Origin: a virus
Lineage: Duplodnaviria > Caudoviricetes
IMG/VR virus record: IMGVR_UViG_3300012921_000049
Location: 1 to 42,450 of that record
DNA length: 42,450 bases
Strand: one strand, 5' to 3'
Shown: positions 1 through 42,450 of the stretch, piece by piece
How the letters are laid out: the number at the start of each line of letters is the position of its first letter
How positions within the stretch are numbered: position 1 is the first letter of the stretch
The notes under the pieces: model-generated
Database searches by the model: none
The model's input: only the letters and a program-made list of their open reading frames with translations
Told to the model about the DNA's origin: nothing
Translations under genes and position numbers: made by a program

Positions 1-294
1 ATGAAGAAACAAAAATCGACCATCCCGGGCGTCGCTCAATCTGATATCGATGCGTCATTCGCCGGACCGGCGATATTGGCAAACCGGTTCTTCGTAACAT
101 TTACCAATGCCGGAATGAGAATCGCTTTTACGGAGCAATCGAGCCCAACCGCTCCGGCGGCGTTTCGCACAGCGGCAGTTATGTCCATGCAAGACGGCAT
201 CGCCCTTAAAAACCTTCTCACAGATCTGCTCGCGCCGGTCGAAAAACAGATGCGAGACGAATTAGAGCGCGGCGGCAAAGAGAATCCTGGCTGA
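1..294 (+). CDS. Small hypothetical protein (DUF3467-like pattern)
   Basis: 97-aa ORF with ANRFFV..MRIAF..AAVMS..ALKNLL pattern; lower GC; followed by a terminator hairpin. Confidence 0.65.
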   Translation: MKKQKSTIPGVAQSDIDASFAGPAILANRFFVTFTNAGMRIAFTEQSSPTAPAAFRTAAVMSMQDGIALKNLLTDLLAPVEKQMRDELERGGKENPG

Positions 295-315
295 TGGGGC
301 GACCCTTGTCCTGAC

Positions 316-347
316 AAAAAAAGCCCCGCCGTTTCCAGCGGGGCTTT
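316..347. terminator. Bidirectional rho-independent terminator
   Basis: AAAGCCCCGC-cgtttcca-GCGGGGCTTT stem, A7 on the left and T-rich on the right, between convergent genes. Confidence 0.85.
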
Positions 348-376
348 CTCGTTTCAGCCAGGCGCTAGGCCCAGAC

Positions 377-805
377 TCAGTTCGGGGCTGGTTCGCCGGT
401 CACTGCTTCATGGACTTGATCCGCGGCGAGCCATGCGGCGTTCCACGCCGTGGTACGAGCCCCCTCCTTCGATGGGCGTGGTGCCTTCGGATGGAGGAAA
501 AGATCGACGCTCTTCGTCATCATCTCGAACAAATAATTGAAGGTCTGCTGGGCCTGTGGATGCCAGTCATTCCACTTTTCACCACCAACGGCATGCTTGT
601 TCGAGACCGCCGGCGCGGCATCAAACACAGCGCCAGGCTCGTACTTGGCCAAGGCTTGGGCCGCCAGAATGGCGTGAGCCTCATTGTCGAACAGGCCGGT
701 CGTGCTGGGCCCAACCCCATTGGCACTGGTCGCGTAGCGGGTCACCATGTAGCGGGTCACCGGGCGCACCCGGTATTCGATCTTGGTCTTGATCTTCTTG
801 GTCAT
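377..805 (-). CDS. Hypothetical phage protein
   Basis: 142-aa ORF; GGAGAAGG ribosome-binding site; IEYRVRPVTRY..TRY N-terminus. Confidence 0.75.
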   Translation of the reverse strand: MTKKIKTKIEYRVRPVTRYMVTRYATSANGVGPSTTGLFDNEAHAILAAQALAKYEPGAVFDAAPAVSNKHAVGGEKWNDWHPQAQQTFNYLFEMMTKSVDLFLHPKAPRPSKEGARTTAWNAAWLAADQVHEAVTGEPAPN

Positions 806-817
806 GGCCTTCTCCAG

Positions 818-935
818 CCCCCGCAGGGGCCATGCCGATAGTCGTATCGGCGACGATCAGGGCGATACGCCCGATCTCGTGATCCCATGTTGATTTTTTC
901 GACCTCCAAAGAGGCGGCGAAAATTAACATGGGTC
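818..935. other. Intergenic array of four adjacent hairpins (possible structured RNA or leader)
   Basis: CCCC/GGGG, GCCGATA/TATCGGC, GATC-GGGCG/CGCCC-GATC, and a long CCCATGTT...AACATGGG stem enclosing CCTC/GAGG. Confidence 0.45.
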
Positions 936-947
936 TATCCGGATGAA

Positions 948-1541
948 TTACCGCGCCAGGGCTGGCGCGGATTCCTTGTTACGCGTGCCGAACCACCACA
1001 GCACGCAGGTCGTGGTCAGGTAGAGGATCGTGTCGATGATCCGCTTGATGATGGCGCTCGCCTCCACCACCCCCAGTTTCAGGCCGAATTCATCGATCAG
1101 GCCGCTGGCCTCGTAGTAGATCAGCGTGGTGAGAATGCAGAGATAGACGGTCAACGCGGGCCGAACGCAGCCGCGCACCATGTCGGTGAACGCCATCATC
1201 AGCCAGCCGGCGGCGCCGATCCGGCCACCCGGCGCCCTGATGCCTTCGGTGTAGCGCAGCGGCTCGGAGCGGAAGGACGCGGCGAAGGCCTGGGAGTCCG
1301 CCACGTCGCGCTTGGCATCACCCTCTTCCTGGGCCACCTGCACACGCCCGGCCCATTCCTGCCGCGCACCTTCCAGATTCAGCCGGAGGATATTCTCGTT
1401 GTGGCCATACAGCAGCCGGCTGGCTTCCAGCTTGATCTGCTCGGCCTTGAAATCAGCATAGCGCTGGATCGCCACCCCGAGCAGGCCGGTAAGGCCGCCC
1501 GAGAGAACTGACGACAAGGTGCCGGTGATCAAATCCCACAT
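948..1541 (-). CDS. Putative holin (3-TM, GTA-holin-like)
   Basis: N-terminal hydrophobic helix, coiled region, VRG.VRP.LT motif, C-terminal TM ending WWFGTR; overlaps the putative endolysin gene. Confidence 0.7.
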   Translation of the reverse strand: MWDLITGTLSSVLSGGLTGLLGVAIQRYADFKAEQIKLEASRLLYGHNENILRLNLEGARQEWAGRVQVAQEEGDAKRDVADSQAFAASFRSEPLRYTEGIRAPGGRIGAAGWLMMAFTDMVRGCVRPALTVYLCILTTLIYYEASGLIDEFGLKLGVVEASAIIKRIIDTILYLTTTCVLWWFGTRNKESAPALAR

Positions 1542-1963
1542 GGCAATATCTCCAGTTCAAAGGGCGCGAAGGCCATGGCGGTTTCAAGCGTGGAAATCGC
1601 CGGCGCGGAACGCAGCACAGCCTTCTGTGATTCGATATGGCCCAGCGCCCGGCCGAGCGCGATGCAGCCATTGAGCTGCGCCCGGAAGCCGAGCGCCTTG
1701 TCGCCCATCAGGTTGGCGGCATGGATGCGCACGCCGCTGCGGCCAGGAACCCGATCCACCAGGTACATGAGCCGCTTGAAGGCCGGGCTCCAGGTCCAGA
1801 GGCAGCGATAGAGCCCTGGCGGGATGCAGGAGATGTTTGGCGCGTTGCCGCGATCCGGCAGCTCGCCGGTGAACAGCATGCGGCCATCGGGCAGCACCAG
1901 GCGGCCGAACGTGCCCTGATCGCCGGTTTCCAGGCGCTGCAGGAGCAATCGCGGCGCAGACAT
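1529..1963 (-). CDS. DUF5675-family protein, putative endolysin (L,D-transpeptidase-like His/Cys)
   Basis: TFGRL..ELP..N..SCIPPG.Y..VPGRSG.RIH.AN..GCIALG motifs; lies in lysis context. Confidence 0.8.
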   Translation of the reverse strand: MSAPRLLLQRLETGDQGTFGRLVLPDGRMLFTGELPDRGNAPNISCIPPGLYRCLWTWSPAFKRLMYLVDRVPGRSGVRIHAANLMGDKALGFRAQLNGCIALGRALGHIESQKAVLRSAPAISTLETAMAFAPFELEILPCGI

Positions 1964-1966
1964 GGC

Positions 1967-2164
1967 TCAGCCGAGCGCCAGCGACCACAGCCAGGTGGCC
2001 ACTACCAGCGCCACGCCCAGCACGAACAGCAGCGCCCCGATCACTGCGCAGCCCACCTCATGGCCGCGGCGCAGGAAACGCCAGCGATCACCCGCGATGC
2101 CCAGCGCCATCAGGCCGCAGCCCGCCAGCATGATCACAAGACCTAGATTGCTGAGCGCTTCCAT
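1967..2164 (-). CDS. Small two-TM membrane protein (holin/antiholin-like)
   Basis: 65 aa from ATG 2164, just after the upstream stop; two hydrophobic segments separated by RWRFLRR. Confidence 0.6.
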   Translation of the reverse strand: MEALSNLGLVIMLAGCGLMALGIAGDRWRFLRRGHEVGCAVIGALLFVLGVALVVATWLWSLALG

Positions 2165-2165
2165 C

Positions 2166-2492
2166 TCAGGCGCCCTTGGCCGGCCTGAAGCGCGCCCAAT
2201 CGCCGCCCGAGCCGATCTTGCAAACCGCATCCTGGCCCACCAGCGTGAGCGTGATGGCCCAGCGGCCATGCGAGCCCTGCCAGGTAGTCCACACGTCATC
2301 ATCGCCATCCTGGCGCGCAGAGACGGGCTTCATCTCCAGCGCCTCCAACTGCGCCAGCATCGGCCCGGCATCGGCGCAGAATACCGGCAGGCTGCCATTC
2401 GGCTCAGGCGCCGCAGGCTGCGCCCATGCGCGGGCCGCGACAAAAGCCAAGCCAAGCAACATCACCACACTCATCGCACTACGCTGTCGCAT
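2166..2492 (-). CDS. Exported protein with Sec signal peptide and two Cys
   Basis: AAGGAG RBS before ATG 2492; basic N-terminus, hydrophobic core, AWA|QP cleavage motif. Confidence 0.75.
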   Translation of the reverse strand: MRQRSAMSVVMLLGLAFVAARAWAQPAAPEPNGSLPVFCADAGPMLAQLEALEMKPVSARQDGDDDVWTTWQGSHGRWAITLTLVGQDAVCKIGSGGDWARFRPAKGA

Positions 2493-2514
2493 GGCATGCT
2501 CCTTTGTGGAAAAG

Positions 2515-2853
2515 TTAGAAACCGCGACGCGCGCGGTGATACGGGTCGAGCCAGGGTGCTGCGATGCGAACCCACCAGCGCGCGGCCGGCTGGCGCTGCT
2601 CAAGCCTGGGCAGGTCTTCGGCCACGCTCTCGGCCGCGAGATCGATGACCCACGGCATGGGCCGCAGCATGCGCAACATGCGCTGCACCACCTCGGCCCG
2701 GTATTCGGGCGGCAGCGCCATCAGGATCTGGATGGCCCGCCAGGGCCGCAGTTCGCTCAGCACGACCGCGGTGGCCTGCGGGTAATAGTCGACCAGATAC
2801 TTGGCCGTCACCGGCACCGGCAGGGCGGAGAGCCGCTTGAACGCTGGGCGCAT
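2515..2853 (-). CDS. FliG middle-domain (FliG-M)-like protein
   Basis: AGGAG/GGAG RBS before ATG 2853. F..L.....AKYL..YYPQATAVVLS.L....A..IL..LP.E...EVVQRMLRM matches the FliG E(H/Y)PQT.A.(V/I)LS armadillo-like motif. Confidence 0.75.
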   Translation of the reverse strand: MRPAFKRLSALPVPVTAKYLVDYYPQATAVVLSELRPWRAIQILMALPPEYRAEVVQRMLRMLRPMPWVIDLAAESVAEDLPRLEQRQPAARWWVRIAAPWLDPYHRARRGF

Positions 2854-2864
2854 CGGCTCCGCTC

Positions 2865-3074
2865 CTATCGCTTGGGCCAGCGTTCCCATATCCAAGCCGC
2901 AGCCCCGACCAGCAGCAGCAGCAAGCCGCCGATCTTGAGCAGCGCCCACCAGGCGCCGCGCCCCATATTGGCGGCCGCGATTAGCTGATCGAGCTTGGCG
3001 TCGATCTCCTTCAGCCACGCATCCGTGCCTTCCTGGCGCGTCTCGAGCTTCGCTATGCGCTCTTCCGGTGTCAT
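2865..3074 (-). CDS. Small coiled-coil + TM protein (XhlA/holin-like)
   Basis: ERIAKLE..IDAKLDQL followed by one TM helix; first gene of the lysis cassette. Confidence 0.75.
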   Translation of the reverse strand: MTPEERIAKLETRQEGTDAWLKEIDAKLDQLIAAANMGRGAWWALLKIGGLLLLLVGAAAWIWERWPKR

Positions 3075-3104
3075 CGCGGTCTCCGAATTGTCTGGCCGGC
3101 TGAA

Positions 3105-6100
3105 TTACGGGGTGCCGTAGGCTTCGGCGATGGCCGAGCGTTCCTGGCGGGTCTTCTTCGGTGCGCCGCGATCCCGGGCCCGGGCGCCGATCTGCTCTTC
3201 CTGCACGCGGGCGCGAAGCGTGGTGGAACTGATCATGATGCGGCGCGAGATTGGCGCGGTCTTGTTGTATTCCGCGATCTCGAGCCGAACCGCGTTGATC
3301 GCCTCATAGGCTTCCCTCTTCTTCACCGGATCCTGCTCCACCAGCATCTCGGCATAGAGCCGGGCCAGCTTACCCGTGTAGCCGGCCTGCATGCCGGCCA
3401 CGGCGCGGGATTCGCGCTGCTGGGCGTATTCGGACTCGCGCCGGTTCGCGATATCGGCGCTGGTGAACCCGACCGCCTTCATGGCCACATCGGCCGCGCC
3501 GATCTCACTCGCGGGGATCACGACCTTGCCGGTCTGCTGCGAGCGGATGCCAGAGTTACTCCAGGCCACGGCCTGCATGGGGTTGCGCAGGAACTGCGGC
3601 ATGAATTCCGACGCCGCCAGTAAGGCGTCGCCTCGCTTCAGGTTATTGGCGGCGCGCTGCAGGCGGCCCAGCGTGAGCTCACCCGGCACACCGATGCTGT
3701 CCGCCAGGCTGTCGGGCGCGATCTGCCCCATGCCGATGCGGCCCGACAGATCAATCCCGGCGGCGCGCGGCAAGCCCTTCACGATGGCCTCGGCGATCAG
3801 CGGTGAGCCGGTGAGCCGGGTCATGCCGCGCCGAATCTCGGTCTCGATATCGAGGTCGCGATCCGTGCCAAACTTGTAGATCCGCTCGGCCCAATCCTTC
3901 ATGTCTGATCCGGCCGGGATGCCGAACAGGCCGCCAAACGCCACCAGCATGGCGGCAATGCCAGCAAAGGCCAGCCGGCCCTCGGGGCCGCCATTCTGGG
4001 TCAGGCGCCAGAACAACTCCAGCATCTGCATGGTGAAGCCTTTGAACTGCAGCAGCCATGACCCAACGCCGCGCATGGCCTCTGGCCGGTTGATCTTGCC
4101 CATCCGCAGGTGGGTCTCATCGATCACCCAATCCGCCAGGCCGGCCGGTGTCTGGTATTTTTCATCGCCAGCATACAGGGGATCACGGCCATAGACGGTC
4201 TTGGCCCGCGCCATGACGGACTTGTCCTGGCCGAGCCGGTAAGTGGCGACAAAGGTGGCTAGCCGATTGAAGCGCTCAGCCGCAGTGAAGACCGAAGCCG
4301 CGACCTCGGCAGCGGCGCGCAGCTTGTCATCCACGCCGCGCAGCGCCTTGTTCCGGCCCTGGGCGGTGGCCATCTGCTCGTAGGTCTGCTGCGGCACCAC
4401 GAAGCCCTCTTCCCAGGCCGCCCGCAGCGCGTCCCGCACATCGCTCGGCGCTTTCTCGATATCGAAAATCTCGACGCCCTTCTCGCGGATGCTGAGCATC
4501 TTCATCACGTCGGCGCTTGCCCGGATCAGTTCGGCATTGGCCCGCCCCATGCCGGCGATCTGCGCCAGATACGGCATCGAGATCAGCGGCACCTGGGTCA
4601 CGTTGACCAGGGCCGACGAGATGTTACCCGCCAGATAGTAGAAGAACGTGATGGCACGCGCCTTCTGCCACTCCTCCTGGGGGGAATTGACATAGTCCCG
4701 GTACCGGGCCGCGTAGAGGCGCAGCTTGGCCTGGATCGGGGGGATGGCCTTCAGCGCATCATCGAACTCCCGGCCCGTGGCGCGGCGCGAGAGATAGCCC
4801 GACAGGCCCACGATGTAATCCGCCAGGCCGCGCTCGAAATCGACCGAGTAGCCCGCGGTGTTCTTGGCGCCGAAGAAATGCTTGTTGAAGCTGCGGGCCC
4901 GCAGGGCGGCATCGATCGCGTCACGCACTTGGGCATAACTGTCCTGATCCGCGCCACCGGAAGCCGCCAGCACGTCGATATCTTGCAGCGACACACCGGC
5001 CCGCTCCATGGCGGCCGGGGCGATCTCGAACGGACCCGACACCTTGTGGCCGGGATACTTGGCCCGCACCGCCGCGACCCGGCGCGCGATGCGGCCCGAG
5101 GCCAGGCTGCGGTTCGCGCGGCGCCAGAACGGGCCATCGGTTTCCAGCTTCTCAAAGTGGACCACTTCGCCATCTTTGTTCTTCACCACCAGGCCCATAT
5201 CGCCGTAGCGCATGAACGGCACATACCCGGTTCGCTTCGCGTTGGCGATCTCATCCAGGATCTGGGCCGTCTCGTTGCGATGCTGCGCTTCGATCTCCGG
5301 CATGTCGGCCCGGATCGAGGCCCGCATGGCATCGGCCGAGCCTGGCCCGCCCGGGCCGCCATATCCGCGCTCGTCCAGCACGGCTTCCTGGAGCAGGTCC
5401 AGCGCCTTATCCATGGTGGCCCGCACGGAGCGATATGCCTCACCTTCTTCCGGGCTCAGCGTGATGCGTTCGCCGAACCGGCTCAACTCGGTATCGCCGT
5501 GCCGGTTCACCGCCCCGATGGTGGGCCCGTCATAGGTTTCATTCTGCAGGCGGCCCAATTCCAGCACGGCATCGACCCGGGTCCGGGCCTGGGGACCGAG
5601 CGATTGATAGGGCTTGAGCAGGCTGGACAGCTGCGCCGCGGTGGCATCCCGGAGTTGGAGCTGCGCCGTGGCGGCGCGCCAGACCCGGGTGAAGGCCGGG
5701 AAGGTGCTGGCCAGCATGCGGGGGTGCAGGGCGAAGCGTTCCGCCCAGGTCAGGTCGCGGGTCAGCGGCAGGCGCGGCGCGGCGCGCCAATCCTTGAACG
5801 AAGCCAGGGCGGCATCGAGGATCGATTGCTTCTCGGTGCTGAGCGGCTCGGCCAGCGGCACCGGCTTGGCGCGCTGCTGTTTGACGCCTGCGGCTGCGGC
5901 GGGAGTATCGGCGCTGAGAAGTGTTAATTCGCCAAGCACCTTACCCATCTCGGCAACAATTTTCTCGCGGCCACGCTGTATAGCGGTGTCCTGGCTGAAC
6001 GGACCAGCCGTATCATAGACATCTACCAATCGCGCCCCATTGTCGGCTCGCTTCAAGTACCAAGTTTTGCCAGAATTGCTCTGGTTGGCCGTGATATTGC

Positions 6101-9100
6101 CCGCACGGACCTGAGTATCAAAATCGCCCAGGCGTTCGGAGAGGCGCTGATAAAACTCAGAGAGTCTCTTGGATTCCTTATTATTCGCCCTGGTCGCCTG
6201 AGCTTTCGCGACGCGGGAAACTACGGACGGAAGCTCCTTGCCGGACCGCTTCGCAAGCCAAGCAATGGCGTCTTTCCAATCTCCAGAATGTGCATCCTGG
6301 TGCAGGCTGCCCTCGGGCGAGACCTCAAAATCGGCTTCTCCGTGCTGCATCTTGTAGGAGGGCGGCAATGCGTGGTCCGAGACCCGGATCTTGAGCGTTT
6401 CCCAATCCACCGTATCGCCATCCTCGTCGAATGCGATTGGCCTCACCAACTCTATGTAATGGGAATGCGACAGGTTCGAACCGAATTTGCGATCGACCGA
6501 CCAACCAGATTGTTCAGCATATTTCGCGATCAGCTCGGCGGCTCGATAAATTTCACCGCCCCGCTGCGCCATAACGTCCATGGCGGACTCCCGAGGCTGC
6601 TCGTCATCCAGCGGGAATTCCGATTTCGCGACCCGGCCCGTCTCGATCTGGCGGAACACATCGGCCCAGGTCGGGGTGCGGCCGAACGCCTTGGTCAGGA
6701 TGGCCCGCAGCTCAGCCAGGAATTCCTTGATCTTGGCAAACACCGCCGCCACGCCCCGGGCCGGCGCGGCGCCGCGCGACGCGAATTCCTCCGCCACGGC
6801 TTCCTCGAGCCGGGCCTCTTGGCTGAGGTCGGGATACCGCGCCGCGATGCCGTGCTTCTCGATCCAGCCCTGTTCGGCCGCGGCCCGCTCCAGCACGGCC
6901 CAGCGGGCCTGATCCAGCAGGCCGGTCTCGCGCAAGACATGGATCGCCTCGTGCCGGGCCGTGGCAAGTGGATCGGGGGCGGTCAGGCTCAGCGCGACTA
7001 GATTCTCGATCGGGGCAAAGGCGCCCGATACGCCGGTCGTAGAACCGTCCGGGCCACGGCCCAGGAGGCGATCCGCCACTTCGACCCGCAGGCCTGGCCG
7101 GCCCGTCATGCGGGCAAGCGCGCCACCGGTCAGCCGCGCCACGCTCTCGCGCTTCGCCTGCCATTCCGGCGCCAGGCTATACTCGCCGCTCAGGTCTGGC
7201 GCCAAAACCCGCCGCACCGGCCCAGAAGCGATATTGTCGCCCGGGCGAAACTCGGCTATGCTCCAGACGTCGTCGGGGCGGCCATTCCAAGGCGTTAGGC
7301 GCTCGGCCTTCACGGTTGAGCCACCCTCGGGGCCCTGAGCCCTCGGCCCGGCGGCGTCATCCCAGCGGTTCAAGGAGTAATGGAACGTGCCATCCGGCAG
7401 TTCCCGAACCGTGACCACCACATCCACCGGCGTTTCACCGATCATCACCCGGGCCGCGTATTTGTGCCACGCCTTGATGCGATCCGCGCCATCCCGGTCC
7501 GGCTCGGAGCCGATCAGCACGCCCTTCTCCAGCACGGCCGGGATGGCCGGGATGGCGCGGGCCAGGTGCTCGCCGATCCGGCCTGTGCTTTTCCGCGTGC
7601 CGCGATTGTCGAAGCCGATCGTGCGGCCATCGCTGGCCGTCACGCGCGTGCCGATCAGATTGGCGGCGTACCAGGTGCGGGCCTGTTCCAGGAGGCCGCG
7701 CAGATCCTCGGCCGGCGCTCCGAGTTCAGTGCCGGTCAGCCTGGCCGCGACCGGGAGATCATCACCGGTCTTGATCTCGGGCTGGCCGGACTGGCCTTCG
7801 CGCTGGAACAGCGGCACACCCTGCAGCACGGCGTCACGCATGGCCGGCGTGATCTCCATGGCATGGGCCTGAACGGTGCCGCCCGGCTCGTGGGTTATCC
7901 GAACCCCGCCATTCTCTTCCGCCCAGGCATCGGCCTCAGCTCTGGTCTTGAACTCGGCCTCGATCACCCCGCTTGGGTCGGTGTCGTCCCTCGCCTTCCA
8001 GGGCCTTGGATCCGGTGCCCCGGCGCTCACCTCGGCGCGGTTCACGCCCGCGCCGAAGCGCTTGCCCCACTTCGCCGCGTAGGCGGGGAGTATCTTGTCG
8101 TAGAAGCCCCGCATCCCATCGCCGCCGACCTTGAGATCGACTCCACCCAGCCTGGTGTAGCCGGTCTGAGAATCGATACTGCCCTCGTCATCGGAAATCT
8201 TCTTGGCCAGATCCTTGCCGAGAATCCCCTCGACATCACCGACCGGCGTGTTGGCGCGGGAAAAAACATTCCTCAGCATGCCATCACCAACGCGCCTGTA
8301 GGCGTTGATGCTCACCGTCTCGCCGTTGGCGGATTTGGCATAGTCGATCGCATTGATCTGCTTGCTCAGATCATATCGATCGGCCTGCTGGTCGCCGGTG
8401 GTCCACGCGATCCGGTCAAAGCCATTCTCGGCGGCCCAGCGTACGGCGCGGCGGAACGCGGCTTCGTGCCAGGTGGATTTCAGCGGCGCGTCCGGTACTG
8501 AGGCCGTTGCCCCCATCCAGGCCCGCATGGCTTCCCGCGTAGCCTGCTCGGCCTCGGCATAGCCCGGGGCATCGGTGCGCGTCTTGGCCTGCGCCTCAAT
8601 GGCTGCATCATAGGCAGCCTTCAGCTTGGCCTCATCGCTCCTATAACCCTTTTTCCGCCCCGCCTGGTGCCAGTCGGACTGAATCTCCTCGATGAAGAGG
8701 ACGCGCCGGCCATCGGCATCGGTGCGCTCGTTGAAGCGGATATGGGCGAGGATGTTCGGCGTATCGAAATGCCCGCTCACGAACTGCGCCGGCCGCCCCG
8801 AGGCCTGAGCATTCATCTCTTCGACGCGGCGACGCGCGTCTCCATAGTTGCCCGCGAACTGGCGCGAGCCAGTTTCTTGATCCACGATATAGGTACCGGG
8901 TCCATCCCCTTCGACCCGGTACCGCTTAGTGGTTTTCTTCTCCGGCATGGTCAGCAATAGCTCGCGGTATTCCTTCCCGCCGGGCAGCGTGTAGGAGTCG
9001 AAAAGCGATGGTCGCTGGCCAGCGGTTTTCCGATAAGCGGATCGCTCATCCTCGCTCATCCGCCGCCAGAGCTTTTCGCTCAACTCGTGATACTCACGCA

Positions 9101-9614
9101 CGGCCACATCGTCCCTGGGCTGAAGTGTGATTTCCTTGATCCCAACCTCGTTGTCGCGCAGGTATTGGGCCACGGCTTCGCGGGTCACAGTCCCTTGCTG
9201 TACCGAGAGCCAGTCCGACACCCCGGACCAATCGATCTCTTCCTGCTTGACGCCCTTCTGGGTCAGGTTGCGGATCGAGGCGGCCCATTGCTGAGCCGGT
9301 GCCTTGGGCTGCGGCATGGCCTCTACGGCCCGGGTCATGGCCGAATAGAACGGCTTGGCCGGCGCTTCGCGCTGGAATTTGGTCTTGGCCCGATCACGCT
9401 TTGCCGTGGCGGGCGCCGGAGCGCGGCGCGACGGCGCGGGATTGGCATTGAGGAACGCCACATCTTCCCGGGTCAGCTCGCCCGTGCCGGCCGCCACCTT
9501 GGCCCGGATCTCCGCCTTGCGGGCTTCGATCTGGTCAGGGCTCATCAAGGCATCCGCCGGCGGACTGTCAGGCAACTCCGCCGGCGGCGCCTCGACAGGG
9601 GCCGCTTCCGTCAT
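3105..9614 (-). CDS. Large polyvalent virion/ejection protein, C-terminal part (EEIQSD domain, LPD3-like, HExxH zincin-like, PLxRFG/LPD38-39-like C-terminus)
   Basis: 2169-aa ORF. Motifs FIEEIQSDW (~8680), HEAIH..EEAVAE (~6945), GYVPFMRYGD (~5215), AERFNRLATF..LLQFKGF. In frame with the upstream ORF across one TAG. Confidence 0.85.
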   Translation of the reverse strand: MTEAAPVEAPPAELPDSPPADALMSPDQIEARKAEIRAKVAAGTGELTREDVAFLNANPAPSRRAPAPATAKRDRAKTKFQREAPAKPFYSAMTRAVEAMPQPKAPAQQWAASIRNLTQKGVKQEEIDWSGVSDWLSVQQGTVTREAVAQYLRDNEVGIKEITLQPRDDVAVREYHELSEKLWRRMSEDERSAYRKTAGQRPSLFDSYTLPGGKEYRELLLTMPEKKTTKRYRVEGDGPGTYIVDQETGSRQFAGNYGDARRRVEEMNAQASGRPAQFVSGHFDTPNILAHIRFNERTDADGRRVLFIEEIQSDWHQAGRKKGYRSDEAKLKAAYDAAIEAQAKTRTDAPGYAEAEQATREAMRAWMGATASVPDAPLKSTWHEAAFRRAVRWAAENGFDRIAWTTGDQQADRYDLSKQINAIDYAKSANGETVSINAYRRVGDGMLRNVFSRANTPVGDVEGILGKDLAKKISDDEGSIDSQTGYTRLGGVDLKVGGDGMRGFYDKILPAYAAKWGKRFGAGVNRAEVSAGAPDPRPWKARDDTDPSGVIEAEFKTRAEADAWAEENGGVRITHEPGGTVQAHAMEITPAMRDAVLQGVPLFQREGQSGQPEIKTGDDLPVAARLTGTELGAPAEDLRGLLEQARTWYAANLIGTRVTASDGRTIGFDNRGTRKSTGRIGEHLARAIPAIPAVLEKGVLIGSEPDRDGADRIKAWHKYAARVMIGETPVDVVVTVRELPDGTFHYSLNRWDDAAGPRAQGPEGGSTVKAERLTPWNGRPDDVWSIAEFRPGDNIASGPVRRVLAPDLSGEYSLAPEWQAKRESVARLTGGALARMTGRPGLRVEVADRLLGRGPDGSTTGVSGAFAPIENLVALSLTAPDPLATARHEAIHVLRETGLLDQARWAVLERAAAEQGWIEKHGIAARYPDLSQEARLEEAVAEEFASRGAAPARGVAAVFAKIKEFLAELRAILTKAFGRTPTWADVFRQIETGRVAKSEFPLDDEQPRESAMDVMAQRGGEIYRAAELIAKYAEQSGWSVDRKFGSNLSHSHYIELVRPIAFDEDGDTVDWETLKIRVSDHALPPSYKMQHGEADFEVSPEGSLHQDAHSGDWKDAIAWLAKRSGKELPSVVSRVAKAQATRANNKESKRLSEFYQRLSERLGDFDTQVRAGNITANQSNSGKTWYLKRADNGARLVDVYDTAGPFSQDTAIQRGREKIVAEMGKVLGELTLLSADTPAAAAGVKQQRAKPVPLAEPLSTEKQSILDAALASFKDWRAAPRLPLTRDLTWAERFALHPRMLASTFPAFTRVWRAATAQLQLRDATAAQLSSLLKPYQSLGPQARTRVDAVLELGRLQNETYDGPTIGAVNRHGDTELSRFGERITLSPEEGEAYRSVRATMDKALDLLQEAVLDERGYGGPGGPGSADAMRASIRADMPEIEAQHRNETAQILDEIANAKRTGYVPFMRYGDMGLVVKNKDGEVVHFEKLETDGPFWRRANRSLASGRIARRVAAVRAKYPGHKVSGPFEIAPAAMERAGVSLQDIDVLAASGGADQDSYAQVRDAIDAALRARSFNKHFFGAKNTAGYSVDFERGLADYIVGLSGYLSRRATGREFDDALKAIPPIQAKLRLYAARYRDYVNSPQEEWQKARAITFFYYLAGNISSALVNVTQVPLISMPYLAQIAGMGRANAELIRASADVMKMLSIREKGVEIFDIEKAPSDVRDALRAAWEEGFVVPQQTYEQMATAQGRNKALRGVDDKLRAAAEVAASVFTAAERFNRLATFVATYRLGQDKSVMARAKTVYGRDPLYAGDEKYQTPAGLADWVIDETHLRMGKINRPEAMRGVGSWLLQFKGFTMQMLELFWRLTQNGGPEGRLAFAGIAAMLVAFGGLFGIPAGSDMKDWAERIYKFGTDRDLDIETEIRRGMTRLTGSPLIAEAIVKGLPRAAGIDLSGRIGMGQIAPDSLADSIGVPGELTLGRLQRAANNLKRGDALLAASEFMPQFLRNPMQAVAWSNSGIRSQQTGKVVIPASEIGAADVAMKAVGFTSADIANRRESEYAQQRESRAVAGMQAGYTGKLARLYAEMLVEQDPVKKREAYEAINAVRLEIAEYNKTAPISRRIMISSTTLRARVQEEQIGARARDRGAPKKTRQERSAIAEAYGTP

Positions 9615-9629
9615 GGCGGGCGGCGCGGC

Positions 9630-11543
9630 CTATGGAGGGGAACGGGTGCTGGTGGGGATTTCCTGATAGGCGAGCGGGGCCTTGGTGCGCTTGGGATCGG
9701 CCAGCCACACCTTGAACTCCGGCACGGTCATCTCCGTGATGGCCCCGATGCGGCGCAGCGCGGACCCATCGCTGAACGCCGCCCGGTAGGCGTTGATCGC
9801 GCCGGCCCGGTCGAAGCCGGCCATCACCTTGTGCTCGTCGAATCGGCCCGTGCCGGGATCGATCTGATCGACGATATAGACGCTGGGCGCTTCCAGGCCG
9901 GGGCCCAGGTAGATATCCACCTGATCGCCGTCGAAGCCCTCGCTGCGCTTCACATAGCCGTAATGCGCCGGCATGGTGACGCTCCACGGCTTGCCATCGG
10001 GATCGGTGCCGCGGCGTTCCGAGCCAGCCGGATTCTCGATCGAGAGGTCTAGGCCGTTCCACTTGATATGGGCCTTGCGATAATTGCCGGCCGCCTTCTG
10101 GGCATCGCTCGGCTCTGGCGCGACCCGCTCCAGCGCGGCCTGGTCGATCGCCTCCGGCGTGCTGGGGCGGAGCGGCGCCTGGCGCGAGCCGTCACCGATC
10201 GAACTGCCATCCCCCAGGAAGGGATTGGTATCGACGGGCTGCAGCACGGGTGCCGCAGCGCTGGGCTGCTCCGTAACCAAACCCGATACAGCGGTGTTTT
10301 GCGCAACCGGGGCAGGCTGGACTAAGGGTTGCGGGAAGGCCGGTATCTCATCATCGATCGCGGCGCCGGTCGGCGTGGGCTGCACGGCTGCAGTGGCCGG
10401 TACTGTCGGCGCCACAGGCTCAGATGCGGCTTGGCCAGGGCTGGGCGCGGTTGGCAACGGGTCGGCGTCTGCCTGCTGCTCCTGGGCGTCCTGAGGCACG
10501 TTAGCCGGCAGAGGCCGCTGCAGGCCGCGAGCCCGGCCATAGAGGTTCGCCCCGCCACCCGTGGCACCACCCATGGCGCCGCCCACCACGGCGCCGGCCG
10601 TGGCGGCATTCACCACGCCTTGCCCGGTCGGGATGGTGGCATCGGCGCGCTGCTCGGCCACATTCTGGATCGCCTGTTCGGCCGCGCTCTGGGCGGCCTC
10701 GACCGGCACCTCGGTCGCGGCCCCGATCGCGATGGAGCGGCCCAGCGAGCGCCCGCCGCCCCGCACCAGCGTCTCCATGACGGCGCCGCCCGGCCCGCCC
10801 AGGGCGGCCGTGGCCAGGCCGGTCTTGATGCCGGTCTCGCCCGAGATGCGGCGCGCCAACTCGTCACGCGCCGCCTGGGCGCGTTGGGTCACGGGTAGCG
10901 CTTCGTCCTGCTCGGCCATGATGGCCTGGAATTCTGGCGCGGCCGCGAGCCGGTCGAGCGGCAATTCCCTGACCCGCTTCTCGACCTCGGCCGCGTTCTG
11001 GCCCGCCGTGAGGATACCCTCGGCCGCGCCATAGCCGATCGCACCCGCGAGCCAGGGCGCCACCTTGCCGCCGATCTGCAGCACCTTGGCGCCGGCGCCG
11101 CCCGGCAGCAGGCTGGCCGCCGTGCTGGGCAGGCTGGCCGCCACGTTGAGGCCAATCGCGGCCGGATTGGTCAAGGCTGGGCCGGGTGAATAACCGGTGA
11201 TGCTGTCCGGATTCTCTACTGCGAATTCCTGCGCCATGGCGGCCCGCCCGGCGGGCGACATCCCGGCCCGGGCCTGCTCGGATCGCGACTGGCCGAACTC
11301 GACGATGGCCGGCCCGGTCTCGTCAGCACCGGCCCATTTCGCGAGCTGGCCAACACCGGCCACCGTCTCGAACGCACCTGATTTAATCGCCTGCCAGTAA
11401 TCGGCCAGGCCCACGCCGTCACCCTGGGGCTGGAACGGGTCATGCTCGATCGGCTCCAGTTTCAGCTTGCGCGGCCGCGGTGCTTCGATCGGCGCCGCCG
11501 GGGCGCCGCTGAACGGATCGGTGTCGATCGGGACCAGCTTCAA
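9630..11543 (-). CDS. Large polyvalent ejection protein, N-terminal part, with inorganic-pyrophosphatase-like domain
   Basis: Likely TTG start overlapping the upstream TGA. Gly/Ala helices, then AGNY.K..IENP.GS.R..HYGY..DGD.VD..FDEHKVM.GF, typical of the polyvalent-protein pyrophosphatase domain. Confidence 0.8.
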   Translation of the reverse strand: MKLVPIDTDPFSGAPAAPIEAPRPRKLKLEPIEHDPFQPQGDGVGLADYWQAIKSGAFETVAGVGQLAKWAGADETGPAIVEFGQSRSEQARAGMSPAGRAAMAQEFAVENPDSITGYSPGPALTNPAAIGLNVAASLPSTAASLLPGGAGAKVLQIGGKVAPWLAGAIGYGAAEGILTAGQNAAEVEKRVRELPLDRLAAAPEFQAIMAEQDEALPVTQRAQAARDELARRISGETGIKTGLATAALGGPGGAVMETLVRGGGRSLGRSIAIGAATEVPVEAAQSAAEQAIQNVAEQRADATIPTGQGVVNAATAGAVVGGAMGGATGGGANLYGRARGLQRPLPANVPQDAQEQQADADPLPTAPSPGQAASEPVAPTVPATAAVQPTPTGAAIDDEIPAFPQPLVQPAPVAQNTAVSGLVTEQPSAAAPVLQPVDTNPFLGDGSSIGDGSRQAPLRPSTPEAIDQAALERVAPEPSDAQKAAGNYRKAHIKWNGLDLSIENPAGSERRGTDPDGKPWSVTMPAHYGYVKRSEGFDGDQVDIYLGPGLEAPSVYIVDQIDPGTGRFDEHKVMAGFDRAGAINAYRAAFSDGSALRRIGAITEMTVPEFKVWLADPKRTKAPLAYQEIPTSTRSPP

Positions 11544-13255
11544 TTCTGCACCATCAGGTATTTGCCGGGCCGGGCCGGATCCGGCACATACCACTTACCG
11601 TCCTGCGCCCGGCGGGCGCCTTCCACCGGCGGGGCGTCAGCGCCCGCCGCAGGGCTGGCCTGATCACCACCGAACCGTTTCGCCAGATCGCCCTTGCCCA
11701 GCGCGCCCAGAGTAGCGGTGGCGGCCCGGGTGCCCTTCTCGGGGTCGTAGGTGGTCTGGTAGCCCACGGTCTGGCCCGTGATGGGATCCTTCTTCTCGGA
11801 CGTGACCGAGCCGCCGATCTTGCTGGCCTGCAGGGCGAGCTCCATCGCTTTCTCGTCCGTCACCCCCTTGGTCAGCGGCTGGCCGTCGGCGCCGGACAGC
11901 ACCTTGACCTGGGTCGGGTCGCGTGGGTTCAGGGCGATGAAGTGATCCCCGGCCGGGGTGATGTTGAACGCGGGGTTCTTGACTTCCCATTCCCGCAGCG
12001 CTTGAGCGGAGGCCGCGATATCGACCTGGCGGCCCGTGAGGCCGAGCTGCTTTCGGTTCAAATCCATCTGCTGGGCGAATTGCTGGGCGCGCTGATCCAG
12101 GTTGGCGCGGAACTGAGTATCGCTCTGCGCCATGCCGGCCCGCGCGATCTCTCCGCTCTGCCGGGTCGATTGCTCCTGGTTGGCCACGCCGCGCTCCTGG
12201 ATGGCCCGTACGGCGGCACGATCCGCCTTGGCATCGGCGCGCTCCTTGCGCTGTTCCATGCTGGTGATCGCCGCCAGCCCGCCCTCGCCGATCGCCCCCA
12301 TGGGGGTAACGCCGGGCCGCCCGCCCGCCGCCATGGTGGCCAGGCCGAACCGGAGCAGGTTCTGCAGGGCATCATCGGAGATGCCTTCCAGCATGCCGCC
12401 TGAATTGGTCGCACCGCTTGGCAGGATGCCGTAATCCCCCACCCGCGTCCGGGCCCCGTTGGGCGTCATGCCCGTGGCGGGGACGGTGGCCTGTTCGGCC
12501 GACAGCGCGGGAACATCCATGCCAAACCCAAGCTCGGGCGGCATGGCGGCGGTGGGTGCGAGGGCCGGCGCCGCTGCGGGCCGGGGCTGGCTCACCTGCG
12601 CGGGCAACGGCATGGGCATGGTCTGGCGCACCAGTTCGGTCTCCGGGCCGGGCCGATCCGTGGCGGCCAGCGCGCGGGCGAAGGTATTGCCATAGTCCAC
12701 GGCATTGGTGCGGGCCATGGCGGGGGTCAGCGCGGTAGCGGCGGGCTGGGTCGGGCCGGCCATCTCCTGTTCAGCACTGAGCGGCGGTGCGCGGGTTGGG
12801 CCGGCCTGGGCCATCTCCTGGGCGGCCAGTTCCTCGGGCGACATGCCGGATCGGGCCGCACCGGAGGCAAAGCGGTTGGCCTGCCCGATGCCGCGCAGCC
12901 GGGCCATGGTATCGGGACCGGAGAAGACCGGCAGTTGGGTGGTGTCGCGCGGCACCGCGACGGGCTGCACCGGCATCGGCATGACGCCCTGGTCATTCGC
13001 CGCGGGGCGGATCATCTCGGCGAAACGCTTCAGCGCGCCGGGCGCCGGCGCGGCCGGACCAGCCTGGGCCGGGGTGACAAGGTCGGTCGCCTCGGGCTGG
13101 TAGGCGGGACCCGGCTGGGCTGGAGCCGACATGGCGGCCATGATCTGCTGCCTGATCATGGGATCGGCCCTCACCGATTGCGCGATCTGCTCGGCGGCCT
13201 GGCGATCGCCCGACTTGGCCCGGTCCATCAATTTGCGGATCTGCATGGCATCCAT
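11540..13255 (-). CDS. Putative DNA ejection (internal virion) protein
   Basis: 571 aa, Ala/Gln/Pro-rich; LLRFGLATMA..G.IGEGGL motif; between pilot and giant protein genes. Confidence 0.7.
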   Translation of the reverse strand: MDAMQIRKLMDRAKSGDRQAAEQIAQSVRADPMIRQQIMAAMSAPAQPGPAYQPEATDLVTPAQAGPAAPAPGALKRFAEMIRPAANDQGVMPMPVQPVAVPRDTTQLPVFSGPDTMARLRGIGQANRFASGAARSGMSPEELAAQEMAQAGPTRAPPLSAEQEMAGPTQPAATALTPAMARTNAVDYGNTFARALAATDRPGPETELVRQTMPMPLPAQVSQPRPAAAPALAPTAAMPPELGFGMDVPALSAEQATVPATGMTPNGARTRVGDYGILPSGATNSGGMLEGISDDALQNLLRFGLATMAAGGRPGVTPMGAIGEGGLAAITSMEQRKERADAKADRAAVRAIQERGVANQEQSTRQSGEIARAGMAQSDTQFRANLDQRAQQFAQQMDLNRKQLGLTGRQVDIAASAQALREWEVKNPAFNITPAGDHFIALNPRDPTQVKVLSGADGQPLTKGVTDEKAMELALQASKIGGSVTSEKKDPITGQTVGYQTTYDPEKGTRAATATLGALGKGDLAKRFGGDQASPAAGADAPPVEGARRAQDGKWYVPDPARPGKYLMVQN

Positions 13256-13270
13256 GGCGCGCGCTCCGGG

Positions 13271-14173
13271 TTACGAGAAGGCTTTGGCCAGCATGGCGAG
13301 GCCGGCCGCCCCGGCCCCGACCCCGCCCAGGGTCTGGCCGAACGTGCTGGGCTGGTAAGGCGCCGGCCCGGTGCTGGTGTTGGTCGTGTTGCTCGGGGTG
13401 TTGCTGGTCGCGCCCAGCATCAGGTTGAGCATTTCGATCGGATAGTTCTGCTGGCGCAGGAAGTCGCTCCATTTCAGATCCAGGGCGGCCTGATCCATGC
13501 CCTGCTCCTGGGCGCCGATCTCCGACAAGGCCTGGGCATCGGTAAGGCCCTGCTTCTGGCGCTGGTCGGCCAGCGAGCCGATCTGTGCCGCGGCCGCCAT
13601 CTCGCGGGCCTTGTCGGTGTTGAACTGGGTCGCGCCCTTGTCCCAGGCCTGGGCATAGGTTTGCCCCACGGTGTCGCCGGCCGTTTTCGCGACCTGTTTG
13701 GTGATATCACCCCGCATCACCATGAGGCGGTCCTGCTGGCCAGACCCACGGGTCGCGGCTTGGCGGCCCAACCGGGATTGGGCCTGGGAGCCGGCGGCGA
13801 AGATCGCATCGAGTTGCGGCGCGAGCAGCAATTCCGTGTAGGGATTGACATAATCGGCGATGGTGGCGGCCCGCCCGGTCGGGGCCGTGATGCCGGGCCC
13901 GGCCGCGCCTCGGGTCATGGTTTCGGCCTCGGTCACGCCTGGCTTCCACGCCCCGGTGTTGTTTCGCACCGCCGTCATGGCGGCCTTCTGGTCATTGTTG
14001 AACGCCGCGATGCGCTCATCGTTGTAGGCCGTGTAGGGCCGGGCCGCGATATCCTTGGCGCGTGCGATGTTTTCCTGGCTGGCCTTCTGCAGGTGCTCGG
14101 GCAGCTGGCTCGTGTTGATCACAGTCTGGGTGCCGGACGACTGGCCGGAGCTCGTGCCGCAGAAACTGCCCAT
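13271..14173 (-). CDS. Putative DNA pilot/ejection protein
   Basis: PY..Y...RIA.F..Q, YVNPY, IGAQ.Q...QA.LD motifs and a C-terminal glycine zipper. Confidence 0.75.
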   Translation of the reverse strand: MGSFCGTSSGQSSGTQTVINTSQLPEHLQKASQENIARAKDIAARPYTAYNDERIAAFNNDQKAAMTAVRNNTGAWKPGVTEAETMTRGAAGPGITAPTGRAATIADYVNPYTELLLAPQLDAIFAAGSQAQSRLGRQAATRGSGQQDRLMVMRGDITKQVAKTAGDTVGQTYAQAWDKGATQFNTDKAREMAAAAQIGSLADQRQKQGLTDAQALSEIGAQEQGMDQAALDLKWSDFLRQQNYPIEMLNLMLGATSNTPSNTTNTSTGPAPYQPSTFGQTLGGVGAGAAGLAMLAKAFS

Positions 14174-14175
14174 GG

Positions 14176-14718
14176 CTAACCTCCCCGGGCCTGGGCCGCG
14201 ACTGGTATCGCGGCGGCTGGCCGATAGATGAAGAACGAACCCACGGCCTCAAAGCCGTGGCGTTGATAGAAGATCGATTTGCGCGCCGCATCCCGGCCCG
14301 AGGCAATGCCGAGTACGAGCGGCATGGCGTTGCTATCCGAGACCCGCTTCAGGACATTGAGCAGGCCATAGGCGATCCGGGCCGCGCTGCGCCGCGCCTC
14401 GGGGGCGACATAGATCCAGCGGTCGAACAGGGCTTCCTCGTCGCTGTACCACCAGGCCTGTGCCTCGATACAGGCCGAGCCGACCAGTCGCCCTGGCTCG
14501 GACTCGGCCACCAGCACCATGCAGCCTGGGTCCGACACGCACTGCTGGATCTGCTGGGCCACCTTGGCATGGCTCAGGCTGGCCTGGCCGTTCTCTTCAT
14601 GCATGGCCAGCAGCAGCCGGAACAGCGCCATGGCATCGCCCTGGCCCGCGGCCCGGATCGCCGGATGGGCGATTCCCGGTTGTCGAACCCCTGGTTCGGG
14701 GGTAGCATCCTCAGCCAT
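14176..14718 (-). CDS. GNAT-family acetyltransferase in the virion module
   Basis: GAGGT RBS before ATG 14718; IR.A...D, WIYVAPEARR, FYQRHGF GNAT motifs. Confidence 0.85.
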   Translation of the reverse strand: MAEDATPEPGVRQPGIAHPAIRAAGQGDAMALFRLLLAMHEENGQASLSHAKVAQQIQQCVSDPGCMVLVAESEPGRLVGSACIEAQAWWYSDEEALFDRWIYVAPEARRSAARIAYGLLNVLKRVSDSNAMPLVLGIASGRDAARKSIFYQRHGFEAVGSFFIYRPAAAIPVAAQARGG

Positions 14719-14935
14719 GCGATACCTCGTGATGATCCTGGCGCTTGGCGCCCTTGCCGGCTGCGGCCCCCTGGACGTTGGCCTGGGCGCCTTGAAGGCG
14801 AACGAGGTCACCTACCGGGCCGACCAGGCGAACCGGCGGCAATCGATGATCGATGAGATGCGGGCGCGCGCGGCGGCGGGCGAGTTCGACCACACTAAGC
14901 AGCCCGATGCCGTCACTGTTTCTGACCCTGGTTAG
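14717..14935 (+). CDS. Small lipoprotein 1 (antisense moron)
   Basis: MRYLVMILALGALAG|C lipobox, Cys16; 72 aa. Confidence 0.6.
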   Translation: MRYLVMILALGALAGCGPLDVGLGALKANEVTYRADQANRRQSMIDEMRARAAAGEFDHTKQPDAVTVSDPG

Positions 14936-15145
14936 GCGATTCATGCGATACAAACTTCTCCTGATCTCCGCTCTGGCGCTCACTGGCTGCCTAGAGGCTA
15001 TCGATCACGGCTACAAAGCCCTGACCGTCGTTGGCGGTATCGCGGATACCGAGGAAGGCGCGGGAGCCACCAGCGCTAAGAGCCGGTGCCTGTTTCCGCC
15101 ATATGATCGACCGGGCTGCGGCGGGACCGCTAAGCAGCCCGATGC
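14895..15145 (+). repeat. 16-bp direct repeat CTAAGCAGCCCGATGC at 14895-14910 and 15130-15145
   Basis: Exact match; encodes KQPDA in both lipoproteins; the second copy contains the Hint gene stop codon on the other strand. Confidence 0.85.
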
Positions 15146-15209
15146 TGCACCGGGCGAACCTTCCGCGCCTGAGCCGACCGCGCGTGATCGGCAAACCTCA
15201 CTCCGCTGA
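14943..15209 (+). CDS. Small lipoprotein 2 (antisense moron)
   Basis: MRYKLLLISALALTG|C lipobox, Cys16; 88 aa; the 3' end overlaps the Hint gene. Confidence 0.6.
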   Translation: MRYKLLLISALALTGCLEAIDHGYKALTVVGGIADTEEGAGATSAKSRCLFPPYDRPGCGGTAKQPDAAPGEPSAPEPTARDRQTSLR

Positions 15210-16962
15210 CCCAGACCTCGCCCTCGCTGGTGTCCACGCCGTAGACCGGCGCGCCCTGATCGGTGGCCTGGCCCAACCGGCTCTGCGCGACCGCTACCCA
15301 GGCCCCGTCTTCCCAGACCAGATGTGAGCCCGTCACCGCCACGCCCCGGTAGAGCCAGAGAGGGGCCGGCCCATAGCCGTGGATCGCCAGCACATCGCCG
15401 CCGCGCAGCCGGATCGAGCCATCGGCTTTGAGCCGCTCGATCGCGATCGTGCCCCCGCCCTCGATCTCGAGCCGTGTGCCGGCCGGGAAGCATTTCACCA
15501 TGGCGGGCGGCGGCAATGGTTGCACCGAAACCGCAGCGGCGCCACCCGGCTGGGCCGCGATCACGCCCGAGATGCCATTTGTCACGGCCGCGCCTATGCC
15601 TTGGCTCGCGGCGTTGCCCGTCATGCCGCCGGCCACGCTCGGCACCACGCCGCCATTCAGTATTGCATCGAGGTGGTGGTCGTTATTGCCCAAAGAAGTG
15701 GAGCCAGATTGCAGCCCGGCATCCTTGCCAAACTGTGATAGCTTATTGTTGGCTGTGGTGTTTATCGAGTTGCCGAAGATAGGGACCATGGCCTCTAGCC
15801 AATCCGACAGCCCGAGTTCATAGCCGCCGGAAGACTGGCCCGGCACATTGCTCATCCACTGCATGTTTTTGTTGGCATTTTGAATCTGGCCAGCATTGGT
15901 GACGCCCTTGATCAAGGCGCCGAATGGGAATGGGGCGAGAAGACTGGCGGCGGTTAGCCCGGCATTCGCCATCTCCGAGCCGAATGCCGGATTGGCCCCG
16001 CCCGTCAGATAGGCCCCGGGATCCCAATTAGGCAGCGCGCCGCCAGGCGTCGCGCCGGTAATCGCTTCACCGTTGACGCTGGAGATCGGTGAAGTCATGG
16101 CGTTTGCAATGATGCCAAGCCCATCCGAAAAACCACCATCGATCTGGTCAGCGACCGCGCTCAAGCCTTCCGGGGTGGTGGTGATGTCGAAGCTGCCGAG
16201 CGGCGTCCATGCGGTGTGCATCAACTCGGGTCCGCGCCCGTAATCGGCGCTGGTCTGCCGCTGCTGGCCGGCCAGGATCGGCGCGCCGCGCTCGTCATAC
16301 CCGATCACGGCTTCATCACCGAGCAGCGAGAGATACTCGGCATTGGTGGTGCCGTCCTGGCTCGCGGCCCGGGCCGGGGTCCAGTTGGGATCCACCCCTT
16401 CGGCCCGCATCGCGTCCTGGTAGCCGGTGTAATTCCTGATCCAGTTCCCGATGAAGCCCTGCATCAGGGCTTGCTGCTGGGCGGGGTCGAGCCGGTCATA
16501 GCCTTGCTCGATCGCGTATTGGCGAAACGCCTGGGCCAGATCACCCCCCCCCACCTGCCCCTCGACCGGCGCCCCGGCCCAGCGCGGCTTGGCCTCGAGG
16601 GAATTCGCCACCAGCACGGAATCGGCGGCTTGGTCGGGTGCGTTCTGCCGCACCAGCAGGCCTTGGTCATAGGCCCGGGCCTGCGCGAGCTGGGTCGGGT
16701 CAAGCCCGGCCGGGCCGGCCGGCGCTGCGGCGGCGGGTTGCGCCAGGAAGGTGCCGCCCCGGCCCTCGGTCGCGCCGTGCCGGAGGAAATGCGTCAGGCC
16801 GCGCGTGCCCCAGGTGGTGGCCCAGGCCGGGTTGCTGGGATCGATGAAATTCTGATCCACGTCCGGGTTGGCCGCCATATAGGCGGCCTCGTCCCAGTTG
16901 CGCTGCAGGTCTTCCAGCGTGGCGAAGGAGCGACCATTGAACGTGTAGGCGGGATCAGCCAT
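15130..16962 (-). CDS. Virion/ejection-type protein with C-terminal Hint (hedgehog/intein) domain
   Basis: K|CFPAGT (Cys codon 15492-15490), VTGSH, VY..T..V.V.GVRFAD. N-terminal DEAAY.AANPDV..HFLRHG..EGR module. Confidence 0.8.
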   Translation of the reverse strand: MADPAYTFNGRSFATLEDLQRNWDEAAYMAANPDVDQNFIDPSNPAWATTWGTRGLTHFLRHGATEGRGGTFLAQPAAAAPAGPAGLDPTQLAQARAYDQGLLVRQNAPDQAADSVLVANSLEAKPRWAGAPVEGQVGGGDLAQAFRQYAIEQGYDRLDPAQQQALMQGFIGNWIRNYTGYQDAMRAEGVDPNWTPARAASQDGTTNAEYLSLLGDEAVIGYDERGAPILAGQQRQTSADYGRGPELMHTAWTPLGSFDITTTPEGLSAVADQIDGGFSDGLGIIANAMTSPISSVNGEAITGATPGGALPNWDPGAYLTGGANPAFGSEMANAGLTAASLLAPFPFGALIKGVTNAGQIQNANKNMQWMSNVPGQSSGGYELGLSDWLEAMVPIFGNSINTTANNKLSQFGKDAGLQSGSTSLGNNDHHLDAILNGGVVPSVAGGMTGNAASQGIGAAVTNGISGVIAAQPGGAAAVSVQPLPPPAMVKCFPAGTRLEIEGGGTIAIERLKADGSIRLRGGDVLAIHGYGPAPLWLYRGVAVTGSHLVWEDGAWVAVAQSRLGQATDQGAPVYGVDTSEGEVWVSGVRFADHARSAQARKVRPVQHRAA

Positions 16963-17231
16963 CAGCGCAGCACTCCCTTCATCTTCAGATCATTGACCAG
17001 CGTGCCGAGGAATTGCTGGGTCTCGGCAAGCGTCGATCCGCCCACATCCAGGGTAAGGTTCAACACGCCGTTCTCTACCGTGTAGGCATTCTTGGTCGGG
17101 GCGTCGGCCTCGCGCGAGCGGGTATCGAGCTGCTGCTGCAGGGCGCCGGCAAAGTTCGACATGGCCTGACAGAACGAGACAACGTCGCCCTGGAAGACCG
17201 GGGCCTTGATCGGCTGCCAGCGGCGCGCCAT
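16962..17231 (-). CDS. Small structural-module protein
   Basis: 89 aa ending LGTLVNDLK.KGVL; TGATG-coupled to the next gene. Confidence 0.7.
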   Translation of the reverse strand: MARRWQPIKAPVFQGDVVSFCQAMSNFAGALQQQLDTRSREADAPTKNAYTVENGVLNLTLDVGGSTLAETQQFLGTLVNDLKMKGVLR

Positions 17232-17234
17232 GGC

Positions 17235-19250
17235 TTAGGCGCGCCGCCCGGCCGGCTCGTAATCGATCCGGGTCGCGCCGAGCCGGAAATCGGCGCCCAC
17301 CGTGGCCAGCAGTTCCAGCCCGATCGCGATCTGGCGGCCCGAGGCGCGCGGGTTGATCTCTTCGGTGGCGGAGGTCACCGTGTGGGGGCCATCACTTTCC
17401 TCAGCCGAGTTCGGCTTGTCCCGACTATAGACGGTCACCTCCATGGTGCCGGTGAGCCGCTTGAAGTCCGGGATGATGGCGTTGATATCCATCAACAGCG
17501 CGCCGTCCTCGAGGTCGGCCGGCGCCGAGCGGATCGAGGCACCCAGGGCCGCGCCATCGTCATCCACCCCGGTCTCGTGCTGGTACAGGTAATGCGACCC
17601 GCTCGAAGCACCGGTGCAGAGCGGCTTGGAAAACACCGATGGATCGAGCCAGGCGAACCGTGACATGGCGCCATAGGTCCAGCATTGGTCATCCATGTCG
17701 TAGGCCACCCAGCGGTCAATCTCGGTCGCGCCGGCGCTGCAGTAGAACCACCAGATATCGTTGTGATCCACATTCACGCCGGCGAAGAATTTGCCGCGCT
17801 GATCCAGGTTGATATCGCGGAACACCCGGGTCTGGATATCGTTGCTCGGCAGGGGCTGGATGGCGCCGTTGAACATGAAGAAGTCGGCCAAGCCCATCCA
17901 GTACGGCACGCCGTTGAATTCCGCCAAGGCCTTCAGCGAGATCGGGCCCGACTTGCCGCCCACGTCCCGCAAGTCGAAGACGTAATCATCGCCTGTGTAT
18001 TGCAGCAGGAAGCAGCGCGACGCGCCGCCCAGCAGGGTGGTGTTGTTGTTCAGCTTGGAGAAGCCCACCAGTTCGGTCTCGTTGGCGACCGAATCCCCGT
18101 AGGCGGAATTATCCGCGGCCGGGGTCCAGATCGTGATGTCTTCGTTATCGCTCGCCTCGACCCGGCGCAGGTTGCCGCCCGCCCCCACGGCCACGATGAA
18201 GCCGGCCGCCGTGACAAAGGTGAAGCTGTTATTCTGAGGCGCGTTGAGGATCGGGGTGGCGTGGGAATCGCCATAGAGCCACTGGTAGATGGCCCCGCCC
18301 CGATACGAGGCGATCAGCAGGTCGAACCGGTTATCGAGCGACCATACCCGGGGCAATCGGGTCTGACCCTCGTCGCGGGCCGTGCCATAGGGGCCGAGCC
18401 CATAGCCGCCGATCCCGTAGCCATATCCAACACTCTGGTCCACCAGACCGATCGACACGTTGTAGCGATACGTCACGGCCGATCCGCCGCCGGTCGCGCT
18501 GGAACTGGCGGCTGAGCCCGCCGTCACCGTATAGCTATCCGCCGCCACGGTGGTGACCTCGAACGCGCCAGCAAGGGTGAGTCCGCCCACGGCGGTCGCA
18601 CCGGTGAATTCCACCCGGTCTCCCACCCCGCGCCCATGACCGGCATGGGCGATCGTAACCGTGGTGCTGCCGGACTCCGTGGTGATGGGATCGGCCCCGA
18701 GCAGGCCTCGGAAATACTGATACAAAACCGCCCCGCCCCCGGGTCCGGCCGTACTGCTGGCCGGCAAGGCGGCATCGATCGTGTAATGGTCGGCATCGAC
18801 TCGGGTCAGCTTGTACGAGCCCAGGATGATCAGCCCCCCCACGGCACTGGCCGCCGACAGCACCACCATATCGCCGGTCGCCTGGCCGTGGCCCGTGTGG
18901 GCGACGCCGACCGTAACATCACCATTGGTCGTCGTGAGGGGATTGGTCAGCGTGCCCTGAGCCGCGGCTTCGAACGGCGTGATATCCTGAACCTCGCCAT
19001 CCAGGATCACGGCGAGTTCCTTGTAGCTGCCCTGAGCGATCTGGCGCCGGTTGGCGGAGTCCATCCAGGCATGGAGGGAGCGGCCGTATTCGGGCACGGT
19101 GGCGTTGATCGCCTTGGCCCAACCGCCAATCTTCTCAGGCCGGCCCGCCACGAACCGCACATTGGACCCCTCGATCCAGCGGCCCTTGGAGCCATAGGCG
19201 GAATCGATGGTGGTCAGGCCGGGCGGAAAATCCAGCGTGGGGAGCGGCAT
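17235..19250 (-). CDS. Tail tubular/nozzle (DNA stabilization) protein with two inserted beta-rich repeats
   Basis: PG.....Y...GRW....NVRF..G.PEKIGGW N-terminus; propeller-like repeats; two P.TT..G..TV..AH.GHG...GD.V inserts. Confidence 0.8.
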   Translation of the reverse strand: MPLPTLDFPPGLTTIDSAYGSKGRWIEGSNVRFVAGRPEKIGGWAKAINATVPEYGRSLHAWMDSANRRQIAQGSYKELAVILDGEVQDITPFEAAAQGTLTNPLTTTNGDVTVGVAHTGHGQATGDMVVLSAASAVGGLIILGSYKLTRVDADHYTIDAALPASSTAGPGGGAVLYQYFRGLLGADPITTESGSTTVTIAHAGHGRGVGDRVEFTGATAVGGLTLAGAFEVTTVAADSYTVTAGSAASSSATGGGSAVTYRYNVSIGLVDQSVGYGYGIGGYGLGPYGTARDEGQTRLPRVWSLDNRFDLLIASYRGGAIYQWLYGDSHATPILNAPQNNSFTFVTAAGFIVAVGAGGNLRRVEASDNEDITIWTPAADNSAYGDSVANETELVGFSKLNNNTTLLGGASRCFLLQYTGDDYVFDLRDVGGKSGPISLKALAEFNGVPYWMGLADFFMFNGAIQPLPSNDIQTRVFRDINLDQRGKFFAGVNVDHNDIWWFYCSAGATEIDRWVAYDMDDQCWTYGAMSRFAWLDPSVFSKPLCTGASSGSHYLYQHETGVDDDGAALGASIRSAPADLEDGALLMDINAIIPDFKRLTGTMEVTVYSRDKPNSAEESDGPHTVTSATEEINPRASGRQIAIGLELLATVGADFRLGATRIDYEPAGRRA

Positions 19251-19252
19251 GG

Positions 19253-19591
19253 CTAGGCTTGGATCCAGGTATGCGTGTCCTCGTCCCAGCGCCAGCGGCC
19301 CTCCTCGGGGCGCGGCACGGGTGGCTGCCAGTCATGGTTCTGATCGAGGGAACATGACGGATAAGGGCGCGGCGCGATGAAGACATCGGCGAGGGCATCA
19401 TAGGTATAGCCGATACCAGGAAATTGCTTGCGGGTATTGTTGTTGTAACTGCACTGCAGCCAGCCGCCCTGAGTGCCATATAGGTCATTGAGGAACGCGA
19501 CCCCGGTCGCCTCATCAACCGCGATCTCATTGCTCACCACCACAACCTGGGTGACGGTGTTGCTTTCATCGATCCTTGCGAAATGGGCCAT
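19253..19591 (-). CDS. Conserved tail-fibre-associated protein
   Basis: MAHFA.ID..N.V.QV.VV..W.Q.SYN...RK.F.GIGYTYD...D.FI.P.PYPS pattern, usually next to Gly-rich tail genes. Confidence 0.8.
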   Translation of the reverse strand: MAHFARIDESNTVTQVVVVSNEIAVDEATGVAFLNDLYGTQGGWLQCSYNNNTRKQFPGIGYTYDALADVFIAPRPYPSCSLDQNHDWQPPVPRPEEGRWRWDEDTHTWIQA

Positions 19592-19600
19592 TGGCTGTCC

Positions 19601-20437
19601 TTAGAAGGTGATCGAGCCGGAACCGGTAAAATCGTAATACCGATACCCGCCCGTCACGGTGATGGTGGGTGCGCCCGTGACGGATGTGGCCGGGGCAAAA
19701 CTATCGGGATAGCGGATACAGACACGACCCGAGCCACCGTTGCCGCCATTGTTGGACGAACCCGCCGCGCCGCCGCCACCGCCGCCAGTGTTGGCCGTGG
19801 CATGATTGCCGTTGCCGCTATTGCCGCTGCGACCCGCGCCGCCGCCGCCCGCGCCACCAGCGCCACCGGTTCCGGCGGCCGCGCCGCCGCCACCGCCACC
19901 CGCGTAAGTCTGAGAAATGCCGTCCGCGAATGTGCTCGCGGTGCCGGCGCCGCCCGCACCAGCATTACTCCCTGAAATATTTCCACCCACGGCCGAGGCG
20001 CCACCGCCACCGCCGCCCGCGACGGAACCACCACCCACGCCACCGTCGTTGCCTTGCCCCAATGTACCGGTGCCGCCTGTGCCGGCCGCGTATGAGCTGC
20101 CACCGCCAGAGCCACCCGCGAGACCGTTCGTATCGGCCCCGCCCTGTCCACCACCGCCGCCTCCGGTCGATGTGATGGTGGAAAAGGTGGAATCTGAACC
20201 GTTGGTTCCGCGGTTCCCAATAATGCCGCCGGGGCCACCGGCTCCAACCGTTACCGTGATTGGGACTCCTGGCGTTACCGCGAGACTGCCGGTTCTGAAT
20301 CCGCCCGCGCCGCCACCGCCCGCGCCACCACCATTGGCATCACCACCACCACCGGCGCCGCCCGCCACCACCAGATAATCAACTTCGCTCGGCGGCGTGG
20401 CGGCGGCCGGGGGGGGGTGGAACGGGAATGGAAACAT
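19601..20437 (-). CDS. Glycine-rich tail fibre/receptor-binding-type protein
   Basis: VDYLVVAGG.GG..GGGGAGG..ANTGGGGGG..GGSGRV.IRYP..F.GSGSITF. Confidence 0.85.
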   Translation of the reverse strand: MFPFPFHPPPAAATPPSEVDYLVVAGGAGGGGDANGGGAGGGGAGGFRTGSLAVTPGVPITVTVGAGGPGGIIGNRGTNGSDSTFSTITSTGGGGGGQGGADTNGLAGGSGGGSSYAAGTGGTGTLGQGNDGGVGGGSVAGGGGGGASAVGGNISGSNAGAGGAGTASTFADGISQTYAGGGGGGAAAGTGGAGGAGGGGAGRSGNSGNGNHATANTGGGGGGAAGSSNNGGNGGSGRVCIRYPDSFAPATSVTGAPTITVTGGYRYYDFTGSGSITF

Positions 20438-21489
20438 TACTGGAGGGCCTGCCAGATCAGGAGCGAGTAATTCTGGGTCTTGGAGACATAAGCAATGAAC
20501 TTGTGGCCGTTCGTGGTCCCGGGCGTGGGGCCGTCCACCTTGGTGAAGCCACTCGTGGTGATGGCGCCGGCCGAGCCATTGTTGGTTACCTCGATCTCGA
20601 TCGAGGTCGGGTTGCTGGGCGGGGCCAGCGTGTGGGCGCCGCCATTGGTGTAGTATTGCTTGTTGCCGTTCGCCGGATCCGGGGTGAAGCTGCCGGTCGA
20701 CTTGGTGCCGGCATTGTAGGGGGTCGCGCTGAAGCCCGCCGTTAGGGTCTTGGCGGCATTGCTGTGCAGCAGATCGGGATCGAGTTCAAACCCGTCATTG
20801 CTGGCATTGACCTTGAGGCCCTTCCCCACATCGCCGTTTGCCAGGGCGAAACCCTCCCCCAGGCCACCATCGGCAGGCCCGAGCGGCTGATCCATATCGG
20901 TGAACACCCCGCCCTCGATCGCCTTGCCGTTCAGGTTGATGGCGCTGGGCAGCGATATCGTGGGGTTGCCACTCACGGCGTCGCCGTTGGCGACCGCGAC
21001 CTCGTTTGCCGTGCCGGTGATGGTGCGGGCCGCCAGCGTGTTGGCCGCGGTGCGGGCCAGCAGGCCGTTGCTCGACAAACCCAGCAGGGCCGCGATGATG
21101 GCCGGCGCGGCGTTCACAACATTGGTGGCATCGCAGATCAACTGTCGCCGGTCGCCCTGCGGCACCACGATGCCGGTGCCAGCCGGCGTCTTGAAGGTTA
21201 CCGTGTAGGCGCCGCTCGTGTTGTTATAGATCAGGTAGGGAGAAGTCTTGGCCGGCACGATCACGTTTATGTTGCCGGTCAGCACGCCGGAATAGGTGTG
21301 CATCAGGTTGGCGGCTTCATCGCTGGTCAGCGTCACATCGCTCGAGCCGGCCACCGATTTGCTCAACTGGCCCGCCAGGGCGGCATCGATCAGGTCGAAA
21401 TTATCATTGAGGACCACGCCCCAATTATTGTTCTCATCGCCGGTCCCGATCTTGGCGAGATTCTTGGCCGTGGTGAAGGTCGTGGTCAT
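20437..21489 (-). CDS. Tail fibre/tail-associated protein
   Basis: G...N.WG..LN.NFDLID.A.AG anchor motif; ARTITG..V.NGD.VSGNPTISL repeat; Thr/Gly-rich. Confidence 0.8.
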   Translation of the reverse strand: MTTTFTTAKNLAKIGTGDENNNWGVVLNDNFDLIDAALAGQLSKSVAGSSDVTLTSDEAANLMHTYSGVLTGNINVIVPAKTSPYLIYNNTSGAYTVTFKTPAGTGIVVPQGDRRQLICDATNVVNAAPAIIAALLGLSSNGLLARTAANTLAARTITGTANEVAVANGDAVSGNPTISLPSAINLNGKAIEGGVFTDMDQPLGPADGGLGEGFALANGDVGKGLKVNASNDGFELDPDLLHSNAAKTLTAGFSATPYNAGTKSTGSFTPDPANGNKQYYTNGGAHTLAPPSNPTSIEIEVTNNGSAGAITTSGFTKVDGPTPGTTNGHKFIAYVSKTQNYSLLIWQALQ

Positions 21490-22121
21490 CAGTCGGGCTC
21501 CACCTGCATGAAGGTGCCGCTGCGCTCGGCATCACTCTGCGCATTGGCCATTTCGATCTGGCCCATGGCCTGCTTGCCCCACCATTCCTTCTCGGTGTCA
21601 TCCTTGAGGAATTCGTTCGCCTTCATCATGCAGGACGAACGCAGCAGGGTCGGGTAATCGGTGCATAGGAAGTTGGTCTCGTTGGCCCCGGAGAGGTTGG
21701 CTGGCTTGCCATACATGCGGATCCGGTACGGATAGGCGAGGTCGGGTGGGGATTCGAACTCCATCCGCAGCGCGGTGGTGTGGAACAAGCGCGGCTTGGC
21801 ATTGACCCGGGCCCCGGACCCGTCATAGGCAAACAGGTTCTCGATCTCATGGAGCGGCTTGCGATCGAGCCGGGCCGCGTGGATGCCGGTGATATGCACG
21901 GTCATGGCTTCCAGGTAGTCGCTGGGCAGCGTGATATAGTCCTGGCCCACCGTCATCGAACCCGTGGTCGCGGCCCCGATCATCTGCCGGACCCGGAGCA
22001 GGTTGTAGATCCATGCCTGGGCCTCGGTCAGAACCAGCTCGGCATCGATCGATGCGTTGTTGACCCAGCGCTTGATCGACCCGGCCGTTGATTTACCGGC
22101 AATCAGATCGGAGTAGTTCAT
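21489..22121 (-). CDS. Head-tail adaptor (tail tubular A-like)
   Basis: MNYSDL..AQ..I...LR.R.M..LPSDYL..P.PD..Y..TNFL...YP.LL pattern and gene position. Confidence 0.75.
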   Translation of the reverse strand: MNYSDLIAGKSTAGSIKRWVNNASIDAELVLTEAQAWIYNLLRVRQMIGAATTGSMTVGQDYITLPSDYLEAMTVHITGIHAARLDRKPLHEIENLFAYDGSGARVNAKPRLFHTTALRMEFESPPDLAYPYRIRMYGKPANLSGANETNFLCTDYPTLLRSSCMMKANEFLKDDTEKEWWGKQAMGQIEMANAQSDAERSGTFMQVEPD

Positions 22122-22124
22122 GCC

Positions 22125-23762
22125 CTACTCCGCGGCCCGGCTCGCACCGGCCTGGGCCGGATACAGCATGCCGAGCAGTGTGAGAAACACGTCGCGGGGC
22201 TCGATATGGGCCGTGCAGAGGCTGGCCCCGGTCGCGGCATCCATGACGCAGGTATCGAACCCGTAATGCATCTGGTGGCAGGGCTGGCACGGGGCCTTGG
22301 CGCTCGGCGCCGCGATGGTGGTGCAGCCGGGCCAGTTCGATCCGATGTTTCGGGCCGAGGAGTGGGAAAGCATGAGCAGCTTCTGCGGGGCCTCGAACGC
22401 GGCGGCGTTCATCACGCCGGTCTCAGGCCCGACCACGATATCGTCGGCCCGCATTGCCGTGATGAAGGCAAAGGTCTGGCGGATATTCCAGCGGCCCGAG
22501 CGGAAATGCAGGCGGGAGAGCCAATCCTTGCGCTGCTGGCGTTGGGCTTGCTCGATGAGATCGGTCACGGCCAGTTCGAGATGCTGACAGGCCTCATCGC
22601 CGACGAACAGGATATGGGCGTCGGTCTGGGCGAGCAGTTCCACCGCGGACCGGTCCACCCAGGGGTAGGCCTTGTGGATCGAGGAACCGGCCAGCGCCCA
22701 GAGCACAAGCTTTCCTTTGATCTTGGCCCGTTCGTCCCGGGCCCAGGCTGACTCGTCGCGTGACGGGTAGAAGCGCTGGTCGAACTGGTGCGGCAGCCCC
22801 GCGATATCGTGCGTCCGCTCCAAGTAATTGACCGTGCCGAAGATGCGGCGCCGCGCCTCCACGCCATAGCTGTAGCCGATCCGCTCCTTGATCTGCAGCA
22901 GCGAGCCTTCCAGGGATTCACACAGATTGATGATCCGGTCCCAGCGGCCCTCCCGGGCCAGGGCCGCCCAATAGGGGCCGAGCTCATGGTTGGGCACCTG
23001 ATTCTCATCCTGGACCCAGAAGGCATCGATATGGGGATTGTGGCGCAGCACGGCTTCGCCGCGCGGCGTGCACATCCAGGTGACGTGATAGCCTTCCGCC
23101 TTAAGGGGCTTGGCAATCGAGCCGGCGATCAGCTGATCGCCCAGCGCCCCGTAGCGGATCACCAGCGCTTTTTTGGCTTGCGGGGCCTCCATGTAGACAC
23201 CGTTGCGGTCATGCGTGCCGCAGCATTTCATTACCTTGCCGCTCGGGGTTTTGCGCAGCACCAGGAAGAAGGAATATTCATCGCCCTGGTCGCGGACATC
23301 TTCCTCCACCACATCGGCGCCAAAGCCGAAATCATTGAAGGCCGCCAGAATATCCTCGGGCCCAAAATCGTGCTTATGGTCGGGGTTGGCGCCTGGGGTG
23401 CCGCAGCGCGGATAGAGGTCCTTGTGCGGCAGATACAGGACCAGGTGGCCGCCGAGCCGCAACACGCGCCACCACTCCTTCAACGCGGCCCGGTAATCCT
23501 CGACATGCTCGAGGAAGTGGGATGAGAAAACCGCGTCGAAGATGGCATCGGCGAACATCGGCAAAGTGTCGCCTGGCGCCGGCATGTCGGCGACTCGGGC
23601 CCCTCCGAAATCCTTGCCGGAATCAAGGGTAAGGAAATGCGGGAACACCCGGTTGGGCCCGGATCCGACATCCAGCACGGCGCCGCGCGTGTAGGGCACG
23701 ATGAGGTGCTTGATTTTGGCAGACTCGGCATGGCTGCTATGTCGATCCGGGCGCCAAACCAT
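22125..23762 (-). CDS. Class I SAM methyltransferase fused to a GT9 (heptosyltransferase-like) glycosyltransferase
   Basis: VLDVGSG, FDAVFSSHFLEH, EWWRVL..GG; then VIRYGALGD..HNPHID, VGPETG..NAA, PCQPCH. Confidence 0.85.
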   Translation of the reverse strand: MVWRPDRHSSHAESAKIKHLIVPYTRGAVLDVGSGPNRVFPHFLTLDSGKDFGGARVADMPAPGDTLPMFADAIFDAVFSSHFLEHVEDYRAALKEWWRVLRLGGHLVLYLPHKDLYPRCGTPGANPDHKHDFGPEDILAAFNDFGFGADVVEEDVRDQGDEYSFFLVLRKTPSGKVMKCCGTHDRNGVYMEAPQAKKALVIRYGALGDQLIAGSIAKPLKAEGYHVTWMCTPRGEAVLRHNPHIDAFWVQDENQVPNHELGPYWAALAREGRWDRIINLCESLEGSLLQIKERIGYSYGVEARRRIFGTVNYLERTHDIAGLPHQFDQRFYPSRDESAWARDERAKIKGKLVLWALAGSSIHKAYPWVDRSAVELLAQTDAHILFVGDEACQHLELAVTDLIEQAQRQQRKDWLSRLHFRSGRWNIRQTFAFITAMRADDIVVGPETGVMNAAAFEAPQKLLMLSHSSARNIGSNWPGCTTIAAPSAKAPCQPCHQMHYGFDTCVMDAATGASLCTAHIEPRDVFLTLLGMLYPAQAGASRAAE

Positions 23763-24097
23763 TATGCGGGTTCCTCGGCCGGCGGCTCGGCCAGCTTCTG
23801 CAGGGCGGTTTTGCGGTTGGGCGGGTTCTTGCCGAACCGCGCCTTATAGGCGGCGGAGAGCGCCACAGAATCCATGGCGGCATAATCGACGATGGGATCA
23901 TGGCCGTCGCCTGAATTGCCCTCAGGCGGGTTGCCTTCCGGGACCGGGCCTTTCGGCGCCGGCGGCTCGGCCAGCTTCTGCAGGGCGGGTTGCTTCAGGC
24001 TGCCATCGAGCCGGTATTCCTTGCCGTCCTGCTCATAGCCGGACAGGCCCGACATGCCGTGGATATGCCCATAGGGCCGCGTTTTATCGAGCCGCAT
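23762..24097 (-). CDS. Hypothetical head-module protein with internal duplication
   Basis: LDKTRPYG.I.G...YEQDG N-terminus; ALQKLAEPPA occurs twice. Confidence 0.75.
   Translation of the reverse strand: MRLDKTRPYGHIHGMSGLSGYEQDGKEYRLDGSLKQPALQKLAEPPAPKGPVPEGNPPEGNSGDGHDPIVDYAAMDSVALSAAYKARFGKNPPNRKTALQKLAEPPAEEPA
23778..23988. repeat. 31-bp exact direct repeat (23778-23808 and 23958-23988)
   Basis: GCCGGCGGCTCGGCCAGCTTCTGCAGGGCGG, 180 bp apart, in frame. Confidence 0.9.
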
Positions 24098-24100
24098 GGG

Positions 24101-24292
24101 TCACGCCCAATCCGGCTGATCCGACTGGGTGGCATCGGCGATGCCGCCCATCGGCTTGTAGCCTTCGCGCAACGACACACCGTCGGTGCTGTTCTGCATC
24201 GGGCCGGACGGCGCCGTGCTGGCATTGCTCTGCCGCACGGGCTTGGTATCGCCCTGCAGCTGCCCGTTGGGGCGGTACATGTTGTTGGCCAT
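24101..24292 (-). CDS. Small hypothetical protein
   Basis: 63 aa; AGGAG RBS; fits the operon tiling. Confidence 0.65.
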   Translation of the reverse strand: MANNMYRPNGQLQGDTKPVRQSNASTAPSGPMQNSTDGVSLREGYKPMGGIADATQSDQPDWA

Positions 24293-24317
24293 TGCGGTCT
24301 CCTGGTTGGGCGGGTTG

Positions 24318-24521
24318 TTAAAAATCGTCGCTATCGAACGGCTGGAGCGGCACGCCGAAATAGGAGTTCATCGGCGGCGGCTTGGGCTCGACCTCGAGGA
24401 AGCCGCGCTTGATATCGGCCTGGGTCGCGCCAAAGCCCGTCTCGGTGCGGGCCTGGGGCAGATCAGGCGATGAAGCCGGGCTGCGGCCCGTGCCACTGCG
24501 CTCGGACGAATACTTGGCCAT
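24318..24521 (-). CDS. Small hypothetical protein
   Basis: 67 aa; AGGAG RBS; fits the operon tiling. Confidence 0.65.
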   Translation of the reverse strand: MAKYSSERSGTGRSPASSPDLPQARTETGFGATQADIKRGFLEVEPKPPPMNSYFGVPLQPFDSDDF

Positions 24522-24540
24522 GGCGATCTCCTGCTCGGGT

Positions 24541-24580
24541 AGGGGAAGAAGAGCCGCCCTGGTTTGCGCCAGGGCGGCTC
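24541..24580 (-). terminator. Terminator-like hairpin
   Basis: 12-bp perfect stem GAGCCGCCCTGG/CCAGGGCGGCTC followed by UUCUUC on the minus strand. Confidence 0.6.
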
Positions 24581-24590
24581 AGCAGCTGCG

Positions 24591-24977
24591 TTACGAGGAG
24601 TAGGAAGCGTCGGCCAGGTGCTCGTATTCCAACGTGAGATGCACGGTGCCGGTGGCATCGGTGCCGTTGGTGATCGAGAAGCGATCGAGCGAGCTCAGCA
24701 CGGCATCACCGAGATCAAGCGTTTGCCGCGCGCCGGCCGTGCTGGTGCCCAGCGTGGCGGTGGCGAGGGCCGTGGTGCCGGCCTTGAGGATGGCGGCATT
24801 GCCAGCCCCGGCCGAGGTACCGGCCGCCACCACCTCGAGATGCGCCGCCACGAGCCGGCATTTCTGGAAAGAGGCGAAGCGGCAGGACACGGCGGCGTTG
24901 CCGGCCACGCTTTGCGCGCTGAACTCACGCCGGATATTGAAATCCGGCCCATCGTAGGCTTGAGAGAAACGGGTCAT
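24591..24977 (-). CDS. Putative capsid decoration/minor head protein
   Basis: 128-aa beta-rich protein directly after the capsid gene; AGGAG RBS. Confidence 0.65.
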   Translation of the reverse strand: MTRFSQAYDGPDFNIRREFSAQSVAGNAAVSCRFASFQKCRLVAAHLEVVAAGTSAGAGNAAILKAGTTALATATLGTSTAGARQTLDLGDAVLSSLDRFSITNGTDATGTVHLTLEYEHLADASYSS

Positions 24978-25011
24978 GGATATCTCCTATGACTGCGGAT
25001 GGATGGAAGGA

Positions 25012-25046
25012 TGAAGGGCGCGCCAGCGGTGATCGCCGGCGCGCCT
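25012..25046 (-). terminator. Hairpin after the capsid gene (terminator or mRNA stabiliser)
   Basis: GGCGCGCCGGCG-loop-CGCUGGCGCGCC on the minus strand with a weak U tail. Confidence 0.5.
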
Positions 25047-25071
25047 GGAGGCGGGGAAGGCTGGTGCGGGT

Positions 25072-26028
25072 TTACGCCGCGCTATCCCATTTCACGATGC
25101 GGGCCTGAGCCACAAAGTCGGTGTTGGCATGCACGATGCCGAAGCCGCCCAGGTAGTACCAGGCGATGCCCTTGGAGCGGCCGAAGTCGCTCGGGATGGC
25201 GCCGCGCATCTCCTCGGGGATCACAATGGCCTCCGCCACCGTATCCTCGCCGAAGAAGCTGATCTGGTTCGACTTGCCGTTCGACCAGGCCTCCTTGGCG
25301 ATATTGGTCTGTTCCACGAAGCGGCAGCTCTCGTAGCGGCCAATCTCGCCGTTGAGGATCATGTCGAAGCCGCGATCCACATACTTGTGCACGTCTTCCA
25401 GATCATTCTTGAGCTGGCGGAACGAGCTGGGATGGCCGCACGAGCAGTAATCATCCGCCATGTAGGCCGGGATGTTCCGCTCCTTCATCAGGTCGGAAAT
25501 CGCCTTCACATGGTTCTTGCCCAGGGCCACGTTGTTGGTACCGGTCGCGGTGCCGTTGGTGGTCAGGGTGATGACATCCGTCGCGGTGCCGCTCGAACCC
25601 GGCACCACGCGCAGCAGCGTGGAGTTGAACTGGTTATAGGCGGCCGTGTCGAAGGCCTTCTTGGCGTCGTCCTTCAGCACCTTGTTGATGATCTCGGTCA
25701 CTGGCAGCTTGGACAGGTTGTCCAGCTTGGCCGTGTAGGGTACCGAATTACCGAACTCGGCGACGGTCAGCGTGCCCTGCATGATGTTGAAGTTGGTGCG
25801 CGGGATCGTGCTGGTTTCCGTCAGGGTGGTGCCCTGGGTGGCGACATTGGAATACACATCCCAATGGAAGGCATCGCCGGTCTTCAGGCCCTTCTGGGTG
25901 GCGTCCTTGGCGTCGCAGAACTGGCGAAACCGGGTCATGGGCTGCACGGCCTGGCGCAGCTTGGTGCTGAGCTGATCCGAGTAGAGATAGCCGCCCTCGG
26001 AATTGACGGCCCAAACTTGTCCAGTCAT
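25072..26028 (-). CDS. Major capsid protein (HK97 fold, N4-gp56-like)
   Basis: 318 aa; strong codon bias; EFGNSV..T, HP....L..D, GEIGRY...RFVE, DFGRSKGIAWY motifs; follows the scaffold gene. Confidence 0.9.
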   Translation of the reverse strand: MTGQVWAVNSEGGYLYSDQLSTKLRQAVQPMTRFRQFCDAKDATQKGLKTGDAFHWDVYSNVATQGTTLTETSTIPRTNFNIMQGTLTVAEFGNSVPYTAKLDNLSKLPVTEIINKVLKDDAKKAFDTAAYNQFNSTLLRVVPGSSGTATDVITLTTNGTATGTNNVALGKNHVKAISDLMKERNIPAYMADDYCSCGHPSSFRQLKNDLEDVHKYVDRGFDMILNGEIGRYESCRFVEQTNIAKEAWSNGKSNQISFFGEDTVAEAIVIPEEMRGAIPSDFGRSKGIAWYYLGGFGIVHANTDFVAQARIVKWDSAA

Positions 26029-26065
26029 GGGACTGATCCTTTTCGGTGACGCGGGCGGGCCTGCC

Positions 26066-27241
26066 CTAGCCTTTACCCCGGGACCGGTTCATCTCCGCCA
26101 CCACATCCGAAGCGGATTTTGGCGGCGCCGACCGGGCCGGGGCAAAGCGGGCAGTGGCCGCTTGCGGGGTCTGTGGCATGGCGGCCTTACGCGCGTCACG
26201 GTTCTGCACCGTGGCGGCGGCAGGCGCCGGCTTGGGATTGTTCGCGGCAGGCTGTGGCGCGTAACGGCTCACCAGCCGCTCCCGCCATTTCCGTGCCGCA
26301 TCGCCGGCCAGTTTGAAGGTTTCGAGCGGGGTCCGCTGAACGCCGTGTTCGGCATCCTTCTGGCGGATCTGCTGTACCATCTGGGCGGCGTAATAGGCCT
26401 GACCTTCGTCCTCGACCACATCCCGGTATTCGCGGCCGAATTCGGCTAGCGAGGTTTGGAATTCGGTCTTGGCTTCGATCCTCTGCTGCACGGTGGCGGC
26501 CAGGGCTTCCGGGTCTGGGGTGGCGTTACCGCGCCCCGCCTGGATTAGCTTCTGGAAGGCCTCGGCGGCTTCCTCTTCCGTGCCGTAGCGCACTTGCCGG
26601 GCCAGTTCGGCCGGAGTGAGCTCCGGTACGGACTGGTTGGGCTGCGTCGCGGGTGCCGGCACGGGCGCACCTGGCGACGCGGGATTGGGTTCAACGGCCC
26701 GGGCTTGCGCCATCTGGGCCTCGCGCTGGGCCACTTCGGCGGCCCGGCGCCGCACTTCGCGTTCAAGATGGGCGGCCTGCTCTAGCCGCCGGTCGGCTGA
26801 TTCGTTCTTCTGCGCGGCCGCCAGGACACGGGACTCAGGCCAGGTCTCCACCACGCCATTGATCTTGACCTGCACCATGCGCTCGGGCTGGGCGGCGGCA
26901 TTGGCCTGCGCTGGGGCGGCGGGTTCCGGCTCAGCCGCTGCGGCGGCCGGGTCGCCTTCCGCATCAGGTTGTGCCGTTTCGAGTTGCACGCCCTCCTCCA
27001 CCAGCGCCTGGCGGCGCGCCTCATGGATGGCCTGCATCTGCTCTTCGCGCCGCGAAAGCCGGCGCTCTGCCGGGGCAGCGCCCTCACCGGCAGGGGCTTC
27101 GCCCGCCGGGGCCGGGGCGAGCGGTTGATCGTCGGCCTCAAGACCGGTTTCCTCATCGGCCGCGTCGTGCGGCACGATAACGGTTTCGGTCTCGCTCTGG
27201 TTCGACACGCCCTCGCGGGTGGCGCCGGCTGGGTTGGCCAT
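26066..27241 (-). CDS. Capsid scaffolding protein
   Basis: Acidic Ala/Pro N-terminus, VKINGV.E..Q.N.SAD.R motif, coiled coils, basic C-terminal helix. Confidence 0.8.
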   Translation of the reverse strand: MANPAGATREGVSNQSETETVIVPHDAADEETGLEADDQPLAPAPAGEAPAGEGAAPAERRLSRREEQMQAIHEARRQALVEEGVQLETAQPDAEGDPAAAAAEPEPAAPAQANAAAQPERMVQVKINGVVETWPESRVLAAAQKNESADRRLEQAAHLEREVRRRAAEVAQREAQMAQARAVEPNPASPGAPVPAPATQPNQSVPELTPAELARQVRYGTEEEAAEAFQKLIQAGRGNATPDPEALAATVQQRIEAKTEFQTSLAEFGREYRDVVEDEGQAYYAAQMVQQIRQKDAEHGVQRTPLETFKLAGDAARKWRERLVSRYAPQPAANNPKPAPAAATVQNRDARKAAMPQTPQAATARFAPARSAPPKSASDVVAEMNRSRGKG

Positions 27242-27276
27242 TGGATTTCCTCGGAGTTGATGGGTGGCGGTGGTGA

Positions 27277-27609
27277 TCAGGTATCGGGAAGGTCTTGGCT
27301 CGCCAATTCTCTTTGCGCGGCCTCGCCCTGGGCGATCAGATCCTCAAGCCAGACACCTATCTGGTTGGCCTGATAGATCTGCAGATGCAGGCTGCGCAGC
27401 TTGTCGGTCTCGATATGCGGGGCCGAGCAGAGTTCATCCAGCGCGGCCTGCTTCTGCTGGTCGGCCTTTTCCACGATGAGACGCAGCCCGGCGCCGTTCT
27501 GCAATTCGCGGCGCACCGTATCGCCAAGGGTAGCGGCCCGGCGCAGGTCATCCTCGTTATAGGCTTCGAATTCTTCGGCCTGGCCTTGGTCTTCCGTATC
27601 CTGGCTCAA
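27277..27609 (-). CDS. Small helical head-module protein
   Basis: TTG start overlapping the portal stop; 110 aa between portal and scaffold. Confidence 0.7.
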   Translation of the reverse strand: MSQDTEDQGQAEEFEAYNEDDLRRAATLGDTVRRELQNGAGLRLIVEKADQQKQAALDELCSAPHIETDKLRSLHLQIYQANQIGVWLEDLIAQGEAAQRELASQDLPDT

Positions 27610-29792
27610 GTCGGGTCACCCATGGGCCCGCGCGCCAGAGGGGCGCGGCCTTGCGGCTGGGCCTCCGTTGGCCGGCCCTGCGGCACGGTACCGAGCCAGG
27701 CGGGCGGCAGCCCGGGCCAATCAAACTTGGTTGGCTTCTGGGCCACCAAGAGATGCTCCCGGTAATCGCCCTCGTTCTGCAATTGCTGGACCGCGATATC
27801 GGTGGCGTTGTTGCCCTGGGCGATCTGGATCTTGGCGTCGATCTCGCGGTTCTTGTCGTCGAGCTGTTTCTGCAGGTCCTGGATCACGGACTGCAGCTGC
27901 TCGATCTGCTCCTGTCCGGCCTGGCCTTCCTCCTCGGGGTTGAAGAAGCGCGAGCCATCGCGATACCCGGCCAGGCCGAACACTTCCGAGATCACGGCGT
28001 CCTGCTTGACCCGCTTCACAATGCTGGGCCCGAAGATCTGGCCCACAGTTTTGGTCGCCATCTCGAAGCGCGCCAGGCGGCGCTCAGGCGCCACCGCGGC
28101 CAGGCCCACATCCACAGTGCAGGTCAGATCCTGCTCGAGCAATTCATCATCGATCCGGTTCACCCCGAAATGCTGCCAGAGCTTGGCCTTGGCGCCAGCC
28201 AGGGACAGCACCACCACATCGGATTCGTATTTCTGCTCGAGGCGGAGCAATTGCCGCAGCACAGGCTCGACCCATGTCTCGGTGAAGACCCGAAGGTCGT
28301 ATTCCGCCATCCCGGAGGCATTGCCGGCCAAGAGCTGCATCCCGCCCACAGTTTCGTTCAGCTTGCGGTTCGATTGGATACTGGCCGGCGAGAAGGCTCC
28401 GGCGGCCTCATCGAACTCCACACTGAGGCGATCCTGCTCCTGATAGCTGGATGCCGTCACATCGGGCGGGCGATCCGTCACCACATCGGTGCCAGGATTC
28501 TGCATCAGCACGGTGCCGCCCGGTGTGGAGCGAAGCAAGGCCTGCAAGTCGACATTGCCGCCGTTGCGCACGAAGTTCCGGCCATTCATGGCCAGCTTCA
28601 CGTTGTCCATGCGCTGGTTGGTTACATCGTTGATCTCGACCTGCAGCGGGGCGGTGAGCTGCACCTTGGAGCTGGGATAGACCTTATGGGTCTCGATCAC
28701 GGCCGAGCCCATCACGATGGGCCGCTTGCCCTCTTCGCAGTGCCAGTAAACCTCGTCCACGGGCCGGGGATCGGACAGGATCGCGTGACCGCCCAGGGTG
28801 AAGAACACATAATCGGTGCCGGCGCGCTTGATGAAGTTTTCCTGCACCCAGACAATGTCGTAGTCCCGCACCGCCTGGGCATCGTTGGACTTGCTGTCCT
28901 GCCGCTCCTGGCCCTCACGGGCGGCCCGCACCGAATCCGACATGCCCGACATGGCTTGGCCGAGATCGGCATCACTGACCGGGCGCCAGCCCGGCGCCCC
29001 GGTCTTGCTATCGGGGTTCGCGATCCGCTCTCGCACCTCATGCACATACATGGGGATCAGCAGGATCAGGTAGGGGCTGGTATTGGCGGGGTCGCGCCAA
29101 TCCGCGCCGGGGTCGATCAGCACATTCTCGGGCGGAATCACGTCGATGCAGGGCTTGTCCTGCACCACCTTGTAGCCCGGCTCTGGCCGCTCCAGCGGGT
29201 GGCCGGTGGCTGGGTCCATCACGGGCTGGCCCGTTTCGGGGTCCAGCATCGGCACCCAAGTCGTGACCTCGCGGCGCTGATACCGCCAGTATTGCTTGGA
29301 GCAGCACACCCCGGTCACCTGGGCGTCCTGCAGCGCGCCGATCAGGGTGAGGAACCAGGGGATGGTCTTGGTGAGCCTGTACTGGAGCAGATGCTCATTA
29401 ATGGCCGCTGAGGCGAGCTGCTTGGGATCGTTATCGTCGGTCGCCTCGACGCTGGTCAGCTTGGTCGAGGAGAAGAAGGCAGCGGCCGCCGCGGCTTCGT
29501 TTTTCCGCACCGTGGATCGTGTCCGCGGGCGGAACAGCCGGGAGCGCTTCTTGTAGAGCTCGCTGTGATACTTGGAGCCGGGTGGATGCCGGTTATTGAA
29601 CAGCGCGTAGTTCTGTTCCCACTGCCGGCGCAGGGACGAATTCAGGAAACTCTCGGCTGACTGGCGCGATTCCACCACCAGCTTGAGCCACTCGGCATCC
29701 TCATCGCTTTCGAGATCGCCATCTTCCGTCACCTGGCCCTCGGCCTGGGTGCCTTCCTGGGCGGCGAGATAATCCTCCAGCGGCAGAGTCAT
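27606..29792 (-). CDS. Portal protein
   Basis: 728 aa after terminase; IPPENVLIDP, LQ.EIND..NQR.DNV, NETVGGM.LL motifs; C-terminal coiled coil. Confidence 0.9.
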   Translation of the reverse strand: MTLPLEDYLAAQEGTQAEGQVTEDGDLESDEDAEWLKLVVESRQSAESFLNSSLRRQWEQNYALFNNRHPPGSKYHSELYKKRSRLFRPRTRSTVRKNEAAAAAAFFSSTKLTSVEATDDNDPKQLASAAINEHLLQYRLTKTIPWFLTLIGALQDAQVTGVCCSKQYWRYQRREVTTWVPMLDPETGQPVMDPATGHPLERPEPGYKVVQDKPCIDVIPPENVLIDPGADWRDPANTSPYLILLIPMYVHEVRERIANPDSKTGAPGWRPVSDADLGQAMSGMSDSVRAAREGQERQDSKSNDAQAVRDYDIVWVQENFIKRAGTDYVFFTLGGHAILSDPRPVDEVYWHCEEGKRPIVMGSAVIETHKVYPSSKVQLTAPLQVEINDVTNQRMDNVKLAMNGRNFVRNGGNVDLQALLRSTPGGTVLMQNPGTDVVTDRPPDVTASSYQEQDRLSVEFDEAAGAFSPASIQSNRKLNETVGGMQLLAGNASGMAEYDLRVFTETWVEPVLRQLLRLEQKYESDVVVLSLAGAKAKLWQHFGVNRIDDELLEQDLTCTVDVGLAAVAPERRLARFEMATKTVGQIFGPSIVKRVKQDAVISEVFGLAGYRDGSRFFNPEEEGQAGQEQIEQLQSVIQDLQKQLDDKNREIDAKIQIAQGNNATDIAVQQLQNEGDYREHLLVAQKPTKFDWPGLPPAWLGTVPQGRPTEAQPQGRAPLARGPMGDPT

Positions 29793-30121
29793 TACCGCGA
29801 CCCCAGGGGCTGCGGTACATGCTGCAGCAGTTCAGGGCTATATTTGGTCCTGGCCACATTCCAGCGCTCCAGCAATTCGCCGCCGGCCCGCATCACGCTG
29901 ACCATGCCCGAGTCACTCTTGAGGTCCACCAAGAACAGCCTAAAGCCCCAGCGACCCGATAGGGCGAAGTTCTGCACCGAGGCCACGCCGGTGCGATGTG
30001 AGACATTCACCGCCCAGGCATGGCCCGGATAATGCCGGTGCAGCACTTCCGCCATGCGCCGGGCCAGCGCGATATCGGCCGCATCGGCGTTCGGGTCATC
30101 GGAAACGAAAAGCGCGTCCAT
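29792..30121 (-). CDS. Conserved hypothetical protein upstream of portal
   Basis: L.RHYPGH.WAV..WGF..RAGGELLER; TAATG-coupled to the portal gene; start placed at ATG 30121. Confidence 0.7.
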   Translation of the reverse strand: MDALFVSDDPNADAADIALARRMAEVLHRHYPGHAWAVNVSHRTGVASVQNFALSGRWGFRLFLVDLKSDSGMVSVMRAGGELLERWNVARTKYSPELLQHVPQPLGSR

Positions 30122-30128
30122 GGCGGGG

Positions 30129-30290
30129 TCAGCTCGTCGCGGTGCCATACATGGGCACCGGCGCGACAAACTTGCGATGGCCGAATTCATACTGAACCGG
30201 CTTGAGCCGCTCCTGATCGATCTGATCGTCGGCACGGCGGCACATATCCTCGAAACTAAACACGCGCGTGGTCACCACGGTCTCGGGCAT
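30129..30290 (-). CDS. Small hypothetical protein
   Basis: 53 aa from ATG 30290 with GGAG RBS. Confidence 0.5.
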   Translation of the reverse strand: MPETVVTTRVFSFEDMCRRADDQIDQERLKPVQYEFGHRKFVAPVPMYGTATS

Positions 30291-30561
30291 CTCGGCTCTC
30301 CCGGTAAATCTTGAGTATCTGGGCCACGGCGCCGCCCCGGGCCTGCAGGGCCCGCCAATAAGCGAACCGGCCCGGCCGGGCGCTGTACCAATCGATCGGC
30401 GAAACACCCCGGCAGACCAGCAGATCGGCCAGCACCAGCAACACCGCCATAGCCAGCAGGCGAAGCAGCACCAGGGGCCGGGTCAACCGGCGGCCAAGCG
30501 ACTTGCGGGCCGCGTTGATCTCGTCCAGGCCCTGCAGGGCGGCGGTTCCGATTTCCAGCAT
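30256..30561 (-). CDS. Hypothetical protein with one hydrophobic segment
   Basis: AGGAG RBS directly after the terminase stop; 101 aa. Confidence 0.55.
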   Translation of the reverse strand: MLEIGTAALQGLDEINAARKSLGRRLTRPLVLLRLLAMAVLLVLADLLVCRGVSPIDWYSARPGRFAYWRALQARGGAVAQILKIYRESRDARDRGDHARV

Positions 30562-30570
30562 GATGCTCTC

Positions 30571-32298
30571 CTACACGCCGTCCTGGTGGGCCTCTGGCTC
30601 CAGATCGGCCTGCTTCGGCTTGGGGGTGGCCGATATGGGCTGCATGTCGTAGACCCGCGAACATGAATCGATCAGATCGTCATGCGAGCCGAACGGGAAG
30701 AATTTGTATTCACTGATCAGCGCCACCGTCACATCGTAGGGCTTCTTATCGCGGTCGATCCGCTTGATCGGGCGGGCGATGCGGTGATCCTGGCCGGCAT
30801 GGATCAGGCGCCGCATATCGGCGGAGAATTCCTCGTTGGGCTTGAGAGGCCGGTATTTGACATCGATATTGCTGAACTCGTCGGTCTCGATGCTGGGCCG
30901 GCAGATCTTGTTGTCGTGCAGCACCCGGGCCGGGAGATGAAACCTGCCGCCCTTGAAATCCGGCACGAGCCGCTCGACCCGGTCCACCTTGGCGTTGCTG
31001 CCCTCATGGGGCCAATTCAGTTCCGTGATGCCGAACCAGACCTTCTCGAGTGGCATCATGATGTTGAAATGCTCGATATCGGTCACCAGGCCGTATTGCT
31101 CATATCCGATCTCGACCGATGACACGCCAGGCTCGTTGCTCCATTTCCGGTGGAGGCGCTTGAGCCAGAACCAGCGCTCATCAAGGTCCATCCGGTGCCG
31201 CACGCCGTCGAGCAGGTAGCGGTTCTGGGCCACATCAACCCCGATCACCGCCATCGCGGTGCGGTCGGATCGCTTATGCCGTCCCTTACTGGGATCGACC
31301 AGGATGTAGATCCGCAGCGTGGCGGGCCTGGTCTCGTAGAAGCGAAGCCACGAGACCTGGAAGGTGGCGTCCTGCCCGGCGGCAGGGTTCTGCAGCATCT
31401 GGGCGGAGATTGTGGTGGGCTGGGAGATTTTCTTCTGTTCCCAAACCTCTGGGCTTAGAAAGACCGGCTTACCATCGAGCCGGCCATTATGCGTGGCAGG
31501 GTACAGCCTGGGCCGCAGCGCCCCGCGATCGATCTGGATTCCGTAGGTGTCGCCGAAATGGTACCGGGTGCCGACCCACCGCTCCGTGCCATCCTTGGTG
31601 CCGAGATTGTCGCTCAACTCAGCCATCTCGGTGGTCTTGATGATCATTTCAGGGTTGGTCACACTCTTGGGCGTCACCACGTCATCGTAGGTTCGTATCT
31701 TGAAGTGGGCGCCGATCGGCTGGGCATCGACCAGGCCGTGGGCCTCAACCGTGGCCTCGCGCGGATTGGAATCGCGTTTTACCGTGATCCCGTCCTGCTC
31801 AGACCATTTCGGGGCCTGGGTCTTGGGGTTGCTCCACAGGATATCGGGGAACAGGCCCTTGAGCTGCTTGTTGGCCTCGAATTCCTGCTTGATCTGGCGC
31901 AAGAATTTTACCGCGAGATCCTTGGCCACCGAGAAGATGCCGATCGTCACCTCGCCGCCATAGCGCTGGTCGGCATCCTCGCCATGACTTGCCAGGATAT
32001 CCTGGATCGACAGGCCAAAGGTGATGATGGGGGACTTGTAATGCTCACGGGCCCAGAGATCGAGATGCCGGTCCGGGCTGAACTGCACCTCTCGACACCG
32101 CTCGAATACCCAGGGATGCGCCATATCGACACGACCCAGCACCACGGTGAGCAGGTAGTAGAGATCATTCCTGGCCAGCAGGCGCCTGGCTTCGCGGATT
32201 ACATCCGGTTTGTGATCAGCCGATAGGGCATCCCGGTAGAAGGCAAGGGCATCGGGAAGCGTGGCGGGAAGCCATGCCGGCGGGGGTGGCCTCGACAT
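30571..32298 (-). CDS. terL: Terminase large subunit
   Basis: Walker A-like AREHYKS, Walker B YDDVV, VGTRY coupling motif, nuclease ILVDPS and HDDLID. Confidence 0.93.
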   Translation of the reverse strand: MSRPPPPAWLPATLPDALAFYRDALSADHKPDVIREARRLLARNDLYYLLTVVLGRVDMAHPWVFERCREVQFSPDRHLDLWAREHYKSPIITFGLSIQDILASHGEDADQRYGGEVTIGIFSVAKDLAVKFLRQIKQEFEANKQLKGLFPDILWSNPKTQAPKWSEQDGITVKRDSNPREATVEAHGLVDAQPIGAHFKIRTYDDVVTPKSVTNPEMIIKTTEMAELSDNLGTKDGTERWVGTRYHFGDTYGIQIDRGALRPRLYPATHNGRLDGKPVFLSPEVWEQKKISQPTTISAQMLQNPAAGQDATFQVSWLRFYETRPATLRIYILVDPSKGRHKRSDRTAMAVIGVDVAQNRYLLDGVRHRMDLDERWFWLKRLHRKWSNEPGVSSVEIGYEQYGLVTDIEHFNIMMPLEKVWFGITELNWPHEGSNAKVDRVERLVPDFKGGRFHLPARVLHDNKICRPSIETDEFSNIDVKYRPLKPNEEFSADMRRLIHAGQDHRIARPIKRIDRDKKPYDVTVALISEYKFFPFGSHDDLIDSCSRVYDMQPISATPKPKQADLEPEAHQDGV

Positions 32299-32309
32299 GG
32301 CCGATAGGC

Positions 32310-32969
32310 TCAGGCGGCCCGGGTCGCGGGTCGCGGCGCGAGATGCTCCAGCATCTTGTGGGCATTGCGGCGCGCCTGGCTTACCGCGGTGGTGTCGATC
32401 TCACCCTCGTTCCCCATCTCCTCCTCGCGCTTCAGGCCAAAGGCCTGGCGCTCGAGCGGGATGAGGCGGGCCGTGGTCCGCACCAGGCTTTCCAGCACCG
32501 AAGCCGCATCGGCGATCTCGGCGATGTTTTCCTTGTAGGGTCGCGGCGGCGCGCCGGTCTTGCCTTTCTGCTTGGCCTGCACCGGCTTGGATTCGAGTTG
32601 AACCATCACCGTGCTGAGGCGCTGCGTGAGCCGATCCGCCGTGGTGGTGAGGTTCTTGATCCCTGACCGGTGCTGGCGGATAACCTCGGCCTGCAGGGCC
32701 GCATTGGCCCGCACGATATCGGTTTCGGTTGCCAGTTTCTGCTCGGCAACCTGGCCGGCAAGGGCCTGTCTGGCAACAGCGGCCGCGGCCTCGGCCTGGA
32801 TCTTGGCCTTCAGGTCACGGGTCCAGCTATGATCGTTAGCTTTTTTCTGGATCGCGGTATGGGAAAGACCGTGGAACCGGCCAATCTCACGAACCGAGAG
32901 GAGGCCGGCGCGATAATCGCGTTCGATCGCCTCCCAGTCATGCTGGGGCTTGTCAGGTTTGCTTGTCAT
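32310..32969 (-). CDS. terS: Terminase small subunit
   Basis: DWEAIERDYRAG.LSVREI..H..S..AI.K.A...W.RDL HTH; LERQAFGL; directly upstream of terL. Confidence 0.85.
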   Translation of the reverse strand: MTSKPDKPQHDWEAIERDYRAGLLSVREIGRFHGLSHTAIQKKANDHSWTRDLKAKIQAEAAAAVARQALAGQVAEQKLATETDIVRANAALQAEVIRQHRSGIKNLTTTADRLTQRLSTVMVQLESKPVQAKQKGKTGAPPRPYKENIAEIADAASVLESLVRTTARLIPLERQAFGLKREEEMGNEGEIDTTAVSQARRNAHKMLEHLAPRPATRAA

Positions 32970-32981
32970 GGGGGCGAACGT

Positions 32982-33071
32982 CCCGCCTTGCGGCTCAAAG
33001 GGATGGCTCGAGAAGCGCTGCGCATCGGTGTGTAGAGTGGCGGGCCGCTCTATGGCGTCCGCAAGGCAGGG
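32982..33071 (-). promoter_or_regulatory. Probable late-operon control region with nested inverted repeats
   Basis: GCCTTGCGG (32985-32993) / CCGCAAGGC (33059-33067) flank the near-palindrome TAGAGTGGCGGGCCGCTCTA (33033-33052); lies between the antiterminator gene and terS. Confidence 0.4.
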
Positions 33072-33077
33072 GGAAGA

Positions 33078-33614
33078 TCAACCCGCCGCCTCGATGCTTT
33101 CCGCTGCAACATTTACATGCTGCCATTTACCCAGCATGTCAATCAGAATTTTCACGCGCTCGGCGCTCGACGATACGCACACGCCGGCAAAACCTGCGAG
33201 TGGACCCGTGACGATCACGACCCGCGTTCCGGCCTTCCAATGCGGGGCCGCCTTGCGCCGCAGGTCGATCGCGCCACCCTCGGCCTCCATCCAGCGCTTG
33301 AACGCATCCACCTTGGCCCCGGGGATCGTACAGACCGTGCGGCCCGCGGTGCGGATCACTTCTGCCACGCCTGGCGTGGATAGGATCGGCGCAAAGCCCT
33401 GGCCCTCGATCTGCGCCACGAACAGGTATCGCTTGAAGAGCGGCTTGATCATCTCCTTCGATCCGTGATCGTGCCGCACCGTGACCAGGCATTGCGGCAG
33501 GAAAGGCTCGTAGCCGCGGGTCAGCAGGGCCAGCACGGCCTTCTGTTCGGCATTGGGCTTGCTGATCACCACATACCAGCGGCGCGGGTCGTAGCTGGGC
33601 AGGGCAGGGCTCAC
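33078..33614 (-). CDS. nusG: NusG/RfaH-family transcription antiterminator
   Basis: WYVV..KP..E, PLF.RYLFV NGN domain; G..V.I..GPLAGF.G KOW motif; lambda Q-like position. Confidence 0.92.
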   Translation of the reverse strand: MSPALPSYDPRRWYVVISKPNAEQKAVLALLTRGYEPFLPQCLVTVRHDHGSKEMIKPLFKRYLFVAQIEGQGFAPILSTPGVAEVIRTAGRTVCTIPGAKVDAFKRWMEAEGGAIDLRRKAAPHWKAGTRVVIVTGPLAGFAGVCVSSSAERVKILIDMLGKWQHVNVAAESIEAAG

Positions 33615-33823
33615 TTCCGCATCCTCCGGCCATGGCGTTTCGCGCCGAGGTTCTTCAGCGCCTGCCGGAGGAAATCATCCATCGGCTCGTTCGGGTCGTA
33701 GGGGTTCACCACCAGCAGCCCACTGGCCTGCCAGGCGGAGGCCTTGAGGGCGGCGAGTTCCTCCGGGCTGGCCGGGGCACGGGCCGCGATCCGGCCCAGG
33801 TAGGAGGCGGCGTGCTGGTTCAT
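33611..33823 (-). CDS. Small hypothetical protein
   Basis: 70 aa from ATG 33823; ATGA/GTGA overlaps on both sides. Confidence 0.65.
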   Translation of the reverse strand: MNQHAASYLGRIAARAPASPEELAALKASAWQASGLLVVNPYDPNEPMDDFLRQALKNLGAKRHGRRMRK

Positions 33824-34956
33824 GCCGCGCTGCCCTCCACCTGCACCGTAATGCCGAACTCCACCAAGACCTCTCGTGGGGCAAGGCATTTCGGGTCACC
33901 AGGGGCTGCGCCCGGGCCGGGCCAAAGTTCCGCCCTGCACCGGTGCCGCACGCTCCAATCCTTGATCTTGGCCCGCCATTGCGCCGGCGTGAGGTGGTCG
34001 GCCTGGATCACCTGGGGCTCGACGGATTGGGTCACCCCTGCCTGGGCATCCTGGCCGACCCGCAGATGGCGCCGCGTCGCGGTGCCGATCGAGAGGCGAT
34101 ACGCCTTGAGGGAGTTCGGCGCCGGATCACCGTCGAGCGATGCTTTCCGCATGCCGCGCTCCATGGTCTCGAGTATCACGGGCTCCAGCGCATGGTTGCC
34201 GTCCAGCAGCGCGACGGCTTGCTCGATCAGGGTCAGGCTGGGGGCGGCAAAGCTTGGGTCGTTGGGCCAGAGCTCGGCCCGCAGCGCTTCGAAGCGAAGC
34301 ATGATCCGCCGTGCCGGTGTGTCCCGGTGCAGGGCTTGGGCCGGACCGGGTTCCGATGGCTTTCCGGCGGAAAGATTTTCCGCCGCCTGTTGTAGTGATT
34401 CTCCCTTTCCCTCTCCCTCTCCCTTTCCCTTAAGAGCGTTTTCCGCTGGAATTCTGGCGGAAGGCTTATGGATTTCCGTTGCGCTTCCATCGGCTTTCCG
34501 AACTGGCTTCGGTGGAAACTGGATCGGTTCCAGGTTTTTCTTTTCCCGGTTCTTGTTTTCCTTCCTGATGCGGTCGCATTCCCGCTCCCAGCGGTGGATC
34601 AGCCTATCTGTCCATTTTTCAATGACTAATTTGCACAAGAAGGGGTGATAGAAGCGCCCCTGATGCAGTACCCAGCCCCGCATCACATCCTTCTTCACCT
34701 TGCCCCACTGCTTGGGATCACATTTCGCCGCGTCGGCGATCACGTCATCGTCGTCCTCAATGCTGCCCGCAGGGATTTGGTGCCAAGCATGCATCCAAAG
34801 GTTCAGGCTGTAGAAAGCCAGCTCGGGCCGGCGCTTGCAGACCAGCCATGCTTTGGACTGTTTCAACCTCCCGATCTCGAGCGGGATGAAGGTGAATTCG
34901 GTCAGGTCGGCATCGGCCGGCGGCAGGTCGAACGGCAGATCGGCGGGCTGCGTCAT
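33820..34956 (-). CDS. DUF1376 (YdaU-like) replication initiator
   Basis: F.P....RL..S..W, LW..AWHQ.PAGS..DDD..A, R.YHP motifs; KGEGEGKG linker; adjacent to dnaB. Confidence 0.85.
   Translation of the reverse strand: MTQPADLPFDLPPADADLTEFTFIPLEIGRLKQSKAWLVCKRRPELAFYSLNLWMHAWHQIPAGSIEDDDDVIADAAKCDPKQWGKVKKDVMRGWVLHQGRFYHPFLCKLVIEKWTDRLIHRWERECDRIRKENKNREKKNLEPIQFPPKPVRKADGSATEIHKPSARIPAENALKGKGEGEGKGESLQQAAENLSAGKPSEPGPAQALHRDTPARRIMLRFEALRAELWPNDPSFAAPSLTLIEQAVALLDGNHALEPVILETMERGMRKASLDGDPAPNSLKAYRLSIGTATRRHLRVGQDAQAGVTQSVEPQVIQADHLTPAQWRAKIKDWSVRHRCRAELWPGPGAAPGDPKCLAPREVLVEFGITVQVEGSAA
34351..34520. other. Putative replication origin (iteron-like TTCCNNNGGAA repeats) inside the initiator gene
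   Basis: TTCCGGCGGAA 34362, TTCCGCTGGAA 34441, TTCTGGCGGAA 34452, TTCGGTGGAA 34508, several half sites, and a pyrimidine tract at 34401-34430. Confidence 0.6.
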
Positions 34957-34976
34957 GGGTTCTCCAGGGGGGCAAA

Positions 34977-36434
34977 TTAGGTGGCATGGCTGGGTGGCTC
35001 GAAGGCGATCTGCCCCTGCCGGTGATCAATCCGGGCCCGGGTCGCGATGGGGTTGAAGCTGTTCGTCGCGGCGTCGTAGAACACCTTTGCCGTGCCGATC
35101 TGGCCCTGCCGAACCTTGGGGATGATCACCTCCATCACGCCGCGGCTCATCTCTAATTTTTCGCTCCAGGCGAACCACTCCGGGGTGTCGGTCTTGGGTT
35201 CGGCACGCTCCAGGTAATACTCATCCCTGTAGGTGAACATCACGATATCGGCGTCCTGCTCGATCCCGCCGCCATCCCGCAGGTCGTTCATCTGGGGCCG
35301 CTTGTCGGGCCGGTTCTCCAGGTTTCGGTTGAGCTGCGACAGGGCGATGATGGGCACGGCTTGGTCGCCCGCGACCCCCTTCAGCCCTGCGCTGATCTCG
35401 TTGATCTCGTTGGTCCGGTCGCCTTTGTAATGATTTCCCGGGCGGACCAGTCCCAGGTAATCGAGAAACACAGCCTTTATCCCGTGCCGCCGGCGCGCGG
35501 TTCGGATCAGGGCCTCGATCTGGCCCAGCTTGATGCTGCGGTTCGTCACCAGGTAGAACGGCATGGCGCTGAACGCCGGACCGGAGATTTGCACCAGATC
35601 GGCGATCTGCTCGGTCGAGAGCCGATTGATCGACCGCATGTCGCGATACGTCACCCCGGAGGCGTTCGACAGGCTGCGCTGGCCCAACTGCTTGTTGCTC
35701 ATCTCGAGTGAAAAGAACAACACCGGATCACCGGCCCGGGCCATGTTGAGCGCCATCCCGAGCGCTAGCGCGGTCTTGCCCATGCTGGGCCGGCCGCCCA
35801 GGATGGCGAGATCGCCAGGCTCCAGCACGCCCAGCAGGTCATCGACCTGGGGGATGCGGGTCTGCACCCCGACATATTCGCCCCGGTGGCGCCGATCAGC
35901 CTCTTCCACGCCTTCCTTGACGGCCGCGAAGATGTGGACAATCGGGATGCTGTCGCCCAGCCCGGTCTCAACGATCCGAGACAGGCCGGCATTGGCTTCT
36001 CCGGCCAGATCGGCCGAGGTCTTTTTGACTTTCGCGTCCAGGGCTTCCCGGGCCAATGAGTTGGCCCAGATCGCGATTTCCCGCCGGGTGGCCAGATCCT
36101 TAACCACCCGGGCATAATCCTCGGCGCCGATGACCGTGGTGGCGTGCAGCGCGAGCCGGGCCAGATAACTTGGCCCGCCGATCTCGGCCAGCAACTCGTC
36201 GCGTTCAAATTGTGCCTTAAGGGTGACGGGATCTGCACGCTCGCGGCGCTCAATCACCACCGCGATGGCCTCAAAGATGCGCCGGTGCGCCTCGTTGTAG
36301 AAATGCTCCACACTGAGGAAGCCGCTGACCCGGTGATACGCCTCATTATTGACCAGGATCGAGCCAAGCAATTCCTGCTCGGCATCGAGGTTGTGCGGCA
36401 GTGGGCCGGTGTCGGTCAGGGCGAGCTGGCTCAT
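34977..36434 (-). CDS. dnaB: Replicative DNA helicase, DnaB family
   Basis: PHNLDAEQ.LLG, GRPSMGKT, FSLEMS, DYL.L, LSQLNR..E.R..KRP...DLR..G.IEQDAD; start at the ATGA overlap. Confidence 0.96.
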   Translation of the reverse strand: MSQLALTDTGPLPHNLDAEQELLGSILVNNEAYHRVSGFLSVEHFYNEAHRRIFEAIAVVIERRERADPVTLKAQFERDELLAEIGGPSYLARLALHATTVIGAEDYARVVKDLATRREIAIWANSLAREALDAKVKKTSADLAGEANAGLSRIVETGLGDSIPIVHIFAAVKEGVEEADRRHRGEYVGVQTRIPQVDDLLGVLEPGDLAILGGRPSMGKTALALGMALNMARAGDPVLFFSLEMSNKQLGQRSLSNASGVTYRDMRSINRLSTEQIADLVQISGPAFSAMPFYLVTNRSIKLGQIEALIRTARRRHGIKAVFLDYLGLVRPGNHYKGDRTNEINEISAGLKGVAGDQAVPIIALSQLNRNLENRPDKRPQMNDLRDGGGIEQDADIVMFTYRDEYYLERAEPKTDTPEWFAWSEKLEMSRGVMEVIIPKVRQGQIGTAKVFYDAATNSFNPIATRARIDHRQGQIAFEPPSHAT

Positions 36435-36877
36435 GACCACCGCTCCCAAAGCTGTTTTGGCTCAACCGGATGCTTATCGGCGCGCGGACGGGACGGACAC
36501 GACCACGATCCGCCATCGGTAAGGCGCACATAGGTCCAGCCGGCGGCGCGCAGGCTCGTGCCAGGTTCATTCGCCAGAATGTAGGTGCCGATGCGACGAT
36601 ACCCGAGCGCGAAGCCTGCCCGCGCTGCCGCGCCGTATAGAAAAGAGCATGTATTCTTGGCGCCATTGGTGCATAGGCGCACCACTTCAATCGTGCGGCC
36701 ATCGTCGCGGGCACGCGCGACCGGCCTACCCAATATTGCCACCCCGACCAACGCATCATCGATAACTGCGCCGAGCGATACTTTATGCCCGGTCACGGGC
36801 CCGTGGTGGCGGTGAAGCTCGCCAACGAAGGCGTTCGCCTCGCGCAGATGGATCGGGATCAGCCTGAGGCGGCTCAT
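36431..36877 (-). CDS. XF1762-family (Mom-like GNAT-fold) protein
   Basis: EANAFV...HRHH, VGVAI.GRPVAR..DDG..EV.RLCT, S.LYGA, TY....E.G.SLRAAGW; own ATG overlaps the natural stop of the methylase. Confidence 0.85.
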   Translation of the reverse strand: MSRLRLIPIHLREANAFVGELHRHHGPVTGHKVSLGAVIDDALVGVAILGRPVARARDDGRTIEVVRLCTNGAKNTCSFLYGAAARAGFALGYRRIGTYILANEPGTSLRAAGWTYVRLTDGGSWSCPSRPRADKHPVEPKQLWERWS

Positions 36878-37747
36878 CCTGCCATCCCCGCCAGCATGCA
36901 GGATTGCTGATGGCGCCCGGCATCGATCAACCCTTGCCAGGCCACGCCGTTGATCCACAGCACTTCCAGGCGCGGCCGGGCGCCATCGGCCAGCGCCGCG
37001 AATTCCACACGCCGCCAATCGGCCAGCGCGTCGTCGTAGAGCGGCGACGCATAGCCGCACAGCACCACCCCCCCCCCGCAGGCTCCGCAGGAAGGCCAGC
37101 AGCTCGGCATGCTGGGCATCGGTCATTTCATGCTTGTAGCCATGATAGCCATTCTTGGTGCTGCGGGTTTGCGACAGGTAGGGCGGGTCAACAAAATGCA
37201 GCGTGCGCTCACGATCATGCTGGGCCATCACCTCGATGGCCGAGCGATGCTCAATGGTCACGCCGGCTAAGCGCGCGATCAGCGCCGGCAGGCAATCGGG
37301 ATAATGCATCCAGTCATGCGCCGGCGTGGTGCCGCTGCGCGAGGATGTCGCGCGGAAGCCGGTCTTCACGCTGGCCTTGGTGGCGCCATCCGAGCCAAAA
37401 CCCATGAAGCTGCGGATGATCAGGCGCCGCGATAGCTCGACCGGATCATCACTCCATTCATAGGCCTGCTGGAATTCCACCCGCGCGAAGGGCGTGAGCC
37501 GCAGCGCCTCGATCAGCTTCGGCGCCAGCATTTCATCGCGCAGCACGCGGAACAGCGTCACCACCTCATCATCGAGATCATTATAGACCTCGGCATAGGA
37601 GCGCGGTTTGCGCAGCAAAATGCTGGCCGCCCCGCCATAGGGCTCCACATAGGCATGATGCGGCGGCAGATAGGGCAGGATTTTCGGCGCCAGTTTCCAC
37701 TTGCCGCCATGCCAGCGCAAAACGGGGCGCTTTGGGGTAGCGTTCAT
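36874..37747 (-). pseudogene. dam: Dam/D12-class N6-adenine DNA methyltransferase, frameshifted by one extra base in a G10 tract
   Basis: W.GGK..LA, YVEPYGGA, EVYNDLD and DPPY in one frame; conserved C-terminus VVLCGY..LY...L..W..EVLWIN in another; G9 would join them into 290 aa. Confidence 0.85.
37068..37077 (-). repeat. G10 homopolymer at the frameshift
   Basis: C10 on the plus strand; the longest homopolymer I noticed in the window. Confidence 0.9.
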
Positions 37748-38361
37748 GCCGCCACCGCCGGCCGGTCCAGCTTGCCGACCTGGTTGCCCCAGGCGTCCCA
37801 GCCCTCGGCTGTGGAGCGGGCGAAGAGTTCGATGCGCGGGCCCTGGAACAGCTGGGTCAGTTCGGCCCGCAGGTCGGCCGGCTTCTCGGAATGTATCTTG
37901 GTGCGGGGCGCGAAGAAGGCGCCGCGCGGCTTGGCACCAATGATCGGCTCGGGCCGGCCCCGCTTGCAGATCAGCAGATCCTCGGAATCACCCGTGGTTT
38001 CGAACCCGGGCCCGCGCGCCTGGCTGTCATGATAGATGAACGCGCCGCCCGCCTCTCGGGGCCACAGCTTCACCCAGACCCGCTTGGTGGAATACTTGAA
38101 GCCCCATGCCTGGAACACCTCGCGCGGCCCGAACCTGAGATGCGCGATGGGCGGCGTGATCCACAGGAACAAGCGGCACCCCTCGGGATGCGCGAGGCGG
38201 CCCACATTCAGCGCCGCGATATCCCGCAGCGGCATGGTGGGGTAGTGCCGGTTCGGATTCTTGTTCGGCCCCGAACTGAACTTCCACGGGGGATCGGCCA
38301 GGATGACCCGGTAGCGCCCGCCCGGCACTTGATCGAGCGGTATGTCGAGATAGGCGGTCAT
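37744..38361 (-). CDS. MT-A70-family adenine methyltransferase
   Basis: YRVILADPPW, HYPTM, LFLW, AWGF.Y, HSEKP, RIELFAR, GWDAWGNQ. Confidence 0.92.
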   Translation of the reverse strand: MTAYLDIPLDQVPGGRYRVILADPPWKFSSGPNKNPNRHYPTMPLRDIAALNVGRLAHPEGCRLFLWITPPIAHLRFGPREVFQAWGFKYSTKRVWVKLWPREAGGAFIYHDSQARGPGFETTGDSEDLLICKRGRPEPIIGAKPRGAFFAPRTKIHSEKPADLRAELTQLFQGPRIELFARSTAEGWDAWGNQVGKLDRPAVAA

Positions 38362-39029
38362 TCCGCCGCCTCAGGCCGGCCAATATAGGCATCCGCACAA
38401 TGGACCCCACAGTAGGGCTTGTTGGGATACCGGCGCGACCCGCAATAGCTGTGCTCTTCCGTCTTCGGGTCGCCATCGATCCATTGGCAGCCGCGCGCGC
38501 CATACTTGTCCAGTTCCGGCTCGGCGCCGGCCGGCGCGACCCAGGGCGCGCGGCCATGCTCGCGCTTCGGCGCGTCGAATACCGGCGTGGGGGGGCGGCC
38601 GAAGATGGCCGTCATATCGCCTGCCTCCCGCCGAGCCCGCTTCAGGACGCCATGGCCGAGCGGCGCGCCGGCTTCCTTGGCCACCATGTAGATATAGGCT
38701 CGCGACACCCCAAACCGCTCCTGAATCTCCGAGGCCGGTGTCGAGCGGCTCATGGCTTCGGCAATCCCTGCCTTGCGTTTCCTGCTCTCCTCGCGAGAGC
38801 CGGTGCCGGGCTTCCGTTTATTGGCCCCATCCTTGGTGACGCGATTCCGGCCCCCCGTGGCGTCATTGAGCGATTCAATCCCGTTTCGGCGCATATAGCC
38901 CACGATCACGTTGCGCGACACACCTGCCGCCGCGCCGATCCGGGTGATGCTGGCGCGGTTGCCCGCCTGGGCCCTGAGCCAGGACAGGCGCTCTTGGCGA
39001 TCAGCTCCGTCCCAATCGAACTGCGCCAT
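38358..39029 (-). CDS. gcrA: GcrA-like cell-cycle regulator
   Basis: N-terminal S...IG...GVSRN..VG...R; C-terminal CQWIDGDP....YCG......PYC..H...AY; start ATG 39029. Confidence 0.85.
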   Translation of the reverse strand: MAQFDWDGADRQERLSWLRAQAGNRASITRIGAAAGVSRNVIVGYMRRNGIESLNDATGGRNRVTKDGANKRKPGTGSREESRKRKAGIAEAMSRSTPASEIQERFGVSRAYIYMVAKEAGAPLGHGVLKRARREAGDMTAIFGRPPTPVFDAPKREHGRAPWVAPAGAEPELDKYGARGCQWIDGDPKTEEHSYCGSRRYPNKPYCGVHCADAYIGRPEAAE

Positions 39030-39031
39030 GA

Positions 39032-39634
39032 TCAGAACCCTACCTGCTGCTTGAAGAGAGGGCCGGCGGGCCGGATCGCGGGGAGGCGGAAGCAATGCCG
39101 GGCATAATCGTGCATCGCTATGGCGTCGGCCGCGTTGTCGTCCTGCGGGTACCAGCCGAGCTGCTGGCATCGGGCGATGGTTTTCCGCTTGAGCTCGTCT
39201 CGACGGCCCCGGGATGAGCCCAGAAAGTGGTGCCGGGCATCGGCATTATTCACTTCGAAGCGCTGCAGACCGAGCCTGGTCGCGACTAGCTCCACAATGG
39301 TGGGTAGGCCGAACACGAGCCTGACCGTGTTCTCCCCCATGCGGAGCCGGCCGGTCTCTCGATCGATCATGTGGTTCAGGTTGAGCGGGGCTTCAAACCC
39401 CAGCACGGTGGCCTGGCTCGACTCGATCCGCGCCACGAGCCATTGTTCGAAATAGGTATAGGTGCGGCCGTTATCGAAGCCGACCTCTTTGCTGCCGAGC
39501 GGATCGGGCAGCTTGATCGAGCCATGCTTGAGCCCGCAGGCCCGCAGCGACGGATCCTCATGCTCGCCAATCTCGGTATCGAACGCCCATCCGGTGATGA
39601 GCGATAGGTCGAGCATGAGAATCCGTTCCGCCAT
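39032..39634 (-). CDS. RuvC-like Holliday junction resolvase
   Basis: IL.LDLS..TGWA, FEAP, DDNAADA acidic catalytic motifs. Confidence 0.85.
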   Translation of the reverse strand: MAERILMLDLSLITGWAFDTEIGEHEDPSLRACGLKHGSIKLPDPLGSKEVGFDNGRTYTYFEQWLVARIESSQATVLGFEAPLNLNHMIDRETGRLRMGENTVRLVFGLPTIVELVATRLGLQRFEVNNADARHHFLGSSRGRRDELKRKTIARCQQLGWYPQDDNAADAIAMHDYARHCFRLPAIRPAGPLFKQQVGF

Positions 39635-39647
39635 GGGCCGCCCCGCT

Positions 39648-40286
39648 TCAGTTCAGCGACATGCCGGATTGATCATCGGCAGCAGAAGCCGCGCCCTTGC
39701 CGGAGCCCCCGGATTTGGTTGAGGACTTCTTCTTGCCGTCGGCTTTCTTTCCGCCCGCGCCGAGCCCGGCCAGGTTATCGGCCTGCTCTTCCCGGTAGCC
39801 CTTCTCCCAGGCCTGTGCCTGGCTGGAACCGGGCGGATAGGGATTGTCGTCGATTGAGCCATCCTTGCTGAACGCCATCGCGCCTTCATGCAGGGCGCGA
39901 TCATCAGGCCCGTTGATCAGGCCTGCGCCACGTTCGTTATGCTTGCGGTTGACTTCTTCGGCTTCAGCGAACGGATCGTTTTCCAGCGCGGCCGGCGAGT
40001 TCAGGAAGCCCAGATAGCGGTTGAGCCGGCTCATGTAGACCATCTGATCGTCAGGCTCCATCTCGGTGATCCGGAGTGCATCATCCATCGTGTCGAGGTC
40101 GACACCCATGCGCTTCATCGCTTTGCGCTGATCGCGCACGGCAGCATTTGCCCTCCGGGCCTCATCAACCGTGCCGCGGTGGTCGCGCTTCAGGTTTTTC
40201 AGGTCGATCACGGTGGAGCGGAAGGTTTCCTTAGTCAGTTCGCCTCCGCTGCTCACGTCGGTGTTGGGTTTCAATCGCTTTGCCAT
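39648..40286 (-). CDS. GapR (DUF2312)-like protein fused to an RMF-like motif
   Basis: N-terminal coiled coil then K..GVD......ALR...M....Y...L; C-terminal A..EG..A...G....NPY.......W.KGY; basic tail; AGGAG RBS. Confidence 0.7.
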   Translation of the reverse strand: MAKRLKPNTDVSSGGELTKETFRSTVIDLKNLKRDHRGTVDEARRANAAVRDQRKAMKRMGVDLDTMDDALRITEMEPDDQMVYMSRLNRYLGFLNSPAALENDPFAEAEEVNRKHNERGAGLINGPDDRALHEGAMAFSKDGSIDDNPYPPGSSQAQAWEKGYREEQADNLAGLGAGGKKADGKKKSSTKSGGSGKGAASAADDQSGMSLN

Positions 40287-40310
40287 GTCGGCTCCTGTCG
40301 GTGGGTGGGG

Positions 40311-41096
40311 TTACGAAAACGGCACAACATCCGCCGCCAGCTCGGCCGGCAGGCAAAGGCTGGTGCTGGGATTGCCATAGGCGGGCCGCAGCGCTTGGCC
40401 GAGGAAGGCTTCGCGGGTCGAGCCCATCACGGCGTGGGGGTGATCTTTGATGTGCGCCGGATCTGATCCGCCCAGCAGCAGCCAGCAGCCATTGCCGATC
40501 TGGTCGATCCCGTAATGGTCGAACGCGTAGCGGTTCGCGATGGCGCGCCGCCCGCGTCCGATCAGCCAATCCCATTCCCAATGGGCCAGCGCCACCGCAT
40601 GCGCGAGCCGGACCAGGGCAATGCTGAGGCCCTCGACACGCTGCGCATCACGGGCCACCGCGAAGCCGCAGCTATACACGACGAAGCCCCGGACCTGATC
40701 GAGCCAGGTCGGGTTGACCAGGCACCGCGTGCCGGCCGGTGCCTGGGCGGGATCCTGGAACCAGAACGACAAGTTCCGCATGTCGGCCACGAGATCGCGG
40801 GTCCAGAGCCGGCGCTGGATCGAGCATCCCGTCACGGTGTCGCCCCGGTACAGCAGCAGGCAGATCGTGGTGGTGCCGGTCCGGGCCTCGTCGTGGAAGC
40901 GTGGATCGGCCAGCACCGAGAGCGGCTCATCGGTGCAGACCAGGAAGGCCTGCGCGCCCTGCCGCAGGCTGGGGGTCACCATCACCCCGTACCCGGCCGC
41001 CTCGATCACGCCGGTCAGCCGCGCAATGTTCTGCGCCAGGAAGCGGTTCTGGGCCGTGGGCAGGGTGGTGCGGCGCGCGAAATCCACGGGATGCAT
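40311..41096 (-). CDS. Hypothetical protein with probable GNAT/acyl-synthase-like fold
   Basis: DP.F..ICLL..G..TGC..R, G.VVY..GFAVARD.Q..GLS..LVRL, W..DW.IG, DHYG pattern; TGATG-coupled to the upstream gene. Confidence 0.6.
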   Translation of the reverse strand: MHPVDFARRTTLPTAQNRFLAQNIARLTGVIEAAGYGVMVTPSLRQGAQAFLVCTDEPLSVLADPRFHDEARTGTTTICLLLYRGDTVTGCSIQRRLWTRDLVADMRNLSFWFQDPAQAPAGTRCLVNPTWLDQVRGFVVYSCGFAVARDAQRVEGLSIALVRLAHAVALAHWEWDWLIGRGRRAIANRYAFDHYGIDQIGNGCWLLLGGSDPAHIKDHPHAVMGSTREAFLGQALRPAYGNPSTSLCLPAELAADVVPFS

Positions 41097-42172
41097 CAGC
41101 GGATCACCAGATCGGCCGGGGCTTCGATCTGCAGCGCGACCGTCATGACCTGGGCCCGGCTCGGGTCGATCCGGCGCGCCAGGCTGAGGCGCGTGTAGTG
41201 GCCACCCGCGGCCCGGGTGATGCGGTGCAGGTGAAGCTGATCGGGTTCACGGGCGGCCGCCTCGAGATCGCCCAGCACCATCCCGGCATAGCCCTGGTCG
41301 CGCCGCGCATGGATGGAGCGGCCCACCACCTCCGGGCTGACCCGCATGGCGGCGCCCAGATGGGCATTGATGGCATCGCCGGCCTCCACCAGGAACAGGG
41401 CGGCGCGATCCGTCACGCCGGTCCGGGCCGCGAGATCGAGCAAGGGGATGCGCTGCACGGCCTGCTGGTGGAACTCGCGCCACAGCCCCGACATGGCGTC
41501 GGGTAGCAGCTGCTCGGGCCGGGCCTCGGTGCTGGTCCAGCCGGACCCGCCCTCCTCGGCCCGGCGCTGCTCGGCCAGCCCGGCCAGGCGCTGCCGGGCA
41601 TCGGCCAGGCTTAGGACTGTGCCGGTTTCGCCAAACTCGACCCGGGTCTCAGGCTCAGCGCGGTCGAGCCAATCCAGAGCGCGGTACGCCGCTCGCGGCG
41701 CCAGCACGGCCTCGGCCAGATCGATCCGCACCCTGCCCTCGGGCCGGCGCGCCAGAAATATCCAGCCGAGCTGCTCCAGGCCGAGCCCGATCGCATCGGC
41801 CCGGCTCTGGGCCGGCAGACCGACATATTGCCGCACCGCCGCCCCGTGGCCCATCGGGGCCGAGTGCAGGGTGCCGTCATGGGTTGCGACGAAACAAAGG
41901 TCGGCCCCCGCTGACCGCCCGGGGACCGACCCACCACCGCCCATCACCTCCTGCAGGAAGCCGGGCGGGAGTTTGAAATGCCGGAAGGCCGCGTCACAGG
42001 CCTGCACGGCGCTGGCCGGTATCGTGGTGGAGTCGGCCAGGTAGCGCTCCATCGTGTCATGGCTCAGGCCGGTCTGGCGGGCCAGCATCTTGAGCGTGAC
42101 GCCGGTATTCGGCACCAGTCGCCCCCGCACGGCCTGGGCGAAGCGGCCCGCTATGGCGCCGTTGCGGGTCAT
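41096..42172 (-). CDS. HTH regulator with C-terminal PAS-like domain
   Basis: TLKMLARQTGLSHDTMERYL HTH; C-terminal HLG......VVGR.I....D..Y.......A..EP...H...YTRL.L resembles the PAS_5 pattern. Confidence 0.65.
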   Translation of the reverse strand: MTRNGAIAGRFAQAVRGRLVPNTGVTLKMLARQTGLSHDTMERYLADSTTIPASAVQACDAAFRHFKLPPGFLQEVMGGGGSVPGRSAGADLCFVATHDGTLHSAPMGHGAAVRQYVGLPAQSRADAIGLGLEQLGWIFLARRPEGRVRIDLAEAVLAPRAAYRALDWLDRAEPETRVEFGETGTVLSLADARQRLAGLAEQRRAEEGGSGWTSTEARPEQLLPDAMSGLWREFHQQAVQRIPLLDLAARTGVTDRAALFLVEAGDAINAHLGAAMRVSPEVVGRSIHARRDQGYAGMVLGDLEAAAREPDQLHLHRITRAAGGHYTRLSLARRIDPSRAQVMTVALQIEAPADLVIR

Positions 42173-42450
42173 GCCGCCGCCCCACTGGTGGCGCGCGAAT
42201 TCTCTTTCCGGGCCAACGCATCGATCTGGCGCCGCGCCTCGGCCACGCCGAGGATGTTGCGCAGCTTGATGTATTCGCGCTCATAGCCGGCCGGTGGGGA
42301 CCAGCGCGCCCGCATGCGCTCGGCCTGCTTCGCCTTGAAGTCGGGGTCGGCATTCAGCGCCCGCATGCGCTCGGCCTGCTTCGCCTTGAAGTCGGGGTCG
42401 GCATGCAGCGCCCGCATGCGCTCGGCCTGCTTCGCCTTGAAGTCGGGGTC
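42169..42450 (-). CDS. 17-aa tandem-repeat protein, 5' truncated by the window edge
   Basis: Frame is open to 42450; (DPDFKAKQAERMRAL[H/N]A)n, then Y..LR...GVAEARR; ATGA-coupled to the next gene. Confidence 0.75.
   Translation of the reverse strand, partial: DPDFKAKQAERMRALHADPDFKAKQAERMRALNADPDFKAKQAERMRARWSPPAGYEREYIKLRNILGVAEARRQIDALARKENSRATSGAAA
42306..42450. repeat. 51-bp tandem repeat, at least 2.8 near-identical copies
   Basis: Units start at 42306, 42357 and 42408; one substitution seen (ATTC/ATGC). Confidence 0.95.

Follow-up and report, generated by a model that had tools for sequence, protein, structure and literature searches.

We identified in a podovirus-like prophage a small gene whose 112-aa product (P0002) is a member of the FliG_M domain family, not a FliG. 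The gene corresponds to the middle domain of the flagellar switch protein FliG, stands outside any fliF-fliG-fliH-fliN operon (the fliG of related bacterial genomes lies inside one) and is tightly packed among phage genes. What the protein does is, in our view, an even call between a decoy for FliM, produced at a late stage of infection, that would stall or mis-switch the host flagellar motor, and all other readings taken together. The observation of the gene is solid, and the function is a proposal, drawn from sequence for a subfamily of two members. Below, the window refers to the whole stretch of viral DNA that was analysed (42,450 nt), and host-type denotes the proteins of Ferrovibrio-type genomes related to the prophage host.

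The domain assignment rests on profile searches and on the predicted fold. P0002 matches Pfam FliG_M with an E-value of 3.5e-11 and 43.6 bits, over the cut-off of 25, whereas MgtE_N (PF03448), the rival family named in the original prediction, reaches E 0.06 and 14.3 bits, under its cut-off of 25.9. In a PDB sequence search with P0002 the best nine matches are all FliG. AlphaFold2, given a 70-row alignment, predicted eight helices with a pLDDT of 89.9; with the two phage rows alone the core helices were unchanged (pLDDT 80.0), and in both models the C-terminal tail is the least certain part. Foldseek searches with the 70-row model returned only FliG in the 18 rows listed for ranks 1-19, the best of them at E 2.6e-3 and no row under E 0.001, and the model superposes on 8wo5, 4fq0, 4qrm and 3soh with an rmsd of 1.0-1.4 Å over 70-77 columns. 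MgtE structures appear at rank 20 and lower with a TM-score of at most 0.47; together with the HMM score below cut-off, these lower ranks rule out an MgtE_N identity. The FliG_M identity first proposed from the letters of the DNA is thus borne out by HMM and predicted fold, and so is the claimed absence of the FliF-binding N domain and of the torque helix: in Pfam, P0002 matches neither FliG_N (PF14842) nor FliG_C (PF01706), the frame stopping at 2515. An N-terminal FliG_N domain would find no room, because the in-frame ribosome-binding site and the upstream gene occupy the 5' side. P0002 belongs to no PHROG family (E 0.1), and no viral model matches it at E 0.001 (best E 1.1); neither search thus places it in a holin, spanin or endolysin family.

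The open frame with its own ribosome-binding site is as originally described, and the peptides quoted at the time are present in the translation (Table 1). Its GC3 of 0.87 is like that of other genes of the same phage, and its codon adaptation index of 0.70, calculated against five phage genes, is the highest of the six frames, the rest lying at 0.29-0.61. A 270-aa plus-strand ORF (2176-2988) and the other overlapping frames were treated as shadows, given their lower index. Positions 1-6000 of the window are unbroken in contigs of four out of four public sequencing runs, with one base difference, all four being possible sources of the window itself; the locus is therefore no assembly chimera. 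A frame-shifted or mis-assembled full fliG is likewise ruled out by the unrelated phage genes on both sides and the identical assembly in the four runs. A scan for sigma-70-type promoters in window 1-4000, ill-suited to this host, found none where 1.0 was expected.

Table 1. Coordinates of the features discussed (window positions unless a record and contig are named).
Feature	Position	Strand	Remarks
Stand-alone FliG-M-derived gene, 112 aa (P0002)	2515..2853	(-)	Intact; ATG 2853, TAA 2515
Shine-Dalgarno AGGAG	2862..2866	(-)	8 nt before ATG; overlaps TAG of upstream 69-aa gene
Pfam FliG_M (PF14841) match	2602..2805	(-)	Residues 17-84: armadillo-like helices and helix-MC equivalent
Y-Y-P-Q, residues 23-26	2776..2787	(-)	EHPQ/EYPQ loop, Glu replaced by Tyr
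Arg58, R of EHPQR motif	2680..2682	(-)	Kept; 65/66 FliG rows and both phage copies
Trp/Arg-rich amphipathic tail, residues 87-112	2518..2595	(-)	Last 13 residues 12/13 identical in P0003
Giant virion/ejection-type protein, 2169 aa	3105..9614	(-)	Last structural gene upstream of cassette
Upstream 69-aa gene, hydrophobic C-terminal stretch	2865..3074	(-)	Putatively holin-like; PHROG E 0.026-0.09 only
Downstream 108-aa gene, signal-peptide-like start	2166..2492	(-)	No family
Very hydrophobic ORF, 64 aa	1967..2161	(-)	Start uncertain
DUF5675 / phrog_1501 gene	1529..1963	(-)	Putatively endolysin-like
phrog_6637 membrane protein	948..1541	(-)	Adjoins DUF5675 in Vibrio phages too
G001 switch-kit locus besides FliG	L008 1006-2901	(+)	
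G001 switch-kit locus besides FliG	L012 1480-1863	(+)	
G001 switch-kit locus besides FliG	L013 1474-1920	(-)	
G001 switch-kit locus besides FliG	L173 11814-12347	(+)	

CheckV puts the window, an IMG/VR provirus, at 67% completeness; its genes for terminase, portal, capsid, ejection-type and giant virion proteins share one direction. The giant virion protein is spread over window 3105-11594 (-) as two ORFs, one of 654 aa with a DarB-like match followed by that of 2169 aa, and both match separate parts of phrog_30335. The original prediction described the FliG-M gene as tiled between lysis-cassette genes. The tiling is indeed tight, with 11 and 22 nt to the adjoining genes, but none of the neighbours carries a curated lysis annotation, so the label is presumptive and drawn from position and hydrophobicity. 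DUF5675 was found in none of 40 genomes of the host's order, which offered no related prophage for comparison.

Beyond the window lie a tRNA-Val and a PBP1A gene. The latter shares 89% identity with two genomes, one of them named Ferrovibrio sp., and judged by this flanking DNA the prophage host is a Ferrovibrio-like alphaproteobacterium. The tRNA-Val(CAC) gene (L002 9294-9368 (-)) is found about 440 bases past the left end of the window; since the likeness to Ferrovibrio genomes ends there, it is the likely attachment site. A single full fliG and a single fliM occur in each of the five Ferrovibrio-type genomes. With the host-type FliG, P0002 shares 42% identity over residues 2-77 (32 of 76 positions), and this is its closest FliG row among those compared, the next having 31 identities. 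The comparison supports the alphaproteobacterial, EYPQ-type source suggested at the outset, and P0002 was likely taken from an alphaproteobacterial fliG.

The phage protein has kept much of FliG-M and changed at telling places. Of 22 FliG-conserved positions, 13 are retained in both P0002 and its only close relative, P0003, among them P25, Q26 and R58, and host-type FliG residues stand in both copies at Y24, P25, Q26, A29, R58, R61, M62 and V69. In the loop itself, D-Y-Y-P-Q, a Glu present in 64 of 66 FliG rows has given way to Tyr, and in P0003 to Phe. P0002 therefore lacks the complete EHPQR/EYPQR FliM-binding motif, with Y, P, Q and R kept and the Glu gone. In Vibrio, PMC6290876 reports that FliG E144W abolished motility and left 8% of cells flagellated, as opposed to 28%, and that R179H led to loss of flagella. 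Given an aromatic residue at this position in both phage copies and a non-motile E144W mutant, coupling to FliM is probably altered by the change from Glu to Tyr or Phe.

Residues W38, I41, W68, W93, W94 and W101 are new and common to the two copies. P0002 has five Trp and a net charge of +7, compared with one Trp and -1 in the corresponding stretch of the host-type FliG; P0003 is also Trp-rich and cationic (+6), and its tail too is amphipathic. The tail of P0002 by length replaces the linker and first FliG-C helix of FliG, and its amphipathic nature, noted from the beginning, is confirmed for residues 92-102 (hydrophobic moment 0.62, mean hydrophobicity 0.20). At the protein level the tail shows no likeness to FliG (937-1859 of 2000 shuffles scored as well), and at the DNA level only a weak one to fliG (25 of 2000 shuffles and 1 of 60 fliG windows as good). 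This non-FliG tail is the stretch best kept between P0002 and P0003, its last 13 residues giving p 0.035 for a window picked after looking.

How could such a fragment contact the motor? The joint between FliG-M and FliM-M is made by the EHPQR and GXXG loops (PMC7355467). In the C-ring, FliG touches FliM through this loop together with two helices and helix MC (PMC11528121), and P0002 retains these contact elements. Structure prediction with a Ferrovibrio-type FliM-M, one of the checks first suggested for this gene, yielded the canonical interface. ESMFold2 gave the pair a score of 0.83, the best of three controls reaching 0.02; the mark applied is attained by 116 of 157 solved complexes and by 2 of 215 mismatched pairs. 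At least 88% of contacts recur between runs, with a partner pLDDT of at least 80, and the predicted interface comprises P0002 residues 22-30, 57-66 and 69-80 and FliM residues 86-119, including the GGRRG loop, in agreement with the contact elements described for the C-ring (PMC11528121). Since similar complexes have been solved, and since FliG supplies 66 of the alignment's 70 rows, a passing score shows likeness, not binding. Interface residues are not preferentially kept, neither relative to host-type FliG (9 of 24 identical versus 23 of 55 elsewhere, p 0.81) nor between P0002 and P0003 (14 of 24 versus 37 of 55, p 0.46).

If P0002 acts as a decoy, it would dock on the GGRRG loop of host FliM, as the model predicts, at the place of the real FliG, while offering neither torque helix nor FliF link. 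Keeping the FliM-facing elements without these two parts suggests that FliM bound by P0002 would create a dead slot or gaps in the rotor, or that free FliM would be held back. The cationic amphipathic tail may anchor the protein to the inner membrane close to the basal body. Expression would fall in the lytic cycle, given the tight co-orientation with late genes, and the likely benefit would be that the cell ceases to swim, or settles, ahead of the burst. In Caulobacter, disturbing the flagellum or chemotaxis is reported to increase adhesion (PMC11580411), and by analogy settling of the infected cell before lysis is possible. The effects on lysogens raised in the original prediction, a block of superinfection or a shift to biofilm, fit less well than a lytic-cycle role; superinfection exclusion in lysogens is less likely because the gene sits in the late region.

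A different contact within the rotor may also be considered. In the C-ring, FliG-CN sits on the upper surface of the adjacent FliG-M (PMC11528121), and with most of its helix-core residues retained P0002 could offer its armadillo face to the C-domain of host FliG and thereby end the FliG chain. We consider this improbable: two conserved positions that may lie on that face differ in the phage, Leu16 (57 of 66 FliG rows) being T/A and Ala41 (58 of 66) I/I in the two copies.

The gene is rare. Among 88 matches drawn from 1.84 billion representatives, P0003 alone matches over the full length at high score. It has 112 aa, is 66% identical without any indel, scores 36.1 bits with FliG_M and comes from a 5.4-kb contig; it provides a second intact copy of the gene. 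Two further matches, P0010 and P0011, are repeat proteins and were ruled out as relatives; with these and P0003 set aside, FliG_M was found in all 27 scanned of the 85 remaining matches. Among the GenBank phages no relative of P0002 was found (best E 0.7), and searches of IMG/VR for close relatives with gene context gave none in 17 stretches for P0002, 4 for P0003 and 9 for P0014. The latter is a diverged FliG-M of 129 aa with the start point of P0002; it looks stand-alone, but we do not count it because its contig measures only 727 bp. A metagenome scan returned 3 of 202, namely the P0002 locus itself and two chance matches in another reading frame; of these, L003 was read. Full FliG is also matched by five unannotated GenBank 'phage' records, possibly host DNA, of which four measure 3.6-15 kb.

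Could P0002 then be a chance piece of fliG that is drifting without function? Its rarity would fit (two proteins, among 21 and 76 candidates), and so would the lack of any stand-alone copy in the host's order, where all 37 FliG matches in 40 genomes are open frames of 322 aa or more. (A wider alphaproteobacterial survey found FliG in 258 of 401 genomes, with 407 matches.) Nonetheless, two copies that are 34% apart share frame, exact length, fold and both ends (8/8 and 12/13 residues), and the P0002 gene has a clean ribosome-binding site, tight tiling and phage-like codon use, making a neutral relic very improbable.

More weight attaches to the possibility that the scaffold came from fliG and has been repurposed for a late, non-flagellar role, most likely at the inner membrane next to the holin-like neighbours, for example in lysis timing, by way of its cationic, Trp-rich surface and tail. 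In a tree of 80 columns (43 rows intended, 3 left out for want of the full core) P0002 and P0003 group as a single clade (100/100) of uncertain placement, whose stem measures 1.8 changes per column, compared with end branches under 0.2 for the majority of alphaproteobacterial FliG-M rows. This long stem speaks for repurposing. The lost motif Glu, the new Trp and Ile residues shared by both copies, the charge of +7 and +6, the nearly identical last residues (with the caveat on their p-value given above) and the position among genes for membrane or secreted late proteins point the same way. Nevertheless, both copies retain P25, Q26, R58, R61 and M62, which map to the predicted FliM face, P0002 matches no PHROG family or viral model, and another virus couples a similar fragment with FliM-M (see below). 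Repurposing seems to us rather unlikely. The decoy, for its part, has to contend with a subfamily of only two members, a missing Glu, the stem of 1.8, only 13 of 22 FliG-conserved positions retained, an interface that is not preferentially kept and a best-kept stretch that lies in the non-FliG tail.

The original prediction called for a search of phage genomes for homologues, and three further viral records from IMG/VR carry FliG or pieces of it among non-flagellar genes (G001, G002 and G440). The scans relied on short exact patterns, so all counts from them are lower bounds, including that for FliM, which was found in G001 and G002 only (2 of 73 stretches). G002 (359 kb, 36% GC, 32 tRNAs) comes closest to our case: a stand-alone FliG-M of 130 aa (L016 3989-4381 (+)), which begins at the same helix as P0002 and P0014, is followed by a stand-alone FliM-M of 172 aa with its GGRRG loop kept (L016 4378-4896 (+)), and the two genes overlap by ATGA. 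The pair is located near SmpB, a tRNA-like gap and phage-family genes, and nothing else in G002 matched the proteins of two Ferrovibrio flagellar regions. The common starting helix and the overlap with FliM-M suggest that cutting FliG-M at this point keeps the pairing with FliM. A single clade of P0002, P0003 and the G002 fragment was not rejected (p-AU 0.14), leaving separate origins unsupported.

G001 is larger (543 kb, uniform 46-52% GC, 65 tRNAs). It has a full FliG between virion and tail-fibre genes (L005 4680-5696 (+)), a FliG-C fragment preceded by a hydrophobic N-terminal stretch, FliM, two FliN and three receiver-domain ORFs, two of them CheY-like by eye; these switch genes are scattered among phage genes, and no FliF was found in the record. 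Close to its FliG we also observed an arginyl-tRNA-protein transferase family gene (ATE_N, ATE_C; L005 3592-4335 (+)). G440, a record of 19 kb without a FliM match, holds a full-length EHPQ-type FliG (L195 3605-4681 (+)) among small non-flagellar ORFs, unlike the FliG-M alone of P0002. G001 and G002 likewise differ from our phage, as they have FliM partners and an intact motif Glu in very large genomes, whereas P0002 stands alone, is far more diverged and belongs to a small temperate phage.

The overlapping pair of G002 raises the thought that P0002, too, binds a FliM-like partner made by the phage, apart from the host motor. The window represents only 67% of the prophage and the partner gene could lie in the remainder; yet the window itself holds no match to FliM, FliN, FliF or a receiver domain, and we regard a private pair as scarcely probable. 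Returning to the decoy, a broader scenario is conceivable, in which alphaproteobacterial phages captured parts of the switch ring to control swimming, from the near-complete kit of G001 through the mini-pair of G002 to P0002, a membrane-tethered rotor poison or switch lock acting just before lysis. We put this forward tentatively, with slightly less than even confidence.

P0002 resembles the FliG of the FliG-M/FliM-M complexes (PDB 3SOH, 4QRM, 4FHR, 4FQ0) and of the Salmonella C-ring in its FliG_M match, predicted helices, YPQ and Arg, helix-MC equivalent and predicted interface with the GG loop of FliM. It departs from them as a free-standing phage gene of 112 aa without FliG_N and FliG_C, with Tyr (Phe in P0003) for Glu and with a cationic, Trp-rich surface and tail. 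Among phage products, PfsE of Pf phage embodies a similar idea, binding the host appendage part PilC and suppressing motility (PMC8764522); its target is type IV pili and superinfection exclusion was shown by experiment, whereas P0002 is a rotor fragment of the late region known through its sequence. YIP peptides of PB1-like phages also lower motility and raise biofilm formation, but via the diguanylate cyclase YfiN and c-di-GMP (PMC8085984), not via the motor as proposed for P0002. FssF of Caulobacter is an extra C-ring-like protein of an alphaproteobacterium, though PMC11580411 presents it as a chromosomal FliN homologue supporting chemotaxis, neither phage-borne nor derived from FliG. P0002 is best classed with the phage proteins directed at the motility machinery of the host.

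The original prediction knew of no described phage FliG mimic. A full-text literature search, with most subscription papers outside its scope, gave no report of a phage FliG, FliM or flagellar-switch mimic either, the three records above included. The phage motility inhibitors described in the literature found act on type IV pili or c-di-GMP, and a phage protein built from the rotor is absent from it. If the decoy reading is true, manipulation of the flagellar switch is within the repertoire of even a small temperate phage, and a genetically encoded brake of 112 aa would be at hand to probe how the C-ring of alphaproteobacteria assembles and exchanges subunits and how their motor is linked to surface sensing. 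The change from Glu to an aromatic residue, made by nature, offers a ready test of that residue at the FliG-FliM joint. Should the protein instead have been repurposed, it would clearly exemplify how a motor domain can become a late protein of a phage.

Finally, the prophage has other features worth recording. At its end, two convergent ORFs of lower GC and without family (window 1-294 (+) and 377-805 (-)) flank an inverted repeat near 317-354, and these are possible accessory genes. An ORF at 38358-39170 (-) has a C-terminal match to the cell-cycle regulator GcrA (E 4.6e-8) and adjoins two DNA methyltransferase genes (36431-38361), and the ORF at 39648-40286 (-) matches ribosome modulation factor (RMF) over the cut-off (E 9.4e-9).

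Follow-up and report, generated by a model that had tools for sequence, protein, structure and literature searches.

In LuxR-type receptors an N-terminal autoinducer-binding domain is followed by a C-terminal helix-turn-helix (HTH) domain, and VqmA, the regulator of phage VP882, reads a signal made by the host. A lysogeny switch based on an xre-luxR-luxI module has been described in Roseobacter prophages by a preprint which, in its main text, also reports copies in degraded prophages (10.64898/2026.07.02.736140); consequently, phage small-molecule signalling in Alphaproteobacteria is no longer new as a concept. The same main text does not contain PAS, GNAT or FeeM as whole words, and our literature search, from which subscription journals mostly fell out, found no paper on a GNAT-PAS pair, although the supplements of the preprint may list such modules. 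The original prediction for the stretch of viral DNA analysed here (42,450 nucleotides, hereafter the window) was that two coupled genes, encoding an HTH-PAS regulator and a GNAT-like protein, constitute a receptor and a synthase exerting an arbitrium-like control of lysis versus lysogeny. We report below how this locus compares with the systems already described.

The window is the end part of a 258-kb contig (L001) and corresponds to a podovirus-like prophage whose main genes all lie on the - strand; Pfam and PHROGs recognise among them DnaB, a DUF1376 replication protein, a terminase, an SU10-type portal and large ejection proteins. Judging from sequence, the GcrA-like gene and related genes would indicate an alphaproteobacterial host. 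The two genes of interest lie at the coordinates originally given, on the strand of the replication genes, and are coupled through the overlap of the regulator stop with the GNAT start (Table 1). The proposal that they head an early operon is not borne out by the window: an ATGA at 42172-42169 couples the regulator to a repeat-bearing gene further upstream, and the contig ends inside that gene, 278 bp upstream of the pair. Because of this end, the cI/cro switch, and with it the cII-type position originally assigned to the pair, is outside our view. By depth, the 51-nt repeat is present in about four copies, at which the assembly breaks; in three of the four runs (Logan) it borders on a 6,058-nt contig whose depth is similar. 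Logan contigs from all four runs span the pair with zero differences, but the runs may themselves be the source of the window and their agreement is thus not independent. The promoter scan returned 0 sites, and no RNA holder is listed.

Table 1. Coordinates of the gene pair, its domains and adjoining features in the window
Feature	Position	Strand	Basis
Regulator gene, 358 aa: XRE-type HTH, middle domain without assigned family, PAS domain	41096..42172	-	
HTH domain of the regulator, residues 1-82, XRE/Cro-like	41927..42172	-	fold match and HTH_31
Middle alpha/beta domain of the regulator, residues 90-206, no family assigned	41555..41905	-	
PAS domain of the regulator, residues 241-351, PAS_5-like	41120..41452	-	
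GNAT-fold gene, 261 aa, unnamed family	40311..41096	-	
N-terminal helices, GNAT residues 2-33, predicted to bind the middle domain of the partner	40998..41093	-	complex model
Residues R153-S158 of the GNAT protein, position of motif A (the CoA pyrophosphate loop)	40623..40640	-	
TGATG overlap, regulator stop / GNAT start	41094..41098	-	
Repeat-bearing upstream gene, truncated at the contig end; repeat unit of 51 nt (17 aa), in tandem	42169..42450	-	

Directly downstream of the pair (39648-40286, - strand) lies a 212-aa gene whose product has an RMF/CrpP domain spanning residues 129-170 (E = 9.4e-9 in Pfam; Rmf_CrpP_fam in NCBIfam) and an N-terminal part without assignment; when 25 proteins were scanned against NCBIfam, this RMF-type match was the only one. 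A gene with a GcrA-like cell-cycle regulator domain and extra HTH parts (38358-39170, - strand) shares an operon with two adenine methylases, MT-A70 and D12. The D12 gene (36431-37747, - strand) is apparently frameshifted at a run of 10 G near 37067-37076: its likely C-terminus is encoded in a different reading frame (36874-37119), with the long ORF continuing into a Mom-like domain. This appears to be either phase variation or an assembly error. Further away on the same strand, a 545-aa methyltransferase with a weak glycosyltransferase match is located within the structural gene cluster (22125-23762), and two proteins stand out among the ejection proteins (3105-11594), one of 2169 aa that is polyvalent (LPD3) and one of 654 aa that bears an InPase domain.

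The GNAT fold proposed for the 261-aa protein holds. Its AlphaFold model (88-row alignment) has a pLDDT of 94.6, and the 50 matches listed by VIA are all GNAT-fold entries, the best one being serotonin N-acetyltransferase (Z 11.3, rmsd 3.3, 153 aligned). The fold does not, however, identify the reaction, since FeeM (2g0b) is the first match by Foldseek (E = 6.2e-5) and the 34th by VIA (Z 9.5, rmsd 3.6, 167 aligned), with 33 entries higher by Z; general N-acetyltransferases stand above it, and the top VIA matches comprise protein N-terminal acetyltransferases. Profile searches of 88 family members at E up to 0.05 gave eight matches to Acetyltransf_1 and none to the LuxI or autoinducer-synthase families of Pfam; the FeeM-type PF21926 was likewise matched by none of the 88. 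No AHL synthase is present among the 50 fold matches listed by VIA, which does not thereby exclude unlisted entries, and a cluster annotated AHL_synthase (PF17327) that scored 0.82 by features is taken as a lead only. The fold search of BFVD with the same model returned generic viral GNATs only (best E = 8.2e-5).

The CoA pyrophosphate loop of GNATs (motif A) reads R/Q-x-x-G-x-G/A, and GNATs that use acyl carrier protein (ACP) can be devoid of it. The 261-aa protein retains R153-V-E-G-L-S158 at this place, so that the acyl-CoA motif, originally called degenerate, is only partly so. Erosion of the loop extends over most of the 58 rows that form, in a quick tree, the subtree of this protein; the loose R/Q-x-x-G pattern is found in 28 of the 88 rows, plus three more with one insertion, and distant family members display a clear W-x-x-P-x-x-R-G-x-G loop. 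Among the 56 paired members of the family, 48 carry Arg in the R153 column and 55 keep G196. Over the 88 rows, R95, R163 and G196 are conserved in 81, 80 and 81 cases, respectively.

For the 358-aa regulator, the AlphaFold model (31-row alignment) has a pLDDT of 83.1, and both predicted domains were found where expected. The N-terminal one (residues 1-82) matches XRE-family regulators by VIA (2ofy, Z 8.6, rmsd 2.9, 76 aligned), with Pfam HTH_31 at residues 14-63, below cut-off (E = 4.4e-4). At the other end, residues 252-348 match the PAS domain of ThkA (Z 9.1, rmsd 3.1, 88 aligned), with phage VqmA matched there too (Z 8.6, rmsd 4.2, 108 aligned). These Z values are moderate, but ESM Atlas and the PAS_5 matches of relatives agree with the PAS call. 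The window regulator itself has no PAS_5 match in Pfam; seven relatives from the partner family pass or approach the cut-off (six of 32 partners scanned, one of them below cut-off, and one from a separate scan). Conserved PAS residues are G284, D292, Y295, P310, Y326 and R328; among the 56 paired family members, Y326 is kept in 55 and R328 in 54, a near-invariance that may point to a ligand pocket. The middle domain has no match among the fold matches listed by VIA, and ten sequences of this domain alone gave a best E of 0.14 against PHROGs. No match to Phage_CP76 or to the PHROG CII family was obtained for the regulator in Pfam and PHROGs. More generally, scans of the two window proteins gave only weak HTH matches in Pfam, all below cut-off, and none in PHROGs, PADLOC or NCBIfam.

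Close relatives are rare, two for the GNAT protein and three for the regulator, and one GNAT-relative/regulator-relative pair is found on same-sized contigs (5,840 and 17,059). A profile search with the GNAT family is more productive: it yielded 99 clusters at E up to 0.001, and in the 25 that were looked up all named ones are "hypothetical". Members of the family were detected in 40 of the 401 alphaproteobacterial genomes searched, about one in ten; this tally includes one unpublished genome, G245, on which nothing else reported here depends. They almost always have the same PAS-family gene as neighbour, and the family is unnamed in Pfam, NCBIfam, PHROGs and PADLOC. In genomes kept out of the partner profile (three orders, close kin included), 36 of 40 GNAT genes have an adjacent partner-family gene within 600 nt, and three of the remaining four lie under 600 nt from a contig end. 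When all loci are taken into account, training ones included, a partner is present beside 77 of 89 GNATs and none beside 12; in 22 of the 89 cases the partner is PAS-only, i.e. it has no middle domain. Conversely, 9 of 31 two-domain partners have no GNAT gene within 1.5 kb, and on the 359-kb contig of the closest regulator relative (P0005, 65% identical) no GNAT is found among the GNAT search matches. Another sequence, P0007, consists of the N-terminal 215 residues of P0005 followed by a molybdopterin oxidoreductase, and is probably a misassembly. A genome-level overlap (the GNAT is present in 20 of the 23 genomes that contain a two-domain partner) was set aside as circular, since the partner profile came from the same genomes. 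Homology within the partner family rests on iterated HMMs in a set of 4,302 ORFs: profiles seeded from the window regulator and from chromosomal neighbours converged on one family. Direct hhalign comparison of the shallow partner alignments was not significant (probability 0.7%), and a genome scan with the close alignment of the regulator found none. We conclude that the GNAT and its partner are a real, conserved and unnamed module. The two checks proposed with the original prediction, structure prediction with Foldseek and gene-neighbourhood co-occurrence, failed to refute it, since PAS and GNAT folds were found and the pair recurs far beyond the window.

The layout of the pairs bears on one alternative, a GNAT toxin neutralised by the binding of an HTH-bearing antitoxin. 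In the window, the HTH gene upstream, the GNAT gene downstream, their translational coupling and the predicted binding described below would suit such a system, and GNAT toxins are present among the fold matches (7byy, Z 10.2; TacT3, Z 9.6). However, these scores are no higher than those of unrelated GNATs, PADLOC found no match in 14 proteins, and the co-transcribed layout of the window is not the usual one: 31 of the 36 held-out pairs are convergent instead and five are in tandem. Taking into account also the 12 GNATs without a nearby partner, we regard a toxin-antitoxin function as very improbable.

According to complex prediction, the GNAT protein and the regulator bind to one another. Modelling of GNAT residues 1-255 with partner residues 88-352, from a 29-row alignment for each protein, gave a complex score of 0.81, as compared to 0.01 for the best of three controls; the runs agree in at least 93% of contacts, the pLDDT of the partner is at least 83 and there are 98-111 confident contacts. 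The mark applied is reached by 116 of 157 solved complexes and by 2 of 215 mismatched pairs, a calibration that is only roughly valid with our own alignments. In the tool's own test 7 of 44 blind neighbours passed, and the shared ancestry of paired alignments could raise the score. PDB sequence searches with the window proteins retrieved no solved relative at E under 0.39, and a pass due to memory of a similar solved complex is therefore less likely. In the model, residues 2-33 and 229-253 of the GNAT protein would contact residues 259-293 of the PAS domain and, as the main predicted docking site, residues 117-136 of the middle domain; the CoA-loop region lies outside this interface. An excess of N-terminal matches beside two-domain partners is what such a model would predict, and the N-terminal part of the profile is matched by 35 of 55 GNATs with two-domain partners versus 4 of 22 with PAS-only ones (Fisher p = 4e-4, kin not corrected). 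For 18 of the 29 rows, close kin dropped, pairwise distances in one gene correlate with those in the other (r = 0.68), which shared descent explains too.

A predicted complex of this kind could mean that no small product is involved: the GNAT protein would be an acyl-CoA-sensing or catalytically dead cofactor, or would acylate the regulator. The number of confident contacts, the erosion of the CoA loop in most of the surrounding subtree, the protein N-terminal acetyltransferases among the top VIA matches and, to the extent that shared descent does not account for it, the distance correlation are consistent with such a switch at the protein level. On the other hand, the interface leaves the CoA-loop region free and does not place the partner in it, R153 and G196 are retained in most paired members, and the near-invariant PAS residues would rather suggest a ligand pocket. 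On balance this alternative seems to us rather doubtful.

Most copies examined sit among host housekeeping genes. In the lineage comprising L039, L040, L197 and L198, an AMP-binding ligase gene is located upstream, on the same strand as a tandem HTH-PAS/GNAT pair that lies near tRNA-Lys(CTT); this arrangement is at 2602-6692 in L197 and at 9418-13438 in L198, and in these two loci an ACP gene was confirmed as well. These neighbours, confined to that lineage, may belong to another system. Five of a set of six loci (L002-L005 and L007, of Rhodospirillales) have a divergent gene of about 290 aa beside the GNAT gene, a SAM methyltransferase in L002. Neither the ligase/ACP nor the methyltransferase neighbour is general to the GNAT family. 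Two loci contain two family GNAT genes in tandem (L048, 1318-3324; L058, 8922-10594).

A copy is also present in an isolated phage, vB_LagS-V1 (PP058680.1), which grows on Roseibium aggregatum. Its GNAT gene (E = 1.2e-31) faces and overlaps a weakly matching PAS partner (E = 0.0017); a 77-aa gene and then a 160-aa cI, in which no peptidase domain was detected, come after them, and cro and a CP76 CII gene are divergently oriented. The location of the pair in the immunity region of this temperate phage supports a role in phage gene control. Gene order is similar in another locus (L064), where a cI-like gene and a phage-type ParB gene are found beside the pair. Thus, one phage carries the module on its cI side, and the window has it on the replication-gene strand. 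The DNA-binding output varies as well: the partner is fused to an XRE-type HTH in the window, to RHH_4 in L200 and, in L054 and L060, to a helical N-terminal stretch weakly matching PHROG 27989, and separate HTH_3 genes flank ten loci (L038, L041, L042, L049, L064, L069, L072, L075, L076, L077). Searches of viral contigs, for which A1, A2, P0012, P0019 and the RMF-like gene downstream of the pair served as queries, found no relative, and a motif scan of 19 of the 64 parts of the viral-contig collection gave 119 loci, none of them in the family. Among annotated phages, one of four GNAT queries had a match, three had none, and the regulator had only two chance-level matches. Two loci in which the pair lies beside transposase-like ORFs at a contig end (L246, L247) were not counted as phage evidence; in L247 the GNAT gene is in three pieces.

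It could be argued that the prophage merely took up a host regulatory module which has no part in the lysis-lysogeny decision. The preponderance of copies among housekeeping genes would agree with this, as would the fact that viral contigs and annotated phages gave no relative of the window's own clade. But overlapping codons couple both genes into the early operon here, and the pair is found behind cI in vB_LagS-V1 and beside cI-like and phage-type ParB genes in L064; such passive cargo therefore appears improbable to us.

The best reading, which we hold tentatively, is that of an enzyme-receptor complex controlling early phage transcription. The GNAT protein would dock by its N-terminal helices and C-terminal part on the middle and PAS domains of its partner and acylate a small acceptor at the expense of acyl-CoA or acyl-ACP; the compound so formed would bind the conserved PAS pocket beside the enzyme, and the loaded PAS would alter DNA binding by the HTH, thereby tuning early transcription to host metabolism. 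The folds, the co-occurrence in held-out genomes and the contrast between the complex score and its controls argue for this reading. So do the conservation of Y326 and R328, the bias of N-terminal matches towards two-domain partners, the recurrence of a DNA-binding output in several forms (XRE-type HTH, RHH_4, HTH_3, cI) and, in one lineage, the ligase gene with its ACP gene in two loci. Against it stand the poor retention of the CoA loop, the PAS-only or missing partners, the two-domain partners without GNAT, including the closest relative of the regulator, and the two points raised above about the complex score, i.e. the passes among blind neighbours and possible inflation by shared ancestry.

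The reading closest to the original prediction differs in the fate of the product, which would leave the cell and accumulate with lysogen density, the PAS domain in other cells then steering lysis or lysogeny. Many luxI/luxR pairs consist of convergent, closely spaced or overlapping genes, and most of the held-out pairs have this layout. In vB_LagS-V1 the pair lies behind cI, the slot that xre-luxR-luxI occupies in Roseobacter prophages according to the main text of the preprint (10.64898/2026.07.02.736140). The first place of FeeM by Foldseek, the presence of phage VqmA among the PAS matches and the partners without GNAT, which resemble solo receptors, also speak for a diffusible signal. What weakens it is that none of the 88 family members has a LuxI or FeeM match in Pfam, that FeeM ranks below general N-acetyltransferases by VIA, that the predicted complex is not needed for it and that the pair in the window is on the replication-gene strand and is not seen on the cI side. 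We consider it rather unlikely in this form. The original prediction is thus partly supported: its folds and its co-occurrence hold and a copy lies in an immunity region, but the GNAT fold does not single out LuxI or FeeM, most copies examined lie in a housekeeping context, and the predicted complex, which the original prediction did not include, is one that a LuxI/LuxR-type circuit has no need of. A broader version, in which a new acyl-signal synthase docked on a PAS receptor would release a diffusing product and be plugged into the cI or the early lytic side through interchangeable heads (XRE, RHH, cI), would amount to an undescribed form of chemical signalling in Alphaproteobacteria and their phages; it is, in our view, unlikely.

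If the pair does make and sense a molecule, it would provide a second chemistry for phage decisions in Alphaproteobacteria beside LuxI/LuxR, as well as a function for the orphan PAS_5 family. The idea is directly testable, since a distant copy exists in a phage-host pair that is in culture, namely vB_LagS-V1 on Roseibium aggregatum.

The locus compares with known systems as follows. As in GNAT toxin-antitoxin pairs of the TacT/AtaT type, a GNAT protein is predicted to bind the DNA-binding product of the adjacent gene, but here the genes are mostly convergent, the partner is large and bears a PAS domain, and there are copies with no partner. The regulator has no CII (CP76) match, and in vB_LagS-V1 a separate CP76 gene lies beside cro. 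FeeM-type synthases share the GNAT fold, and ACP and ligase genes stand beside one lineage of the present family; identity to FeeM is, however, 11-13%, PF21926 is not matched, and a conserved PAS partner gene is attached. VqmA of phage VP882 (7dwm) is likewise a phage-borne one-component regulator with a PAS domain, but here the order is reversed, with the HTH first and of the XRE type, and the regulator has a middle domain besides and is accompanied by a dedicated enzyme gene. Closest in logic, as far as the main text of the preprint goes, is xre-luxR-luxI, which also combines a GNAT-fold enzyme, a sensor and XRE-type DNA binding in the regulatory region of an alphaproteobacterial prophage. 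By its profiles and domain order the present pair is not LuxI/LuxR, since the LuxI profile is not matched and the regulator has an N-terminal XRE-type HTH and a C-terminal PAS domain. The sensor is thus PAS_5-like rather than LuxR, the enzyme is without LuxI family match, the pair is mostly convergent, and binding between its proteins is predicted. Docking of a synthase on its receptor would depart from textbook quorum sensing, and it is this predicted complex, together with the HTH-fused tandem form, that is new here.
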